A stretch of DNA of 64,000 nt from an uncultured virus (IMG/VR IMGVR_UViG_3300020194_001970) (IMGVR_UViG_3300020194_001970), one strand, 5' to 3'. Positions 1-64,000 are shown, numbered from the stretch's first letter. A program made the numbers and translations. The notes: generated from the sequence alone by a model not told the origin.

Positions 1-432
1 CCAACAGATTACCAAGAAGGTAAATACTTGCGTTCCACAGCAAACGGTTTAGAGTATGTTGATATCACAGGTTTAGCTGAAGAAGTATCCGCAGAGATCG
101 ATTTTCCACAAGGAGTAACTGGATTTACTGGGTTACACGATACTCCAACAGATTACCAAGAAGGCAAATATTTACGTTCTACCGCAGACGGTTTAGAGTA
201 TGTTGATATCACAGGTTTAGCTGAAGAAGTATCCGCAGAGATCGATTTTCCACAAGGAGTAACTGGATTTACTGGGTTACATGACACACCAACAGATTAC
301 CAAGAAGGCAAATATTTACGTTCTACCGCAGACGGTTTAGAGTATGTTGATATCACAGGTTTAGCTGAAGAAGTATCCACAGAGATCGATTTTCCACAAG
401 GAGTAACTGGATTTACTGGGTTACATGATACA
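1..432 (+). repeat. 144-bp (48-aa) in-frame tandem repeat, 3 full copies visible
   Basis: Units start at 1, 145 and 289; a diverging fourth starts at 433. Unit PTDYQEGKYLRSTADGLEYVDITGLAEEVSAEIDFPQGVTGFTGLHDT. Confidence 0.95.
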
Positions 433-2283
433 CCAAAAGATTACCAAGGACACAGCGGAGATTATCTTGTAGTTAATGGCAACGAAAGCGGAATACATTT
501 CACAGGTATCGAAAAGATCGCCGCTGATCTAACAGATTATGGGTTTGGCGGTGGAGACTCAACCATACCGAGCTATACAGACCTACCAGATGTCACAGAA
601 AACGATGGTAAAATAGTAGCATCTGGATGCGATCTTTATCATTCATGCAATGGAACATGGAATAAAATCGGTGGCGAATCGATACCTGCACCAGATGAAG
701 CTCCAGGATGTGTAACGAATCTCGAAGAATACAACCAATACCAAGAGTACAAACAGCAAATATTTGCAGAATATCAAGAACAGGCATTTAGTAATGCATT
801 AAATGGCATCCCAGCTAATCCAATTAGAGATGTTTGCTTGTTTAAACAAATAAACAACACATCGAGTAGCGAAACAATAAATAGTAATTCAATATCCGCG
901 GGACATTATCACACCGTCTATTTAAAAAGCGATGGCACGGTGTGGGCGGTGGGAAGGAATACAAATGGTCAATTAGGAGACGGCACGACTACAGATCGTC
1001 TCAATCCCGTACAAGTAAAAAATGCTGATGGGAGTGAATTTGCTGGAGTGGTTGGCATATCCGCGGGAAGTAGTCACACCGTCTATTTGAAAAGCGATGG
1101 TACGGTGTGGGGGGCGGGAAATAATGGTAGTAGTCAATTAGGAGACGGCACGACTACAGATCGTCTCAATCCCGTACAAGTAAAAAATGCTGATGGAAGT
1201 GAATTTGGTGGAGTGGTCGGCATATCCGCAGGAAGAAATCACACCGTCTATTTGAAAAGCGATGGTACGGTGTGGGGGGCGGGAAATAATGGTAATAGTC
1301 AATTAGGAGACGGCACGACTACAGATCGTCTCAATCCCGTACAAGTAAAAAATGCTGATGGAAGTGAATTTGGTGGAGTGGTCAACATATTCGCGGGAAA
1401 TAGAAGTAATCACACCGTCTATTTGAAAAGTGATGGCACGGTGTGGGGGGTGGGAAGTAATTATTATGGTCTATTAGGAGACGGCACGACTACACCTCGT
1501 CGCAATCCCGTGCAAGCAAAGAATGCAGATGGTAGTGCATTCAGTGAAGTGGTCGGCATATCCGCGGCATTTAAACACACCGTCTATTTGAAAAGTGATG
1601 GCACGGTGTGGGCGTCGGGAAACAATAGTTATGGTCAATTAGGAGACGGCACGACTACAGATCGTCTCAATCCCGTACAAGTAAAAAATGCTGATGGAAG
1701 TGAACTGAGTGGAGTGGTCAACATATCCGCAGCAGAGTATCATACTGTATATTTAAAAAGCGATGGCACGGTGTGGGCGGTAGGGTATAATGGGTATGGT
1801 ACATTAGGAGACGGCACGACTACGAATCATTCCAATCCCGTACAAGCAACGAATGTCGATGGGAGTGAATTTGGTGGAGTGGTCGGCATATCCGCGGGAG
1901 ATCGTCACTCGGTATACTTGAAAAGTGATGGCTCAGTGTGGGGGACAGGAAGGAATGATTATGGCCAACTGGGAGACGGTACGACTCCGAATCGACATAA
2001 CCCTGTGCAACCAATTAATGCAGATGGTTCTATTTTTACTGGTGTAAATTCTGGCGGTGCAACATTAACATTATTAATCGAGCCTTCTGTTAAGATAATT
2101 GATTCAGGGTATTCTTGGGGAATCTTTGAGGATGATACTACCATCAACATCGAAGCTACAAATGGATCGTGTACATTTGTGGAATGGCGAAGCAGCAATT
2201 CTTCCTTACAAGACCCTTCGTCCAATACTACCTCAGCGACAATCAATGCAGATACATCAATAACTGGTGTATTTAATTGTTAA
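1..2283 (+). CDS. Putative fibre/receptor-binding protein with seven RCC1/BLIP-II-like repeats (5' truncated by window)
   Basis: Frame is open from base 1, so the track start at 28 is internal. 48-aa repeats, then a shared array module, seven ISAG..HTVYLKSDGTVW..G.N..GQLGDG repeats and a small C-terminal beta domain. Confidence 0.75.
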   Translation, partial: PTDYQEGKYLRSTANGLEYVDITGLAEEVSAEIDFPQGVTGFTGLHDTPTDYQEGKYLRSTADGLEYVDITGLAEEVSAEIDFPQGVTGFTGLHDTPTDYQEGKYLRSTADGLEYVDITGLAEEVSTEIDFPQGVTGFTGLHDTPKDYQGHSGDYLVVNGNESGIHFTGIEKIAADLTDYGFGGGDSTIPSYTDLPDVTENDGKIVASGCDLYHSCNGTWNKIGGESIPAPDEAPGCVTNLEEYNQYQEYKQQIFAEYQEQAFSNALNGIPANPIRDVCLFKQINNTSSSETINSNSISAGHYHTVYLKSDGTVWAVGRNTNGQLGDGTTTDRLNPVQVKNADGSEFAGVVGISAGSSHTVYLKSDGTVWGAGNNGSSQLGDGTTTDRLNPVQVKNADGSEFGGVVGISAGRNHTVYLKSDGTVWGAGNNGNSQLGDGTTTDRLNPVQVKNADGSEFGGVVNIFAGNRSNHTVYLKSDGTVWGVGSNYYGLLGDGTTTPRRNPVQAKNADGSAFSEVVGISAAFKHTVYLKSDGTVWASGNNSYGQLGDGTTTDRLNPVQVKNADGSELSGVVNISAAEYHTVYLKSDGTVWAVGYNGYGTLGDGTTTNHSNPVQATNVDGSEFGGVVGISAGDRHSVYLKSDGSVWGTGRNDYGQLGDGTTPNRHNPVQPINADGSIFTGVNSGGATLTLLIEPSVKIIDSGYSWGIFEDDTTINIEATNGSCTFVEWRSSNSSLQDPSSNTTSATINADTSITGVFNC
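892..2045 (+). repeat. Seven ~165-bp RCC1-type repeats
   Basis: Units start at 892, 1057, 1222, 1387, 1558, 1723 and 1888 with high nucleotide similarity. Confidence 0.9.
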
Positions 2284-2298
2284 GAAATATAATATCTC

Positions 2299-4770
2299 AT
2301 GTCTAGCCAAAATAATCAACAATGGATAAATTCTTTCCAAAAAATGGGGGAAGCCGTTTCTCAAAAACTCTATATAACTGGCTTAAACGACACCCCAACA
2401 GGCTACCTTGGACACAGCGGAGATTATCTTGTAGTTAATGACGGTGAAAGCGGCATACATTTTACAGGTATCGAAAAAATAGCTGCTGACCTAGTAGATT
2501 ATGGGTTTGGCGGTGGAGACTCAACCATACCGAGCTACACAGATCTTCCAGATGTTACGGAAAACGATGGTAAAATAGTAGCGTCTGGATGTGACCTATA
2601 TCACTCATGCAATGGAACATGGAATAAAATCGGTGGCGAATCGATACCTGCACCAGATGAAGCTCCAGGATGCGTAACAAATCTCGCAGAATACAATCAA
2701 TACCAAGAGTACAAAGATGCATTTTTAGCTAATCAGTTAGGCTCAACCGCCGAATCGATTTTAAACGACGGAATAAAAATTTCTGATTTAATTTTTGATG
2801 TTTGTTTATTCCCAGAATCAAGTCTGGAAGAAGAAAAAAACACGGTAATTATTGATGAAACCACATACAAGTGGGGAATGTTTGCGAGCCCGCAAACAAT
2901 AAATATTTCTGCTCAAGAATATTCCGATGGTCAAGGAAACGATTGTGTATTTAACGAATGGACAAGTAGCAATGCTACTTTTGGGGATCCTAGTAGTGCG
3001 AATACCACTGTTTTTGTGGATACCGATTTATCGATCACTGGAAGTTTTGAGTGTTTGATGGCTTCTAGTCAACCAAGTTGTGATCAAGTAGCTTTGCATT
3101 TACAGATAGATCAAGATTTAAGTGTATATAAAAAATCCATATCATCCGAAGATTTAAATATAAACAGCAATTTAGGCAATGGCGATATATCTATAGATGG
3201 CAACACAATGGCCATTGGAGCTCCCTACCATAATGAAGGAGCTGGAGGTTACGGAGCAGTTTTCTTGTTTGAAAAACAAGAAAGTGGACCTTGGTTACAA
3301 ACTGATATTATACTACCAAGCAGAGCTCAAAGTGACCAAGGTTTTGGTTATGGGGTAGAATTAAATGGAAACGAATTATATATTGGAGTTCCGTTTAGCT
3401 CTGTTAATGTTAACGTAGCAGGTAATGTTATACTGTATAAAAAACAAACAGATGGTTCTTGGTTGGAATTCGAATCAATCAAACAAGCATTTCCGACCTA
3501 TGGCGATCATTTTGGGTCTAGTATATCCATCGCCGGAAACACAATGGCGGTTGGCGCTTACGCTGATGATGAAGGTTCTGACAATGGTAGTAATGAAGGA
3601 GCTGTTTACATATTCGAGAGACAAACTGATGGTTCTTGGCTACAAACTCATAAAATTCTTGAATCGAGCACTAATACGACTTTATTTGGATTCCGTGTAT
3701 GTCTTGATGGAGAAAATTTATTGGCAGTAAGTTCGTATTATGCAAATAATACAAAGGGATCTGTGTGGTTACTAGAAAAACAAACCGATGGATCTTGGAG
3801 TATAACGGATGAAGTTTTTCCACCTAATCTTATAAATAATGGCAATTATGGAAACGGTTTATTTTTCAAAGGCGATCAATTGTTTGTTGGTCAAAACAAA
3901 AACTCAGAAGCGGGACCAACTAATGGTGTTGTATATCTATTCACAAAACAATCAGATGGCTCTTGGCTTGAAACAAGTAAAATATTCGATAATACAGCTA
4001 CTGCAGATGGAGAACGATTTGGAAGTTCAATAGAACTAGACGGAGATATATTATATGTTGGTTCTCCGTTAAGTGATGACGGCAAAGGCGTTGTTAAAAT
4101 AATAGATTTAAGTGGAGGTTCTGTTGTTTTGCCCGAACTAACTGATTTGAGTAGCAACAAACACGCTTTAACAAATACTGGTGTTGATATATTTGGTCAT
4201 GCTGATTTATTTAATGTGAGCGCAATGAATTTTGATGGAAATGGAGATGTTTTAAGTATCGGAGACACCAGTACATTCAAATTTCTACATGACGGCACAA
4301 CAGATTATACACTAGAGTGCTGGGTTCGCTCAGAAGTCCAACCAGGTTCTATAACTTGGTATTTAAACACATACAACACAAACGGCCAGGCTGGTATACG
4401 GCTAGAGCATTACGACACAAATGGTTATGTATATGCTATATCTACTGCAGATTTTAATTTTCATGCAATCATACATACAACAGCTATGTATGAAGTAAAT
4501 GAATGGGTGCACATTGCAGTTACATTTCAAGTTGGTATCGGTTTAAAAATGTATATCAACGGAACGCAAGCAACAACTTTCCTATCAAACCTAGATGGCA
4601 CTATACAACGACCCGCTAATAACAATCCACAAGGGGTAGAATTAACAGTTGCAAACAGTGCAGCACCTCAAGATTTTAAAGGTCAAATACAAGACATCCG
4701 CATCAGCAAACATGTAGTATACACGAGCAACTTCACCCCGCCAACAAATTTGCTCGACAACCCCTGTTAA
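2299..4770 (+). CDS. Putative fibre/receptor-binding protein: shared N-terminal module + FG-GAP-like beta-propeller + LamG/ConA-like domain
   Basis: Repeated FG.S....G..(M/L)A(I/V)GA....G.V..(F/Y)E(K/R)Q.DGSW blades; C-terminal DYTLECWV...WVHIAVT...MYING...IQDIRIS LamG signature. Confidence 0.7.
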   Translation: MSSQNNQQWINSFQKMGEAVSQKLYITGLNDTPTGYLGHSGDYLVVNDGESGIHFTGIEKIAADLVDYGFGGGDSTIPSYTDLPDVTENDGKIVASGCDLYHSCNGTWNKIGGESIPAPDEAPGCVTNLAEYNQYQEYKDAFLANQLGSTAESILNDGIKISDLIFDVCLFPESSLEEEKNTVIIDETTYKWGMFASPQTINISAQEYSDGQGNDCVFNEWTSSNATFGDPSSANTTVFVDTDLSITGSFECLMASSQPSCDQVALHLQIDQDLSVYKKSISSEDLNINSNLGNGDISIDGNTMAIGAPYHNEGAGGYGAVFLFEKQESGPWLQTDIILPSRAQSDQGFGYGVELNGNELYIGVPFSSVNVNVAGNVILYKKQTDGSWLEFESIKQAFPTYGDHFGSSISIAGNTMAVGAYADDEGSDNGSNEGAVYIFERQTDGSWLQTHKILESSTNTTLFGFRVCLDGENLLAVSSYYANNTKGSVWLLEKQTDGSWSITDEVFPPNLINNGNYGNGLFFKGDQLFVGQNKNSEAGPTNGVVYLFTKQSDGSWLETSKIFDNTATADGERFGSSIELDGDILYVGSPLSDDGKGVVKIIDLSGGSVVLPELTDLSSNKHALTNTGVDIFGHADLFNVSAMNFDGNGDVLSIGDTSTFKFLHDGTTDYTLECWVRSEVQPGSITWYLNTYNTNGQAGIRLEHYDTNGYVYAISTADFNFHAIIHTTAMYEVNEWVHIAVTFQVGIGLKMYINGTQATTFLSNLDGTIQRPANNNPQGVELTVANSAAPQDFKGQIQDIRISKHVVYTSNFTPPTNLLDNPC

Positions 4771-4771
4771 G

Positions 4772-4776
4772 GTGTA
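4772..4776 (+). promoter_or_regulatory. GTGTA motif (putative phage late promoter), 9 nt before ATG
   Basis: taagGTGTAataaatatcATG; the same motif and spacing recur before many genes. Confidence 0.6.
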
Positions 4777-4785
4777 ATAAATATC

Positions 4786-7323
4786 ATGTCGTCAGCCAAA
4801 CAAAGTTTGTCAGGAATCGAAGATTTACTTTTCGCAGTAAAAAATTATGTGCCAACAGGGCTTTTTCAATTAAAAGATACCCCAACAGGCTACCAAGGAC
4901 ACAGCGGAGATTATCTTGTAGTTAATGATGGAGAAACTCGTATTCATTTTACAGGCATCGAAAAAATAGCTACCGATCTTACGGATTATGGGTTTATAGG
5001 TGGAGATGGTGTTACTGGATTCACTGGACTATACGACACCCCAACAGGCTACCAAGGGCACAGTGGAGATTATCTTGTAGTTAATGATGGTGAAACTAGC
5101 ATACATTTTACAGGTATCGAAAAAATAGCTGCTGACCTAGTAGATTATGGATTTGGTGGAGGAAGTTCAACGATACCGAGCTATACAGACCTACCAGATG
5201 TCACAGAAAACGATGGCAAAATCGTATCATCTGGATGCAATCTTTATCATTCATGCAATGGAACATGGAATAAAATCGGTGGCGAATCGATACCTCCACC
5301 AGCGGAAGCTCCAGCATGTGTAACAAATCTCGCAGAATACAACCAATACCAAGAGTACAAAGATGCATTTTTAGCCGACAATTTAGGTAACACATTTGAT
5401 CAAATGTTAAATTCGAACAATGATATTAGCAATCTAATCTTTGATGTTTGTTTGTTTCCCGAATCAAGTCTGGAAGAAGAAAAAAACACGGTAATTATTG
5501 ATGAAACCACATACAAGTGGGGAATGTTTGCGAGCCCGCAAACAATAAATATTTCTGCTCAAGAATATTCTGATGGTCAAGGAAACGATTGTGTGTTTAG
5601 CGAGTGGACAAGTAGCAATGCAAATTTTGGAGATTCTAGTAGTGCGAATACCACTGTTTTTGTGGATACCGATTTATCGATCACTGGAAGTTTTGAGTGT
5701 TTGGTTGCTCCTAGTCAACCAAGTTGTGAAGATGTAGCTTTACATGTTCAACCAACTGCTGGAGAAACTATCACCGACAAGAGCAGTAACGAGCATGCGA
5801 TCACAATAGCCAATGATATTCAAGAAACATTCGTTGGACTATTGCCTTCCCCTCCTTCAAATTTCACTCTGTTTGGTCATTCAATAGATAGATCAGGAGA
5901 TACATTGGCAATTGGAGCAAGAGACAGTAATGCTGTTCATATATATGATATACTATCAGACGGTTCATATAGTTTCAATCAAACTATACTTGGGGGCAGC
6001 TATGGTCATGGGTGTGCTTTTTATAACAATGAATTATATTTAGCTGATTATAATAGTAAGATCGTTGCGTATGTTAAACAGGGTGACGGTACATGGGTAT
6101 ACAGCCGCGACATTGCTTTACCACCACCAGGTTATGAGAATGGGTTCGCAATAGACGTATCTATATCTGAAGATTGGATGGCGGTTGGCCAATTTATTTG
6201 TTGCAGTAAAGATAGAGAAAATGTACATATTTACAAAAAGCAATTAGATGGTTCTTGGGTGCATAGCAGTGTGATCGAAAGACCAAGTGACGCTATTGTT
6301 CATTCACGAGGAGACAGCAATTTCGGGACCAACATAGCTTTACATAAAGACACGTTAATGGTTGGTGCAACATATGATGGTGGTAGTCAACAAGGAAGAG
6401 TATACATCTACAATAGGCAATCAGATGATACATGGACAAGAATACAAATGTTACAGGGTGAGCAAGCAAATGGTTACTTTGGGGGTAGTATTGACTGTGA
6501 TGATGATTTATTAGTTATCAATGCTGGTAATGGTAATAACAATGGTTGTAATAATTGTGGTACCGGGAAAACTTACATATATAAAAAACAAAATGATGGT
6601 ATGTGGGTGTTAAGCTATGAATTTAATGGACAAGGTTACAATTGGGGGCGAGGTATAAATCTGACCGGATCTACATTATTAATTGGAAGAAATACATCTC
6701 ATGCGGTATATGAATACGAAATAAATACACAAACAGGAGCAACAGTAGATGACACAGCCACATTGTTTAGTGATCACACGATGAATTTTGATGGTGATGA
6801 TTATTTAACTATTGGAGACACTAGCACATTCAAATTTCTACATGACGGCACAACAGATTATACACTAGAGTGCTGGGTTCGCTCAGAAGTCCAACCAGGT
6901 CCTATAGTTGGGTATTTAAACACATACACCGCAAACAACCAGGCTGGTATAGTGCTAGAGCATTACAACACAAATGGTTATGTATATGCTATATCTACTG
7001 CAGATTTTAATTTTCATGCAATCATACATACAACAGCTATGTATGAAGTAAACGAATGGGTGCACATTGCAGTTACATATCAAGTTGGTATCGGTTTAAA
7101 AATGTACATAAACGGAACAGAAGCAACAACTTTCCTATTAAATCTAGATGGCACTATACAAAGACCCGCTAATAACAATCCACAAGGGGTGGAATTAACA
7201 GTTGCACACGGTGTAGTAACTCAAGATTTTAAAGGTCAAATTCAAGACATCCGCATCAGCAAACATGTAGTATACACAGGCAACTTCACCCCGCCAACAA
7301 ACTTGCTCAACAACCCCTGTTAA
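4786..7323 (+). CDS. Putative fibre/receptor-binding protein: shared module + FG-GAP-like propeller + LamG domain
   Basis: Paralog of 2299-4770; LamG block nearly identical in DNA, propeller divergent. Confidence 0.7.
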   Translation: MSSAKQSLSGIEDLLFAVKNYVPTGLFQLKDTPTGYQGHSGDYLVVNDGETRIHFTGIEKIATDLTDYGFIGGDGVTGFTGLYDTPTGYQGHSGDYLVVNDGETSIHFTGIEKIAADLVDYGFGGGSSTIPSYTDLPDVTENDGKIVSSGCNLYHSCNGTWNKIGGESIPPPAEAPACVTNLAEYNQYQEYKDAFLADNLGNTFDQMLNSNNDISNLIFDVCLFPESSLEEEKNTVIIDETTYKWGMFASPQTINISAQEYSDGQGNDCVFSEWTSSNANFGDSSSANTTVFVDTDLSITGSFECLVAPSQPSCEDVALHVQPTAGETITDKSSNEHAITIANDIQETFVGLLPSPPSNFTLFGHSIDRSGDTLAIGARDSNAVHIYDILSDGSYSFNQTILGGSYGHGCAFYNNELYLADYNSKIVAYVKQGDGTWVYSRDIALPPPGYENGFAIDVSISEDWMAVGQFICCSKDRENVHIYKKQLDGSWVHSSVIERPSDAIVHSRGDSNFGTNIALHKDTLMVGATYDGGSQQGRVYIYNRQSDDTWTRIQMLQGEQANGYFGGSIDCDDDLLVINAGNGNNNGCNNCGTGKTYIYKKQNDGMWVLSYEFNGQGYNWGRGINLTGSTLLIGRNTSHAVYEYEINTQTGATVDDTATLFSDHTMNFDGDDYLTIGDTSTFKFLHDGTTDYTLECWVRSEVQPGPIVGYLNTYTANNQAGIVLEHYNTNGYVYAISTADFNFHAIIHTTAMYEVNEWVHIAVTYQVGIGLKMYINGTEATTFLLNLDGTIQRPANNNPQGVELTVAHGVVTQDFKGQIQDIRISKHVVYTGNFTPPTNLLNNPC

Positions 7324-7324
7324 G

Positions 7325-7329
7325 GTGTA
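7325..7329 (+). promoter_or_regulatory. GTGTA motif, 9 nt before ATG
   Basis: taagGTGTAatacataatATG. Confidence 0.6.
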
Positions 7330-7338
7330 ATACATAAT

Positions 7339-8880
7339 ATGTCAGAATCAACACAAAAAATGTTATCAGCAATAGCTGAGATGGCTAGATCGGTACAAAC
7401 TTATGTACCAACAGGGCTTTTTCAATTAAAAGATACCCCAACAGGCTACCAAGGGCACAGTGGAGATTATCTTGTAGTTAATGATGGTGAAACTGGCGTA
7501 CATTTTACAGGCGTAGAAAAAATAGCTGCTGACCTTACAGATTATGGATTTGGAACGATACCGAGCTACACAGATCTTCCAGACGTCACAGAAAACGATG
7601 GTAAAATAGTAGCGTCTGGATGCGATCTTTATCATTCATGCAATGGAACATGGAATAAAATCGGTGGCGAATCGATACCTGCACCAGATGAAGCTCCAGG
7701 ATGCGTAACAAATCTCGCAGAATACAACCAATACCAAGAGTACAAAGATGCATTTTTAGCGGATAATGTTAAATCTTATTTTGAAGCGGGACTGAATCAA
7801 AGTTTAAGTAATCTAATCCTTGATGTTTGTTTGTTTTCTAAATCAAACCTAGAAGACGAAAGAAACACGGTAATTATTGATGAAACCACATACAAGTGGG
7901 GAATGTTTGCGAGCCCGCAAACAATAAATATTTCTGCTCAAGAATATTCTGATGATCAAGGAAACGATTGTGTGTTTAGCGAGTGGACAAGTAGCAATGC
8001 AACCTTTGGCGATCCTAGTAGTGCGAATACCACTGTTTTTGTGGATACCGATTTATCGATCACTGGAAGTTTTGAGTGTTTGGTTGCTCCTAGTCAACCA
8101 AGTTGTGATCAAGTAGTTTTACATCTTCAACCAGCTGCTGGAGAAACTATCACCGACAAGAGCAGTAACGAGCATGCGATCACTGTCGTTGGCGATACAG
8201 TTGTAGACGACACTACCATACTATTTGCTGGCGGTACAATGAATTTTGATGGAAATGAGGATTACCTCAGAATACAACCAGGAGAATATTTGAATTTTGA
8301 CAAAGACGGAGACTTTACTATTGAATGTTGGTTCAATTTGAGAGAATACGGGTACGGTGGTTATACAGCATTATTAGGAACCAGTCCAGTTAGCAACTGG
8401 CATTTTAATAGCGTTTACAATAATTCTTACACAACAACCAATCCAAGATACAATAGACTTGGTATAGAGGCGCATGAATCACTAGGAATGATTTTTATGG
8501 CATCTAGAATGTCCCGTAATGCTGATGATGGCGGAGATATATTTATACAAAGTAATGATAACATACAACTGAACACATGGTATCATGTAGCCGCAGTGTA
8601 TCATAAAGATCAACACACATTCAAACTGTATTTGAACGGTCAATTGGTCGGACAAGACAGCTGGTCGATCAACAGGCAACTTCAAATACATGATCATTAT
8701 TTTGATATTGGCGGAAGAAAACATTGGAGTGGTCATTCTGGGCAACCATGGAACAGCTCACCAGATGGAATATCTCTCAACACATTTGGATCTATCCAGG
8801 ATGTTCGCATCAGTAAAAAAGCGGTATACGCAAGCAACTTCACCCCACCAACAAATTTGCTCAATAACCCCCCTTGTTAA
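7339..8880 (+). CDS. Putative fibre/receptor-binding protein: shared module + LamG domain
   Basis: Same N-terminal modules as its neighbours; DFTIECWF...WYHVAAVY...LYLNGQ...IQDVRIS; no propeller insertion. Confidence 0.7.
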   Translation: MSESTQKMLSAIAEMARSVQTYVPTGLFQLKDTPTGYQGHSGDYLVVNDGETGVHFTGVEKIAADLTDYGFGTIPSYTDLPDVTENDGKIVASGCDLYHSCNGTWNKIGGESIPAPDEAPGCVTNLAEYNQYQEYKDAFLADNVKSYFEAGLNQSLSNLILDVCLFSKSNLEDERNTVIIDETTYKWGMFASPQTINISAQEYSDDQGNDCVFSEWTSSNATFGDPSSANTTVFVDTDLSITGSFECLVAPSQPSCDQVVLHLQPAAGETITDKSSNEHAITVVGDTVVDDTTILFAGGTMNFDGNEDYLRIQPGEYLNFDKDGDFTIECWFNLREYGYGGYTALLGTSPVSNWHFNSVYNNSYTTTNPRYNRLGIEAHESLGMIFMASRMSRNADDGGDIFIQSNDNIQLNTWYHVAAVYHKDQHTFKLYLNGQLVGQDSWSINRQLQIHDHYFDIGGRKHWSGHSGQPWNSSPDGISLNTFGSIQDVRISKKAVYASNFTPPTNLLNNPPC

Positions 8881-8895
8881 GGTATAATAAATATC

Positions 8896-11800
8896 ATGTC
8901 AGAATCAACAAAAAAAATGTTAGAAGCTCTTCGAGAAATGGGTGCAGCCGTTTCTGAAAAGTTATATATCACAGGTTTATTTGACACCCCAACAGGTTAT
9001 CAAGGGTACAGTGGAGATTATTTGGTAGTAAGCGACAACGAAAGCGGCATACATTTTACAGGTATAGAAAAGATTGCTGCTGATCTAGTAGATTATGGAT
9101 TTAGTGCTGGCGGATCTTCGTTTTTTACAGGTCTAAATGATACACCCACTGTTTATCAAAGCGGTTACTATTTAAGATCTACCGAAACAGGCATCGAATA
9201 CATTGATGCTTCAGGGGTAGCTGCTGATATCGGCGACGAAATTGTTAACACAATAGTTACTGGTCAGCTTTTAGCTTTTACAGGTCTTTCAGACTCTCCA
9301 ACAAACTACCAAAGCGGTTATTTTGTTAAATCTACGAGTTCAGGAATTGAGTACAGCGAAAGAGTTGTATCTAAATTCGATTCTCTACCGACCACTGTTG
9401 TGGAAGGTAAATTAATCGAGGTAGACTGTGTTTTGTATATGGGATGCAATGGAATATGGTTAGATACAAGCAAAATCAATGGCCCAGAAGATGAACCTCC
9501 GCCAGCAATATCACCAACTTTTGAACCTCCATCAGATCCATCTGAATGTTCTTTTGGTAAAGCTGAAACCTTGTATCCACCCTTTTCTGATTCTAGGTAC
9601 AACCATAGAATTCATCAATTTTCAAATTATGATTTTACCACACTCTTAACTCATAGAGGAGGATTTTCTTATTATGCTTTTTACGACAAGGAGACTGGAG
9701 CTTGGTCATACAAGGGTTATTGGCCAGTCAATCATTGGATAACTAGCCCATCGTTTAGTCGAGATGGCAAAATTGTGGCCTACCACAATATGACAAGCAG
9801 TGATGCGAATATTTATGTTTATCAATACAAAGAATCAATTGAACAATGGCAGCAATTAGGAAGCAGAATTAATACTGCAGGTTATGATGCTAGAACTACC
9901 GGTATTATTGATAAGCCATGGGAAGTTGGAACCGCGCTTAATTTAAAAGGCAACCGATTGACATGGATTAAACAAGTTGACCGTTTCGGCAATGGTGGGA
10001 ATGGGGCCGATTTAATTTTAAGAACCGCCATTTGGTCTGGTTCAAATTGGACTTTATTGCCTGATTATTATCTGGTCAAAGGTTTTCCTAGTGACTACAT
10101 AATTAAAGTACTTATCAGTCCAGACGGTGCGACATTTCAAACCCCACAACCGTATATATGGTCTGAAGATGCGGAAACACTATTGTATCTTGATAGACAT
10201 GACGGTTGGACTATCGCTTCTTTACAAGACGAAAATACAAATACTTGGAGCAAACAAGCTATAGATATTAATTGGTTGCAGATTTCGAGTGCACACGCAA
10301 TCTATCCATGTCTATCAAAAAATGGAAAGCATATAATTTCCATGAATAGGGACGGAAACACTCGAGATATAGATGCTAGATTTGTGTCAAAAATAAATGG
10401 ACAGTGGACTTATAGATCTGAAAGGCAGTTTTCTCACCCAGAAAATGCAACCCATTATGCTCATCACATATCGGGCCCTCTACAAGCTTTTATTAGTGAT
10501 GATGGAAATAGTTTTAGTGTTTACTCTATGCTTGAAAAAAGTAACTCCTCGGGATCTCATTGGTCTAGCTCTTATGCTGAGAGAGAGTATCTATTTTTTT
10601 GGGACGAATCACAGTTTCCAAATCCAACTTGGCAGAAAGTAGCTCACGCGGATCTTTTTAGAGGTACCAGCAGCGATACAAGAACCCCAGGAATGAGTTT
10701 TGGATCTTATACCTCTAATTTATCTAGAATAACAAGAGGATTAACTCATCTTGTACTAGATGGACCTTGTACTCAAGAATACTTGGGCACAGAAACTGAA
10801 TTTTCTAATGATGACATTCGTGTTGCTTTCCTAGATTTAACTGATACTCCAGAAGATTATACTCTGGCTGGAAACAAGATGTTAAGAGTTAGCAGCTCAC
10901 AAAACGGACTTGAGTTCATAGATTCAAAATCGCTAGTAGAGGAAACTTCTTATACAGCATTCACCGGTTTAAACGACACCCCAACAGGCTACCAAGGTCA
11001 CAGTGGCGAATATCTCGTAGTTAACGATAACGAAAGCGGCGTACATTTTACAGGTATAGAAAAGATTGCCGCTGACCTTACAGATTATGGGTTTGGAGGA
11101 AGTTCTTCAACCAACACTCAAGAATTAACCGAGCAAATCTCTCAAACTATAGTTAATGACAATTTAATTATATTAGACACAGATTATTCATTTCAAACTA
11201 AATATTTAAATGGATCTATTTCTTCTGATAGTAATATTACAGATTTAGAGTTTACAAATTTAACAATTGGAGATACTTATCGATTGAGTTCTACAGTGTC
11301 TATTAATAGTGATGGTACTGCGGGCGATAAAATTAAAGTAAATTATTATCATGATGGAAATAAAATCGCCGCAGTTTATAGTGACAATATTAGCCAATCA
11401 GTAAGTACATCTGTGTTGTTCAATGCTACAAGTAATAGTTTATCGGTTTCTGGGCAAAACTTGGATGCAAATAATTATATAGAAGGAAATCCAAACGAAA
11501 TAACTTTCACACAAGTAGAGAAGATTAGTAATAATATGATCGCGCCAGAAATTATTGCTATCACAGACGGATCAACTCAAACATTTAACGGCGCTACAAT
11601 GGCTGATAATAATTACATCAAAATAGAAGGTGAAAATGTTTCAGCTACTATAGAAATTGATGGAGATTCATTCGTTGTTGCTCAAAGTGGAGATCAAATG
11701 GTTTGGGATCAAGGAGGAGCTGGAGAAACCACATTAAGTTTGGGCGAAGTTCATTCAATTACATTATCAAGCGGTAGAATAATTGAAATTAAATTTTACA

Positions 11801-12003
11801 GATCTGGGTCTTTGTATTTTAGTTTAGATAAAAAATATGAACCACCAGTACCTTTGGTCACTCCAAGTGTTACCGCTACACCATCAGTAACTCCATCTTC
11901 TACCCCAGTAGTGACACCAACAGTTACACCAACACCTTCAACTTCAAGTATTGTTCAAAATTTTGATACTTTTCCATCAAGTTTACCGTTTAAATTGAAA
12001 TAG
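8896..12003 (+). CDS. Putative fibre/adhesin: repeated TGLxDTP modules, probable beta-propeller, C-terminal Thr/Pro tract
   Basis: Several (F)TGL.D(T/S)P..Y..G modules; S.(D/N)G-type blade motifs; ends VTPSVTATPSVTPSSTPVVTPT. Confidence 0.55.
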   Translation: MSESTKKMLEALREMGAAVSEKLYITGLFDTPTGYQGYSGDYLVVSDNESGIHFTGIEKIAADLVDYGFSAGGSSFFTGLNDTPTVYQSGYYLRSTETGIEYIDASGVAADIGDEIVNTIVTGQLLAFTGLSDSPTNYQSGYFVKSTSSGIEYSERVVSKFDSLPTTVVEGKLIEVDCVLYMGCNGIWLDTSKINGPEDEPPPAISPTFEPPSDPSECSFGKAETLYPPFSDSRYNHRIHQFSNYDFTTLLTHRGGFSYYAFYDKETGAWSYKGYWPVNHWITSPSFSRDGKIVAYHNMTSSDANIYVYQYKESIEQWQQLGSRINTAGYDARTTGIIDKPWEVGTALNLKGNRLTWIKQVDRFGNGGNGADLILRTAIWSGSNWTLLPDYYLVKGFPSDYIIKVLISPDGATFQTPQPYIWSEDAETLLYLDRHDGWTIASLQDENTNTWSKQAIDINWLQISSAHAIYPCLSKNGKHIISMNRDGNTRDIDARFVSKINGQWTYRSERQFSHPENATHYAHHISGPLQAFISDDGNSFSVYSMLEKSNSSGSHWSSSYAEREYLFFWDESQFPNPTWQKVAHADLFRGTSSDTRTPGMSFGSYTSNLSRITRGLTHLVLDGPCTQEYLGTETEFSNDDIRVAFLDLTDTPEDYTLAGNKMLRVSSSQNGLEFIDSKSLVEETSYTAFTGLNDTPTGYQGHSGEYLVVNDNESGVHFTGIEKIAADLTDYGFGGSSSTNTQELTEQISQTIVNDNLIILDTDYSFQTKYLNGSISSDSNITDLEFTNLTIGDTYRLSSTVSINSDGTAGDKIKVNYYHDGNKIAAVYSDNISQSVSTSVLFNATSNSLSVSGQNLDANNYIEGNPNEITFTQVEKISNNMIAPEIIAITDGSTQTFNGATMADNNYIKIEGENVSATIEIDGDSFVVAQSGDQMVWDQGGAGETTLSLGEVHSITLSSGRIIEIKFYRSGSLYFSLDKKYEPPVPLVTPSVTATPSVTPSSTPVVTPTVTPTPSTSSIVQNFDTFPSSLPFKLK

Positions 12004-12006
12004 TTG

Positions 12007-12011
12007 GTGTA
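12007..12011 (+). promoter_or_regulatory. GTGTA motif, 9 nt before ATG
   Basis: ttgGTGTAtaatactgcATG. Confidence 0.6.
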
Positions 12012-12020
12012 TAATACTGC

Positions 12021-12614
12021 ATGGATTGGTCTATTATACTATCATCTTGTATAGTTGCGGGAACCACAATTCTCAGCATCTTTATTAAAGAGCTTGTTCA
12101 AAGCAAAAACAATAAAAAACAAGCCTGTGTCGTAAAATATACGAAGAAAAACGAAAATGTACAAAAAGCTGTAGACTTTACTCGAAACGCGACACAAGCA
12201 GACAGAGCATATGTTTTTGAGTTTCATAACGGAGATTCTTTTTATAGCGGAAATCATCAACAAAAATTTAGCTGCACATACGAATCCTTAGATGCTGGCG
12301 TCAGTTCTGAAAACATGAAGCTGCAAGACTTAAGGGTCAGCACATTCAATGCTTTTATTAAAGATGTGCTTGGCATACATGGAGAAAAACTTTTCAGACT
12401 AGAAGATATCGAATCGATAGACAGCCCATTATTAAGAAATTGGCTGGACGAACGCGGCATTCGTTCTTGTTACGCTTTCCCAATAGAAACCTTAAATCAC
12501 GGTGTTGTAGGAATTATTTGTATTGATTATACCAAAAAGAAAACAGAGATATATAAAAAAGATATCGACCTAATACAAAATCAAGCAAAAATAATTAGTG
12601 GTTATTTAATTTAA
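12021..12614 (+). CDS. Membrane-anchored GAF-fold protein, putative holin of T4 T-like architecture
   Basis: Single N-terminal hydrophobic helix followed by a GAF-like pattern ADRAYVFEFHNG...GIRSCYAFPI...VVGIICIDY. Confidence 0.5.
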   Translation: MDWSIILSSCIVAGTTILSIFIKELVQSKNNKKQACVVKYTKKNENVQKAVDFTRNATQADRAYVFEFHNGDSFYSGNHQQKFSCTYESLDAGVSSENMKLQDLRVSTFNAFIKDVLGIHGEKLFRLEDIESIDSPLLRNWLDERGIRSCYAFPIETLNHGVVGIICIDYTKKKTEIYKKDIDLIQNQAKIISGYLI

Positions 12615-12656
12615 TTTTAATTAGAATTAATTTAAATACATTTTTATTATGATAGT

Positions 12657-13001
12657 ATGTTATCAACATATTGTCAAAGCTGCGGCGGAAAAAACGAATA
12701 TACTGTAACCAAACCTAAATTTTGTTCTAGCTGTGGAACTCCATTAGCTCAGGGTTTAGTTGAAGCTCGAGGTGCTACTCCATTAAAGAAAACACATTCA
12801 CAAGCACGACCAATCCAAAGAGAAGTGCATGATGAAGATGGTACAGATATTTATGAAGTTCCTGATATATCAAATTTAGAGTATGAGATAGAAGTATCTA
12901 ATAGCAGTTTTACTTTGGGATCCATTATGCCCAGACAAACAATCGAACAAAACGATACTCCAACGAAACGTAAAAGAGGTAGACCGAGGAAAAATGGGTA
13001 G
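12657..13001 (+). CDS. Zinc-ribbon protein with C-terminal AT-hook
   Basis: CQSCG...CSSCG pairs; C-terminus KRKRGRPRK. Confidence 0.65.
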   Translation: MLSTYCQSCGGKNEYTVTKPKFCSSCGTPLAQGLVEARGATPLKKTHSQARPIQREVHDEDGTDIYEVPDISNLEYEIEVSNSSFTLGSIMPRQTIEQNDTPTKRKRGRPRKNG

Positions 13002-13692
13002 ACCCAAAAAAATTATATATGAAGACCAAATAGACGTTATCAATGAAGAAATTCGTAAGCGTAGACACAAGTGGTTTCTTGATTCTATGCCCTGGATAGC
13101 ATTTGAAGATGTCGAGCAAATCATAAGATTACATATTTATCAAAAATGGGATCAGTGGGATCAAAAAAGAGAATTAAAGCCTTGGATAAATAAAATAATA
13201 ACCAATCAATTTAAAAACATTTTAAGAAATTATTACTTAAACTTTGCTAAGCCTTGCAGTAATTGCCCTTTTGATAGTTCTGTTGGCGGAGAGAATTTAT
13301 GTTCATTCACAAAGAGTGGGTCTCAAGATAGCAGTTGCCCGCTTTATAAAAAATGGGAAAAAAGTAAAAAAAATGCACACGATGTAAAGATTCCACTTCG
13401 ACTAGACGCTAAAGAATACGAGTCGACTGAATTCTCGGCAAATACATTCAATGTAGATCATGCTATCGCAGCCGTACAAAAACACCTAAAAGAAGACTTA
13501 TCTGAAAGGCATTACAGGATATACGAAATGCTATTTATTGAAAATTTAGATGAAGATGTTGTTGCGAAAGAACTAGGATATAAAACAAATGAATCTGGAA
13601 GAAAAGCTGGATACAAGCAAATAAAAAATATGCGCAAATTCTTCAAAGAAAAAGTAATCAAAATAATCAAAAACAAGGATATCATATTATGA
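12994..13692 (+). CDS. Phage RNA polymerase sigma factor (sigma70/ECF-like regions 2 and 4) with Cys-rich insert
   Basis: EDVEQ..RLH...W.....L.PWI..I..N...N..R (region 2-like); LSERHYRIYEMLFIENL..D.VAKELGY (region 4 HTH-like); CSNC..C..C between them. Confidence 0.7.
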   Translation: MGRPKKIIYEDQIDVINEEIRKRRHKWFLDSMPWIAFEDVEQIIRLHIYQKWDQWDQKRELKPWINKIITNQFKNILRNYYLNFAKPCSNCPFDSSVGGENLCSFTKSGSQDSSCPLYKKWEKSKKNAHDVKIPLRLDAKEYESTEFSANTFNVDHAIAAVQKHLKEDLSERHYRIYEMLFIENLDEDVVAKELGYKTNESGRKAGYKQIKNMRKFFKEKVIKIIKNKDIIL

Positions 13693-14735
13693 ACTTAACT
13701 GAAGAACATAAAAAATTTATTGATGATAATTTTCACAAGATTCCAGATTTAATTGAATTAACGCGCGCGACATTTAAAGATGGAACGATTGATGGTAGAT
13801 CAAAGCAAGGCAGAGCTGTTAGGCAGTATTTAGCTTCAAAAGAAATCAAGTATAAAACTTCAGCTCACGAAAATGTCAAGCCAATAGTTTTAACAGAAGA
13901 GCAAAAGAATTTTATCGAACAATACTCCCAAGACGGAATGAGTAGCTATCAGATTGCACAGCTATTATTTCCTGATGATGAAGTGAAGAAATTAGGTAGA
14001 GAGCAAAGAACTGTAGGTAGCTACTTAGATGCTGTAAAGAAAAGAAAGAGGGAAGAAAATCGAGCTGAGCGCAACAAATATGATGAACCTAAAAATATAG
14101 CAGAATGCTTGGAGAAGGTAAATCTGTATACTGACGCAGGTCTAAAAGAAGGAGAGATGAAAGCGATGGAGAGAAAATCAATTGAATCTTTATTTCGTTT
14201 TTTAAAATCTCCAAGATTTACTCAGATTATAAGTAATTATCACAAAGAAGAAGATCAAGATTTATTTGAAGCAGAATTTATTCGAGCTACATGGGATAAG
14301 CCTGATTTAACTACTGATGAAATTAATTTATATGTAAATGTATGTGTTGATTATATTAATTTAAAAAATATATCTTCACACATGGAAAAGTTGAATAGAA
14401 TGTTTGATGAAGCTGATGAGCAACAAGAATTAACAGTTAGATTATCAGAGTTATTAAAAACAAAAAGCGAAGAGTATAATCAATGCGAGAAGAGACAGGA
14501 ATCATTGATACAAAGGCTTGCTGGAGATAGATCAAAAAGAATATCTCAACGTCAAGATCAAAATGCATCTATATTATCATTAGTTGAAAGCTTTCAAAAC
14601 GAGGAAGAAAGGAAGCTTATGGTAAAGATGGCAGAAATGCAAAAGAAAGCGATTAAAGAAGAAGCTGAACATCTAGAATCTATGAACGAATGGAAATCTA
14701 GAATAATGGGTATATCTAAGAGTGATGTCATCTAG
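13689..14735 (+). CDS. HTH/coiled-coil protein, possibly terminase small subunit
   Basis: LTEEQK...GMSSYQIAQLLF HTH-like segment, long C-terminal coiled coil, position upstream of terL. Confidence 0.35.
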   Translation: MNLTEEHKKFIDDNFHKIPDLIELTRATFKDGTIDGRSKQGRAVRQYLASKEIKYKTSAHENVKPIVLTEEQKNFIEQYSQDGMSSYQIAQLLFPDDEVKKLGREQRTVGSYLDAVKKRKREENRAERNKYDEPKNIAECLEKVNLYTDAGLKEGEMKAMERKSIESLFRFLKSPRFTQIISNYHKEEDQDLFEAEFIRATWDKPDLTTDEINLYVNVCVDYINLKNISSHMEKLNRMFDEADEQQELTVRLSELLKTKSEEYNQCEKRQESLIQRLAGDRSKRISQRQDQNASILSLVESFQNEEERKLMVKMAEMQKKAIKEEAEHLESMNEWKSRIMGISKSDVI

Positions 14736-15657
14736 CTTCAAATGTCAAGTGTGTCATGAAGAATTTGACACAGAAAAAGGGCTGCATATCCACTTAAAGA
14801 AACACAAGATGGATTTGGCGACATACTATACAACTTATTATCCGCGTAATAATTTACTAACAGGCAAACCCTTGCCGTTCAAGAAAAAAGAAGATTACTT
14901 TAATAACGATTTTTCTACTCGTAGTCAATTAATTAAATGGTGTATGTCTCAACCAAAAGAAGTTACAGCAGAATATGCGTTAAAGAAATTAAAACAAAGA
15001 ATAGAACTAAAAGGATTAAAATACGCTCCAAATCATTTAGAGTTAAAAATTAATAAGCTGCCAGATATAGATGTATACAAGTATGCTTTTGGATCTTACT
15101 CTCAAGCATGTAGAGAGGCAGGAGTAAGACCTTTACATAAAAGTAATATAGATCAAGATTTCTTTAAAGACGATAAGCATTTTGAGGATCTTAAAATCTT
15201 TATCGATACTCGAGAACAAAAACCATTAACATTCAATGTCTCTGAAGACCTTAAACTTGACTTCGGAGATTATACCGTTGGTGGAGAAGATTATAACTAT
15301 ACATATGTAGATAGAAAGTCTGATTCAGATTTCAAAGGTACATTATCTGGTGGATTGGCTAGGTTTCGAAGAGAATTACAAAGAGTTCAAGAATTTGATT
15401 CATATTTATTTATAGTAGTAGAAAGCGATCTAAATAGATTGTATAAAAACAATATGTATGGATCTCATAAATCAAATTTAGATTTCGTATATCATAATAT
15501 GAGGTTAATTTCACATGAATTCGCAGGAAGTTGTCAATTTGTTTTTACTGGCACACGAGCAAACTCTCAATCAATTATTCCAAAAATATTAACTTTAGGT
15601 AAAAAATTATGGGATGTTGATTTACAATATTATATAGACAAACATGGCTTGGATTGA
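14725..15657 (+). CDS. C2H2 zinc-finger + ERCC4/XPF-family nuclease
   Basis: CQVC...HIHLKKH at N-terminus; IDTREQKP...GDY...VDRKS..DF...RFRREL...LFIVVE ERCC4 pattern. Confidence 0.75.
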   Translation: MSSSFKCQVCHEEFDTEKGLHIHLKKHKMDLATYYTTYYPRNNLLTGKPLPFKKKEDYFNNDFSTRSQLIKWCMSQPKEVTAEYALKKLKQRIELKGLKYAPNHLELKINKLPDIDVYKYAFGSYSQACREAGVRPLHKSNIDQDFFKDDKHFEDLKIFIDTREQKPLTFNVSEDLKLDFGDYTVGGEDYNYTYVDRKSDSDFKGTLSGGLARFRRELQRVQEFDSYLFIVVESDLNRLYKNNMYGSHKSNLDFVYHNMRLISHEFAGSCQFVFTGTRANSQSIIPKILTLGKKLWDVDLQYYIDKHGLD

Positions 15658-17503
15658 AGGTAATCAAAATCGTCGACCAAAAGAAGACATCAATAAAGAA
15701 ATTCTTGAATTAGAAGGTTTTCTGGATGAAAAAGAAGCCAAGCAAAATCTTTACAAGTTTTTAAAGGATAATATTACATTTACCACTAGTTTGGTTGGAG
15801 GTGTAGATTTATTTCCGTTTCAACATATGGCTATTAAGGCTATGTTCGAAACAGATTATTTTATGGGAGTATGGAGTCGTGGTATGAGTAAATCATTTAC
15901 CACTGGAGTGTATGCGTTCCTGGATGCAATCCTTCACCAAGGGGTAGAGATTGGTATATTGGCGGCATCATTCAGGCAGTCAAAGCAAATATTCAAAAAG
16001 ATAGAAGATATTGCAGCTAAACCAGAGGCTAGAATGCTAGCTAATTGTATCACGAAAAAATCAAAAAGCAATGATGAATGGTTAATGGAGATTGGTAGAA
16101 GTAGAATACGAGCTTTACCTTTAGGGGATGGTTCAAAACTTCGTGGTTTTCGATTTCATAGAATTATCATCGACGAGTTTCTTTTGATGCCAGAAAGAAT
16201 TTATAATGAGGTTATCGTACCGTTTTTGTCTGTAGTAGAAAACCCTACACAGAGAGAAGATTTATACAATCTAGAAACCAAGTTGATTGATCAAGGAAAA
16301 ATGACCGAGGAGGAAAGGTATATTTGGCCAAACAATAAACTAATTATGTTATCTTCAGCCAGTTATAAATTTGAGTATATGTATAAACTTTATAGTCAAT
16401 TTGAGGGTTTAATTAATAATCAGACAGATAAAGCTACAAGATGTATTATGCAGTTTTCATATGACTGTGCCCCAAAACAGCTTTATGATCAAAACCTTAT
16501 TACTCAAGCTAAAGCTACAATGAGTCAATCTCAGTTTGAGAGAGAGTTTGGAGCATTATTTACAGACGATAGTTCTGGTTACTTTAAAACTTCAAGAATG
16601 GCTGCTTGTACTGTGCCAGATGGTGAAGATCCTCATGTAGAAATCAAAGGTCAACCAGAAGATGAGTACATATTAGCTTTCGACCCTTCTTGGTCTGAAA
16701 GTGAAAGTAGTGACGATTTTGCTATGCATGTATTAAAGTATCACAAAGACAAGGGAACTTCGACACTTATACACTCTTACGCTATGTCAGGAACCCCGCT
16801 CAGAGAACATATATTTTACTTCCACTATTTAATAAAAAACTTTAATATTATAGCTATCGTGGGAGACTATAACGGAGGAGTTCAATTTATTAATGCTGTT
16901 AACGAAAGTGAATTATTTAAGTCTAGCAATATAAAGTTAAAAGGAGTGGATGGTGATTTTGATAAAATGGATACTTATAAAGATGAACTACGTACAGCTA
17001 AAATGCAGTACAATAAAAAAGATTACAAGTATTTATTTTTAAGGAAGCCTACTTCTGATTGGATTCGTAGAGCAAATGAGTTATTGCAAGCTAATTTTGA
17101 CCATAAAAGAATTTGGTTTGGCTCTCGAGCGATAGATGAGTCTTACAACAAGCAAAGGGCAAAAAAAATCCCAATTGATAAGCTAAAGTTTATCAGGCTA
17201 TCTGAAGACGAACAACAACAAAGTGGTCAAGCAAAAATGATAGACTTTATAGAGCATCAGTATGATATGATTAACATGACAAAGAACCAATGCGCGTTAA
17301 TTCAAATTACAACATCTCCACAAGGAACACAAACTTTTGGATTACCTTTAGAGCTTAGAAGGCAGACTGGGCCTGACAAAGCAAGGAAGGACTCATACTC
17401 AGCTTTAGTGCTTGGTAGTTGGATGGTTAAGATATTGCATGACATGAATAACACGAAGGCTCAACAAGCTCATTCTACATTTACACCAATGTTTATAAGT
17501 TAA
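15644..17503 (+). CDS. terL: Terminase large subunit
   Basis: PFQ motif, Walker A-like SRGMSKS, LRG.R..IIIDE Walker B, LSSA motif III, RNase H-like LAFDPS...SDD...KDSYSA. Confidence 0.9.
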   Translation: MAWIEGNQNRRPKEDINKEILELEGFLDEKEAKQNLYKFLKDNITFTTSLVGGVDLFPFQHMAIKAMFETDYFMGVWSRGMSKSFTTGVYAFLDAILHQGVEIGILAASFRQSKQIFKKIEDIAAKPEARMLANCITKKSKSNDEWLMEIGRSRIRALPLGDGSKLRGFRFHRIIIDEFLLMPERIYNEVIVPFLSVVENPTQREDLYNLETKLIDQGKMTEEERYIWPNNKLIMLSSASYKFEYMYKLYSQFEGLINNQTDKATRCIMQFSYDCAPKQLYDQNLITQAKATMSQSQFEREFGALFTDDSSGYFKTSRMAACTVPDGEDPHVEIKGQPEDEYILAFDPSWSESESSDDFAMHVLKYHKDKGTSTLIHSYAMSGTPLREHIFYFHYLIKNFNIIAIVGDYNGGVQFINAVNESELFKSSNIKLKGVDGDFDKMDTYKDELRTAKMQYNKKDYKYLFLRKPTSDWIRRANELLQANFDHKRIWFGSRAIDESYNKQRAKKIPIDKLKFIRLSEDEQQQSGQAKMIDFIEHQYDMINMTKNQCALIQITTSPQGTQTFGLPLELRRQTGPDKARKDSYSALVLGSWMVKILHDMNNTKAQQAHSTFTPMFIS

Positions 17504-17537
17504 CTTTTTAACTTTTATAGACTTTTGTATAGACTTT

Positions 17538-17542
17538 GTGTA
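17538..17542 (+). promoter_or_regulatory. GTGTA motif, 9 nt before GTG start of portal
   Basis: actttGTGTAttatagtttGTG. Confidence 0.55.
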
Positions 17543-17551
17543 TTATAGTTT

Positions 17552-19636
17552 GTGAAAGAAAAAAGAAAGTATACAAAAAGATCAGATTACTGGAATCAAT
17601 TTACTCAGCACGATAAACCTATAGAAGATTTATTAAAATTAAATCAATCGATAGAAACTCTACCAGAAACAGCTGGAGAAAGTTTTTATGTACAATCCTC
17701 AATAGCGAATTCAACAAACTCTGTTAACCGTAGAGTTCAATACGGAGATCATACAACATCCAGAAAAAACGCTATTCATAGGAATAATAAAGCTGAGAAA
17801 TACATAAACATTAGAAGCGGAATGCTTCCCTATGATTACTCTGGAGACGGAGTAAATGTTCGAGATGCGATAGAGCTTTGCCAAAAAGCTTATGCTAATA
17901 TCGCAATATTTAGAAATGCTATCGACATTATGGCTGAATTCTCTAATTCTCCAATATACCTAGAGGGAGAAAATGATAGGTCTAAAAAATTCATCGAAGG
18001 ATGGATGAAAAAAATAGGGATATGGAAACTAAAGGATCAATACTTCAGGGAGTATTATCGATCTGGAAACATTTTCTTTTATAGGGTAGACGGTAAATTC
18101 TCAAACGATGACTTATTGAAGATGAATTACGTTTATGCATCTTCTCAGACATTAAAGCCTGGAGAAATACCAGTAAGATATATGCTTTTAAATCCATATG
18201 ATATCGTTACAGATAAAGCTACCGCATTTCAAGATGGCATATATAAAAAAGTATTATCCGATTACGAACTAGAAAGATTAAGAGATCCAAAAACAGAAGA
18301 AGATAAAAAAGTATTTGATTCATTGGACCCTGAAACAAAAAAGAAAATTAAAGAAGGTTCGTTTACTAGAGACGGAATTAAAATCGAATTAGATTCAGAA
18401 AAATTAATTTATTCATTTTACAAAAAACAAGATTATGAACCTTTTGCTATTCCTTTTGGGTTTCCTGTATTGGATGATATCAATTGGAAGTTAGAGTTAA
18501 AGAAGATTGATCAAGCTATTTGTAGAACTGTAGAGAATGTAATACTTTTAATTACAATGGGAGCTGAGCCAGATAAAGGCGGAGTAAACCCAAATAATTT
18601 AAAAGCCATGCAGGAGCTATTTAAAAATGAAAGTGTTGGTCGTGCTTTAATTGCAGATTATACTACAAAAGCTCAATTTGTTATTCCTGATCTTAACAAA
18701 GTTCTTGGCTCTGAGAAATATAAGATTGTTAACGAAGATATTAAAGAAGGACTACAAAATATCATTGTTGGTAGCGAGAAGTTTTCTAACACACAAGTTA
18801 AAGCAGAAATATTTTTAGAAAGATTAAAAGAATCGCGTAATGCATTTTTGAATGATTTCTTGCAGCCACAAATCAAGGAAGTTTGTCGCAACATGGGATT
18901 AAAGTCTTATCCTATAGCCAAGTTTGAAGAAATTGATATTAAAGATGAAGTTCAATTTCATAGAGTTATTACTCGACTATTGGAAATCGGAATACTTACT
19001 CCAGAGCAAGGCATCAAGTCGATGCAAACTGGATTGTATCCAAATCCGCGCGAACTATCTCAAGTACAAGAAGCTTATATCGAACAGCGAGAGAAAGGTT
19101 ACTACAATCCATTGGTTGGTGGTATACCTATGATCGAAAGCGTTCAGTCTGAAAAAGATAGAGAGATTGCAGAAGAGCAACTTGAAATTCAAAAAGAAGG
19201 AGTCGAGAATCAAAAGCAAGCTGTTCAGCAAAAAAGCAAAGAAACTCAAAATCAAACACAGAAATCTCCTGGTCGCCCAAATGGAACAAGTAAAATTCCA
19301 TTACAAGCTGCAGATTTTTATGGAAAAGATAATGTTCAAAAAACAATATATGATATAGAAGATTTACAATCTTATGCTATTGCTAATTTCCAAAAACATA
19401 AAAATTTAAAAGAATTGAATGATGGTCATAAAGATTTAATTGTGAAATTGTGCGAATCAGTCGTTTGCTCAAAAGAACAAAATCAATGGAAAAAGACTTT
19501 ATTATCTTGTGTGAAGAATATAAATAATATTGAGAAATTAGATATTATGCCCGACATATTAGAGATATCTGCAAAGCATGAATTATCTGATTATCCTTCA
19601 GCTATATTATATCATAGTAAAAATCACAAAAAATAG
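17552..19636 (+). CDS. Portal protein
   Basis: 694 aa directly after terL; AY.N.AIFRNAIDIMAEF and REYYRSGN.F.Y portal-like segments; C-terminal low-complexity GRP tail. Confidence 0.75.
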   Translation: MKEKRKYTKRSDYWNQFTQHDKPIEDLLKLNQSIETLPETAGESFYVQSSIANSTNSVNRRVQYGDHTTSRKNAIHRNNKAEKYINIRSGMLPYDYSGDGVNVRDAIELCQKAYANIAIFRNAIDIMAEFSNSPIYLEGENDRSKKFIEGWMKKIGIWKLKDQYFREYYRSGNIFFYRVDGKFSNDDLLKMNYVYASSQTLKPGEIPVRYMLLNPYDIVTDKATAFQDGIYKKVLSDYELERLRDPKTEEDKKVFDSLDPETKKKIKEGSFTRDGIKIELDSEKLIYSFYKKQDYEPFAIPFGFPVLDDINWKLELKKIDQAICRTVENVILLITMGAEPDKGGVNPNNLKAMQELFKNESVGRALIADYTTKAQFVIPDLNKVLGSEKYKIVNEDIKEGLQNIIVGSEKFSNTQVKAEIFLERLKESRNAFLNDFLQPQIKEVCRNMGLKSYPIAKFEEIDIKDEVQFHRVITRLLEIGILTPEQGIKSMQTGLYPNPRELSQVQEAYIEQREKGYYNPLVGGIPMIESVQSEKDREIAEEQLEIQKEGVENQKQAVQQKSKETQNQTQKSPGRPNGTSKIPLQAADFYGKDNVQKTIYDIEDLQSYAIANFQKHKNLKELNDGHKDLIVKLCESVVCSKEQNQWKKTLLSCVKNINNIEKLDIMPDILEISAKHELSDYPSAILYHSKNHKK

Positions 19637-19640
19637 TGTA
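19636..19640 (+). promoter_or_regulatory. GTGTA motif, 10 nt before ATG
   Basis: aataGTGTActtataatacATG. Confidence 0.55.
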
Positions 19641-19650
19641 CTTATAATAC

Positions 19651-21180
19651 ATGAGTCAAAAATTTAAATACACTACAAACTTTTCTAATGTAATTTTAGC
19701 TTCTGGAGATATTGATTCTCCTGACCTTAATATCAGCAAGGCATCTCTCGACTCATTAAAAACTATTATACCTAGCGATGTAGATCTTGAAAAGAATATG
19801 GATTTACTCGCAGTAGCATTTAATGGAGCTGTAGTTAATTCATTTAACAAGAATGGTGACGGAATTGATGCGAAGTCTGCAGTACGTATTCTTGATCAAT
19901 TTAAACACAAGCCCACAAACATTGAGCATCAAAAGCAAAAAGTAGTTGGACACATTGTATCTGCTGGATTTTCCAGCTTTATGGACAATGAGTTATTATC
20001 TCCAGAAGAAGTGGAAGATATGGACGAGCCATTTAATATTGCTCTTGCATCACTTATATATAGAACAGTTAATCCACAGTTTGCAAATCTTGTAGAACAG
20101 TCTGTTGACCCGGAAAGCGAATTTTATCATCAAGTATCAGCCAGCTGGGAAATTGGATTCAATGATTTTGTATTAGCTGTTGGCAGTAATGACTTAAAAA
20201 ATGCTGAAATCATAAATGATGAAAATATGATTGATGAACTAAAAGGTAATTTAAAAGCTCTTGGAGGAGAAGGAAAAATGAAAGATGGCTCTCCAATTCA
20301 CCGATTAATTGTAGGAGAAATTTTTCCACTGGGAATTGGCTTTACATCGAATCCAGCCGCTAATGTAAAGGGATTAACAGTTAGTTCAAAAACAGAACAA
20401 GCACCAACTACAGAAAAAAAGGAAAAAAATATTTCACAAAACATCAATTCTGATGTAAATAACAAAAAAAGTATTATTATGGACAATAACGAAATTTTAA
20501 ATAATCTAGTGTCAGCCCTAGAAGAAAAAGTTTCTGAAAAGAAATTTTCTGAAGAGGCAGTGGCTACTGTATCTAAAATTATTAATGACGCAATTCTTGA
20601 GCGTAACGAATCTTTCGTTCAAGAAAAAGAGCAACTTGAGACTGAAAAAGCTGAGTTGGCTAAAGCTGCAGAACAAAATGCAGAAGAAGTCAAAAAGCTT
20701 CGTGAAGAACTCACAGCTGCTACTGACCGTGTTACAGAATTAGAGCAGCAGCATAAACAACAAGAGGCAGTTGCTCGTTTTGATGCGAGAATGTCCGTAA
20801 TCGAAGATGCATACGAGCTCGACGAAGAAAGCCGCAAGGTTGTCGCTCACGAGCTTAAAGATCTTGATGAATCTGAAGAAGCTTTCGCAAGCTTCCAAGA
20901 AAAACTTCAAGTTGTACTTAAGCATCAAAATAAAGAATTTATCGCTAAGCAAGAAGAAGAATTCAATGCTAAGCTCGCCGAAGCAGTTGAGAAACGTTTG
21001 GCAGAACTTAAAAGCAGTGATTCTTCTGAGGAAGAAGTTGTTGAAGAAGCAATGGATAAGGTGGAAGCCGAAGAAGAAGTTGTTGCTAACAATAATGCAG
21101 AATCCTCAGAACAAGAGCTTTCCCTGAAGCAAAAATTTGAAAAAGCTTTCTCGGAAGACAATTTAACCATAAACTACTAA
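19651..21180 (+). CDS. Prohead protease fused to scaffold (acidic coiled-coil C-terminal half)
   Basis: NKNGD...P.NIEH...VGHI...SASWE...GIGFT.NPA protease-like motifs; Glu/Lys-rich coiled coil from about aa 277; lies between portal and capsid genes. Confidence 0.7.
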   Translation: MSQKFKYTTNFSNVILASGDIDSPDLNISKASLDSLKTIIPSDVDLEKNMDLLAVAFNGAVVNSFNKNGDGIDAKSAVRILDQFKHKPTNIEHQKQKVVGHIVSAGFSSFMDNELLSPEEVEDMDEPFNIALASLIYRTVNPQFANLVEQSVDPESEFYHQVSASWEIGFNDFVLAVGSNDLKNAEIINDENMIDELKGNLKALGGEGKMKDGSPIHRLIVGEIFPLGIGFTSNPAANVKGLTVSSKTEQAPTTEKKEKNISQNINSDVNNKKSIIMDNNEILNNLVSALEEKVSEKKFSEEAVATVSKIINDAILERNESFVQEKEQLETEKAELAKAAEQNAEEVKKLREELTAATDRVTELEQQHKQQEAVARFDARMSVIEDAYELDEESRKVVAHELKDLDESEEAFASFQEKLQVVLKHQNKEFIAKQEEEFNAKLAEAVEKRLAELKSSDSSEEEVVEEAMDKVEAEEEVVANNNAESSEQELSLKQKFEKAFSEDNLTINY

Positions 21181-21199
21181 AATAAAGGAATAAAATAAA

Positions 21200-21907
21200 A
21201 TGGCTATTAGACTATTACCGTTTCGTGATTACGATGAACATGATGTCGTAAATCTATTCAAAAGTGCTGGAACTCTCGAACAATTTATCGATCTTTCCCA
21301 TGCTGATCGCCGCTCAACCCCTCGAGGTGATGCTGGTGTATTCGTAAAAGTTTCGAATGGCTCTCTCAATGCAGAGGGTACAAGTTGGGATCCAATTGAT
21401 ATCGATGCTAAAACTGGAGCAAATTCTCTGCTTGGAAAAACTGATTATCCAAATGTTGCAAAGAATTTTTATCCAGAAGCAACACTGAGCTTTGCTCCTC
21501 TTGCTGGGCCAGAAGATGAGTGTATTGGAATTACACTTCGTCAAACTGTTGCTCGTGACGAGCTTGGCGAAAACCTTCTTTACAATCAAGTCAAGAAAGA
21601 CGAACTTTTTGGAGTTCTTCCTGGTGAAGTTGTACCTGTTCTTTCGAAGGGTATGATCTCTATTACTGCTGACGCTTTTGCAGATGGTACTGTTGGTACA
21701 GCTGGACAAGTTCTTATTGGAGCAGCTGACGGACAAGTTGCAGCTGTAGCACGTTCTGCTGTTGAAGCTGGTCAAAAAATCCTTGGAACCGTTCTTGCGG
21801 CTGGTTATCGTGATGATCATGCTGGAGCTCTTGGTGGAACCAATGTATTTGGTGATGCAGGATTAATGAAAGGTGGTTACGCTATCGTAAAAATCGATTG
21901 TGCATAA
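21200..21907 (+). CDS. Head decoration/cement protein
   Basis: Gly/Ala-rich beta protein directly before the major capsid gene; AAGGA RBS. Confidence 0.55.
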   Translation: MAIRLLPFRDYDEHDVVNLFKSAGTLEQFIDLSHADRRSTPRGDAGVFVKVSNGSLNAEGTSWDPIDIDAKTGANSLLGKTDYPNVAKNFYPEATLSFAPLAGPEDECIGITLRQTVARDELGENLLYNQVKKDELFGVLPGEVVPVLSKGMISITADAFADGTVGTAGQVLIGAADGQVAAVARSAVEAGQKILGTVLAAGYRDDHAGALGGTNVFGDAGLMKGGYAIVKIDCA

Positions 21908-21935
21908 TCTTTAATAAAGAAAGGTAAAATTTAAA

Positions 21936-23069
21936 ATGAAAATTACATTAAAAAGAACACCCGAACAAATTGAGCTCGTTAAAGCAATGGCTTCTAAAAA
22001 CCGCGATGTCGCGTATGAAGCTCAAGTTGCATTAGCAGAATTTATTGGACCTGTATTGGCTAAGGTTATTAACCAAGCTCCTACACTCAGTAACTTATTC
22101 TCAAATTTTGCGTTTAGTGCCGATGAAAGCCCCAGTATCCCAATGGATCTCTACTATGACATCACTGATGAAGATTATGTCACTGTTTGGAGTCAAGCTG
22201 TACCTGGAGGTCTTCCTACTAACACAGTAACACCTATCGGTGGTGAAATGAAATTCACAACCTATCGTCTTGATAGTGCTGTTGATTTCGATAAGCGTTA
22301 TGCTCAACGCTCCCGTATGGACGTTATTAGTAAGTCTTTCTCTCGTGTTGCTCAAGAAATTCTTCTCAAGCAAGAGCGTAACTCTGCCACTCTTCTTCTT
22401 GGAGCTTTGGCTGAGGCTAAAACAAAAGGACGTAACCATGTAATCAAAGCCGCTAACAGTGGACGTTTGATCCTTGACGACTTTAATCGTCTTCTTACAC
22501 TTGGTAAACGAATCAATACTGCTTGGACTGGTGGTACACCTGAAGGTGGTATCGGAGGTCGTGGAGTAACCGATCTTATCGTTTCTCCAGAAGTTGTACA
22601 AGGTCTTCGTGAAATGGCTTACAACCCAATTAACACCAAGGGTACTAAAACTGATATCGTTGCTACTGATAGCATGCGTGAAGCTGTATACTCTAATGGC
22701 GGAATTCCTGAATTCTATGGTATTAACATCATGGAACTTCAAGAAATGGGTAAAGGGCAACGCTTCAATACTTTGTTTGCTACCCTTGTCGATGGTAAAG
22801 ATAATGACATTGGTTTTAAAAGCGACGAAGGAACACCTGAAGTATTCACATTTGGTGATACTAATGATTCCGAAATTATCATTGGTCTCGACAAGCGTGT
22901 TGAGTCTATGCTTCGTGCAGTTGCTACCGATTCTGAAACTGGTTCCGAGTTCTCCTTGATTGCTGATGACCAATACAGTGTTCGTCAGTCCAAGATTGGA
23001 TACTATGGTTCTATCGAAGAAGGTCGCATGATCCTCGACAACCGAGCCCTCTTTGGACTTGTAGTGTAA
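21936..23069 (+). CDS. Major capsid protein
   Basis: 377 aa, synteny, TDLIVSPE...YGINI.E HK97-fold-like segments, AAAGG RBS, followed by a terminator. Confidence 0.8.
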   Translation: MKITLKRTPEQIELVKAMASKNRDVAYEAQVALAEFIGPVLAKVINQAPTLSNLFSNFAFSADESPSIPMDLYYDITDEDYVTVWSQAVPGGLPTNTVTPIGGEMKFTTYRLDSAVDFDKRYAQRSRMDVISKSFSRVAQEILLKQERNSATLLLGALAEAKTKGRNHVIKAANSGRLILDDFNRLLTLGKRINTAWTGGTPEGGIGGRGVTDLIVSPEVVQGLREMAYNPINTKGTKTDIVATDSMREAVYSNGGIPEFYGINIMELQEMGKGQRFNTLFATLVDGKDNDIGFKSDEGTPEVFTFGDTNDSEIIIGLDKRVESMLRAVATDSETGSEFSLIADDQYSVRQSKIGYYGSIEEGRMILDNRALFGLVV

Positions 23070-23095
23070 GATATTGTTCTACAATATTCTTTATC

Positions 23096-23124
23096 AAAAA
23101 ATCCACCTTTATGGTGGATTTTTT
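23096..23124. terminator. Intrinsic (probably bidirectional) terminator after the capsid gene
   Basis: AAAAAATCCACC-TTTAT-GGTGGATTTTTT inverted repeat with A and T tracts. Confidence 0.85.
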
Positions 23125-23144
23125 GTTTATTAGAGTTATTATAT

Positions 23145-23149
23145 GTGTA
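23145..23149 (+). promoter_or_regulatory. GTGTA motif followed by a short leader with AAGGA RBS
   Basis: Just after the terminator; 24 nt to ATG 23174. Confidence 0.5.
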
Positions 23150-23173
23150 TACAATTTTAAATAAGGAATTATT

Positions 23174-23557
23174 ATGGCCACAAATAAAAGAAAAACAACC
23201 AAAAAAACAACAAAGAAACCTATGCAATATGCAGACGGAAAAATTGCAGACAACCGTCAAGATCTAGCTAAAACTGTAGAAGAACTAATGGGAATTAAAA
23301 GTAGAGACCCATTCAAGTTAGCTAGTGGAGAACGTTTCGACGAAGCTGTAGCTAGCATGAGTTTATCTCAACTTCAAGAAATAGCAGTTGAAGCTGGAGT
23401 ATTTCCATCTGGAACGAAAACCACATTAAAAAACAAATTAATGAAAGAGTACGAAAACCGTACTTATGGTAGATATGGAGCAAGTACTCAAAGCAAGCCT
23501 ATTGTTGATCCAAATTCACAAAAAGCTAAGGATATCCTTAGAATTATCAACGAATAA
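23174..23557 (+). CDS. Small basic protein with SAP/HeH-like motif
   Basis: SMSLSQLQEIAVEAGVFPSGTKTTLKNKL resembles the SAP helix-extension-helix. Confidence 0.5.
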   Translation: MATNKRKTTKKTTKKPMQYADGKIADNRQDLAKTVEELMGIKSRDPFKLASGERFDEAVASMSLSQLQEIAVEAGVFPSGTKTTLKNKLMKEYENRTYGRYGASTQSKPIVDPNSQKAKDILRIINE

Positions 23558-24510
23558 TGAATCAGCTGGGCGAGCTTGCATATCATATCTGGGATATTGA
23601 ATTCGGGGATCATAGTACCGCTCTCGAAAGAGAGCGAAATGCTCTATTAATTTCTGGATATTTAGAAGCCAATATAGGGCAATTAAATACATTAATTAAT
23701 ACCGACTTCTATGTTAACAAGGAGCAAGATTCAGTGGTTCCTGAATTAAAGTATGAGGAGAAAGCTATATTCACTCAATTATACTTAAAGGATTATATGA
23801 ACAAGCAGGCTCGCAACATACTAAGAAATGCGGCAGCTAGCTCATCTACAGCATCTACTCAAAATTCTAGTATCACAACTACAACTGATGGAGTAACAGA
23901 CTGGATTGAGTTAAGAGAAGGCGATACATCTATTCGTAGATCAGTCGCTACATCAACGAGTAAAAATACATCCGCACAGATATTTCAAAAATCTGCAGCA
24001 GAAGCTAATCAATTACTTAAAGAGTTAGTTCATTCTTATAATATGTATGGATCAGTACCACTACAAGTTGCTGGAATTGATGGTGGAGAAGTTGAAAGTA
24101 CATACGTAAGATCTCACGAACCAAACTTAACAAAAGAACTTGATAAATTGAAGACTCAGTTTAAATTGCTGAGTGAAGCATTTGTGAAAACTAATGAATC
24201 CAACCAAGAAGAGCTTAATAATATTAGAAATCAAATCACATCTCAAGCTATAGAAGGATTTGCTAAAACTATACCAATACCCAAAGATAGCGAAGATTTA
24301 TTCGTTGATTGGTCTACAGAATTCTTTCCTCCATTTACTCCTACCGTACTAGCTACACTAAGAAGTTTAGATGCGGAAGATCCAATTATTGCATACAGAA
24401 TTGAAGGTGGAGTATCTCTAGGAGGCGTACGGTTTGCATTTTCATCAAAAATACCTAGTCACTCATACGCTTTAGAAGTCGCCGCATTTATTATAGATAA
24501 TAGTGATTAA
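23557..24510 (+). CDS. Putative head-tail adaptor fused to a C-terminal domain shared with the two coiled-coil fibres
   Basis: Synteny after capsid; W.ELREGD.SI.R beta hairpin; C-terminal F.P.V..TL.....DPII......S.....F.FS..IPS..Y...V.A. Confidence 0.45.
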   Translation: MNQLGELAYHIWDIEFGDHSTALERERNALLISGYLEANIGQLNTLINTDFYVNKEQDSVVPELKYEEKAIFTQLYLKDYMNKQARNILRNAAASSSTASTQNSSITTTTDGVTDWIELREGDTSIRRSVATSTSKNTSAQIFQKSAAEANQLLKELVHSYNMYGSVPLQVAGIDGGEVESTYVRSHEPNLTKELDKLKTQFKLLSEAFVKTNESNQEELNNIRNQITSQAIEGFAKTIPIPKDSEDLFVDWSTEFFPPFTPTVLATLRSLDAEDPIIAYRIEGGVSLGGVRFAFSSKIPSHSYALEVAAFIIDNSD

Positions 24511-25163
24511 CCAGCAATTTGTTCGAATATTTTAAGCTGGCTATCAGGGTCAGCATAAAACCATTTGTACATTATATCTTTTTGCATGGTTGATATTTTA
24601 TCTTCCATTTTTTTAATTTCGCGCTCGATAGTATCTAGTAAATCAGGATTAATTTCTTGAATGTCTATATCTAGATCAAGTGCTACTTTTAGTATTTTAT
24701 TAAAATCGCCCGAGAGTTTTCCAGAAGTTGCTTGCTGGTAAAGTTCGGCGCGAGATTCTATTTCTTCTTCTGATAATCCAACTGTTTTGTCGGGATGTGT
24801 TTGTTTTACTATTTCTCTATATAGGTCTTTTACTTGTTTTTTGTCTTTTAGTTTTTGCTTTTGTTGTTCTGGTTCTTTTTTAAATGGGGGCTCGATTCCT
24901 TTGCGTGAACAATACTCAAACATTGTAGATATGAATGTTTGCTTTGCATGTTGGAAGATGTCAGAAATTTCTTCGTATTCTATATTGAGATAAGATATTT
25001 TGTGTTTTAGTTTTTCGAATTTTTTTGCGAGTAGCTTGCGGTATTCTTCTTCGTTTGCTTCAGTAGATAAATCGTCTTTGTGTATGAACTTTTTGTTTTC
25101 AGGAATATATGCCCCAAGTTCATCTTTCTTGTGTTTTTTGAATAAATCTGTCCAGTCTTCCAT
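24507..25163 (-). CDS. J-domain (DnaJ-like) co-chaperone
   Basis: VKDLYREIVKQTHPDK...AELYQQA: helix II-HPD-helix III pattern. Confidence 0.7.
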   Translation of the reverse strand: MEDWTDLFKKHKKDELGAYIPENKKFIHKDDLSTEANEEEYRKLLAKKFEKLKHKISYLNIEYEEISDIFQHAKQTFISTMFEYCSRKGIEPPFKKEPEQQKQKLKDKKQVKDLYREIVKQTHPDKTVGLSEEEIESRAELYQQATSGKLSGDFNKILKVALDLDIDIQEINPDLLDTIEREIKKMEDKISTMQKDIMYKWFYADPDSQLKIFEQIAG

Positions 25164-25172
25164 GATGATATT

Positions 25173-25177
25173 TACAC
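25173..25177 (-). promoter_or_regulatory. GTGTA motif, 9 nt before ATG
   Basis: Minus strand tatGTGTAaatatcatcATG, directly after a terminator. Confidence 0.6.
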
Positions 25178-25179
25178 AT

Positions 25180-25208
25180 AAAAAAGACGACCCCCGAAGG
25201 GGTCGTCT
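25180..25208 (-). terminator. Intrinsic terminator with cUUCGg tetraloop
   Basis: Minus strand AGACGACCCC-TTCG-GGGGTCGTCT followed by a T tract. Confidence 0.9.
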
Positions 25209-25232
25209 AGGTTAAGGGTTAAGATTAATCGA

Positions 25233-26126
25233 TTAAACAGATGCTAATACATCAATTTTATATCCTGTGGATGGAATTTCATCCGAGAACATAAATACTG
25301 CACTGCTGGTCGAAGGATTTCCGCTAAGTTGAATACCAATGATTGGATCATCAGCAATATAACTAGTAAGACTTCCTACAACTGCAGGAGCAGTAGTGAA
25401 ACCGACGCTACTATAGTTAATCGTTATAGATATAGAGTTTTCACTCACATCCTCTTGAACAGCATATACATCGTTAGTGCTAACTAACAGCGCTAAACTA
25501 TCGATGTCATCTTTTATTGCGGTTTTGTTATCGCTGTCTTGAGTATTCAAGCTAGATACATCAGTATCCAGAGCGGCAACATTACCAGCATGTAGGGTTG
25601 ACAAGCTATCGATGTCATCTGCTACTGCGGTTTTGTTATCGCTGTCTTGAGTATTCAAGCTTAATACATCAGCATCCAGAGCGGTAACATTACCAGCATG
25701 TAGAGTTGACAAGCTATCGATGTCATCTGCTACTGCGGTTTTGTTATCGCTGTCTTGAGTATTCAAGCTAGATACATCAGTATCCAGAGCGGCAACATTA
25801 CCAGCATGTAGGGTTGACAAGCTATCGATGTCATCTGCTACTGCGGTTTTGTTATCGCTGTCTTGAGTATTCAAGCTTAATACATCAGCATCCAGAGCGG
25901 TAACATTACCAGCATGTAGAGTTGACAAGCTATCGATGTCATCTGCTACTGCGGTTTTGTTATCGCTGTCTTGAGTATTCAAGCTGGATATATCAGATTC
26001 AATCGTAGAGCGACTAATTAATACGTTGGAGCCATCTGTAATTTCAAATGCTCCACTTTCACTAGACTCAATGCGAACTTGATCGCCGTTGAGTGCTAAT
26101 TTTTCGGTTGAGAATATTTTTGCCAT
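25233..26126 (-). CDS. Coiled-coil fibre/whisker protein
   Basis: 36-aa repeats SLNTQDSDNKTAVADDIDSLSTLHAGNV.ALD.DV; N- and C-terminal domains paralogous to 26167-26967. Confidence 0.6.
   Translation of the reverse strand: MAKIFSTEKLALNGDQVRIESSESGAFEITDGSNVLISRSTIESDISSLNTQDSDNKTAVADDIDSLSTLHAGNVTALDADVLSLNTQDSDNKTAVADDIDSLSTLHAGNVAALDTDVSSLNTQDSDNKTAVADDIDSLSTLHAGNVTALDADVLSLNTQDSDNKTAVADDIDSLSTLHAGNVAALDTDVSSLNTQDSDNKTAIKDDIDSLALLVSTNDVYAVQEDVSENSISITINYSSVGFTTAPAVVGSLTSYIADDPIIGIQLSGNPSTSSAVFMFSDEIPSTGYKIDVLASV
25496..25995 (-). repeat. 108-bp in-frame tandem repeat (~4.5 copies, alternating variants)
   Basis: gttttgttatcgctgtcttgagtattcaagct at 25522, 25630, 25738, 25846 and 25954. Confidence 0.95.
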
Positions 26127-26166
26127 ACCAATAATTTATTGTAGGTTAGGTACTATACTCAACCAA

Positions 26167-26967
26167 TTAGATAGACGCCAATACGTCGAATGTATAATTA
26201 TCCGAAGGAATTGAATCTGAGAATACAAACGTTGCGCTAGTTTTGCTAGGAGCCCCACTAAGCTGAACACCAATGATAGGATCATTAGCTCCTGTGCTTC
26301 TGAGAGTTCCAACAACTGCAGGTTCACTAGTGAATCCAGCACTAGTGTAATCTACATTGATAGATGCGATACCAGATTCCATTCCATCAGTGGATGTAAT
26401 ATTCTTGGCATATACATCATTTGTGCTAATTACACTAGCTAAGCTAGCGATATCGGCTTCAAGAGCACTTTTATTAGTAGCATCTTGAGTGTTAAGGCTA
26501 GCGATATCATCTTGAAGATCACTAACATTACCAGACTCAACTGTAGCTAAGCTACCGATGTCGGCATCAAGAGCACTTTTATTAGTAGCATCTTGAGTGT
26601 TAAGGCTAGCAACATCATCTTGAAGATCACTAACATTACCAGACTCAACTGTAGCTAAGCTACCGATGTCGGCATCAAGAGCACTTTTATTAGTAGCATC
26701 TTGAGTGTTAAGGCTAGCAACATCATCTTGAAGATCACTAACATTACCAGACTCAACTGTAGCTAAGCTACCGATGTCGGCATCAAGAGCACTTTTATTA
26801 GTAGCATCTTGAGTGTTAAGGCTAGCAACATCACCTTCAATTGTAGCACGACTAATTAGTACATTGTCATTAGCGTCTGTAATTTCAAACGCTCCAGCTG
26901 TACTCGACTTAATGCGGATACTATCCTCATTAATTGATAATTTCTCGGTTGAGAATATCTTTGCCAT
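26167..26967 (-). CDS. Coiled-coil fibre/whisker protein (paralog)
   Basis: MAKIFSTEKL start shared with its neighbour; 36-aa repeats SLNTQDATNKSALDADIGSLATVESGNVSDLQDDVA. Confidence 0.6.
   Translation of the reverse strand: MAKIFSTEKLSINEDSIRIKSSTAGAFEITDANDNVLISRATIEGDVASLNTQDATNKSALDADIGSLATVESGNVSDLQDDVASLNTQDATNKSALDADIGSLATVESGNVSDLQDDVASLNTQDATNKSALDADIGSLATVESGNVSDLQDDIASLNTQDATNKSALEADIASLASVISTNDVYAKNITSTDGMESGIASINVDYTSAGFTSEPAVVGTLRSTGANDPIIGVQLSGAPSKTSATFVFSDSIPSDNYTFDVLASI
26440..26835 (-). repeat. 108-bp in-frame tandem repeat (~3.5 copies)
   Basis: gcacttttattagtagcatcttgagtgttaaggctagc at 26465, 26573, 26681 and 26789. Confidence 0.95.
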
Positions 26968-27013
26968 ACCTTTATGTACAGCTAATTATCTATTTTGTGA
27001 AATTTTTTTTTGA

Positions 27014-29404
27014 CTATTTTGAGCCCCAATACCGCATAAACACTGACTTTAAGGTGTTTCCGTAAGCCATAAAGTGCATGATAAAAGTTTCATTATCGAC
27101 AAGCCTTGGGTCGGTATTAAATTTACTCATTGGGAAAATTTTTCTATTACTTCCATGAGGATCAGATCTTTTCAGAATATCGCAAAAAACCTCCTGATCT
27201 CCTCCGCTAGAATACAGTTCACTTTTATTTCCATGAAAATCTTTCCATCTTTTTATTAGGTTTTTTGTATACTTGTGATTTCTAAAAAATATAACTCCAC
27301 TATTTAACATAGAATTAGCTCCAATATCCTCACAAGCAATTATTTTTTTAATTGGAACACACTCACTTAAAATATTTTCAAACTTTTGATTTGGGTTAAA
27401 AATGATAGTATCAGAATCCATCCATACAATTGTTTCGTGGTCATCTAAATGATTGAGGATAGCGTGTGGTTTAGACCAGTTTGGATGAGATTCTTCATCT
27501 AATTTGTCTCTATAAACGTGAAATGTGTATCCTTGTTTAAAAGCATAATCTCGTATACTGATTTCAGAATCGATTGCGTATTCTGATATTTCTGGAGTAT
27601 ACAATGAAACAATTCCTATCTTTTTTCCAGGATTATAACAAGTATATTTTTCTTTGGGAACTCCTCGCTTTGGTAGGTTTTTAGCTACAAAATCAAGAAA
27701 ATTATAATCTTTAAATTTCATCCATTCATTTTTTAATTTAATGAATTCATTTTGCTTTGTTTTTAAATCTGTATCAGTTTGGATTGGTTTTAAACTAAAC
27801 TTACCCCAGAATTCAGAACCTAAGCAATCACTATTCCAAGGTTTATCTTTTCCAATAAAATGTAATACCCCTTCATTTTGTTCGGTTATATTATCTCTTT
27901 TTAATAAATGGACTCCATCTTCTTGAAATGTAATACAGTTTTGCATTTTAAAACGATTACCAGAAATTTCTTTTAACTGATCCATGGCGAGTATATTTAA
28001 TTCGTCGGGCAGTACATCGAAATTACATTTGCAAAATAGATTGATTACATCTTGATCTCCTCCAGTAGTAGGAATTTTATAATTATTTTGCATCTTTTCT
28101 TTTAAGCAAAAATCTGTAAATTTTTCTTTCCGAAGTCTTTTTAAATCTAAAACAATAACTCCACAATTACCAAGCACTCGGTCTCCAAAACTAAGTGGAT
28201 TTTTATTTTCAGTCACAGTTCCTTTGGACCCATTAAATGTTCTCCAGCCATTTTTAATTTCTGGTCTCAATGCAATTCCAGAAATATCTGTTTTTACATT
28301 ATCAAATTCACTCAAATTGACATAAGGAATTGTGTCTATATCAAAGTATATTACCTTATTAACATCCTTTAGTATCTCTGGCATTTGTAATTTTAAATTT
28401 GACGAGCTTGATATGTGACTTATAGATTTCCATGATTGATCACATTCAATTCTTAATTCTTTTTGCATGTATTTCTTGAAGGTGATATTATTTTTATCCA
28501 ATAAAAATTGCTCTATAAATGTTAAGTCAGATTCTTTTCCAGAATAAATAAAATGAATATTAATGTTATTATTTTTATTTTTTTGGTATAATGCATTAAT
28601 TGGATTTATTGCGTATTCTATTAAATTAGAGTCGCAACAAAAGCACACATCATAAGTAGAATTAGTTGCTTCAGTAAATCTATCTTCATCAAACCTAATA
28701 TCAGAATTTTTATCTAATTCTATGTTATTATTTTCCTCGTGTATTTGTCTAGCCATTAGTGGATTAAGATGAAATAATTTATTCGGCGCAGAGAATAGTT
28801 TATTTTTATTTACAAAATTAATCATAAAGAAATCAAGGGCGCCATCAAATCCTCTTTGTTCGACCCATTGACACATTAAAGAGGCGCATTGTTTGGATAT
28901 AACATAAGAGGAAGCATTCATGTGCCAGTAATGATCATCTTTAGTAAAGAAGTCTTGCTTTTTTACATTATTAAAATAATTATTGTATGGCTGTAATGCT
29001 TTGTGGTATTGCGATTTATTGTATGGCTGGCAGCCTCCAAGATACAGTAGGTGATAATCTCGTGGAATATGGTGAGACCATACGCTATTCCAGAATTTAG
29101 TAAAACCTTTCTCGAATACAACATCATCTTCAAGTATCAAATAATTATCTGCATTTTTATCTTCTACTAACTGTTTCCATAATTTATAATGACTAATCGC
29201 ACATGCTATTTCTGATTTTTTCTTTTTAAGATATAAACCATTGGGAAATAGTTTTTTTATTTCATCCGTCAATTCTAGAGATTTTGAGTCAACAGCTGGA
29301 AATCTCTCTGTAAAAAATGGGGTATTTTTATATATATGATCTAGTCTATCTTTTCGGCGATCAAGATTAATAAAAAAAGATTTTGATATCTTGTTTAATT
29401 TCAC
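27014..29404 (-). CDS. Triple glycosyltransferase fusion (GT25-like + GT8-like + GT34/MNN10-like)
   Basis: FINLDRRKDR...CAISH..LW...LILEDD (GT25); VIYFDID...NCGV.V.DL...DQD.IN...HF.G..KPW (GT8); WSK...VWMDSD...NSGV...DQ...F..HF (GT34). Confidence 0.8.
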   Translation of the reverse strand: MKLNKISKSFFINLDRRKDRLDHIYKNTPFFTERFPAVDSKSLELTDEIKKLFPNGLYLKKKKSEIACAISHYKLWKQLVEDKNADNYLILEDDVVFEKGFTKFWNSVWSHHIPRDYHLLYLGGCQPYNKSQYHKALQPYNNYFNNVKKQDFFTKDDHYWHMNASSYVISKQCASLMCQWVEQRGFDGALDFFMINFVNKNKLFSAPNKLFHLNPLMARQIHEENNNIELDKNSDIRFDEDRFTEATNSTYDVCFCCDSNLIEYAINPINALYQKNKNNNINIHFIYSGKESDLTFIEQFLLDKNNITFKKYMQKELRIECDQSWKSISHISSSSNLKLQMPEILKDVNKVIYFDIDTIPYVNLSEFDNVKTDISGIALRPEIKNGWRTFNGSKGTVTENKNPLSFGDRVLGNCGVIVLDLKRLRKEKFTDFCLKEKMQNNYKIPTTGGDQDVINLFCKCNFDVLPDELNILAMDQLKEISGNRFKMQNCITFQEDGVHLLKRDNITEQNEGVLHFIGKDKPWNSDCLGSEFWGKFSLKPIQTDTDLKTKQNEFIKLKNEWMKFKDYNFLDFVAKNLPKRGVPKEKYTCYNPGKKIGIVSLYTPEISEYAIDSEISIRDYAFKQGYTFHVYRDKLDEESHPNWSKPHAILNHLDDHETIVWMDSDTIIFNPNQKFENILSECVPIKKIIACEDIGANSMLNSGVIFFRNHKYTKNLIKRWKDFHGNKSELYSSGGDQEVFCDILKRSDPHGSNRKIFPMSKFNTDPRLVDNETFIMHFMAYGNTLKSVFMRYWGSK

Positions 29405-30504
29405 TTATTCTCAAGCAGTAATTGATATTGATTTAATATAGAAGTTTGATAGGGGCTATATTTAGCTACAAACTCTCTGCCTCTTTGCATGTATTCATCG
29501 TGAACATCTTTATGGTTAAGTATAGCATTATATAATTGTTTGGCACCGATGTCTACATTAAAGTCAGGATAATAATAACCTTCATCCATTAAAGTTTTAG
29601 AGTTATGCACTAGTGGTAGTCCCATGTAAAGAGCTTCAAAATGAGAATAATTTAAATCATTATCATATTGATGAGAAACAATTACTCCTCCAAATTTAGA
29701 TAAAGCATCAAGGGTACACCACCGGTTATTGAAGAAAGTTAAACCTTGTTTTTTAACGATGTCAAATTTTGACATATGAACTGTAAAAAAAGTATTATCC
29801 CTAAATCTTTGGGTAGAATATATATTTACTTTAGATAATTTATTAGGGAATAAAGTTTCAAATTTTTGAGCAATACAGAAAGGAATTAAGAAATGTTTGT
29901 TAATTAATTGGTTTGATTCAAATATTTGAACAGAATTAACTGTTTCAGGTTTAAAAAATGGGTTGAACCCTTTTTTCTTTAATTCATGAATTTTATTTTC
30001 AATGAAGTGCGAGTCCCAAACATAAGGAGCCACCTTTACATTTTTATTATTATACTCAACCTTGATATATTCTGCACCAAATTCATGATGAGGAGAAATC
30101 CAAATAGAATCTAATAACTTACCAAATTCACTTGTCTTAGTTGATACTTCATCACCCTCTGGCGGATGAAGTAGATCCCTTAAGTCGAACATAATTTTAT
30201 TTCCTAACTGCAATAAAAATACTTTGCAATTTTTTTTTCTTTGTTTTATCTTATAAATAATTTTATGATGAATTTCAAATCCAGCTAAAATAAAAACATC
30301 AAAACTTTCAGATTCATCATTAATTACATCAGAGAAAAACATATATTTGTGATTAAAACTTAGGTTATTATTAGGTTTTTCTTTAGTGACGTAATAAACC
30401 TCATGACCTAGCCTACGAAAAACATCGTAAATGAATTTTACGTTTTGATTTAGACCGTTCGCCCAAAAATTTTGGGACAAGTTAATGGTAATTCCAATTT
30501 TCAT
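29401..30504 (-). CDS. GT-B-type glycosyltransferase, DUF2827-like
   Basis: WANGLNQN...WISPH...PYVW...VSHQ..N.LNY..FEALY.G.PLVHNS...GYYYP pattern. Confidence 0.65.
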   Translation of the reverse strand: MKIGITINLSQNFWANGLNQNVKFIYDVFRRLGHEVYYVTKEKPNNNLSFNHKYMFFSDVINDESESFDVFILAGFEIHHKIIYKIKQRKKNCKVFLLQLGNKIMFDLRDLLHPPEGDEVSTKTSEFGKLLDSIWISPHHEFGAEYIKVEYNNKNVKVAPYVWDSHFIENKIHELKKKGFNPFFKPETVNSVQIFESNQLINKHFLIPFCIAQKFETLFPNKLSKVNIYSTQRFRDNTFFTVHMSKFDIVKKQGLTFFNNRWCTLDALSKFGGVIVSHQYDNDLNYSHFEALYMGLPLVHNSKTLMDEGYYYPDFNVDIGAKQLYNAILNHKDVHDEYMQRGREFVAKYSPYQTSILNQYQLLLENK

Positions 30505-31538
30505 GAAAGCAACTTTCTATATTGCTCTCGAACACGGTCATTGTTAGGAGAAAATTTATGCAATACGTTTTTAGCTGCCGACCTATATGTATCTATATTG
30601 TCGTCGTGAAATTTTAAGGCTCTAATTAACTGTTGAGCTCCAGTATTGATATCATAACCAGGGTAAAAATAACCAACCTCTTTAATATCGAAAGAATTAT
30701 GTATAATAGGTATATCTAGATATAAAGCTTCAAGGTATACATAATTTAAAGAATTAAGTAGTTGATGGGAAACAATAACATTCGATGTATTAAATATATC
30801 TTTCATTGAAATCCTATCACCAAAAAATGATTTATTATGTTTAACTATATCTAGTTTTGACATTAAACTTCTAAAGTATAATTTTTCCCTGAATTTAGAA
30901 ACACAATGAACTTCTAACCTGTTTATTAAGTGGGGCTCCTGTTTGTAGGCTGCTTCTGTTAAGTAGATAGGTATCAAGCAATTCTTAGTCATATTGAGGT
31001 TGGGCTCCATGACACCAATGTTTTTGTCTTGACCAGGTTTATATCTTTGTGATAAATCCATATACTTAGGGCTCCATATATAAGGAATAGTGAAGACTTT
31101 CTGTATATTGTAAAAAGTTTGTAAATAAGGAATAGAAAAAGAATAATGAGGAGACACCCAGACTTCATCTACCTTGTGAGTATTAAGTGCCATTTTATCT
31201 GTTGAATCACACAACTCGACATCAGTCATTAATCTATTACCGTAATGCACGTGAACATGCTTACATCTTGGATTTTTACTTTTTGCGATATCAATCGTTT
31301 CTTTTTTTAATAACGATCCGGTTTGCAAAATATAATCAAATTCATAATCACCAATTTCATGTTCTTCCATGATTAAAATATCCAAGGGAGGATCTTGGCA
31401 TTCTTCTACATCATGGTTTACGCAAATGGAAACATTATACCCCATATCCTTAAGCATCTCCGCTAAGAATACGATATTTTGATTCAATCCATTTACAAAT
31501 AAACTTCTATTAAAAGTCGCAGTTAATAATATATTCAT
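30501..31538 (-). CDS. GT-B-type glycosyltransferase, DUF2827-like (paralog)
   Basis: NGLNQN...WVSPH...PYIWSP...EPN.N..K...VSHQ..N.LNY.YLEALY...PIIHNS. Start placed at the second ATG (MNILL), 10 nt after GTGTA. Confidence 0.65.
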   Translation of the reverse strand: MNILLTATFNRSLFVNGLNQNIVFLAEMLKDMGYNVSICVNHDVEECQDPPLDILIMEEHEIGDYEFDYILQTGSLLKKETIDIAKSKNPRCKHVHVHYGNRLMTDVELCDSTDKMALNTHKVDEVWVSPHYSFSIPYLQTFYNIQKVFTIPYIWSPKYMDLSQRYKPGQDKNIGVMEPNLNMTKNCLIPIYLTEAAYKQEPHLINRLEVHCVSKFREKLYFRSLMSKLDIVKHNKSFFGDRISMKDIFNTSNVIVSHQLLNSLNYVYLEALYLDIPIIHNSFDIKEVGYFYPGYDINTGAQQLIRALKFHDDNIDTYRSAAKNVLHKFSPNNDRVREQYRKLLS

Positions 31539-31548
31539 TAGCATATAT

Positions 31549-31553
31549 TACAC
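31549..31553 (-). promoter_or_regulatory. GTGTA motif heading the glycosyltransferase operon
   Basis: Minus strand attaGTGTAatatatgctaATG. Confidence 0.55.
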
Positions 31554-31580
31554 TAATGATTGATAGGTTATTGAATATTT

Positions 31581-31964
31581 TCAGAAGTTATTTATGTCTT
31601 CTGATTCTTCGTATTTTTTATGTTTAGCTTTAAGCTGATGGTATTTATTGAATAGATCAGCAGGGTCAATAGATACATCATTATGAGTGAAAACACCTTC
31701 TTCGGAAAACTTATCTATGATAGCATCAGTCATTCCAATTAAATCTACATCTTTGTTTTCACCTAAACCCTCAATGATTTTTGAAAGATTTTTTTCTTTC
31801 CACAATTCTTTCATGACTTCTTGCTCTTCAGGTTTAAATTTAGACAAGAAGCCTTCCTTTAAACCTTTTTGGAAGTCTTCCATTTTTTTTCTATCTTTAC
31901 TAGACATAGCAAAATTATCTTGGTTTATTTTTAACAGGTCTTTCAGGAAATTTAAATCACTCAT
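31581..31964 (-). CDS. Hypothetical protein
   Basis: 127-aa ORF filling the gap in the minus-strand gene run. Confidence 0.6.
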   Translation of the reverse strand: MSDLNFLKDLLKINQDNFAMSSKDRKKMEDFQKGLKEGFLSKFKPEEQEVMKELWKEKNLSKIIEGLGENKDVDLIGMTDAIIDKFSEEGVFTHNDVSIDPADLFNKYHQLKAKHKKYEESEDINNF

Positions 31965-31994
31965 AATATATATTAATATAAAAAGTTATGTTTT

Positions 31995-32879
31995 CTACTT
32001 TGAAAAGTAAAAATCTTTATAATATTCATGACGAGAAGATAAACCTAAAGAGTCATATATAGAAAATTCAAAAAACCTATGAGTATTATAGGGAATTGAT
32101 TCATGAATTAAATTAGTTGAATTGTATGTATTTTCAGACACAATTTTTGTTCTTTCTTTATCTGAGAAAGCAGTGCATTTCACTTCCTTTGGGTTAAAGC
32201 TATAAAATAAATTAAAAAATATATCTATAGAATCTTCTCGATTGGAAAAATCTAACCTATGGCTAATTCTGCGCACCTCTGGGATCGGTGTTGATAGAAA
32301 GATAGAACACTTAGAGTTACCAGAGTAAACTGAGGATATTTCGCAATCAATTCTATAGTCCCTGATGCCCGCATTTTTTTTGAAGATTAAATTATGAGAG
32401 TCAATTAAGTCAAATGTTTGAATTAGCTCACCATTTAATTCAAAAACTTCTGCTGTAAATTTAGTTAAAATGGAAGATGATGGATCAATGAAGTTTTCTT
32501 CGTAGAGAATTTTAAAATCTATTGCATTTAATTCACTTAAGCTTTTAGTTTTACATACATAACTATTTGAATCTTGATCGAAAAAGATCTGATTTTTATT
32601 ACCATTTAAAGAAATAGAATCAAATTTAAGATTATTTATTAATGGATTTATTATAAATTTTTCTTCTGAAATTAAAATACAATCATAAACAGAACCGTAA
32701 TTTGAGGGTGTTACATGTATTCTATATCTATCAACTTCTTCGCAATCATTTAATGTAAAAAATGGGGAGTTTGGAGCTATAGAAAAACGCTCTTCAAAGG
32801 TGTCATTTTTATAAACATCAACCAATAATTCATTGTGTTGTTTATTGAAAGTTGGTAATTTAAATTTTAAATAATTCAT
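31995..32879 (-). CDS. Hypothetical beta-rich protein coupled to the tail-tip gene
   Basis: 294 aa; start overlaps the stop of 32876-44209. Confidence 0.55.
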   Translation of the reverse strand: MNYLKFKLPTFNKQHNELLVDVYKNDTFEERFSIAPNSPFFTLNDCEEVDRYRIHVTPSNYGSVYDCILISEEKFIINPLINNLKFDSISLNGNKNQIFFDQDSNSYVCKTKSLSELNAIDFKILYEENFIDPSSSILTKFTAEVFELNGELIQTFDLIDSHNLIFKKNAGIRDYRIDCEISSVYSGNSKCSIFLSTPIPEVRRISHRLDFSNREDSIDIFFNLFYSFNPKEVKCTAFSDKERTKIVSENTYNSTNLIHESIPYNTHRFFEFSIYDSLGLSSRHEYYKDFYFSK

Positions 32880-35800
32880 TCAATTTTAAGGGTAATGCGA
32901 TGGATGCCAGGTCTAGTTATGAGTCCAATGATTTGGTGGAAAAATGTATCCGTTTCTAATAAGCGTATAATAGTGTGGTCGTCTTCAGAAGTTATCCAAG
33001 TGCTGATGTTAATTTCTTGATCATCATATATAAGAGTGTCAAAATTAAGGCCTCCAGCATCAATTATTAAGTTTGATTCCCTAAAGCGCCCAAGATCTCC
33101 TTCTGTTTCAGCGATACGATAACCCATCGAACCGTCATCATCAATAGGTTCTAATTCTAAAGTTTCAATAGGTAATGACGGAAAGGTATTATCGCCAAGA
33201 AAATCTTCCCTTGTTATAGAAATATTAGTTGTAATATTATCGCCATTTTCATCTAGAAAAGTTAAAATCCAAACTATGTCATTATCAGTTATGTATACTT
33301 TGACAGTTTTATCCACCCACATATCTAAATCTTCATTAAAATCTTCGAAAGTTACATTTTGCGGGCTTGAACTTAATCTTTCATCAGTACCAGGAAATTT
33401 ATAATCACCAATAACTAAAGTTAAGCTCTCTAGACCTTCAGGAGTAAGATCATCTTCAGTGAATCTCATATTAGAAAATTCATCTCTGGTTGAGATGTTT
33501 ATTAATTTTTCTGATTCTTCAGCATCAAAACTGTATCTATTTTCGTAAACTATATTATCAGACAATACCCAAGTATTGGCATCGTCGTCAAATTCTTCAG
33601 CATTTCTAATTTCTTGATTAAGGTCATCTAGGGTTGCGTTATCAGACACATCCTTAAAAATCTTAATTGTAAAATCAAAAGGTATAGACAAATCTGTAGC
33701 TGCACCGGTTGATCGATAAACATTTATTTTTAAAGTCTGGCGCGTTCCATCTGAAGTACCATCGCGATCAAAATCAATCGTTGTATTATCTTCTGAAACT
33801 ATAGCATAAGCGTTCAAGTTAACATTCAAATCTTGAATTATTCTAGGAGTAACTGATATGGTTGGGGTAACTGTAGGTGTGGGAGTTCTAGTTTCTTCTA
33901 TTGTTGGCGTAATAGTAACGGTTGGAGTAAAACTAGGTTCTGGCGTTGTGCTTGGGGTGATTACAGGAGTTACTGAAATTGTTGTACTAATTGAAGGAGT
34001 AATGGATGGAGTGATCGAAATTGTTGGAGTAGGGGTCAGAGTTGGGGTGTTACTTAGACTAAAAGGTGGTGTGGGTGGATATATAGAAATTAATGTACTC
34101 CAACCTTTTGACGTGTAAACGTCTTGGGGATAAAGGTTTACTGTAGTTATATTTGTTCTTGAATCAAGATCTAAAGGCTCAATAGTTAAAGCAAATACCT
34201 CATAATCATCATCTACATTGTCAGCTTTGGCTCTTATTGGAATAAAAAATTCTGATTGATTGCCTTTCAATGTAATAATTCGACTTCTTTCTACGAAGTC
34301 TGATGTATCTGCAGATAAAGAAGAGTTATCGTAAACACTTAAACTATAACGAATTCTAACTTCCCCCCTCCAGGATACATCATCAACAGTGCGAACAACC
34401 CGAACTTGGGAACTTTGACCCTCAACAACGTAAAGTGTAGTTTGATCTACTGTAAGATTTAATGCTCCAGCAGGGAAACTGACTGTTGGCGTTATGCTTG
34501 GAGTAGGGGTCAGAGTTGGGGTGTTACTTGGAGTTATCGAAATAGTTGGGCTTACTGATATAGTTGGCGTTATGCTTGGAGTAATCGATATGGTTAGTGT
34601 TATTGTAGGAGTAATCGATATGGTTGGTGTTGTTGTAGGAGTAATCGATATGGTTGGTGTTGTTGTAGGAGTAATTGATATGGTTGGTGTTGTTGTAGGA
34701 GTAATCGATATGGTTGGTGTTGTTGTAGGAGTAATCGATATAGTTGGACTAACTGTACTTGTAGGAGTAAATGTATTTGTTGGAGTAACCGATATAGTTG
34801 GAGTAACTGATATAGTTGGAGTAATCGTACTTGTTGGGGTAACTGTGTTTGTTGGAGTAACTGATATTGTTGGAGTAACTGATATTGTTGGAGTAATTGT
34901 GCTTGTTTGTGTTATTGTAACTGATGGAGTAACTGATATTGTTGGAGTGATTGAGATTGTTGGAGTAATTGTGCTTGTTGGAGTAATTGTGCTTGTTGGA
35001 GTTATTGTAACTGATGGAGTAACTGATATTGTTGGAGTGATTGAGATTGTTGGAGTAATTGTGCTTGTTGGAGTAATCGTACTTGTTGGAGTAATTGTGC
35101 TTGTTTGTGTTATTGTAACTGATGGAGTAACTGATATTGTTGGAGTGATTGAGATTGTTGGAGTGATAGAAGGAGTTGGAGTTTGAGTGGCTGGAGCACT
35201 TATTTTTACGAAATGATCGTCATAATCATCATCAAGAATATCAAAGTCACCTAGGGACATATTGCTGCTAGACAATTGATCAATAGCTATATATTTATCT
35301 TTGTTATATTCAGATGCAAATATTTCATACTCAATATCGTTTTTTTCTGATATTTTTTCTATTCTATATTGCTTTGGTTCTATTAAATCTTCAGGGTTTG
35401 AGTTTTCTTTGATAACCCAGGAGTAACCTGCTGATGTGTTATTTATGGAATTTACAAACGAAACTTGAAACCCATTAACAGAATTAATTTTGAAAGATTC
35501 AACCCTGGTCTTTCGTAAATTTTCATTTGAAATTAAAGACCAGTGATCTGGATCAAAATTTGGAGATATTTTAAATTCTGGATTTTTAATTAAAATATAA
35601 TGAGAACCCTTGTGAACAACCGTGGAAGGTATAGTATAGTTGGTACTAGAATCCCAAGAAGGGTATACAAAGTCATCAACTTCCAAAAGTAAAGAATCAA
35701 CTTCTCCAGAAAATGCTTCTGTTGGTATATCTAATTCAATAGTATGGCTATCTATTATTTTCATAATCCTGCCCCCGGAATGCTTAGAAACTTTATTATT

Positions 35801-38800
35801 GTCAAGAACTTCAATAATATCACCAATGCTTAAATAGGCAACTTTTAATCCAGAAGTAAAAGAGATTAATTCTTTTGCATATTTTTGAGAAAGTAATTTA
35901 CTCCATCCCAACCTAAAAGCTTCACCTTTTCTAGTAATTCCATTAGCAGCAACCCTGGTGTGAGAGTAGCCAAAAAGTTTTATTAATTCTGAATCCTCAA
36001 CATATTCACTCTTAGGCATATAATTATCCCTTTCATCTAAATAATCAATAGTGATTGCACTGATTTTTTTTGTTCGAGGAGAAGTTGAGTAAGTGAAACC
36101 CGACTCTGAGATATTTGAATTATTAAAGAACATTATTGGCCCGGAAAAAGAAAGTGCATCTTGAACAAGAGCTATTTTACCTTGAGCAAAATTAATAGAT
36201 GCATTGTATATGTTAAGTAAATTTTTAATATACTCAAAAGATTCAGATTCTGAATCCATGTATAAATTACACATATGCCTTCTTTCTTTAGTGAGTAAGC
36301 CATCAACAAAAACATCAACGAGTTCATCGCATTTTTGAGAAAACAAATAAAAAGACCATTTGTCAATGTCACTTTCAGTGATTCCATATTTGCCCATTCC
36401 ATATTTTTGATTAACAAGCAAATCGTAAATAACCCAAGCTGGATTACTGGTCCATTTTAACTTGCTAGAAAAAGATCCATTCCAGGCACCAGAGTAAGAG
36501 CGGGCGGTTGGATTATAATTTGAAGGAACCTTGACTAGCTTTCCTTTAACTATATACTCTCTTTTGGGGATGGATGGAAAATCTTTTGAATTGAATCTAG
36601 TAGCCATAATTGCGGTACTAGGATACGCAAAAAATCCGCCAACATATTCAGTGGCAGAAAGCAATTCACAATCAATTTTAAATCTAGCTTCAGCAAGCCC
36701 TCCCTCAACCGGATCAAGCTCCCTGGTAATTCTATATATTCTAAAAATTCTATTTTTAAATATTCTAGAAGAAGAATTTAACGGTTTAGCCTTTGGTAAA
36801 TTTTTAATATAAATATCTTTAACATATGGAGATGTAACACATCCAGAAAATATCACCGAATCAGTTAGTAATGTTTCTCCCTCTAAACCGTGCTCTATTG
36901 CAATTCTCATTTTTGCTGGCCAAATTTCTCCACTATTTTTAATAAGCTCTCCAATTTTTATGCAAAGCCAAGGTAATTGAGAGCATTTAAATGCACTTCT
37001 AGCTAGTTCTATTCCAGCTAACGCACCAAGAACTCCTCCCGCGATAACGAATGCATAAGTTAGTGCATTTAAAGCCGATTCAATAATTCCACGGATTCCA
37101 GGTATAGTCCAACCGCTTACAGCGCCAAAACCAAAACCGAAGGTTATATCTGGAATTAAATCTAACAACTTCTCAGCCATCCATGTTCCAATCATCCAGC
37201 CAAGAACCATACCAATTATAGGAATTAAATTCATATATTGAACAGATTCGTCTCCTTCATATATATAATGTAGTTCTTTTATCTTTATGGAAAAACTTAC
37301 ATCTGTTATGTCTGGATTTTTAATTGTGTATGAATAAAAATAATCTTTTTCGCCCTCATTTCTTGGGGCATATAATGGGTAATTTATAAAAGAAGTGTAA
37401 TTAGGTATCCTAAATTCATCAGAAATTAGTGAACTTCTAGCTTCTGTAGCAAGAGTGCCTTCAATTGGAAAAGTGGAAGTGGCATTTTTGAAATGACCTA
37501 TGCGCATATCAAAGTGAAACTTTGAATAGTTAAATCTTTGTGTGTGGTCACGAATTGGGACATCGTTTAAATAAATTGACCTAAATTTTTTATATGGATC
37601 TGTAGAAGGTTCATTTTCTGGCATATCTGAACCAAGTAGAATTGGAGGAGCAAATACTAACTTTACATTATCATCTTTGTTTGAGTAATTAACAACTTCT
37701 TGATTGAGATCTAACTTCAAGGATTCTAGTGATCCATCTTTAAAGTCAGCTATAAATTTAACTAAATTTTTAATAGGTGGTTCGAATAAGTTTGGTAAAG
37801 GTTCGTAAATATTAAAACCTTCACCTTTTTGAATTTGCTTGAACTTAAAAACACTTCCATTTTGTTTTTCCGCTAGAGCAATGAAAGGCGACTTAGGTAA
37901 AGCATGATCGGGCAATAAGTTTTCAGCTTCATTTAAAATACTTAAATCTGAATCTAATGCATCTTTGATTTGATTTATTCTATTTTTTTGTTCATTAGAA
38001 AAATCAGGATAATAATCAGGGTTTAAGAATATAACAGTGTCATTTGGTCCAGAAAAACCTGTGCCTGGCCTGTATATAGCTAAACCTTTTTGAGATAAAG
38101 CTATATTGTCGGCAGCATTTCCAGTTCTATTTTGATCCCCTTCTATTCTGCCTCTATAAGAAGCTTTTAATATCAAACTTACAGTTACATACTCTTTGAG
38201 TTGTGCGATTGATAGATTAGTGTTATCAAATTTACTTTTAGGTAGGCCTAGTATACTGAAGGTTAATTGAGGAAGATAACCCCGCTCATTCCCGCTTACA
38301 TTTACTGCTCTAATAATGTAACTATTGTCATAAACACTAACGGAAGACCTTTGTGAGTAGCCAGAACCCTTATTTGTAACACTAAAATCTACAATTCTAC
38401 CAGTATTGATGGTGTTTGGAATAGCTGAAGAATAAAATCTTTTATCTAATCCGCTAGATACATTTATAGACTCTGTGGTAATTCTAATTTTAGCTGAATC
38501 AGAATAAGGTGCATAACTAACTAAATCCAATACTGCATTGTTTTTATACATACCTAAATCTTGGTTTGGGTTTACATTATCATGTTCTACATGGCTGGCC
38601 CATCCATTTTTTAGACCGAAAGTGTTATTGCTTGGTACATTTGATGAATTAGAAATACTATATAGGTTATTTCCAGTAGATTCTGTATTATTGAAAGAAA
38701 TAGAGTAATAACCATGACTACCATCAATCTTCAAATAAACACCTACGTCTTGAAAAGGTTCTTCACCGAATACCACACTTGGTTTTGAGTTTTTGTATGA

Positions 38801-41800
38801 TGTTGGTGAAATATAATTCCATTTCGTGGTTAAGATAGAATCGTAAACACATCTAGATGGCACTCTCAATAAATAAATATTTTTAACATTTTTGCTAGCG
38901 GGATCAATCTCAGCAAAAGCTTCTATGGAAGTTGGCACTATGTCTATTCTGGTACTATTTCTTTTACGTAAAATAAATACCGTAACCCTTGGAAATAAAT
39001 CGGCATCGTAAAATCCTCTAGGAAAAACAGAATAATCTTGAGGGGTTGGTCCTACCTGTAAGAACTGTATGTTATTTAATGTCTCTAGACTTTCTCCCCA
39101 GAAACCATTTTGTTCAGAAACGAATTTATGAGACTGTAAATGATAACTAGGGAATCCATAATCCTCTCCGCCATAATAATAATTAGCCTCATCATCAGAT
39201 GCAAATGGATGAGGGTGACCACCAACACCAACAGTAAAATTCAAACATCTAGTTCTGAGAGTTTTATACATTTTAGCTTGAATTTCATCGTGATCTTTTT
39301 GGCTGGATACAACATTACTTCTAATTCTACTATTAGAAACCCTAGGCTCTTTAACTAATAAGTTTTTATTAAAAAAATCTTTGAGATCAGGGTTAGCTTG
39401 AGAGAAAGCAGCAATAATTGCTTCATTAAAATTTTCACCGTTTGGGTGATAGCAAGGCATGGCATTGACAGCGTGATGCTCATATTTAATTTTTTTGTAA
39501 AATTTCTTGATTTTTATTTCATAAAAACCTCTTTGATTGGTATACACTTCTCTAATGAAATCTCCTATCGTTAAATTAGAGCCAGCGTTACCGATTAGAT
39601 CAAGCCAAGGTGTGTGCTTGTATTGAATTCTATGCTCAAGCCTAGGAGACTGGTATATACCTTTAACTTTGGAGAATAGCCCAGCTAAAGCTCCAAGTAT
39701 ACCTCCTGCATTGGTGGGTGGTGGATCTTTTCGTAAGAAGACGCCATCTTTGCTGTGGTAAAACTTGTTTAGAGGTTGAGCTTTATAATTAGATAAATCA
39801 AAAGAAGATTCATCAATAGTTCTGCCAGCTTGCATCCAGACTTCATTAACTTCGAACCTTGAATCATTAACACTAGGTCTTTCATGGGGAATAATTTTTT
39901 CCCATTTAGGGTGAACATTTCCATTTGAGTCTATCGGTGGATCATATTCAGGGTATGTTATTTCTGGAGAAGAGTAAGTTATAGGGTCGCCATTTTCCCC
40001 AATTATTGTAGTTTCAATCGTCGGAAGATCTGCAAATTCATCAGTATTTATATCATCTTCAAAATCATTAACTAGAGATACCTGCGAAGATGTTATTCTC
40101 TTGCCTGCCGCATCAAAAATGCAGTCAACAGTACTTGAACTAACAGTAGCCAACCTAGGATCATCTTCCGGAGGACCAATATATTCTCCATCTTTCAACT
40201 TGAAGAGTTGCCCTTCATATTGAACTACAACAAAAGATTTATCTACTCTTGATAAAGTATAAGAATTTCCGTTCTGAGCTGCATTGCGAAAAGCATGAAA
40301 ATTTTCTTCAAATGTTTTAGCTTTGGAATAACCAGAATATTTTCTTTGGAAATAAAAGCCTTGATATTCGTTTGTAGAATTCCATAACGGGTAAGAGAAG
40401 GGACTTGCGAATCTAACTAATGGCACTAAACTAGCATAACTTGTTTTTTGAAACTCCACAACATCAGATTCAGATTTGTCTTGATAGTCAATAATCCATC
40501 TGTAATTATTTCTAGATCCGAAAATAGGACTAGGGTAACTAATTGGTTTCCAATTTAGCAAAGTTAACGGTGATCGAGTTCTTTCTTTTTCAGTAGTGCA
40601 TTTATCATAAATATAGTAAGCTTTTGAGCCATCTTCAGGGTCTCTCAAATGAACTTTATCACCATAAGTATATAATTTATCTCGATCCCATTGAGGCGGA
40701 TCTAATGCGAGTTGAATAGCTCCTTCAGGTAATGGCTGTTCAAATACACGTTCATCACTATCCCTATTTGTGTCAGCAAAAGGAGCTTCTCGTAACGGTG
40801 AAACAATATCTTCTAATACTTTATATATTCTACGATCATAAATAAACTGATCGCCTGATTGATAGTCTCCATAATAATCCCACTCTTTTACGCTTTGAGG
40901 TGGGGGTATGGCTGTTAATTCAACGAATCTCCATATCGATTCATCAGCATCTTCTAGAGGGTCCATTGTATTGTATTCATATTCAAGCCAAGCATTAGAT
41001 TCTCCTGGTTCGTGATAAGAGATTGTTTTCCATTTGTTATGACTATCTATCCAAGGCTTGTAATCGTTCCAGTCATACTCGCTCCAATCAGTTGTGTTTT
41101 GCGTCGGATCCTGGCCTACGTCAGGATCATTAATGCCGTCAGCGATATAAATTGTGCCATTAAAATCAACTGTAGAACCTACTATATAACTGACCGAGTC
41201 GCTCCAAGCAGTTGGAGAAGTTATCTTTCTAAAGTTGTCTGTAACTTCGTAAACTACAGTGATTCCATTATCATTGTCAATTTTATAAGCATCACCTTCT
41301 GAAAATATTGCGGTGTTTTCTTCGAAAAATGTACTAAAATTACTTTGACTAGCAAATGAACCTTCGAGAGATACTGATTCAATATCTTGTTGAGCTTCAT
41401 AAAAAGTATCTGGATCTTCTGATAGGAAAACTATTTTACCCTCAATATAGCTTTGGCTAGAAGTCCATAGAATAGCGTTGTCTGGTTTTGAGGTTATATT
41501 CGTAATAGCTTTATACATATGGTTGTAGCTATTAGATTCTATAACATCATACGTCTCCCCAGGGATCTTTACTATATCACCAATGCGGTAATCAACTTGC
41601 TCATTGTAGAAATCATAATTATCAGGATTTTCGTCAGGTTCTTGAGTAAATATTGGCTGATAAATATCTGTAGTGAATTTATTGTATATGACATATTCCG
41701 TTGGAAGAGAAGATGTCCAGCGTTCAAATCTAGTCCAAACTTGGGCTTCTTCTATTGATGGCGGTATAATTGTTCGTGCAAGATAAGGGAAGGCTCCAGC

Positions 41801-44209
41801 TCCGAATTGATCGTATTGCCAGTTACCGTTAATTTGTTTTTGTACATACCAGTTTTCTATGCCATTCCAGTCCGTCGGGACCTTACCTGCAGAAATGTAT
41901 GTCTGTAAATCTAATTTTAAAAATGCAGGAACAAAATATGTGGCTCCTTGTGTAGACTCAACAATCTTATAACTATAAGACCCGGGACCCGAAACTCTTT
42001 CACCTAATGCATAAGTATCGATCATTTCATTTTTGTAAGTTTCTACAGAAGGGCCACCAATACCATCAACCTCAGGCATATTCTTAGTATTGCAAAAAAA
42101 AGCATAACCATCATTACGTTCAATAAAGCCTACATGCAAGTAAACCTCTAAGTCCTTATAGTTTCTTAAAACTGAAGTGGAATTTTTCGTGCCTTTAAAG
42201 TAAATGCGACACATTCTATCGTAAGTTATTGGATTACCTAAATGATCAACATGGTTACCCCTGAGAGTTAAGAAATCATCGCCATAAGGCTCGTACTCTA
42301 CGGACGAAACATCACCATTATAAACATTTAAATTGGTGGCTTCATTACTATTTATAGCAGACAAAGCTGAGTCTATATCTAAATTAGATTGAGGTTTCTG
42401 AATACCCATTAAAGAACCTAAATCAGAAGCTCTAGCTTTAGAAAACCAATCTTCTCTCTGCCTTCTTTTATCTATAAGATAACTAAAATCTAAAGGTATT
42501 GATGGAGGATGCATTTCAAAATTCTCAGGCTTACTATTATAGCCTTCGCCTTCAAAAAATGGAATTTCTTGATTTATCGATGAATCATCAGACCATTCTT
42601 GAATACTGTTTTCTTGTTCTGTTTGATCTGAAAGCTCTTTTAATAAAAAATAATCTCCATCTCTATATTGAGAAGGAATTCCTCCAGTGCTTAAATTAGT
42701 AGAATCATTAAACTCTAACGTCGTGCCTGTGATTTTAAAAATTCTATTGGAAGATATTGAAATGGATTCTAGGTTTTTATCTAAAAATTCAGATTTATCA
42801 ATATTAGCTAAATGAGTATTATTTGGTTTGTCTATACTAATATACAAGTTATCAGAATTGGATTCTTGAGAGTTTGCTAATATGGTTTTTGTTCCATTTA
42901 AAATATTTCCATTAACATCTTTATATTTTGAACCTGACGATACAATATGAAGCAATCCATTAGTGGCATCAGGCTCCAATGAGTCTGCTAAAGAATGATC
43001 TATACCAGCAGGATATTCAAAATAAGATAAGTTTCTGATTTGTATTTGGTATTCAGTAAATTCAGGCTGTTGGATTGTTAAAGGGTAAGAAACTTCTCCA
43101 TTGTCAACTGCTCCAGTTATTGGCATGGCTAGACCAGCTATTGGGCCTTCTGATATAATTTCTAGCGTTTTGTAAAAACTTATAGATTCTAGTTTTTGAT
43201 AATTTCCCCGAGACCCAACTGTCATAGGTGTGCCAGGAGCTTTGAATGCAATAGCGTTAGGCCCAGAACTACTATGATGTATTACACATTGGTCGTTTTC
43301 TCCTTGAGGTCTCATCGACACATCTAAACCAACTAGCGGAAAAACTGAAGGTCTTGCAACGTCAGAAGATGGTAATGTAGATGTTGAGCTTCTTTTTGTT
43401 ACTCGCTTTGATTCAGAAGGGCCAAACACATATCTTTCCCCAGCCCAGTAAGAATTATCGTAACCTTCAGTAAAAGATTCATTATTTTGATCTGAGCTAA
43501 ATGTTTTAGCATTATTTTGTCCACCAAAATTAACAGACCTCTTGTCGTTATACTTATATATTTGAAATTGATCAGTGGAGGTAATTGACCTCAAGTCTTG
43601 ACCATCTGGTGAATTGGTTAAAATTTTATTAATACCTATATTTGGATCTATTGAGCTAATGGCATCAGACAAATATATTTGAGCTGTTTTAAAATCAAAA
43701 TCATGATTTTCAACATTAGCGTGTATAACTTTTGTTCCAACTCTTAGTTGACCATAAACTACTGGTATTGGAGATCCTTGTTCTGCTCGATTGTCATTGT
43801 CGGTATATATGTATGAATTTGTGGTAATTATTTCGTACTCTGGTTTACCGTCGTCCTCCATGAAATTTAATTTATCAGATAGCTTTTGCATCGCAAAGCC
43901 CATACCAGCATTTAATATAAAGCCTCCTATCGGTCCACCCATGAAGCCCTGCTTTCCAGCGATTTTTGGCATTAAGGAATACTCAGAATCTTTAAATAAA
44001 ATGTTGCCAAAAATTATATCGTAATTATTGTTTTGAGTATCAACAAATTCAAAGGTTACACCAGAGTTTATTTTGGAGATGAAATAAGATTTGAAATTTT
44101 TAAATTGTAGGCATAACGCATGGATAGCTTCATTTGGTGTAGAAACATCTAGATAAATTTCTTTAGTAAATTTATCACTTAACTCCCCATATAAAACAAA
44201 CCTTTTCAT
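32876..44209 (-). CDS. Giant tail tip protein: lambda gpI-like + gpJ-like fusion with CBM5/12-like repeats, Thr/Pro stalk and Calx-beta-like domains
   Basis: LYGEL..KF...V.TP.EAI.AL and QG.P.PV.YG...VG (gpI); ISEGPI.GL, SIYLN.VP, YP.TA...KG..VKVPSNY.P..R.Y.G.W.G.F...W..NPAW..YDL....YGMG...IDKW (gpJ). Confidence 0.85.
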   Translation of the reverse strand: MKRFVLYGELSDKFTKEIYLDVSTPNEAIHALCLQFKNFKSYFISKINSGVTFEFVDTQNNNYDIIFGNILFKDSEYSLMPKIAGKQGFMGGPIGGFILNAGMGFAMQKLSDKLNFMEDDGKPEYEIITTNSYIYTDNDNRAEQGSPIPVVYGQLRVGTKVIHANVENHDFDFKTAQIYLSDAISSIDPNIGINKILTNSPDGQDLRSITSTDQFQIYKYNDKRSVNFGGQNNAKTFSSDQNNESFTEGYDNSYWAGERYVFGPSESKRVTKRSSTSTLPSSDVARPSVFPLVGLDVSMRPQGENDQCVIHHSSSGPNAIAFKAPGTPMTVGSRGNYQKLESISFYKTLEIISEGPIAGLAMPITGAVDNGEVSYPLTIQQPEFTEYQIQIRNLSYFEYPAGIDHSLADSLEPDATNGLLHIVSSGSKYKDVNGNILNGTKTILANSQESNSDNLYISIDKPNNTHLANIDKSEFLDKNLESISISSNRIFKITGTTLEFNDSTNLSTGGIPSQYRDGDYFLLKELSDQTEQENSIQEWSDDSSINQEIPFFEGEGYNSKPENFEMHPPSIPLDFSYLIDKRRQREDWFSKARASDLGSLMGIQKPQSNLDIDSALSAINSNEATNLNVYNGDVSSVEYEPYGDDFLTLRGNHVDHLGNPITYDRMCRIYFKGTKNSTSVLRNYKDLEVYLHVGFIERNDGYAFFCNTKNMPEVDGIGGPSVETYKNEMIDTYALGERVSGPGSYSYKIVESTQGATYFVPAFLKLDLQTYISAGKVPTDWNGIENWYVQKQINGNWQYDQFGAGAFPYLARTIIPPSIEEAQVWTRFERWTSSLPTEYVIYNKFTTDIYQPIFTQEPDENPDNYDFYNEQVDYRIGDIVKIPGETYDVIESNSYNHMYKAITNITSKPDNAILWTSSQSYIEGKIVFLSEDPDTFYEAQQDIESVSLEGSFASQSNFSTFFEENTAIFSEGDAYKIDNDNGITVVYEVTDNFRKITSPTAWSDSVSYIVGSTVDFNGTIYIADGINDPDVGQDPTQNTTDWSEYDWNDYKPWIDSHNKWKTISYHEPGESNAWLEYEYNTMDPLEDADESIWRFVELTAIPPPQSVKEWDYYGDYQSGDQFIYDRRIYKVLEDIVSPLREAPFADTNRDSDERVFEQPLPEGAIQLALDPPQWDRDKLYTYGDKVHLRDPEDGSKAYYIYDKCTTEKERTRSPLTLLNWKPISYPSPIFGSRNNYRWIIDYQDKSESDVVEFQKTSYASLVPLVRFASPFSYPLWNSTNEYQGFYFQRKYSGYSKAKTFEENFHAFRNAAQNGNSYTLSRVDKSFVVVQYEGQLFKLKDGEYIGPPEDDPRLATVSSSTVDCIFDAAGKRITSSQVSLVNDFEDDINTDEFADLPTIETTIIGENGDPITYSSPEITYPEYDPPIDSNGNVHPKWEKIIPHERPSVNDSRFEVNEVWMQAGRTIDESSFDLSNYKAQPLNKFYHSKDGVFLRKDPPPTNAGGILGALAGLFSKVKGIYQSPRLEHRIQYKHTPWLDLIGNAGSNLTIGDFIREVYTNQRGFYEIKIKKFYKKIKYEHHAVNAMPCYHPNGENFNEAIIAAFSQANPDLKDFFNKNLLVKEPRVSNSRIRSNVVSSQKDHDEIQAKMYKTLRTRCLNFTVGVGGHPHPFASDDEANYYYGGEDYGFPSYHLQSHKFVSEQNGFWGESLETLNNIQFLQVGPTPQDYSVFPRGFYDADLFPRVTVFILRKRNSTRIDIVPTSIEAFAEIDPASKNVKNIYLLRVPSRCVYDSILTTKWNYISPTSYKNSKPSVVFGEEPFQDVGVYLKIDGSHGYYSISFNNTESTGNNLYSISNSSNVPSNNTFGLKNGWASHVEHDNVNPNQDLGMYKNNAVLDLVSYAPYSDSAKIRITTESINVSSGLDKRFYSSAIPNTINTGRIVDFSVTNKGSGYSQRSSVSVYDNSYIIRAVNVSGNERGYLPQLTFSILGLPKSKFDNTNLSIAQLKEYVTVSLILKASYRGRIEGDQNRTGNAADNIALSQKGLAIYRPGTGFSGPNDTVIFLNPDYYPDFSNEQKNRINQIKDALDSDLSILNEAENLLPDHALPKSPFIALAEKQNGSVFKFKQIQKGEGFNIYEPLPNLFEPPIKNLVKFIADFKDGSLESLKLDLNQEVVNYSNKDDNVKLVFAPPILLGSDMPENEPSTDPYKKFRSIYLNDVPIRDHTQRFNYSKFHFDMRIGHFKNATSTFPIEGTLATEARSSLISDEFRIPNYTSFINYPLYAPRNEGEKDYFYSYTIKNPDITDVSFSIKIKELHYIYEGDESVQYMNLIPIIGMVLGWMIGTWMAEKLLDLIPDITFGFGFGAVSGWTIPGIRGIIESALNALTYAFVIAGGVLGALAGIELARSAFKCSQLPWLCIKIGELIKNSGEIWPAKMRIAIEHGLEGETLLTDSVIFSGCVTSPYVKDIYIKNLPKAKPLNSSSRIFKNRIFRIYRITRELDPVEGGLAEARFKIDCELLSATEYVGGFFAYPSTAIMATRFNSKDFPSIPKREYIVKGKLVKVPSNYNPTARSYSGAWNGSFSSKLKWTSNPAWVIYDLLVNQKYGMGKYGITESDIDKWSFYLFSQKCDELVDVFVDGLLTKERRHMCNLYMDSESESFEYIKNLLNIYNASINFAQGKIALVQDALSFSGPIMFFNNSNISESGFTYSTSPRTKKISAITIDYLDERDNYMPKSEYVEDSELIKLFGYSHTRVAANGITRKGEAFRLGWSKLLSQKYAKELISFTSGLKVAYLSIGDIIEVLDNNKVSKHSGGRIMKIIDSHTIELDIPTEAFSGEVDSLLLEVDDFVYPSWDSSTNYTIPSTVVHKGSHYILIKNPEFKISPNFDPDHWSLISNENLRKTRVESFKINSVNGFQVSFVNSINNTSAGYSWVIKENSNPEDLIEPKQYRIEKISEKNDIEYEIFASEYNKDKYIAIDQLSSSNMSLGDFDILDDDYDDHFVKISAPATQTPTPSITPTISITPTISVTPSVTITQTSTITPTSTITPTSTITPTISITPTISVTPSVTITPTSTITPTSTITPTISITPTISVTPSVTITQTSTITPTISVTPTISVTPTNTVTPTSTITPTISVTPTISVTPTNTFTPTSTVSPTISITPTTTPTISITPTTTPTISITPTTTPTISITPTTTPTISITPTITLTISITPSITPTISVSPTISITPSNTPTLTPTPSITPTVSFPAGALNLTVDQTTLYVVEGQSSQVRVVRTVDDVSWRGEVRIRYSLSVYDNSSLSADTSDFVERSRIITLKGNQSEFFIPIRAKADNVDDDYEVFALTIEPLDLDSRTNITTVNLYPQDVYTSKGWSTLISIYPPTPPFSLSNTPTLTPTPTISITPSITPSISTTISVTPVITPSTTPEPSFTPTVTITPTIEETRTPTPTVTPTISVTPRIIQDLNVNLNAYAIVSEDNTTIDFDRDGTSDGTRQTLKINVYRSTGAATDLSIPFDFTIKIFKDVSDNATLDDLNQEIRNAEEFDDDANTWVLSDNIVYENRYSFDAEESEKLINISTRDEFSNMRFTEDDLTPEGLESLTLVIGDYKFPGTDERLSSSPQNVTFEDFNEDLDMWVDKTVKVYITDNDIVWILTFLDENGDNITTNISITREDFLGDNTFPSLPIETLELEPIDDDGSMGYRIAETEGDLGRFRESNLIIDAGGLNFDTLIYDDQEINISTWITSEDDHTIIRLLETDTFFHQIIGLITRPGIHRITLKIE
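34483..35190 (-). repeat. Thr/Pro/Ser/Ile low-complexity tract (ITPT/VTPT hexapeptide-like repeats)
   Basis: TPTISITPTISVTPSVTITQTSTITPT... within the tail tip protein; a second, shorter tract lies at about 33843-34076. Confidence 0.9.
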
Positions 44210-44958
44210 AAATCCTTATGCCTATATACTTTATACACTTTATTGGTTAATGTTTGATTAAATAATTCTTTTTTAGGTCTACCTTCAAAAGGGTGGTGGT
44301 AGATGAATTTATTTTCAACAAAAACACCTAAATGAAAAAGGTTATCAACGGTCGGAAAAAAAATAACAACATCATTATTCTTAATATCGCTTAAATTAAC
44401 TTCGTTAAAATGCAAGGAAATTAATTTTAACAGCTTTTCATTTGGATTATTTCTTGGTCTTGACCAGTCTTTTATGGTTTCTGAAAAATTAATCTCGAGA
44501 TTAATAAAAAAGAAATCTTTAATAAAGCTAATACAATCTTGGAAATATGGAATAAAAATCCTATTTTCTAACTTTTTAGGTTTATAGGATTCTGGATAAA
44601 ATAGATAAGTATTTTTGTTTTTGTTGGAAAAAATCAAAGAAGGCAAGCAAAAGCTTTTTGCGATTTCTATATCTAAAGGGCTGGGTGTTGGGTCGTCATC
44701 TATATGGCTATGGAATAGGGATATGATTCTGTCATTTACATACAAGTCATAATAGTCTGAGCTAGACGTAATGAAAGATTTATTGTCATAACTATCATTG
44801 TTTTTTAAAGGTATAAATTCAAAACTCAATCTATATTGATCTGACCAAGCAAATAAACCACACTCTTCTCGATCATTAAAAGCTAATGATCGTTTAAATG
44901 CAGAAAGAATAACTTTATTGCTTCCAGGATCCTGGGAATCCTCCAAAGGGTAATCCAT
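44206..44958 (-). CDS. Tail tip assembly protein K-like (JAB/MPN + NlpC/P60)
   Basis: EECG...FHSH.....PS..D JAB motif; DC...HLGV......HH NlpC/P60 pattern. Confidence 0.8.
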   Translation of the reverse strand: MDYPLEDSQDPGSNKVILSAFKRSLAFNDREECGLFAWSDQYRLSFEFIPLKNNDSYDNKSFITSSSDYYDLYVNDRIISLFHSHIDDDPTPSPLDIEIAKSFCLPSLIFSNKNKNTYLFYPESYKPKKLENRIFIPYFQDCISFIKDFFFINLEINFSETIKDWSRPRNNPNEKLLKLISLHFNEVNLSDIKNNDVVIFFPTVDNLFHLGVFVENKFIYHHPFEGRPKKELFNQTLTNKVYKVYRHKDL

Positions 44959-45820
44959 TATTATTTTCTATTATGTTGTTAAATCTAGATCTGCATCCAG
45001 ATATATTTTTAGGGCAAGCATCTTGTACCCATAAAGATTTATTAGATTCCGGGTTATGACCAACAGTTCCGTTTTTAAGACATACATAAAAAGACGATCC
45101 GTTTTGAGGGTTTTCGTAATCAGTAATTTTAACATAGTCACCTTTATTGTAAGTCGCACTACCGCTATACTCCAGGGGGCTACCTGCTTTTATCGAACTA
45201 AAAAGGCCGTCATCTCCAGTGAATGGATTCCCTTTGCCGTCTGTTTTTGGTATACCAGAATAACCGCAACCAATAGGACTTCGATACATCCACTGACAGG
45301 TATTGTATACTATTTTTCTATTAGGAAGGAAGGCATTCTCTTTTTCGAGGGGAGAAGATAGTTCAAAAGAAATAATATTATTATTTTCTTGAGTTTTCTG
45401 ATTAATTATATAATTTTCATGAGGAAAAGAGTCTTCTGTGGGTGTGCCAAATGGATTTATATTATTTGGAAAGTTTATGCCATGCAGAAATTTAACAAAG
45501 GTTCTAATCCTTGTTACTTTGTAACCTATAAAATCATCAAAAAACCTAGTTTTTAAACCAAAAAAACCATCTGAATTATCAAATGTCAAAGTGGGCCTAG
45601 GGAATTCACTATTGGTAGAAGTGAAGCCATCCGCAGAAAAAGGAACATAAAAGTATTCATTTTCACCTGAATCATAATATATACTTTTTTGGTAACCATT
45701 TTCACCGCTATGAAAATAGTAATTATTACCTCTGCTTTTTTGAGATAAGGAAATCCTGAAAAGGGTTATTATTGCGGAAGGGTTTTCTGCAAAAACTTCT
45801 TTGGATATAGAGCTTTTCAT
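44915..45820 (-). CDS. Minor tail protein L-like
   Basis: PRPTL..N, VTRIRTF.KFL...NF, FELSSP, CQW.YR...CGY...D.C.K...GC..RF...PFGGFPG. Confidence 0.9.
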   Translation of the reverse strand: MKSSISKEVFAENPSAIITLFRISLSQKSRGNNYYFHSGENGYQKSIYYDSGENEYFYVPFSADGFTSTNSEFPRPTLTFDNSDGFFGLKTRFFDDFIGYKVTRIRTFVKFLHGINFPNNINPFGTPTEDSFPHENYIINQKTQENNNIISFELSSPLEKENAFLPNRKIVYNTCQWMYRSPIGCGYSGIPKTDGKGNPFTGDDGLFSSIKAGSPLEYSGSATYNKGDYVKITDYENPQNGSSFYVCLKNGTVGHNPESNKSLWVQDACPKNISGCRSRFNNIIENNNGLPFGGFPGSWKQ

Positions 45821-45836
45821 TATATTTTATAATAAA

Positions 45837-46991
45837 TTAAAAACTAGGACATTCAATAAAAGTTGCAGTAATATCGTGACTATTATAATAAGTAAAGGTA
45901 TGAGTCCATTCTGGGCAATAATATAAAGACATACTTTTTCTGTGGGGTGTGTTATTGAGGTCATTAGAAGGTGAAGATGTATAATCTTTCTGTATATGAA
46001 ATCCAAACTTTTTATAACCTAAATGACTTTCTAAAAAAAGTAAAATCCTTTTAGTTTCCTCATTACTTCTTCCATTAAAACTCAGTTGCATATTAAATAA
46101 ATTTGGGTTAAATCCATACAAATTATATTTAGAATAAGAATCTGATATCGTTGTTTTTTTGAATTTAGGAGAATGAGATAAATTTGTTTGCTGATTTGGT
46201 CTGAAATCAAACATAGAAAAACCAAACGTGTCATTTTCAGTTGTGATGGGAGAGTAGGGAAAAAAAGAAGAGTGTTGTGGCTTTTTAATGAAAATTGAAC
46301 TTCTTAAATTCGTTTGATTGGTTAACCCATCATTGAAAGATTCGAACAACCCATGACTATTATCAATGTTAATCGTTTGAGTAGCTCCAGGAGAAACGGA
46401 AATGTCATCAGATAAAACTCTAAATGACTTGTATGAGGTCGGGTGATATAAATAACTATTGCTGTTTAATAGTATAGTTTTGCTGTCTGATGTGTTATGT
46501 AGACTTGCATTAACAATAGGGCCAGACAAAGACCCAATAGCTGTAATGTCATAGGAAGCAAGAAAACTATCAACACTAGATAGAGAACTTGCAGAAGTAG
46601 CTTCGAGTGATGCTGTAACAGAATTTACATCGTAGTGAACTTTTTCATGATTATAAGTAACACAATTAAAGAAATTTGTCTTATAAGGATAAAAAGGAGA
46701 ATAACTAAAAGCTGGAACTCTTTTATTATTAAAATAGCCTAGGTTATTATAATCTTGAATTTTATAGTAAAATTGATTTTGAAAAAAAGAAATTAAGTCT
46801 AATGCCTCACTGTCAATTAAATCATTAAAATTTAAATTTAATTTCATTTTTAATGAGTTTATACCATCGGGCATTATGGTAGTATAGTTGTCCCCAAAAG
46901 TGAAAGATTTATTAGAGCAAGAAAAAGATGCTGAAGATCCAAAAGAAGGCTTAACATTTATACCATTAGTTTCTGTGTTTCTTAAGTCCAT
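45837..46991 (-). CDS. Minor tail protein M-like (two tandem M-like domains)
   Basis: FGDNY...PDGIN...L.F and L.F..R...E..IL.FLE.H.G...F...C..W......ITATF.E patterns; synteny before L. Confidence 0.65.
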   Translation of the reverse strand: MDLRNTETNGINVKPSFGSSASFSCSNKSFTFGDNYTTIMPDGINSLKMKLNLNFNDLIDSEALDLISFFQNQFYYKIQDYNNLGYFNNKRVPAFSYSPFYPYKTNFFNCVTYNHEKVHYDVNSVTASLEATSASSLSSVDSFLASYDITAIGSLSGPIVNASLHNTSDSKTILLNSNSYLYHPTSYKSFRVLSDDISVSPGATQTINIDNSHGLFESFNDGLTNQTNLRSSIFIKKPQHSSFFPYSPITTENDTFGFSMFDFRPNQQTNLSHSPKFKKTTISDSYSKYNLYGFNPNLFNMQLSFNGRSNEETKRILLFLESHLGYKKFGFHIQKDYTSSPSNDLNNTPHRKSMSLYYCPEWTHTFTYYNSHDITATFIECPSF

Positions 46992-48160
46992 TACTGTATG
47001 TATTTTGTTATAGAAAAGGAACCCTCTAGAAAGCCTAGTGAGTTGATAGAAATTGATTCGCTATCAACCATTCCATTACAAACAAATTTTTGCATAAAAC
47101 CTGCCGAATTATTTTTATAGTTTTGATAAGAAAGGTCGTATAGCTCACATGAAATTTCAACATTCTCTCTTTTTGAAGCTTTGTTAATAATAGATGGATC
47201 TATATTTGTGCCTTCTATACTTACAGATACTGTAGTCTCTCTTTTTGAGACTCTAGAAGGAACGAATCCAAATTCAGGAATTTCATCATCTTCTGGTAAT
47301 GAATATTTGGGAACTCTATTAATTTGAGCGGAGTAAGAAAATGAAGTGGCGTAATCCATTCCTAAAGCTTTTATGCCTATGATTTGACTTTTCTCACCAT
47401 GAGGTATAGATTGTTGTTGATACAAGCTTGAAGAATAATAGTTTTTAGATAACTCGGTATTTTTTTTAATTAAACCATAAATTTGAAAACTAGCCGAAGC
47501 TTGAACTATCGCATTAGCTGAAACAGAAAAAGCGAAAGAAGATAAGTAGGCATTCTGAAATTCAAAATCTCCCAAAAATCCAGTTATTGATTCGTTGGAT
47601 ATTGGAGGGTATTTAGTTGGGTCAGCTATTCCAGTTATATTAAAAAAATTCGGCATGTTTCCCGTGTTTAAATAAAAGTCAACTGCTAGTGAACCTTCTA
47701 TTGGAGATTTTGCTGAATAACCTAATTCTGGGTTAAAGTATCCATTTTGACATTCATTTTCATCTAAACTCCAACCCCCACTCTTTGCATAAACTTCAAT
47801 CACATAATCATTACCTGAAGGTCGTATTTCTTTAGAAAAATATAAATGCTTTCCATTAGGAAATGTTATTTTTGAATCTTTTTCTATGGAATAAATTGAA
47901 GTAGCTATAGGTTTCGGAGGACCACCTATTGGCCCTAAAGTAATTAAGGTATCTTCATTAGGTAAAAAAGTATGGCTAGAGTAATCTATAGTTGACCCAT
48001 CACTATATGCAGCTATTTGAATAATGTTATCGTCCATCTGACGATCTACTGAAACTGATTGATTAAGGTTCAGTGAAGCTCTTTCTGCAAAGATGTACTC
48101 ACCCTCTTTACCTTTTTCGGCAAGATACAGAGGTACATTTTCGTAAGGTAATAAACTCAT
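46991..48160 (-). CDS. Tail tube-fold / distal tail protein
   Basis: F.NAYL.S..FS....IV.ASA.FQIYG and SFSYS....R.P.Y patterns shared with 48157-48960. Confidence 0.45.
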   Translation of the reverse strand: MSLLPYENVPLYLAEKGKEGEYIFAERASLNLNQSVSVDRQMDDNIIQIAAYSDGSTIDYSSHTFLPNEDTLITLGPIGGPPKPIATSIYSIEKDSKITFPNGKHLYFSKEIRPSGNDYVIEVYAKSGGWSLDENECQNGYFNPELGYSAKSPIEGSLAVDFYLNTGNMPNFFNITGIADPTKYPPISNESITGFLGDFEFQNAYLSSFAFSVSANAIVQASASFQIYGLIKKNTELSKNYYSSSLYQQQSIPHGEKSQIIGIKALGMDYATSFSYSAQINRVPKYSLPEDDEIPEFGFVPSRVSKRETTVSVSIEGTNIDPSIINKASKRENVEISCELYDLSYQNYKNNSAGFMQKFVCNGMVDSESISINSLGFLEGSFSITKYIQ

Positions 48161-48960
48161 CTCTTATTTATATATGCACTGTAAGTTAAATTAGCAATCA
48201 TCACTGTATCAGAAGTTGAATTTAAGGATTGATTAGTAAGCTTAGCGTCCTTCAATGTAAATGTATTAATATTTAAATCGCTAATAGGGTTATTTAAACT
48301 TATACTTAGATCTTGGGATATTGGTTTAATTAAAGAAGATTTAAGCTGATTGATTTCATAATCAAAAATCTCAAGAGTAAACGAACATTCTTGAATAACT
48401 GGGAATTGTTGATGGACAGTTACTGGGAAAGGAGAGCCAATTGCATATACTGGAGTTCTATTCATTCGCATAGTATAAGAAAAATCAGAAACCCTATTAC
48501 TTTCAAAACCATCTACATTTATCTGTATAGAGCCTTGATTAGGTATTTGTATTTCTGGGACGGGTTCGTTGCCAAAATGATCGATGCCAGAACCAATATC
48601 CCCGTAAACTTGAAGTTGTGCGCTTGCTGTAGGTATTTGACCTATTCCGCAACTTAAAGAGTATTCGCTTAAATATGCATCTTCAAATCCAAATGTTTTG
48701 CCTTCGTAGTTAATGCTACCATTCATAGCTTTATCTCCTGTGTAAGACAATAAAATTTCATCTCCTATGTAGTATTTAGAGACTTGAAAATTTCCAACTA
48801 TTGCTCCTTGTTTTACGCCATATGTAAAACCTTTACCTAGGATATATATTGGGTCTTCACTGATTTCATAACCTCCATCTATACTAGTAACACCAAGAGC
48901 TTCAATGCCATCTATATAAAGCTTTTGTTCATAGTTGGATATAGAGCTTTTGTTAGCCAC
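48157..48960 (-). CDS. Tail tube-fold / distal tail protein with two internal homologous halves
   Basis: IDG...GV.S.....PIY.LG...FEDAYL versus VDG...RVS.....PVYAIG...LKDAKL; directly after the TMP. Confidence 0.5.
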   Translation of the reverse strand: MANKSSISNYEQKLYIDGIEALGVTSIDGGYEISEDPIYILGKGFTYGVKQGAIVGNFQVSKYYIGDEILLSYTGDKAMNGSINYEGKTFGFEDAYLSEYSLSCGIGQIPTASAQLQVYGDIGSGIDHFGNEPVPEIQIPNQGSIQINVDGFESNRVSDFSYTMRMNRTPVYAIGSPFPVTVHQQFPVIQECSFTLEIFDYEINQLKSSLIKPISQDLSISLNNPISDLNINTFTLKDAKLTNQSLNSTSDTVMIANLTYSAYINKR

Positions 48961-51900
48961 GCAACATACCTCCTACTCTTTTTTCTTGAGCAATTATACC
49001 GACTACAGCCTCTTTGATTTTACTTGCAAACTCTTTTTGATTTGAATTTCCACCATCAACTTGAGCTGAACCTTCCGACGAAACATTAATGTTGACAGTA
49101 ACATTGCTCGAAGAATTGGATGAATTATTTGTATCATTTGATATATTAGATATAGGGTCGCTGTTTGATTGAACCACTCCACCTTTATTCATTTTCATTG
49201 AATTTAATTTATTAAAGAATCCTGGGTATTTTTTTTCTACATTCTGAACGCTAGATGCTTTTATAACATATTCGCCTTTATCAAGCATTACAGGTCCAAC
49301 TTTATCTATGCCTCCTGGGCCTTTAACTTTACCTCCTCCGCTCATATATTGCATGGAATGAGAATTAACTGAGGAGTTATTGTAACTAACAGAACCACCA
49401 CGGTTAAAATAAGAGTATGGATTAACAGTCCAAGAGGAATTGTTGACAGATCCACCACGGTTAAAGTAAGAGTATGGATTGCTGTGTGATACAGAGCTAC
49501 TTACAGATCCACCACGGTTAAAGTAAGAATATGGGTTGCTGTGTGATACAGAACTGTTTACGGAGCCGCCACGGTTAAAATAAGAGTATGGATTGCTGTT
49601 AAGTACAGAACTATTGACGGATCCACCACGGTTAAAGTAAGAGTATGGATTGCTGTGTGATACAGAGCTACTTACAGATCCACCACGGTTAAAATAAGAG
49701 TATGGGTTGCTGTTAAGTACAGAACTATTGACGGATCCACCACGGTTAAAGTAAGAATATGGGTTGCTGTGTGATACAGAACTGTTTACGGAGCCGCCAC
49801 GGTTAAAGTAAGAGTATGGATTACTGTGTGATACAGAACTGTTGACGGATCCACCACGGTTAAAGTAAGAGTATGGATTACTGTTAAGTACAGAACTATT
49901 CACAGATCCACCACGGTTAAAATAAGAGTATGGATTGCTGTGTGATACAGAGCTACTCACAGATCCGCCACGGTTAAAGTAAGAGTATGGATTACTGTTA
50001 AGTACAGAACTATTCACAGATCCACCACGGTTAAAGTAAGAGTATGGATTACTGTGTGATACAGAGCTACTCACAGATCCGCCACGGTTAAAGTAAGAGT
50101 ATGGATTACTGTTAAGTACAGAACTATTCACAGATCCACCACGGTTAAAATAAGAGTATGGATTACTGTTAAGTACAGAACTATTCACAGATCCACCACG
50201 GTTAAAATGGCTTAAAGTCGAAGATACTACGCCCCCATTATTCATCTCATTGCTGTTGTAAATGTTATCATAAAGGTCTTGCATATTGGAGCTGAAATTT
50301 CTAGAGTAGGTCTTTGATTGATAATTTGCAAATTCTTGAGATGTAGTTGTAATTTTATTTTGACTACCGCCTCCAGATATAGCTCCAGAACCACTGATAT
50401 CTATAGTTTTACTGCCAACTTTTTGAGCAGTAGATGAACCTCCTTCTTTATTCATTGTTTTTGGAGGATTAACAAAACCCTTATGTTCCCAACCTTTGGG
50501 TAGATTTTTCATACTTGCTCGATATTCTTTGTTAGACATCCCGCCTTTCATTCCGTCTTTCATTATGTCAAGTTGTTTGCCTAAGCCTTTAGCAGCAATC
50601 ATACTTGTGAAACCGGTTGCCAGACTGTTGAGTTGATTCATTCTATTTAATACTTTTTGATTTTTTTGATCTATGTCATATTCGTATTTATCTAACAAAT
50701 ATTGGCCGTAATCTTTTCTGTACTGGTCGTTAGCTTTAAATCTGCCACTCATCATATTGCTTTGTGGGTCAATATCCAGAGCAGAGGAAACGTTTAATTT
50801 TTTGTATTGTTCGGGAGCTATCGGAGCATTGTCTTTGCTGTTTTTATTTGACTTGTCGCTGCCTAAATATTTACCTAGCATATAGCCACCGCCTTCAGCA
50901 ATATCCTGGTAGGCATCTTTAGCTTCATCGCTAGTAAAATGAGATTTAGTTGCTTGCCATTTTTCTTGGACCCAGGATTTTTTTTCTTGAACTCCACCAG
51001 TTGATCCATCTCTAAAATGTTGTAATAAACTAACTACTCCACCGTTAAACCTACTGATAGTTTGATCTAGTGAATGCATTTGATCTGGGCTCATTACGCC
51101 TTGATCTGTATATTGTGCAGAACCTGAATCAACCGTGTTATCTTTAGTGAATAAATGTTGACCTAAAAGTCCCCCACTTGACATTTGTGTAATTTGAGGC
51201 ATTTGAGATGCACCTTCAGTTTGTAAGTCAAAAAGATCTTCGTTTGGTTGATTGTATAAGTCATCTAGTGTTCCAGATTTATTTATATTATCAAAAGTAT
51301 TAATGCCTAGGCGATCAACAATTTTTTTCTTTACAACATACTCACCATTAGTTAACATTGCTGGGACTTTATTGGAGCCACCAACGGTTCCGCCAGAAGC
51401 ATAACCTTTAATTAAGCCGCCTGAATTCTTGAAATCAAAAAGCTCCATTATTCCTGTAGTAATTTGTTTTGTGGCTCTAGCAGTTAAGGCATCACCAACA
51501 GCTTTGGCTATGCCGCCAGCAAAACTTTTTATAGAGTCTCCCATAGACATTGTGCCTTCTGTAATATTTTTAAATAAATCTTGAAAACCAGTTTCAACGG
51601 CATCAAAAGTTGTATTGGCTAGAGTTTCGCCAAATCTCTCAAGTGCAAGGTTGTTTTCTTTTATTCTTTCTGTGATTGTATCTCTGAATAGAGCTTCTTT
51701 ACCAAGCTCTAGATTTATTTCTTTTTGTTTACGGGCAATTTCAAGGTCTTTTTCTGCAACTCTTACTCCGGCACCCCTTTGTTCGTAAGCAGACCTTTCG
51801 CCCTTAAGTTTTTGCATTTCACTTTGATCGGTACTCTTTTTCATGTCTACAGATCTTTGGCCTTCTTCGAAAAAGAAGTTGTCTGCAAGTTTGGCTTTTA

Positions 51901-54900
51901 ATTTTACTAGTGTTCTTGTGTAATCTCTTTCTGCTTCAGCCATTTCGTGCTTAGCATCTAGTAAGAACCTGCCATTATCTAAATTAGCGTTAAATTCTTC
52001 TTGAGCTCTTGCAGCAGCATTAACTGCCAATGTATAATCAGTGTCAGCTTTAATGGAAAAATATTTTTGATCTCTTTGTTGCTTTAGGAGCTCTGTGTCA
52101 TCTTCAGCAGTAAAACCCATAGTTTTTATTTCATTGGCAACTTTTTGCTCTATAATGCCTTTATATTCGCCGTACTTTTTTCTTAATTCTTCTTCGGCTG
52201 CTAAACGTTGACCAGTAATAAAAAGTGATTCATACTCTTTCATTACACTTGTGTGGGCAATCGATTTCTGTTCTTCTTGAAGTTCTAAAAGTCCTTGTCC
52301 GTCACGAGTATATATTTGTCTATTTTTTAAATTCTGGTACTCAATGTCAGATAGACCCTTACTAATTTTTAAATTTTCTGAAATAACGTCATTCAATTTG
52401 TTGGTTGGAGTATTTTTAATTCTATTTAATTCTTTCTTTACATACCCCAATGTTCCTAGTCGCATATTAATTTCGTCTTCTGATGCATCATTCTTTTTAT
52501 CTTCGATATTTTTTAATTGAGCGGATTTAGCCACACTTAACGCAGAGTTTGTGTTAATATTGTCGAGATTTTGTAATACATTAGCATTTTCATCAAAAAT
52601 TTCGCCTTGCAGGGATGCGATTGTCTCTGCGGCTTTGCCAGTAGAGGTTAGATGTTGTAACCATTGAGTTATTCTTATTTTAACTTCATCAAATTCTTTA
52701 GCGTCAAGTACTTGATTTGTGAAATTTTGATCGGCGTTTCCAGTGTTTTGTAATGTTTTAACTATTGATTGTTTTTGTTTCAAAAAGGCTTTGTCTTCTG
52801 CATCTATTTTCTCTTTACCAGTAAGACCTTTGCCTGTATCTGGGTCTATAGCAAACGTATCCGCTTTAAAAGCATTACTAGTTTTACCAGAAAATTTTGA
52901 GATTTCAGATCTCAACGCTTTGATTCGTTCGTTATTTATATTGGCAAGCTCATTGGCATACCTTTCGTCACTTGCTTTTCGTTTGGCTGCCATCTCCATT
53001 TCAACTTGATTGGATTTAGTAACAATGCCTGCTTTGATTTTGTATTGATTATCAAGGTCTTTTGTGTAGGAATCTAAACCTTGCTGAGCTGAAATTATAT
53101 CTAGTCTATTTTTTTCCGCCTGAAATTGTCGCTCGATGATTGTAGACATTTGAGCTCGAATGGCAGCCATTTTTCTAGACTGTTCGAGGTCTCCTTTTCT
53201 GGTTGCTACATCTTTTTCTAGTTCTGATTTGTATTTTTTAAGAAGACCGTATATTGCTTTAAGGTCTTCGCTACCTTCTTTTTGTAAACTAGGATCATCA
53301 CCTATTCCTTCTAGTATTTGTTGGATTTGAACAGCCGCCCCTTCCTGACCTGCATCTCCAGATTTAAGTGCAATTTCAACATTTTTCTTAATACCTTCAA
53401 GATATTTACTACCACTTAAATTTGGATTTATGTCTAGTATACCTTGGGCGGATTCATTCATGGAAACCGAACTGCCTAAGCTTCTAGCAGCTAGAATTCT
53501 AGCTGATTTCACAGAATTAGGGTCTCTTAAAATGGATGCATCAGTTCTATCAAAAACACCTGAATCTTCAAAAAGTCTTCCTGCCGCATCCAATGATTTC
53601 TGAAATTGTGGGAAACTGTTTTCCATATCAAAAACATTAGCATTTCCAGAAGCAATATCAATCATTAAATTTCCTAATGAAGCACTAACGGCTCCAGCAT
53701 CCAAAGTTTTGTCTAAAAAATCTCTTTTGCTTTCATCTCTTTGAAGCCCTTTACTGACTTGTATTCCGTTTAATTTCCTGGCGTAAAGAAGTTGAGCTTC
53801 TTGTAAAGCTTTCATGCCTTCAGTCGTACCTGATGTCATTAATTGCACTTCTTCGCCTGAAAGATTTAAATTCTTACTTAAACTGTTGGCAGATTTAGAC
53901 AATTCGGTATTTTGTTTGGCTAGCTTTGTTTCAAGCTCTAACTTTTTAAGCTGACCATCAAATGTATTTAGTGATGCAGAATTGTTGAGTTCTGTGATTT
54001 CGTTTCTTGTAGACTCAACATCTTGAGCTTGAGAAATTGCGGTAGTTAGAGAATCTAAACCTTTGGATGTTTTTGCTGCTGATTTATTTAACCTATCAAG
54101 AGAATTATCCAGCCAGTCAGTGTTTTCTTTTACCGCTTGAAAAACGGGTATTGCACCAGCAACAATTGCTCCAAGGGGCCCAATCGCGCCAAATACTTTC
54201 CCTAGTTTTCCTCCGCTTTGAGCTATTTCTTTGAAAGAGCTGCCAACTAAAACTGCTTGAGAAAGCCCTTGAGTGACACCAACTATACCCTTGACAGTTT
54301 TACTAGTTTCTTCTTCAAGGCTAGATAATTGCGATACAAATCCCTCAACAGCATAAGTTAATGATGTAAGAGCAAACAATTTACCCATTCCCATGTTATC
54401 ACTTTCTTTAAAATTGGGTATAAATCCAGAGCTGGCACCATGAGTTTTGGGATCGATGCCCATTCTTATTGCTCTATTTATTCCTTGTTTAATGCCACCA
54501 GGTTCATCTCTTGTATTTATAACGCCGAGACCCATGGGGTTTCCTCGAGAAACTAAACTTGAGTCCCTAGATATTCTAATTTGAGAACGAGGTATACCAG
54601 CCTTTTCTTCTCTATCTACAGCTTCTTCAAGTGGGTTGGCGAAATTAGGAATAAAACCAGAAGATTTACCTCCAAAAACATCTTTTTTATATATAAAAGG
54701 TATACCTTTGTGTGTTTTTCTAGCTATACCTTCATTGCCTGAGCGATTAACTTCAGTAAAAAATGAACTTAAATCAATAGGTTTACCTTTATAAGTTTCA
54801 CCAGTTACACCAGTTCCAAAATAATCATCGATATCATTTTGGTCTATTATACCTTCATTTAAAAACTTTTTAAATAGTTGAGCACTGGTGTGGCCGGGGC

Positions 54901-57900
54901 CAGAATGAGCGTCAATAAAATCATAACCTAGGGTTTTATTTGAAATATGTTTTTTCGATAAAGATGGGCTAATGTATTTTAAATGAGAAGCAGAAGCTCT
55001 AACTGGTCCGTAAAAATCAATCGGGGCATTATAGCTCGGTGTCCTATTAAAAATTTGACCAACAAAAGTTTCATAAGCTCTTCCATCTTTAATGTTTTTC
55101 TTCATTTGAGATTTAGATCTGAAATTAGGAATAAATCCAGAGCTTAAATTATATCCACTGACTTGAGAGCTTCCTCCTTCTTTCCATATTTTTTCAGCAC
55201 TTTTTAGAGCTAAATCTTTCTTGGTGTCTGATAGAGATTTAGCGAAAGGACTCATACCTTTACTTTCAAGGTAGTTTTCTAGATAGCGATCTGTTGTAAG
55301 CTTCAAGCTTTTAGCCATTATACTGTTAGCTTTGGCGTCATTAAATTTAGCTTCAATAGGAGTTCTTCCTGGAGCTACAAAATCAACATTAGCACTCGGG
55401 TCTCCAGACGTGGAAATGTAGCCTTTTTTTCCTAGATTTTTTTGCAAACCTTTTTCATAAATTGAGCCAGGAATTCTACTTCTATCTCCGCCAGAAAGAC
55501 CTCTTTGTTTTCTGCTGGCAGATCTTGCAACCTTGTTTAAGGGGTCTCCAGATTTTGTGAAATAAAAAGGTCGGGTTAAAGTGGTTATGCCTAAAGCTTC
55601 TAGAGCCATTAATTGAGATGATAGTTGTCTTGCTCCTTTATCTTTCTGTAGTTGTGAAACTTGAGATTTAATGTTATGCCAACCACCTTTAGCATATTTA
55701 TTGTCACTAGTTTGAACAAACATTTTAGCTTTAGGTAACCTAAGAACATTGCCGGAAGCCATAGCTTCTAAAGCAAAATTAGGAACAAATCCATCACTCA
55801 TAATTTTAAATTTTGAAGGATTCTTAGCTAAGTTTTGCAGTTGATTTCTATTGTAACCTTTATTTGATAAGTAATCAATTAATGGAGCTCCAAGATATTG
55901 TTGATTTGGATTTTGTTGAAACATCCTGAGTATCTCTTGGTCCCAGATATTTTTTGATTTTATGATTTGCGGTTGAGTGTTTTTATAGTTAAATTTAATG
56001 CCTTTATTTGCGGGGTCATTTAATGTGTCTTTTATTTTTTGTGCCCTACTTCTTGGGTCTATAAAGTTTGGAATAAATCCATCAAACATATAAGGATCAA
56101 AACCATGTTTATTTTCAAAGTCTGATTGGTATTTTTTTCCAGCTTTACTTTTAAAAGGGGGAACAATAGCTTCTTGCTTCATTCCGGGGAATTTTTTTAC
56201 TGATTCAGAACCATTATAAACAACTCTACCAACCCCATCAATATTCATGGATTTTACATTTCCCGGAACATATCCGGCTTTTAAGGCTGAATTTTTCTCT
56301 ACCATCTTTTCCGTTTGGGAGACAGAAAAGTTTGGTATGTATCCTTCTGCAGCAGTTTTCTTTGGCGGTAATGTTAAGTCAGGATTAACGCCTTTCCTAA
56401 CTAAACCTGGAGCTAGAGTTCCAGCAATTCTTTGTTGTTGTTGAAGATATCGAGTTTGCTGTTTGATTACTTCAAGCATTACTTGTTCTTGCTTTGTTTT
56501 ATCGTTGGCATATTTATTTAATTCAACAGCTAGCTGTTTATTTTGAGACATAGCCATAACAATACTTTCTTGTATAGCTTTTTCTTTATCTTTAGCGCTA
56601 ACAATTCCAAGAACATCCTTCAGAGAAGATTTTGCAAACTTTAGCGCATTAGTAAATAGTTTAGCGAAAACGCCAAAAACTAAAACCAGTCCTGGGCCAG
56701 TTAGAACACTCCCTATTCCACTAACAAGGCCTTTGGCAAAATCAGCACCAATTCCTTCACTATCCTTACCAAATAAATCATTCAGACCTCCAGCTAGAGA
56801 GTTAACAGCATCCAAAACTTTGGATATTCCTGGAGCCAAAGCTAAGTCTCCTAAATTTTTAGAAAGTTCTTGTATAGTTAAGGATGTTTGGGTAGCTAAA
56901 GAAGAAATTGTTTTTTGAAGTTGAGCATTCTTTTGTTGAGCTTGATCGGTTGCTTGTGAGGAAATTTGTGTTGCTTGCGCATACAAAGAATTCTCTCTAT
57001 TCAAATCTTTTAATGCCGCTTTTAAAACGTTGATCTGGAAAACGCCACCAACTTGTTCTGCTACCGCAGCTTTCGTAGCAGAACCAAGAGTATCGTAAGC
57101 TTTAGATAAACTTTGCAAGACAGATAAAGCTGGCAAAGTATTACCTCTAATATCTCTTACTGCAACACCAAGCTCTTCAAGCCTATCTAAAGTGCTGCTA
57201 CGTTGAATACGAGTAAATATAGTTTTAAAACTATTACCAATAACCGCACCACCTCTAGCAGTGATTTGTTGAGCGGATGTAACTGCACCAACTAATTGGT
57301 CAAAATTAACACCAGCATCTTGAGCAACAGCTCCTGCTCGAGCAAGAGCATCGATAAGGTCATCAGCACTAACGGCAAATTTAACATCGACTGCAGCCAA
57401 TTTGTTGATGATATTTGTAGTAGTCAACCCAGCATCAGCAAAACCATTTACCGCAGCAGTTAAACCTGAAACGGCATCAGCCGCTTTGATTCCAGTTAGT
57501 CGAGTTAAGATCAACGCATCATTAGTACGTTTTAAAGTTTCCTCCATACTTAAACCTTGACGTGAAAACTCCAATGCGGCTTCTGCTGCGACTTCCAAGC
57601 TTTGGGAGGTATTTCTGGCGACTTTAAATAAATCGTTACCAAATTTTTGTAGGTTAGTTAGGCTGGTATTTAAAACCACATTGATATCAGTTAATATTTT
57701 CTCAACTTTAATAGACTGAACCGTAAGCTCTTTGAAAGCAGTTACAACTGAACCAATGATAGCCGCTGAAGCTCCAAACGCTATAACACGAGCATTAGAA
57801 GCTTCTAAAGATTTAGTGAACTCATCCGCCTTCTGTGTAATTCTACCGAGTGGTTGAGTGTAATCAGAAGATCTTATTTTTACATTAAGACCTCTACGAT

Positions 57901-57970
57901 TAATTCTATTTACTACATCTTGAATTGACTCATCGAGTCCAACTTGCTGTGTTTTAATATTAAGCGCCAT
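48953..57970 (-). CDS. Tail tape measure protein (TP901-type core) with cargo cassettes and repeats
   Basis: N-terminal TP901-family core (EFSRQG, LTAAVNGF, IGNSFKTIFTR), hydrophobic segments, long helical region, two VP.ML..GEYV-type motifs, position upstream of the tail tip genes. Confidence 0.9.
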   Translation of the reverse strand: MALNIKTQQVGLDESIQDVVNRINRRGLNVKIRSSDYTQPLGRITQKADEFTKSLEASNARVIAFGASAAIIGSVVTAFKELTVQSIKVEKILTDINVVLNTSLTNLQKFGNDLFKVARNTSQSLEVAAEAALEFSRQGLSMEETLKRTNDALILTRLTGIKAADAVSGLTAAVNGFADAGLTTTNIINKLAAVDVKFAVSADDLIDALARAGAVAQDAGVNFDQLVGAVTSAQQITARGGAVIGNSFKTIFTRIQRSSTLDRLEELGVAVRDIRGNTLPALSVLQSLSKAYDTLGSATKAAVAEQVGGVFQINVLKAALKDLNRENSLYAQATQISSQATDQAQQKNAQLQKTISSLATQTSLTIQELSKNLGDLALAPGISKVLDAVNSLAGGLNDLFGKDSEGIGADFAKGLVSGIGSVLTGPGLVLVFGVFAKLFTNALKFAKSSLKDVLGIVSAKDKEKAIQESIVMAMSQNKQLAVELNKYANDKTKQEQVMLEVIKQQTRYLQQQQRIAGTLAPGLVRKGVNPDLTLPPKKTAAEGYIPNFSVSQTEKMVEKNSALKAGYVPGNVKSMNIDGVGRVVYNGSESVKKFPGMKQEAIVPPFKSKAGKKYQSDFENKHGFDPYMFDGFIPNFIDPRSRAQKIKDTLNDPANKGIKFNYKNTQPQIIKSKNIWDQEILRMFQQNPNQQYLGAPLIDYLSNKGYNRNQLQNLAKNPSKFKIMSDGFVPNFALEAMASGNVLRLPKAKMFVQTSDNKYAKGGWHNIKSQVSQLQKDKGARQLSSQLMALEALGITTLTRPFYFTKSGDPLNKVARSASRKQRGLSGGDRSRIPGSIYEKGLQKNLGKKGYISTSGDPSANVDFVAPGRTPIEAKFNDAKANSIMAKSLKLTTDRYLENYLESKGMSPFAKSLSDTKKDLALKSAEKIWKEGGSSQVSGYNLSSGFIPNFRSKSQMKKNIKDGRAYETFVGQIFNRTPSYNAPIDFYGPVRASASHLKYISPSLSKKHISNKTLGYDFIDAHSGPGHTSAQLFKKFLNEGIIDQNDIDDYFGTGVTGETYKGKPIDLSSFFTEVNRSGNEGIARKTHKGIPFIYKKDVFGGKSSGFIPNFANPLEEAVDREEKAGIPRSQIRISRDSSLVSRGNPMGLGVINTRDEPGGIKQGINRAIRMGIDPKTHGASSGFIPNFKESDNMGMGKLFALTSLTYAVEGFVSQLSSLEEETSKTVKGIVGVTQGLSQAVLVGSSFKEIAQSGGKLGKVFGAIGPLGAIVAGAIPVFQAVKENTDWLDNSLDRLNKSAAKTSKGLDSLTTAISQAQDVESTRNEITELNNSASLNTFDGQLKKLELETKLAKQNTELSKSANSLSKNLNLSGEEVQLMTSGTTEGMKALQEAQLLYARKLNGIQVSKGLQRDESKRDFLDKTLDAGAVSASLGNLMIDIASGNANVFDMENSFPQFQKSLDAAGRLFEDSGVFDRTDASILRDPNSVKSARILAARSLGSSVSMNESAQGILDINPNLSGSKYLEGIKKNVEIALKSGDAGQEGAAVQIQQILEGIGDDPSLQKEGSEDLKAIYGLLKKYKSELEKDVATRKGDLEQSRKMAAIRAQMSTIIERQFQAEKNRLDIISAQQGLDSYTKDLDNQYKIKAGIVTKSNQVEMEMAAKRKASDERYANELANINNERIKALRSEISKFSGKTSNAFKADTFAIDPDTGKGLTGKEKIDAEDKAFLKQKQSIVKTLQNTGNADQNFTNQVLDAKEFDEVKIRITQWLQHLTSTGKAAETIASLQGEIFDENANVLQNLDNINTNSALSVAKSAQLKNIEDKKNDASEDEINMRLGTLGYVKKELNRIKNTPTNKLNDVISENLKISKGLSDIEYQNLKNRQIYTRDGQGLLELQEEQKSIAHTSVMKEYESLFITGQRLAAEEELRKKYGEYKGIIEQKVANEIKTMGFTAEDDTELLKQQRDQKYFSIKADTDYTLAVNAAARAQEEFNANLDNGRFLLDAKHEMAEAERDYTRTLVKLKAKLADNFFFEEGQRSVDMKKSTDQSEMQKLKGERSAYEQRGAGVRVAEKDLEIARKQKEINLELGKEALFRDTITERIKENNLALERFGETLANTTFDAVETGFQDLFKNITEGTMSMGDSIKSFAGGIAKAVGDALTARATKQITTGIMELFDFKNSGGLIKGYASGGTVGGSNKVPAMLTNGEYVVKKKIVDRLGINTFDNINKSGTLDDLYNQPNEDLFDLQTEGASQMPQITQMSSGGLLGQHLFTKDNTVDSGSAQYTDQGVMSPDQMHSLDQTISRFNGGVVSLLQHFRDGSTGGVQEKKSWVQEKWQATKSHFTSDEAKDAYQDIAEGGGYMLGKYLGSDKSNKNSKDNAPIAPEQYKKLNVSSALDIDPQSNMMSGRFKANDQYRKDYGQYLLDKYEYDIDQKNQKVLNRMNQLNSLATGFTSMIAAKGLGKQLDIMKDGMKGGMSNKEYRASMKNLPKGWEHKGFVNPPKTMNKEGGSSTAQKVGSKTIDISGSGAISGGGSQNKITTTSQEFANYQSKTYSRNFSSNMQDLYDNIYNSNEMNNGGVVSSTLSHFNRGGSVNSSVLNSNPYSYFNRGGSVNSSVLNSNPYSYFNRGGSVSSSVSHSNPYSYFNRGGSVNSSVLNSNPYSYFNRGGSVSSSVSHSNPYSYFNRGGSVNSSVLNSNPYSYFNRGGSVNSSVSHSNPYSYFNRGGSVNSSVSHSNPYSYFNRGGSVNSSVLNSNPYSYFNRGGSVSSSVSHSNPYSYFNRGGSVNSSVLNSNPYSYFNRGGSVNSSVSHSNPYSYFNRGGSVSSSVSHSNPYSYFNRGGSVNNSSWTVNPYSYFNRGGSVSYNNSSVNSHSMQYMSGGGKVKGPGGIDKVGPVMLDKGEYVIKASSVQNVEKKYPGFFNKLNSMKMNKGGVVQSNSDPISNISNDTNNSSNSSSNVTVNINVSSEGSAQVDGGNSNQKEFASKIKEAVVGIIAQEKRVGGMLRG
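49386..50206 (-). repeat. 57-bp (19-aa) in-frame tandem repeat, 15 FNRGG cores
   Basis: ccacggttaaa recurs every 57 bp from 49398 to 50196; unit FNRGGSV(N/S)SSV(LN/SH)SNPYSY. Confidence 0.95.
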
Positions 57971-57997
57971 ACCTTATTCCTTTGGGAATAAGTACAC
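57968..57997 (-). promoter_or_regulatory. GTGTA motif overlapping a hairpin that sequesters the TMP ribosome-binding site
   Basis: Minus strand GTGTA-CTTATTCC-CAAA-GGAATAAG-GT-ATG; 8-bp perfect stem. Confidence 0.6.
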
Positions 57998-57998
57998 T

Positions 57999-59003
57999 TT
58001 ATTTTGTTTTGTGTCCGCTTAATTCCATTAAATCTTGCATAGAAAGTGAGCCGCCTTTTTTTTCGGCAGCTTCATGCAAAGACATTCTTGCCCCAGAATT
58101 TGGTTTTTCAAGCCCCGCATATTCATAGTCTTCTTGAGTTGCTCCAAACAATGTAGTTCCATCTTTATCTGAAGATAGTTGTTTTTGCATTTTCTCTTTA
58201 GCTTCATCACTAATGCTACCATAATCCAATAAAGCTTGCGGATCTTTCTTTATTTTTTCTGGAATATGGCTGTTATTCTCAAATATATTTTTAAAAATTT
58301 TAGTATAAACAATTAACTTCAATTGGTTATATGTTAAATGACAAACTGGATTACCAAAAAAACCAACTGTATCATCGCTAAATGGAAAATAAATATAGTA
58401 AAAATCTTGAAGAATCATTTCTTGTATTTTTAATTCTTCAAACATTTTAAATGTATCATTGTAGACTTGAATAAATTTAACTATATCTTCAGAGTATAAT
58501 TCATCAAAATCTTCTTCATTAGGAAAAACAGCAGATTTTAATTCTCGATCATTAAAAAAACTTTTAATAACATAATGATCATTTGATCTTTTTTCGGAAT
58601 AACTTTCAGCATTAACACCAACTAATGAATGCCTTTTTTCTTTTAACTCATTAATTTTTTTACGAGTTTCTTGAATAGTTTCATTTTGTTTGTCTATTTG
58701 AGATTTTAGAATTAATTCAGTTTTAGTTTTTTGGAGCTGCTCAATAAACTTTTCTTGCTTGATGATTTCATTTTCGTCTTTGTCCGACCAAATTCCTTGA
58801 GAATTTAGTTCTTTTAAAACTTCTTTTTCTGTGGGTATACCTCTGTTAATCGCAGATTTAAGATGCTTTTCTTTAATTTCATCAATATCTACTTGATCAA
58901 GAGCACTTAAGTGTTTGATGTAGAATTTAGTTTCGTCTATTGAAACTTCTGAATATCCTACAACAATATCTCGAAAGATTTTCCTGTAAGATGATATATC
59001 CAC
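57999..59003 (-). CDS. Putative tail assembly chaperone
   Basis: Directly upstream of the TMP; helical and charged. Confidence 0.45.
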   Translation of the reverse strand: MDISSYRKIFRDIVVGYSEVSIDETKFYIKHLSALDQVDIDEIKEKHLKSAINRGIPTEKEVLKELNSQGIWSDKDENEIIKQEKFIEQLQKTKTELILKSQIDKQNETIQETRKKINELKEKRHSLVGVNAESYSEKRSNDHYVIKSFFNDRELKSAVFPNEEDFDELYSEDIVKFIQVYNDTFKMFEELKIQEMILQDFYYIYFPFSDDTVGFFGNPVCHLTYNQLKLIVYTKIFKNIFENNSHIPEKIKKDPQALLDYGSISDEAKEKMQKQLSSDKDGTTLFGATQEDYEYAGLEKPNSGARMSLHEAAEKKGGSLSMQDLMELSGHKTK

Positions 59004-59004
59004 A

Positions 59005-59853
59005 TTACAGGGTACCTTCTTCTATATCTTTCTCTAAATCCTTGAAATCTTCTTCTGAAGAAGAGCTGCTGAAATACCAAAAACTAACAAAAGCAGTCAG
59101 TTTGTCGTAAACAATTGAGAGTAGATCATTTTCCTCTTCTTCCAGTTGGTAAAAGAATTCTTTTTTCTCATTGAAATCTGCTCCTTCAAAATATGGAACA
59201 AGCTTGTCATCTTTTTCAATGTATGATAAATTTAATAAATACCAGGTAATTACTTTGTTTTGAGCTCGACTATCAGCGGTATGATTCAGGAGGGCGCTGA
59301 AGTTAGTTTCAGCTGTGGCAATAGCTTTACGTAATGTTGCCATTTGTTCAGAAACTTTTTTTCTTTTTTCTTCATTGCTTGGATTTTGAGCCTGCATATT
59401 TAATTGAGTGAACTCGGTTTGCATTTCACCCAATTTACCATAAAGCTCTTTCAGCTTTTCTGCATCAGACTCACTAAGCATTCCGCCTGTATCAGAATAC
59501 TTATTCATTAACATAGCTTTAGTGAGAACTCCTTGCTTGACACATTTACTCATTTCAATGCTATATTCCATGTCGGCCTCCTCCATTTGGCGGCGGGTGG
59601 GCTGTTTGATTACGAATGTATGTTCAACCTTATTTGTTTCAGTACGTTTTTCTTTAACGATCTGTTTTTCTTTAATCTTTCGTTTTTCTTTATCTTTATA
59701 TTTTTCTTCGGTACCGTCTTCTTTTTGACGAGTTTTTTCTACCTCGATTTCTTTTTCGACTTCAATTTCTTTTTCGACATCGACTTCTTTTTCTTCTTCG
59801 ACATCTTGAAAGACTTTAAAACGATATATTTCTTTATTTGTTTTTGTATACAT
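59005..59853 (-). CDS. Putative tail assembly chaperone
   Basis: Start moved to ATG 59853 (MYTK), preceded by AAAGGAACAAGG; IKQPTRRQ.EEAD motif; second gene upstream of the TMP. Confidence 0.45.
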   Translation of the reverse strand: MYTKTNKEIYRFKVFQDVEEEKEVDVEKEIEVEKEIEVEKTRQKEDGTEEKYKDKEKRKIKEKQIVKEKRTETNKVEHTFVIKQPTRRQMEEADMEYSIEMSKCVKQGVLTKAMLMNKYSDTGGMLSESDAEKLKELYGKLGEMQTEFTQLNMQAQNPSNEEKRKKVSEQMATLRKAIATAETNFSALLNHTADSRAQNKVITWYLLNLSYIEKDDKLVPYFEGADFNEKKEFFYQLEEEENDLLSIVYDKLTAFVSFWYFSSSSSEEDFKDLEKDIEEGTL

Positions 59854-59887
59854 TACCTTGTTCCTTTGGTTGTTAAATATTATAAAT

Positions 59888-60172
59888 TTATTTGAAATTA
59901 AATTCAACAATAAATTTTTCTAAATCATTTTCAGACCCTCTGATTGATTCGTTTCCCATATCTAGTATTTTTTTGCGAAGATATTGCATTTTTTCTTCAT
60001 CAAAGTAATTAGCTTGATTTAATAGATTAGTATGCTCTGGGAGAGATTTTTTTAATTTATGAAAACAGATTTGGTTTTCTGTATATAGGTCTTCCATTAG
60101 AACCAAGAAGTTTTTAAATAAACTTTTAGTGCTACCATTAAACCTGTCCGAAAGAAAATCTTTAGCTTCCAT
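59888..60172 (-). CDS. Hypothetical small helical protein
   Basis: Start moved to ATG 60172 (MEAKD), preceded by AAAAGG; first gene of the minus-strand run. Confidence 0.55.
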   Translation of the reverse strand: MEAKDFLSDRFNGSTKSLFKNFLVLMEDLYTENQICFHKLKKSLPEHTNLLNQANYFDEEKMQYLRKKILDMGNESIRGSENDLEKFIVEFNFK

Positions 60173-60194
60173 AAAACCTTTTACCAACAAATAG

Positions 60195-60219
60195 TACACA
60201 AATTATTGGTTTACGTGTA
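60195..60219. promoter_or_regulatory. Divergent pair of GTGTA motifs (TACAC-N15-GTGTA)
   Basis: TACAC 60195-60199 and GTGTA 60215-60219 in the gap between divergent genes. Confidence 0.6.
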
Positions 60220-60228
60220 AAAAAAAGC

Positions 60229-60687
60229 ATGGGTTCATTAATTAGTGATAGTGATAAAGAGAGGTTTCAGTCTGTATTTGAAGATATACATGATACATTT
60301 GCGCGTGATATTAAATTTATTCAGGATGCAAAAAGAGTAATTTTAAGTACAGACCCAAATTATAATTATCTTTATAATAATGTTAGAGGTCAAGTTGCTT
60401 CTGTTAAGTATAAGATTACAGAAAAAGTATTTAAAGCTAGGATTTTATATATAGGAAGACAAAATGAAGATGTTTTTGATGCTGAAGCTGGAGCTCAAAT
60501 TAAGGTCGATAAACATGTTGGAGAGGTTAGAATTAAGGTGGATTCGATTGGATATAAATACTTAAAAGACACTAAACGCTGTGAGTTTGATGGTAGGAAG
60601 TTTTCGATCATTAGTGATGAAATACCTCATGGGTTATTCACTCCTCATTTTTATACATTCTATTTAAAACCAGTAGACGAGGGTTAA
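60229..60687 (+). CDS. Putative head closure/stopper protein
   Basis: 152 aa: N-terminal helix, then beta-barrel-like pattern (F.ARI.Y, VRIKV, FDG..F.I, FY.FYL). Confidence 0.4.
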   Translation: MGSLISDSDKERFQSVFEDIHDTFARDIKFIQDAKRVILSTDPNYNYLYNNVRGQVASVKYKITEKVFKARILYIGRQNEDVFDAEAGAQIKVDKHVGEVRIKVDSIGYKYLKDTKRCEFDGRKFSIISDEIPHGLFTPHFYTFYLKPVDEG

Positions 60688-60688
60688 A

Positions 60689-61291
60689 ATGTTTGCACAA
60701 AAACCAAACAAGAATAAAATCAGGGCATTAATTGATCTTAGGAGATCGCCTGAATATATTTTGGGTGTTAAAAAAATCATAAATCAAGAGTTTGATGCAA
60801 TTAAAAATAATTTTATATCTGAATTTAACAACCATCCTGTGACCAGAGAAATAGAAGCGGGAGTAGGATCTGCTAATATATCTGGAACGCTAGGTGGATA
60901 CGGAAATCTTTTTTCTTATATAGGTTTTAGTGCAGGTGATAAACCAATTCAAAATATTAGAAATAAATTTAATGAAATATTTATAACAAATGTAAATATA
61001 AAAAAAGATGGTTCGTCTATTGTTTTTGTCTCTTACCCTCAACCAAAAGATATTTTTGCAGTTACCCCATTACCTTGGGCAGAGGGAAGAAGTTGGGCAG
61101 AGGGTATAGAGCTGGGTCTTCCTGGATTTGGTTCTTACTTAAATACTGAAACTTCAAAAAGTAGGTCTGGACAAGGTATTCAAATAAAAAATAGTGTAAG
61201 AAGGGGTAAATTTCAAAATACATCTTATATAACAAAGTTAATTAGAAATTTTGAAAAACAAATTATCAATTTAAACAGAAGTACATTTTAA
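60689..61291 (+). CDS. Putative neck/tail-completion protein
   Basis: Basic 200-aa protein (WA.GIE.G, F.N..YI) between stopper-like and terminator-like genes. Confidence 0.35.
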   Translation: MFAQKPNKNKIRALIDLRRSPEYILGVKKIINQEFDAIKNNFISEFNNHPVTREIEAGVGSANISGTLGGYGNLFSYIGFSAGDKPIQNIRNKFNEIFITNVNIKKDGSSIVFVSYPQPKDIFAVTPLPWAEGRSWAEGIELGLPGFGSYLNTETSKSRSGQGIQIKNSVRRGKFQNTSYITKLIRNFEKQIINLNRSTF

Positions 61292-62388
61292 TGAAGCCGC
61301 AATTCCAACATCAAATTATAACCAGCTTCGCACTTTGGATTGATCATATTATTTTACAGAGAGGGGAAGCTTTTCAAAATATAGATGCTTCGTTTTATCT
61401 TCAAGATGACCCTAGACTAGATCCCGAATTTATATCTTTCGCGTCTCCACACAAACAGTGGGTTACGGATTCTTCAATTAAAGGCGCTGAAGTTATTAAA
61501 GGAATAACTCTGGATGGACAATATATCGAAAAAAATAAAGAAGGTATTAGATATGACTATAACAATGGAAGAGTAGTTATTCCACGTTTAATAGCAAATG
61601 AATCTTCAAGAGTTGAAGGTGTATACTCTGTTAAAGATTTTAATATTTATATAACAGATCAAACTGAAGAAGAATTATTAATTGAAACTAAATTTGATAA
61701 AAATAGTAGATTCGACCAGGAAGTTGATGGAGGTGTTAAGCCTTATGACCAGGTAGTACCCGCAATATTTGTTTCTTACGAAGAAGGATTTAATGCTCCA
61801 TTTGCTTTTGGTGGTGAAGATACAACTAACTCTATGATTCGATGTGTTGTTTTTTCAGAAAGCTCATACCAGTTAGATGGAGTTTTTTCCATATTAAAAG
61901 ATTTAAATAATATTGCTATATCGAACGTAGGATTTGATGAACATCCATTGAATGAATTTGGGGACTTGAAGTATGGAATTTATGACTATAAAGACTTAAG
62001 TGATAGATATTATAATATAAAAAATAGCCAAAGCATATTTCATGTAAATCAAGTTACTGTTTCAAAACTGAATGATAAAGTAGCTAAAAAAAGCCACCCT
62101 GGATTATATATAGGGTTCGTTGATTTTAAAATTAATAGTTATAGGTTTCCTCGAGCCGAGCTTGTTGAGCCTGTTGCTATTAGACCTCCAAATGTACCGC
62201 TGGCGCCTGTGTCTCCGTTTAATTTGCAGCTGGCACCACAGCTACCTTTAAGCCCTGAAAAATTAACGTTAAACGATAAGCCATTGGCTCCAGAAAAACT
62301 AATATTAAACCAAGAGCCTTTAGCTCCTGAGTCCTTAAAATTTAACGAAAAACCATTGTCTCCCGAGAGATTAACTTTAGTAGAATAA
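61291..62388 (+). CDS. Putative tail terminator/neck protein with C-terminal PxxPxxLxL repeats
   Basis: PAIFV.....N.PFAFGG.D.....IRCVV; ends in five 12-13-aa repeats. Confidence 0.4.
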   Translation: MKPQFQHQIITSFALWIDHIILQRGEAFQNIDASFYLQDDPRLDPEFISFASPHKQWVTDSSIKGAEVIKGITLDGQYIEKNKEGIRYDYNNGRVVIPRLIANESSRVEGVYSVKDFNIYITDQTEEELLIETKFDKNSRFDQEVDGGVKPYDQVVPAIFVSYEEGFNAPFAFGGEDTTNSMIRCVVFSESSYQLDGVFSILKDLNNIAISNVGFDEHPLNEFGDLKYGIYDYKDLSDRYYNIKNSQSIFHVNQVTVSKLNDKVAKKSHPGLYIGFVDFKINSYRFPRAELVEPVAIRPPNVPLAPVSPFNLQLAPQLPLSPEKLTLNDKPLAPEKLILNQEPLAPESLKFNEKPLSPERLTLVE

Positions 62389-62414
62389 AAAAATATATAT
62401 TTTATTATAAATAA

Positions 62415-62419
62415 GTGTA
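62415..62419 (+). promoter_or_regulatory. GTGTA motif, 14 nt before ATG
   Basis: ataaGTGTAactattaaaatatcATG. Confidence 0.5.
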
Positions 62420-62433
62420 ACTATTAAAATATC

Positions 62434-64000
62434 ATGGAAGAAGAGCCAAAAAGTACGAATTTTAAAGTAATATATAGATTTGAGCATGTCAATAAATTTC
62501 CTCATTTAGCGGATTATTACAATATATATAGACAAGATGGGGATAGCCAATTCGTTCATATAGATACTATACAAGCTACAGGATTATCAGAAGACGATCA
62601 ACCTCTAGAGATTACAGGTTTTGATATTGTTCCAAATTGTGGTGTTACTTATAATTATAAAGTTAGCGCTTATAATGATCGCGGTGAAATTGATTGTATT
62701 AATCCAACTTTTTCTGGAGTTGATTTTATATGTCCAACAGCAAGCCCAACTCCTACTCCAACTAATACGATTACCCCTACTCCCAGTGCATCTGTTACTC
62801 CTAGTGCATCTATTACTCCTTCTGTTACCCCAACAAGCACTGTTACTCCAACAAGCACAGTTACCCCAACAAGCACAGTTACCCCAACAAGCACATTAAC
62901 ACCAACTAATACGGTTACTCCAACAATCAGCCAAACACCAGCAGCTTCACAATCACCTACTCCGACAGCGACACCGACCAATACAATAACACCAACTACC
63001 ACAGTTACTCCAAGTGTTACCCCAACGAATACGGTAACTCCAACAAATAGCCAAACACCAGCAGCTTCACGATCACCTACTCCTACAGCTACACCAACCA
63101 ATACAGTAACGCCAACTAATACGGTTACTCCAAGTGTTACTCCAAGTATTACAGTTACTCCAACAAGTAGTCAAACACCAGCAGCTTCACAATCACCTAC
63201 TCCGACAGTGACACCAACCAATACAGTAACACCAACTAATACAGTTACTCCAAGTGTTACTCCAAGTGTTACCCCAACGAATACGGTAACTCCAACAAGC
63301 AGTCAAACACCAGGAGCTTCACGATCACCTACTCCGACAGCGACACCAACCAATACAGTAACGCCAACTAATACAGTTACTCCAAGTGTTACTCCAACTA
63401 ATACAGTGACTCCGACAAGTAGTCAAACACCGCCAGCTTCACAATCACCTACTCCGACAGCGACACCAACCAATACAGTAACGCCAACCAATACGGTTAC
63501 TCCAAGTGTTACTCCAAGTATTACAGTTACTCCAACAAGTAGTCAAACACCGCCAGCTTCACAATCACCTACTCCGACAGCGACACCAACTAACACTGCA
63601 ACTCCTACTCTTACTCCTACCCCATCAACTTCACCGCCAGAAGCTCAAGGGCCTCAGCAATTTGTAATAGAAATAGATAAAGGTAGTGACACATTCGGAA
63701 ACGTAGCTAGAGCTGCAACGAATACAACTTTAACAAATACAACATCATCATCTAATTTAAGCTGGGCGAATGCACCACAAGGAGCGACAAGCTTGAGTTT
63801 GATTGGTTTTAGTGACGGAGGATCATGGAATACTACAAATTTCACATTCTCTCCAAATACTGAAGGTAAAGCTGAATCTCTATTTGGAGGTTTTGCGGCA
63901 GAAGGTTCAACTTTCTTTAATCAGCCTGCTTGGGCGCAAAGAAAGGTTGATGCTTCCCCCCAAGGATTTAATCTTTTGACTCCAGATTCAACATCTACAT
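62434..64000 (+). CDS. FN3-like domain + long Thr/Pro stalk protein (3' truncated; absent from the ORF track)
   Basis: ATG 62434 opens a frame that I read as open to the window end: MEEEPKSTNFKVIY...YYNIYR...GVTYNYKVSAYN..GE, then about 300 aa of T/P/S repeats. Confidence 0.8.
   Translation, partial: MEEEPKSTNFKVIYRFEHVNKFPHLADYYNIYRQDGDSQFVHIDTIQATGLSEDDQPLEITGFDIVPNCGVTYNYKVSAYNDRGEIDCINPTFSGVDFICPTASPTPTPTNTITPTPSASVTPSASITPSVTPTSTVTPTSTVTPTSTVTPTSTLTPTNTVTPTISQTPAASQSPTPTATPTNTITPTTTVTPSVTPTNTVTPTNSQTPAASRSPTPTATPTNTVTPTNTVTPSVTPSITVTPTSSQTPAASQSPTPTVTPTNTVTPTNTVTPSVTPSVTPTNTVTPTSSQTPGASRSPTPTATPTNTVTPTNTVTPSVTPTNTVTPTSSQTPPASQSPTPTATPTNTVTPTNTVTPSVTPSITVTPTSSQTPPASQSPTPTATPTNTATPTLTPTPSTSPPEAQGPQQFVIEIDKGSDTFGNVARAATNTTLTNTTSSSNLSWANAPQGATSLSLIGFSDGGSWNTTNFTFSPNTEGKAESLFGGFAAEGSTFFNQPAWAQRKVDASPQGFNLLTPDSTST
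62734..63640 (+). repeat. Thr/Pro-rich tract with ~120-bp higher-order repeats
   Basis: SQTP(A/G/P)AS(Q/R)SPTPT units near 62932, 63052, 63172, 63304, 63424 and 63544. Confidence 0.9.

Follow-up and report, generated by a model that had tools for sequence, protein, structure and literature searches.

The usual picture of tape measure proteins (TMPs) is of rulers and channel formers, occasionally with a single wall-degrading motif. Cell-wall enzymes are embedded in the TMPs of T5 (the pb2 metallopeptidase), SPbeta and phiIPLA35, and Piuri and Hatfull reportedly described one in 2006 as motif 3 of the mycobacteriophage TM4 TMP. In the Thermus phage P23-45, the TMP gp96 has 5,002 residues and carries at its N terminus a virion RNA polymerase, which is active in the host and which the authors propose to act at the TMP pore; the accessible text of the paper reports no cut between enzyme and TMP, with no occurrence of 'proteoly' and with 'cleav' used only for a tag (PMC10770324). 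Cleavage of TMPs is described elsewhere: T5 pb2 is cut after R1127 into pb2* and pb2C following tail assembly (PMC10038345), and lambda gpH is cut at the same stage into gpH* and gpHC, at a site that is not known (PMC12617516). The protease is given as unknown in both cases in the available parts of these papers (PMC10038345, PMC12617516). Lastly, Iyer, Burroughs, Anand, de Souza and Aravind (2017) described giant polyvalent proteins of phages and conjugative elements, in which unrelated domains, many of them acting on nucleic acid, are strung together in reshuffled architectures, with entry into the host alongside the DNA thought likely and processing into pieces proposed (PMC5512222). Embedded zincin-like peptidases (MPTase) are frequent in these proteins, albeit not obligatory, and the accessible portion of the article contains no mention of tape measure proteins and no universal fence peptide (PMC5512222).

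The window analysed here, 64,000 nucleotides from an uncultured virus, carries a giant TMP gene whose product we compare with these systems. PF10145 matches the protein with 81.9 bits against a cut-off of 33.2, and PHROG TMP families match it with a best E of 1.5e-40. The gene is followed on the same strand by genes for a tube-like, a gpM-like (PF05939), a gpL-like (PF05100) and a gpK-like protein (PHROG 30) and a gpI/J-like fusion (PHROG 32 and 31), and thus lies upstream of those for the distal tail and the tip. Judged by sequence, the ORF is a TP901-type TMP within a lambda-like tail operon. The only trace of a protease found in the window is a weak JAB match in the gpK-like protein (E 2.4e-4, below cut-off). 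Six copies of G[FY][IV]PNF lie in frame within the 3,005-aa ORF; the corresponding degenerate DNA pattern, GGNTWYRTNCCNAAYTTY, has 6 matches in the window, all on the minus strand, versus 0.00 expected (100 shuffles). An earlier note on this DNA had described six such motifs separating five basic, globular-looking segments behind a TP901 core. We recovered all six at the coordinates it gave, in a single ORF, together with the core and the segment lengths, and the segments are indeed basic (pI 9.4-10.0). On either side, the array is flanked by a conserved hydrophobic stretch. The features, from the N terminus of the protein, are as follows.

48953..57970, minus strand: tape measure protein (TMP) gene, single ORF, 3005 aa
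57044..57619, minus strand: TP901-type core (PF10145, by Pfam), aa 118-309
56630..56734, minus strand: hydrophobic, membrane-like stretch 1, aa 413-447 (Kyte-Doolittle, 19-residue window, up to 1.84; kept in family consensus)
56327..56344, minus strand: fence motif 1, GYIPNF, aa 543-548 (degenerate DNA pattern; degenerate in many relatives)
56081..56326, minus strand: segment 1, 82 aa, N-terminal bookend mini-domain (AlphaFold2, alignment, HMM)
56063..56080, minus strand: fence motif 2, GFIPNF, aa 631-636 (degenerate DNA pattern)
55793..56062, minus strand: segment 2, 90 aa, small helical module (cluster C3, AlphaFold2)
55775..55792, minus strand: fence motif 3, GFVPNF, aa 727-732 (degenerate DNA pattern)
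55139..55774, minus strand: segment 3, 212 aa, near-universal, candidate PD-(D/E)xK nuclease (cluster C1, E...D...ExK set)
55121..55138, minus strand: fence motif 4, GFIPNF, aa 945-950 (degenerate DNA pattern)
54659..55120, minus strand: segment 4, 154 aa, variable module (cluster C8, alignment)
54641..54658, minus strand: fence motif 5, GFIPNF, aa 1105-1110 (degenerate DNA pattern)
54428..54640, minus strand: segment 5, 71 aa, C-terminal bookend mini-domain, homologous to segment 1 (alignment, hhalign, AlphaFold2)
54410..54427, minus strand: fence motif 6, GFIPNF, aa 1182-1187 (degenerate DNA pattern)
54125..54205, minus strand: hydrophobic, membrane-like stretch 2, aa 1256-1282 (Kyte-Doolittle up to 1.99; kept in family consensus)

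Across the family the motif reads roughly [AL][SA]xG[LF][IV]PN[FY][AS]. In a site alignment that did not rely on the regex, the five internal sites keep G, P, N and F at 95-100%. The first fence is looser: 16 of 40 aligned relatives have E, K, D or Q in place of N, Asn and Phe are often missing there, and the full motif is thus not needed at every fence, which counts against the processing reading given below. AlphaFold2 places the motifs in low-confidence linkers, with stretches of pLDDT <50 coinciding with them, and the motif is accordingly predicted to sit in flexible linkers between modules. Four of the five segments reach a pLDDT of ~74 or more over part or the whole of their length, and most modules are predicted to fold independently. 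The description of the segments as globular-looking holds in these models for segments 1, 2, 3 and 5 (pLDDT 82-92, 58-88, 80-96 and 74-83) but not for segment 4 (32-57), for which a shallow alignment gave no confident fold.

The outer segments form a pair. Segment 1 is modelled as a helix, four strands and a helix, and has 25 invariant columns among 20 sequences (alignment A3), while segment 5 keeps R, E, A, L, N, P, G, V, N, D, E and P invariant in 40 (alignment A2). Their likeness, noted earlier as weak, reaches a profile-profile probability of 95% (hhalign, E 3.6e-8), a score inflated by the flanking motifs in the profiles, and by sequence we regard the two as homologous mini-domains. These bookends were found by HMM search in 198/198 motif-bearing TMPs versus 0/2 motif-less ones. 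Segment 2 belongs to a cluster present at variable positions in 67/120 TMPs, with weak fold matches to three-helix or homeodomain-like structures (Z up to 4.0). The cluster of segment 4 is present in 20/120 TMPs; ten sequences share an invariant GRxYE, D985, D1020-A, G1026-H1027, K1035, E1073 and D1097, and larger relatives have an extra CI-type HTH at the N terminus.

Segment 3 occurs in 107/120 TMPs. D863, E873 and K875 are invariant in 21 and again in 40 sequences, the remaining E of the set is nearly so, and G794, R800, K887, S888 and D894 are also invariant. In the model, helix 109-121 holds E113, D137 is found at strand 138-139, and strand 146-149 contains both E147 and K149, so that E, D and ExK fall on helix, strand, strand, strand, the canonical PD-(D/E)xK order. 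Foldseek gave no match at E <= 0.001, and neither a Pfam nor a PDB profile match was obtained for the segment of the window. The best VIA-align hit was STING (Z 3.4), and nucleases followed at Z 2.3-2.9 (FAN1 2.9, rmsd 4.5 over 95 aligned residues; EndA 2.5; CdiA-CT 2.4), all within the noise range of the tool. The nearest language-model neighbours were Tox-REase-7/3/5/9 and CDI EC869-like proteins (0.79-0.81), a level that the tool regards as no more than a lead. It is by residues alone that segment 3 appears nuclease-like, and we treat it as a candidate PD-(D/E)xK nuclease.

The motif is a property of a large family. All 120 of the best homologous giant TMPs carry it, in 2-12 copies each, counted with a custom regex outside which variants such as GH[IV]PN[FY] fall. 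A profile of segment 5 retrieved 1,034 representative proteins from a library of 1.84 billion; the family has no cultured member, and its contigs reach several hundred kilobases. At 80 viral loci the motif is confined to the TMP ORF and occurs in no other ORF within 10 kb (three loci, L036, L040 and L071, list an 'other' ORF that is in fact the TMP). Most motifs (766/829) lie at 10%-50% of the protein length, and the long ruler part has none. Fence-to-fence spacing is irregular, from 5 to over 900 aa, with modules of 350-960 aa in relatives, and the 709 inter-motif segments of the 120 TMPs fall into 114 clusters of variable order; the homologs are mutually related, so that these counts are not counts of independent events. 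Three loci that are 84-92% identical (L022, L024 and L026) are set apart by two indels, 341 and 152 aa long, each reaching exactly from motif to motif, with the DNA joints inside the 18-nt motif coding. In a sample of 150 of 804 close pairs, which yielded 48 indels and hence 96 boundaries, 56/96 boundaries lay at most 1 aa from a motif versus 4.8% by chance, and 18/48 indels did so at both ends. The inter-motif segments behave as cassettes, and relatives gain, lose and reorder whole modules via recombination within the motif codons. This agrees with the cassette arrangement suggested in the earlier note: in the homolog collection that it had proposed as a check, segment number and identity vary while the flanks and two bookends are conserved, and the segments are not an invariant series forming one repeat domain. 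Motif strings with the meaning of a fence were absent from the literature searched, in keeping with the suggestion that the system is undescribed. The family amounts to a standardised slot system, in which one peptide fences every module and exchange occurs at that peptide.

Few modules have a name. Precomputed Pfam annotation gave an SNase module in 9/120 relatives and a CI-type HTH in 1/120, a Pfam scan of 12 further TMPs returned nothing except PF10145, and none of the modules scanned was recognised as a wall hydrolase. The label 'effector' rests on these few families.

Compared with the systems described above, the window TMP resembles P23-45 gp96 in being a giant siphophage TMP, and the enzyme of P23-45 is head-proximal and enters the host with the TMP; gp96, however, has one enzyme, and no repeated fence peptide, bookends or module shuffling are described in the available text. 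The TMPs of TM4, T5, SPbeta and phiIPLA35 likewise contain functional domains, which act on the host at infection, but theirs is a single peptidoglycan hydrolase motif, mostly C-terminal, whereas here 2-12 motifs fence a string in the N-terminal half. With the polyvalent proteins the family shares several unrelated domains in one giant polypeptide and architectures reshuffled among relatives; in contrast to them, no peptidase family, zincin-like or other, was found by Pfam in the window TMP and 25 relatives. In T5 and lambda the TMP is cut after assembly, which separates an enzymatic or tip-bound part, and such cleavability is a likeness to our reading of the window. According to the parts of those papers available, however, there is one cut near the C terminus, at a site that in lambda is unmapped. 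The T5 site, after R1127, is unlike G-F-I-P-N-F and counts as a point against processing at the fences.

We tentatively favour, at a little less than even likelihood, the reading that the five segments are a peptide-fenced cassette array in the head-proximal part of the TMP, with the motif most likely serving as a processing site and the modules delivered to the host. Under this proposal the modules would be cut free at the motif after tail assembly, one conserved partner would read it, the TMP would exit the tail before the DNA and lodge in the host envelope, as other TMPs do, and the basic modules would end up at or in the cytoplasm, ready-made, acting on nucleic acid. A processing site, taken by itself somewhat short of even in our estimate, is suggested by the conserved short site in predicted linkers between independently folding units, because the fences number n+1 for n modules, however long the modules are (5 to over 900 residues), and because an aromatic followed by a small residue, as found at the site, is typical of many protease sites. 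No partner or protease reading the motif was identified in this analysis, which speaks against the proposal, as do the low-confidence model of segment 4 and the failure of segment 3 to match any fold or family significantly. The near-universal presence of segment 3, moreover, is more in line with a core function than with an arms-race payload. By analogy with the described TMPs, the tail may bring ready-made proteins into the host. Should modules indeed enter the host, pre-made proteins would have a general route through siphophage tails, with exchange built in, and the rule that a unit is what stands between two fences would allow hundreds of uncharacterised phage protein domains to be mined. 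The family also offers a sharp test of TMP processing, an open question even for lambda, as far as the accessible text goes (PMC12617516).

The main rival, somewhat unlikely in our view, is that the array is never cut. The motif would then be a docking or hinge peptide, recognised by the tail assembly chaperone or by the tube's inner wall while the tail is being built, and would keep the inserted modules manageable in the narrow lumen; the modules would remain tethered to the TMP channel and act at the inner membrane. The same tethered role is proposed for the polymerase fused to the P23-45 TMP, which works inside that protein, with no cut reported in the text available. The lumen of the tail tube is ~4 nm wide, and modules of 350-960 aa are too large to sit folded in it, so that handling of unfolded modules would be needed. 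Moreover, the linear motif peptide is exposed, hydrophobic and strictly conserved and falls in low-confidence linkers, the array between two hydrophobic stretches could loop at the membrane, and no protease was found in the window operon. The irregular spacing of the fences would, however, be odd for periodic docking, and the n+1 rule agrees with release. The motif is absent from the long ruler part, although this passes the chaperone and the tube as well, and a docking partner was no more identified than a protease.

Another explanation, which we consider improbable, would be that the segments are purely structural parts of the tail or of a trans-envelope channel, inactive in the host, and that the motif insulates neighbouring units by forming a turn, so that each can fold or unfold separately. 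Gly, Pro and Asn are strong turn formers, most modules match no recognised enzyme family, the bookends and segment 3 are constant across the family rather than variable payload, and searches at near-module lengths turned up no stand-alone homologs of segment 3 or segment 4. An insulator, however, would have no need of conservation at three hydrophobic positions and in the flanks over ~750 distinct sites. The invariant D/E/K set of segment 3 and the SNase and HTH modules of relatives point instead to action on nucleic acid, and the freedom with which close relatives gain and lose modules is unlike a part of fixed geometry.

Returning to the processing reading, one version of it is a self-processing polyprotein. 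Asparagine-dependent self-cleavage is known from the coat proteins of nodaviruses, tetraviruses and reovirus (mu1), and tetravirus coats mature by a cut between an invariant Asn and the Phe that follows it. As in viral polyproteins and such coats, a short conserved site, here one with an Asn followed by Phe, stands between independently folding units. After tube closure, the fences would dock on the acidic inner wall of the tube and each Asn would cut its own Asn-Phe bond, leaving a lumen loaded with a phage-specific set of free proteins (nucleases, DNA binders), swappable by recombination, to be shot into the host before the DNA. We regard this version as distinctly improbable, together with the asparagine-lyase chemistry that it borrows by analogy from tetravirus and nodavirus coat maturation or from autotransporter barrels. 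Coat self-cleavage needs a folded catalytic surround, whereas the motif of the window sits in linkers predicted to be flexible. If the version were true, non-contractile tails would perform cassette-based protein injection, with the bookends as the ends of the payload.

We also compared codons. The earlier note had pointed to varied codons behind a conserved peptide, and pairwise the six motif copies of the window indeed share 11-17 of 18 nt, with longest exact runs of 3-15 nt. Across relatives, motif codons show 240 synonymous versus 105 non-synonymous differences, whereas flanking codons show 275 versus 726; this synonymous excess in the motif, reversed in the flanks, argues that selection keeps the peptide, not the DNA. 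The idea that the motif coding is kept mainly as a recombination site for cassette exchange, with a peptide that has no function of its own, is therefore largely refuted and very improbable in our estimate, and the earlier suggestion of a recombination signal holds in the historical sense that indels start and end in the motif, with their joints within its coding, but not as the target of selection.

All six copies of the G(F/Y)(I/V)PNF motif (the fence) that the earlier note had read between 54410 and 56344 on the minus strand are present where it placed them (pattern GGNTWYRTNCCNAAYTTY; 0.00 expected from 100 shuffles), and all lie in frame within a single ORF. The sizes it gave for the five segments between them held up, as did their basic nature (82, 90, 212, 154 and 71 aa; pI 9.4–10.0) and the varied codons of the motif, with the six copies having 11–17 of 18 nt in common. 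Judged by sequence, the ORF is a TP901-type tape measure protein (TMP): PF10145 matches aa 118–309 with 81.9 bits (cut-off 33.2), and the PHROG TMP families align to aa 7–505. It is followed on the same strand by a tube-like protein, gpM-, gpL- and gpK-like proteins and a 3,777-aa gpI/gpJ fusion, a gene set that is a lambda-like tail tip, and the terminase and head genes lie on the opposite strand. Hydrophobic stretches at aa 413–447 and 1256–1282 flank the fenced array on both sides, and both are kept in the family consensus.

The fenced array of the TMP. For each segment, the cluster of inter-motif segments to which it belongs is given with the number of homologous proteins that carry it by this clustering, then the pLDDT by 10-residue block in the array model.
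48953..57970 (-): TMP, 3,005 aa
Motif starts (-): residues 543, 631, 727, 945, 1105 and 1182
Segment 1: cluster C4, 44/120 proteins; pLDDT 82–92
Segment 2: cluster C3, 67/120; pLDDT 58–88
Segment 3: cluster C1, 107/120; pLDDT 80–96
Segment 4: cluster C8, 20/120; pLDDT 32–57
Segment 5: cluster C2, 86/120; pLDDT 74–83

We searched proteins of 1,652–5,259 aa with aa 520–1210 of the TMP and obtained 1,147 giant proteins, the best 120 of which were examined. PF10145 is present in 116 of these 120 according to precomputed Pfam annotation, and some of them are on contigs of 200–527 kb. The motif occurs in all 120, in 2–12 copies (regex G[FYLM..][IVLM]PN[FY..]), counts that are lower bounds because variants with H at position 2 fall outside the regex; 766 of the 829 copies lie at 10%–50% of the protein length. 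The wider consensus, taken over 748 distinct sites, reads [AL][SA]xG[LF][IV]PN[FY][AS]. Since the regex fixes G, P and N, the six aligned sites were also read without it in a 40-row alignment, where the five internal sites retain G, P, N and F in 95–100% of rows. At the first fence, before segment 1, 16/40 rows have E, K, D or Q instead of N, and this fence frequently reads G-phi-phi-P-E. No ORF besides the TMP carries the motif in 80 IMG/VR loci (up to 10 kb on each side); at three of the loci (L036, L040, L071) the TMP is exceeded in length by another ORF and is itself the entry listed as 'other'.

The profile of segment 5, run against 1.84 billion cluster representatives, matched 1,034 proteins with E ≤ 0.001, of which 895 reach E ≤ 1e-10. 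Of 126 new identifiers from these matches, 27 belong to proteins shorter than 1,300 aa, which have the look of fragments or of internal-start calls; some start at a fence. GenBank phages gave no match to the cassette region by tblastn (50,697 phage records) or megablast, and for the N-terminal core of the TMP the identity to Bacillus and Lactococcus phage TMPs does not exceed 28%. A scan of genome contigs pointed to no one host: eight of the nine loci are in metagenome-assembled bins from a mixture of phyla (Cellvibrionales, Halobacteriovorax, Neomarinimicrobiota, Flavobacteriaceae and Verrucomicrobiales), and the ninth, a Pseudomonas membrane protein, was a chance match.

Comparison of these relatives shows a standardised slot system: a single conserved, exposed peptide is where whole modules are swapped. 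Between their motifs the 120 TMPs hold 709 segments, which form 114 clusters, including 59 singletons; module order differs among relatives (e.g. C3-C1 versus C1...C3), and 0 to 9 extra modules are inserted. Three close relatives (L022, L024 and L026, 84–92% identical) are separated by indels (341 aa and 152 aa), each a whole number of units of one module plus its fence, and at the DNA level the joints fall within the 18 nt that encode the motif, at its first codons or its last codon. A wider test used 150 sampled pairs of 804 close, non-independent pairs and gave 48 distinct indels within the array that are at least 40 aa long and have flanks in reasonable alignment. Of their 96 boundaries, 56 lie within 1 aa of a motif, as against 4.8% expected for random points, and for 18 of the 48 indels this holds at both ends. 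When the flanks had to align more strictly, 30/42 boundaries and 12/21 indels are at the motif. The other boundaries are mostly unrelated modules forced into alignment.

What is conserved at these joints is the peptide. Over 46 locus pairs with the same module order, the motif codons hold 240 synonymous versus 105 non-synonymous differences (the regex restricts the non-synonymous changes that are visible), whereas the six codons on each side hold 275 versus 726; because synonymous changes prevail within the motif and the reverse applies to its flanks, we conclude that the motif is kept as a peptide. The motif variant is modestly associated with both neighbouring modules and not clearly with the protein, and there was no sign of co-evolution with one partner, nor any indication of which side 'owns' the fence. 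The length of the TMP in relatives correlates with that of the array (r 0.78) and with that of the region beyond the final fence (r 0.79); the correlation between these two lengths is weak (r 0.24).

The weak resemblance of the outer two segments pointed out in the earlier note was borne out, with an hhalign probability of 95% for profiles that include the fences. From their sequence profiles, segments 1 and 5 (the bookends) are homologous mini-domains that have in common a helix with invariant E and A-G, and strands with invariant N and E. With HMMs built without the fence columns, at least one bookend was found in 198/198 motif-bearing TMPs, typically one per array end, and in 0/2 motif-less TMPs (L017 and L018, near duplicates and thus one independent case). 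The PDB profile search gave no match for segment 5 and one stray match for segment 1 (IgA1 protease, E 0.011), and neither Pfam nor the language-model atlas (segment 1) yielded a usable relative. Paired prediction of the two bookends, as a clasp closing the array into a loop, scored 0.19 with the mark at 0.32 and speaks neither for nor against a clasp. The TMP ORFs of L017 and L018 (2,039 and 2,026 aa) are homologues with 59% identity over the first 400 aa, have neither fence nor bookend, and carry approximately 500 unrelated residues in place of the array. Among the proteins matched by the segment 5 profile, P0123 (483 aa) has three tandem bookend mini-domains with no cargo between them and degenerate fences, D-I-P-N-L-A and I-P-H-F.

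The array (aa 543–1187) was modelled with AlphaFold2 from a 40-row alignment of whole proteins (A6); a single-module alignment (A5) was dropped in its favour because MAFFT misplaced single-module rows. The model has a mean pLDDT of 70.4 and a pTM of 0.41, and the stretches below pLDDT 50 (model residues 1–5, 92–97, 185–191, 400–414, 556–569 and 638–643) are the fences and parts of segment 4. The low pTM together with the low-confidence fences fits beads on a string, not one domain. Foldseek found no match to the 645-residue model at E ≤ 0.001, VIA-align wide gave nothing above Z 4.0, on the small helical segment 2, and Pfam had no match to the cassette region even at E ≤ 10.

In segment 3, D863, E873 and K875 are invariant and an upstream E nearly so, and in a single-module model (pLDDT 78, pTM 0.74) the conserved set starts on a helix and continues on strands two and three of a run of three. 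This residue order is that of the PD-(D/E)xK nuclease core, which makes segment 3 a candidate nuclease by its residues. Sequence and fold searches did not confirm this: segment 3 had no Pfam match and one stray match in the PDB profile search (E 0.88), and its model had no Foldseek match; VIA-align gave a best Z of 3.4 (STING), with the nucleases in the noise (FAN1 2.9, EndA 2.5, CdiA-CT 2.4). The language-model atlas placed it near Tox-REase-7, -3, -5 and -9 and CDI-EC869-like clusters (0.79–0.81), a lead only. Segment 2 is a small helical module with weak homeodomain-like matches. Segment 4 keeps GRxYE, D985, D1020-A, GH, K1035, E1073 and D1097 in 10 sequences, and its larger relatives have an additional CI-type HTH. 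In a search that requires shared 5-residue words, which distant homologues may escape, no stand-alone homologue was found of segment 3 (at 123–392 aa) or of segment 4 (at 91–291 aa). Named domains do occur in relatives: precomputed Pfam annotation has SNase (PF00565) in 9/120 TMPs and PF07022 in 1/120, and scans of 25 relatives gave SNase in 2, HTH in 1, a weak PGDYG match in 1 and nothing else.

TMPs exit the tail ahead of the DNA and span the envelope (PMC12617516, PMC10770324), and that of P23-45 takes a working enzyme into the host (PMC10770324). The basic modules of the array would thereby come to lie at or in the cytoplasm, acting on nucleic acid. We tentatively favour the fence as a processing site because every module, from 5 to over 900 aa, is fenced on both sides, because an aromatic residue precedes Ala or Ser at the motif, and because the T5 and lambda TMPs are cut after assembly (PMC10038345 and PMC12617516). 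Against a processing site we count that no protease or product has been identified, that the first fence is frequently degenerate, that no cut is reported for P23-45 (PMC10770324), and that the T5 TMP is cut after R1127, at a site unlike the motif. This T5 site and that of lambda, which is unmapped, were rejected as models for the motif (PMC10038345 and PMC12617516). The main rival is that the fence is a docking or hinge peptide that stays uncut, with the modules tethered at the channel; we regard it as somewhat less likely. A purely structural role appears improbable, and a DNA-level signal is hardly credible, contradicted as it is by the synonymous excess in the motif codons.

In how it would work, the fenced TMP resembles polyvalent proteins (PMC5512222) and enzyme-bearing TMPs, and is set apart from both by its universal fence peptide, its bookends and exchange at the fence. 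The phrase 'tape measure' is absent from the polyvalent-protein paper (PMC5512222), and papers pairing tape measure protein with polyvalent protein included none on such arrays by title or abstract. Among 8.1 million PMC papers and 0.36 million preprints, the only article to contain the four commonest motif strings was an unrelated one on human serum proteomics.

Other features of the TMP and of the window.
57999–59910 (-): two ORFs (301 and 334 aa) immediately upstream of the TMP, abutting within 3 nt
51326–51415 and 49241–49348 (-): two copies of a longer glycine motif, GYASGG..VPAMLTNGEYVV and SGGGKVKGPGGIDKVGPVMLDKGEYVI, at TMP aa ~2186–2215 and ~2875–2910
49389–50206 (-): tandem array at TMP aa ~2589–2861, 14.4 copies of a 57-nt (19-aa) unit, 86% matches
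32876–44209 (-): 3,777-aa protein with a gpI-like tail assembly domain at aa 1–170 (PHROG 32), a gpJ-like central fibre at aa 2517–2978 (PHROG 31) and a CBM5/12 match
27014–31544 (-): glycosyltransferase cluster ending the tail operon, with GT25, GT8 and GT34-like parts in one protein of 796 aa, plus two DUF2827 proteins
12021–13692 (+): small proteins upstream of the terminase, with matches to a GAF domain (E 5e-5) and to sigma-70 region 2 (E 3.2e-5)
28–8880 (+): 751-aa RCC1-repeat protein, then three proteins with FG-GAP repeats and/or concanavalin-like LamG domains

The 301- and 334-aa ORFs had no family match; their location makes them candidates for the tube protein and/or a large, frameshift-made tail assembly chaperone. 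The four proteins at 28–8880 are probably fibres or adhesins. Within the TMP, the 19-aa unit in the C-terminal part reads NRGGSV(N/S)SSV(L/S)(N/H)SNPYSYF, with F-N-R-G-G in every unit and nothing between copies, and both copies of the longer glycine motif are near-invariant in the family consensus.
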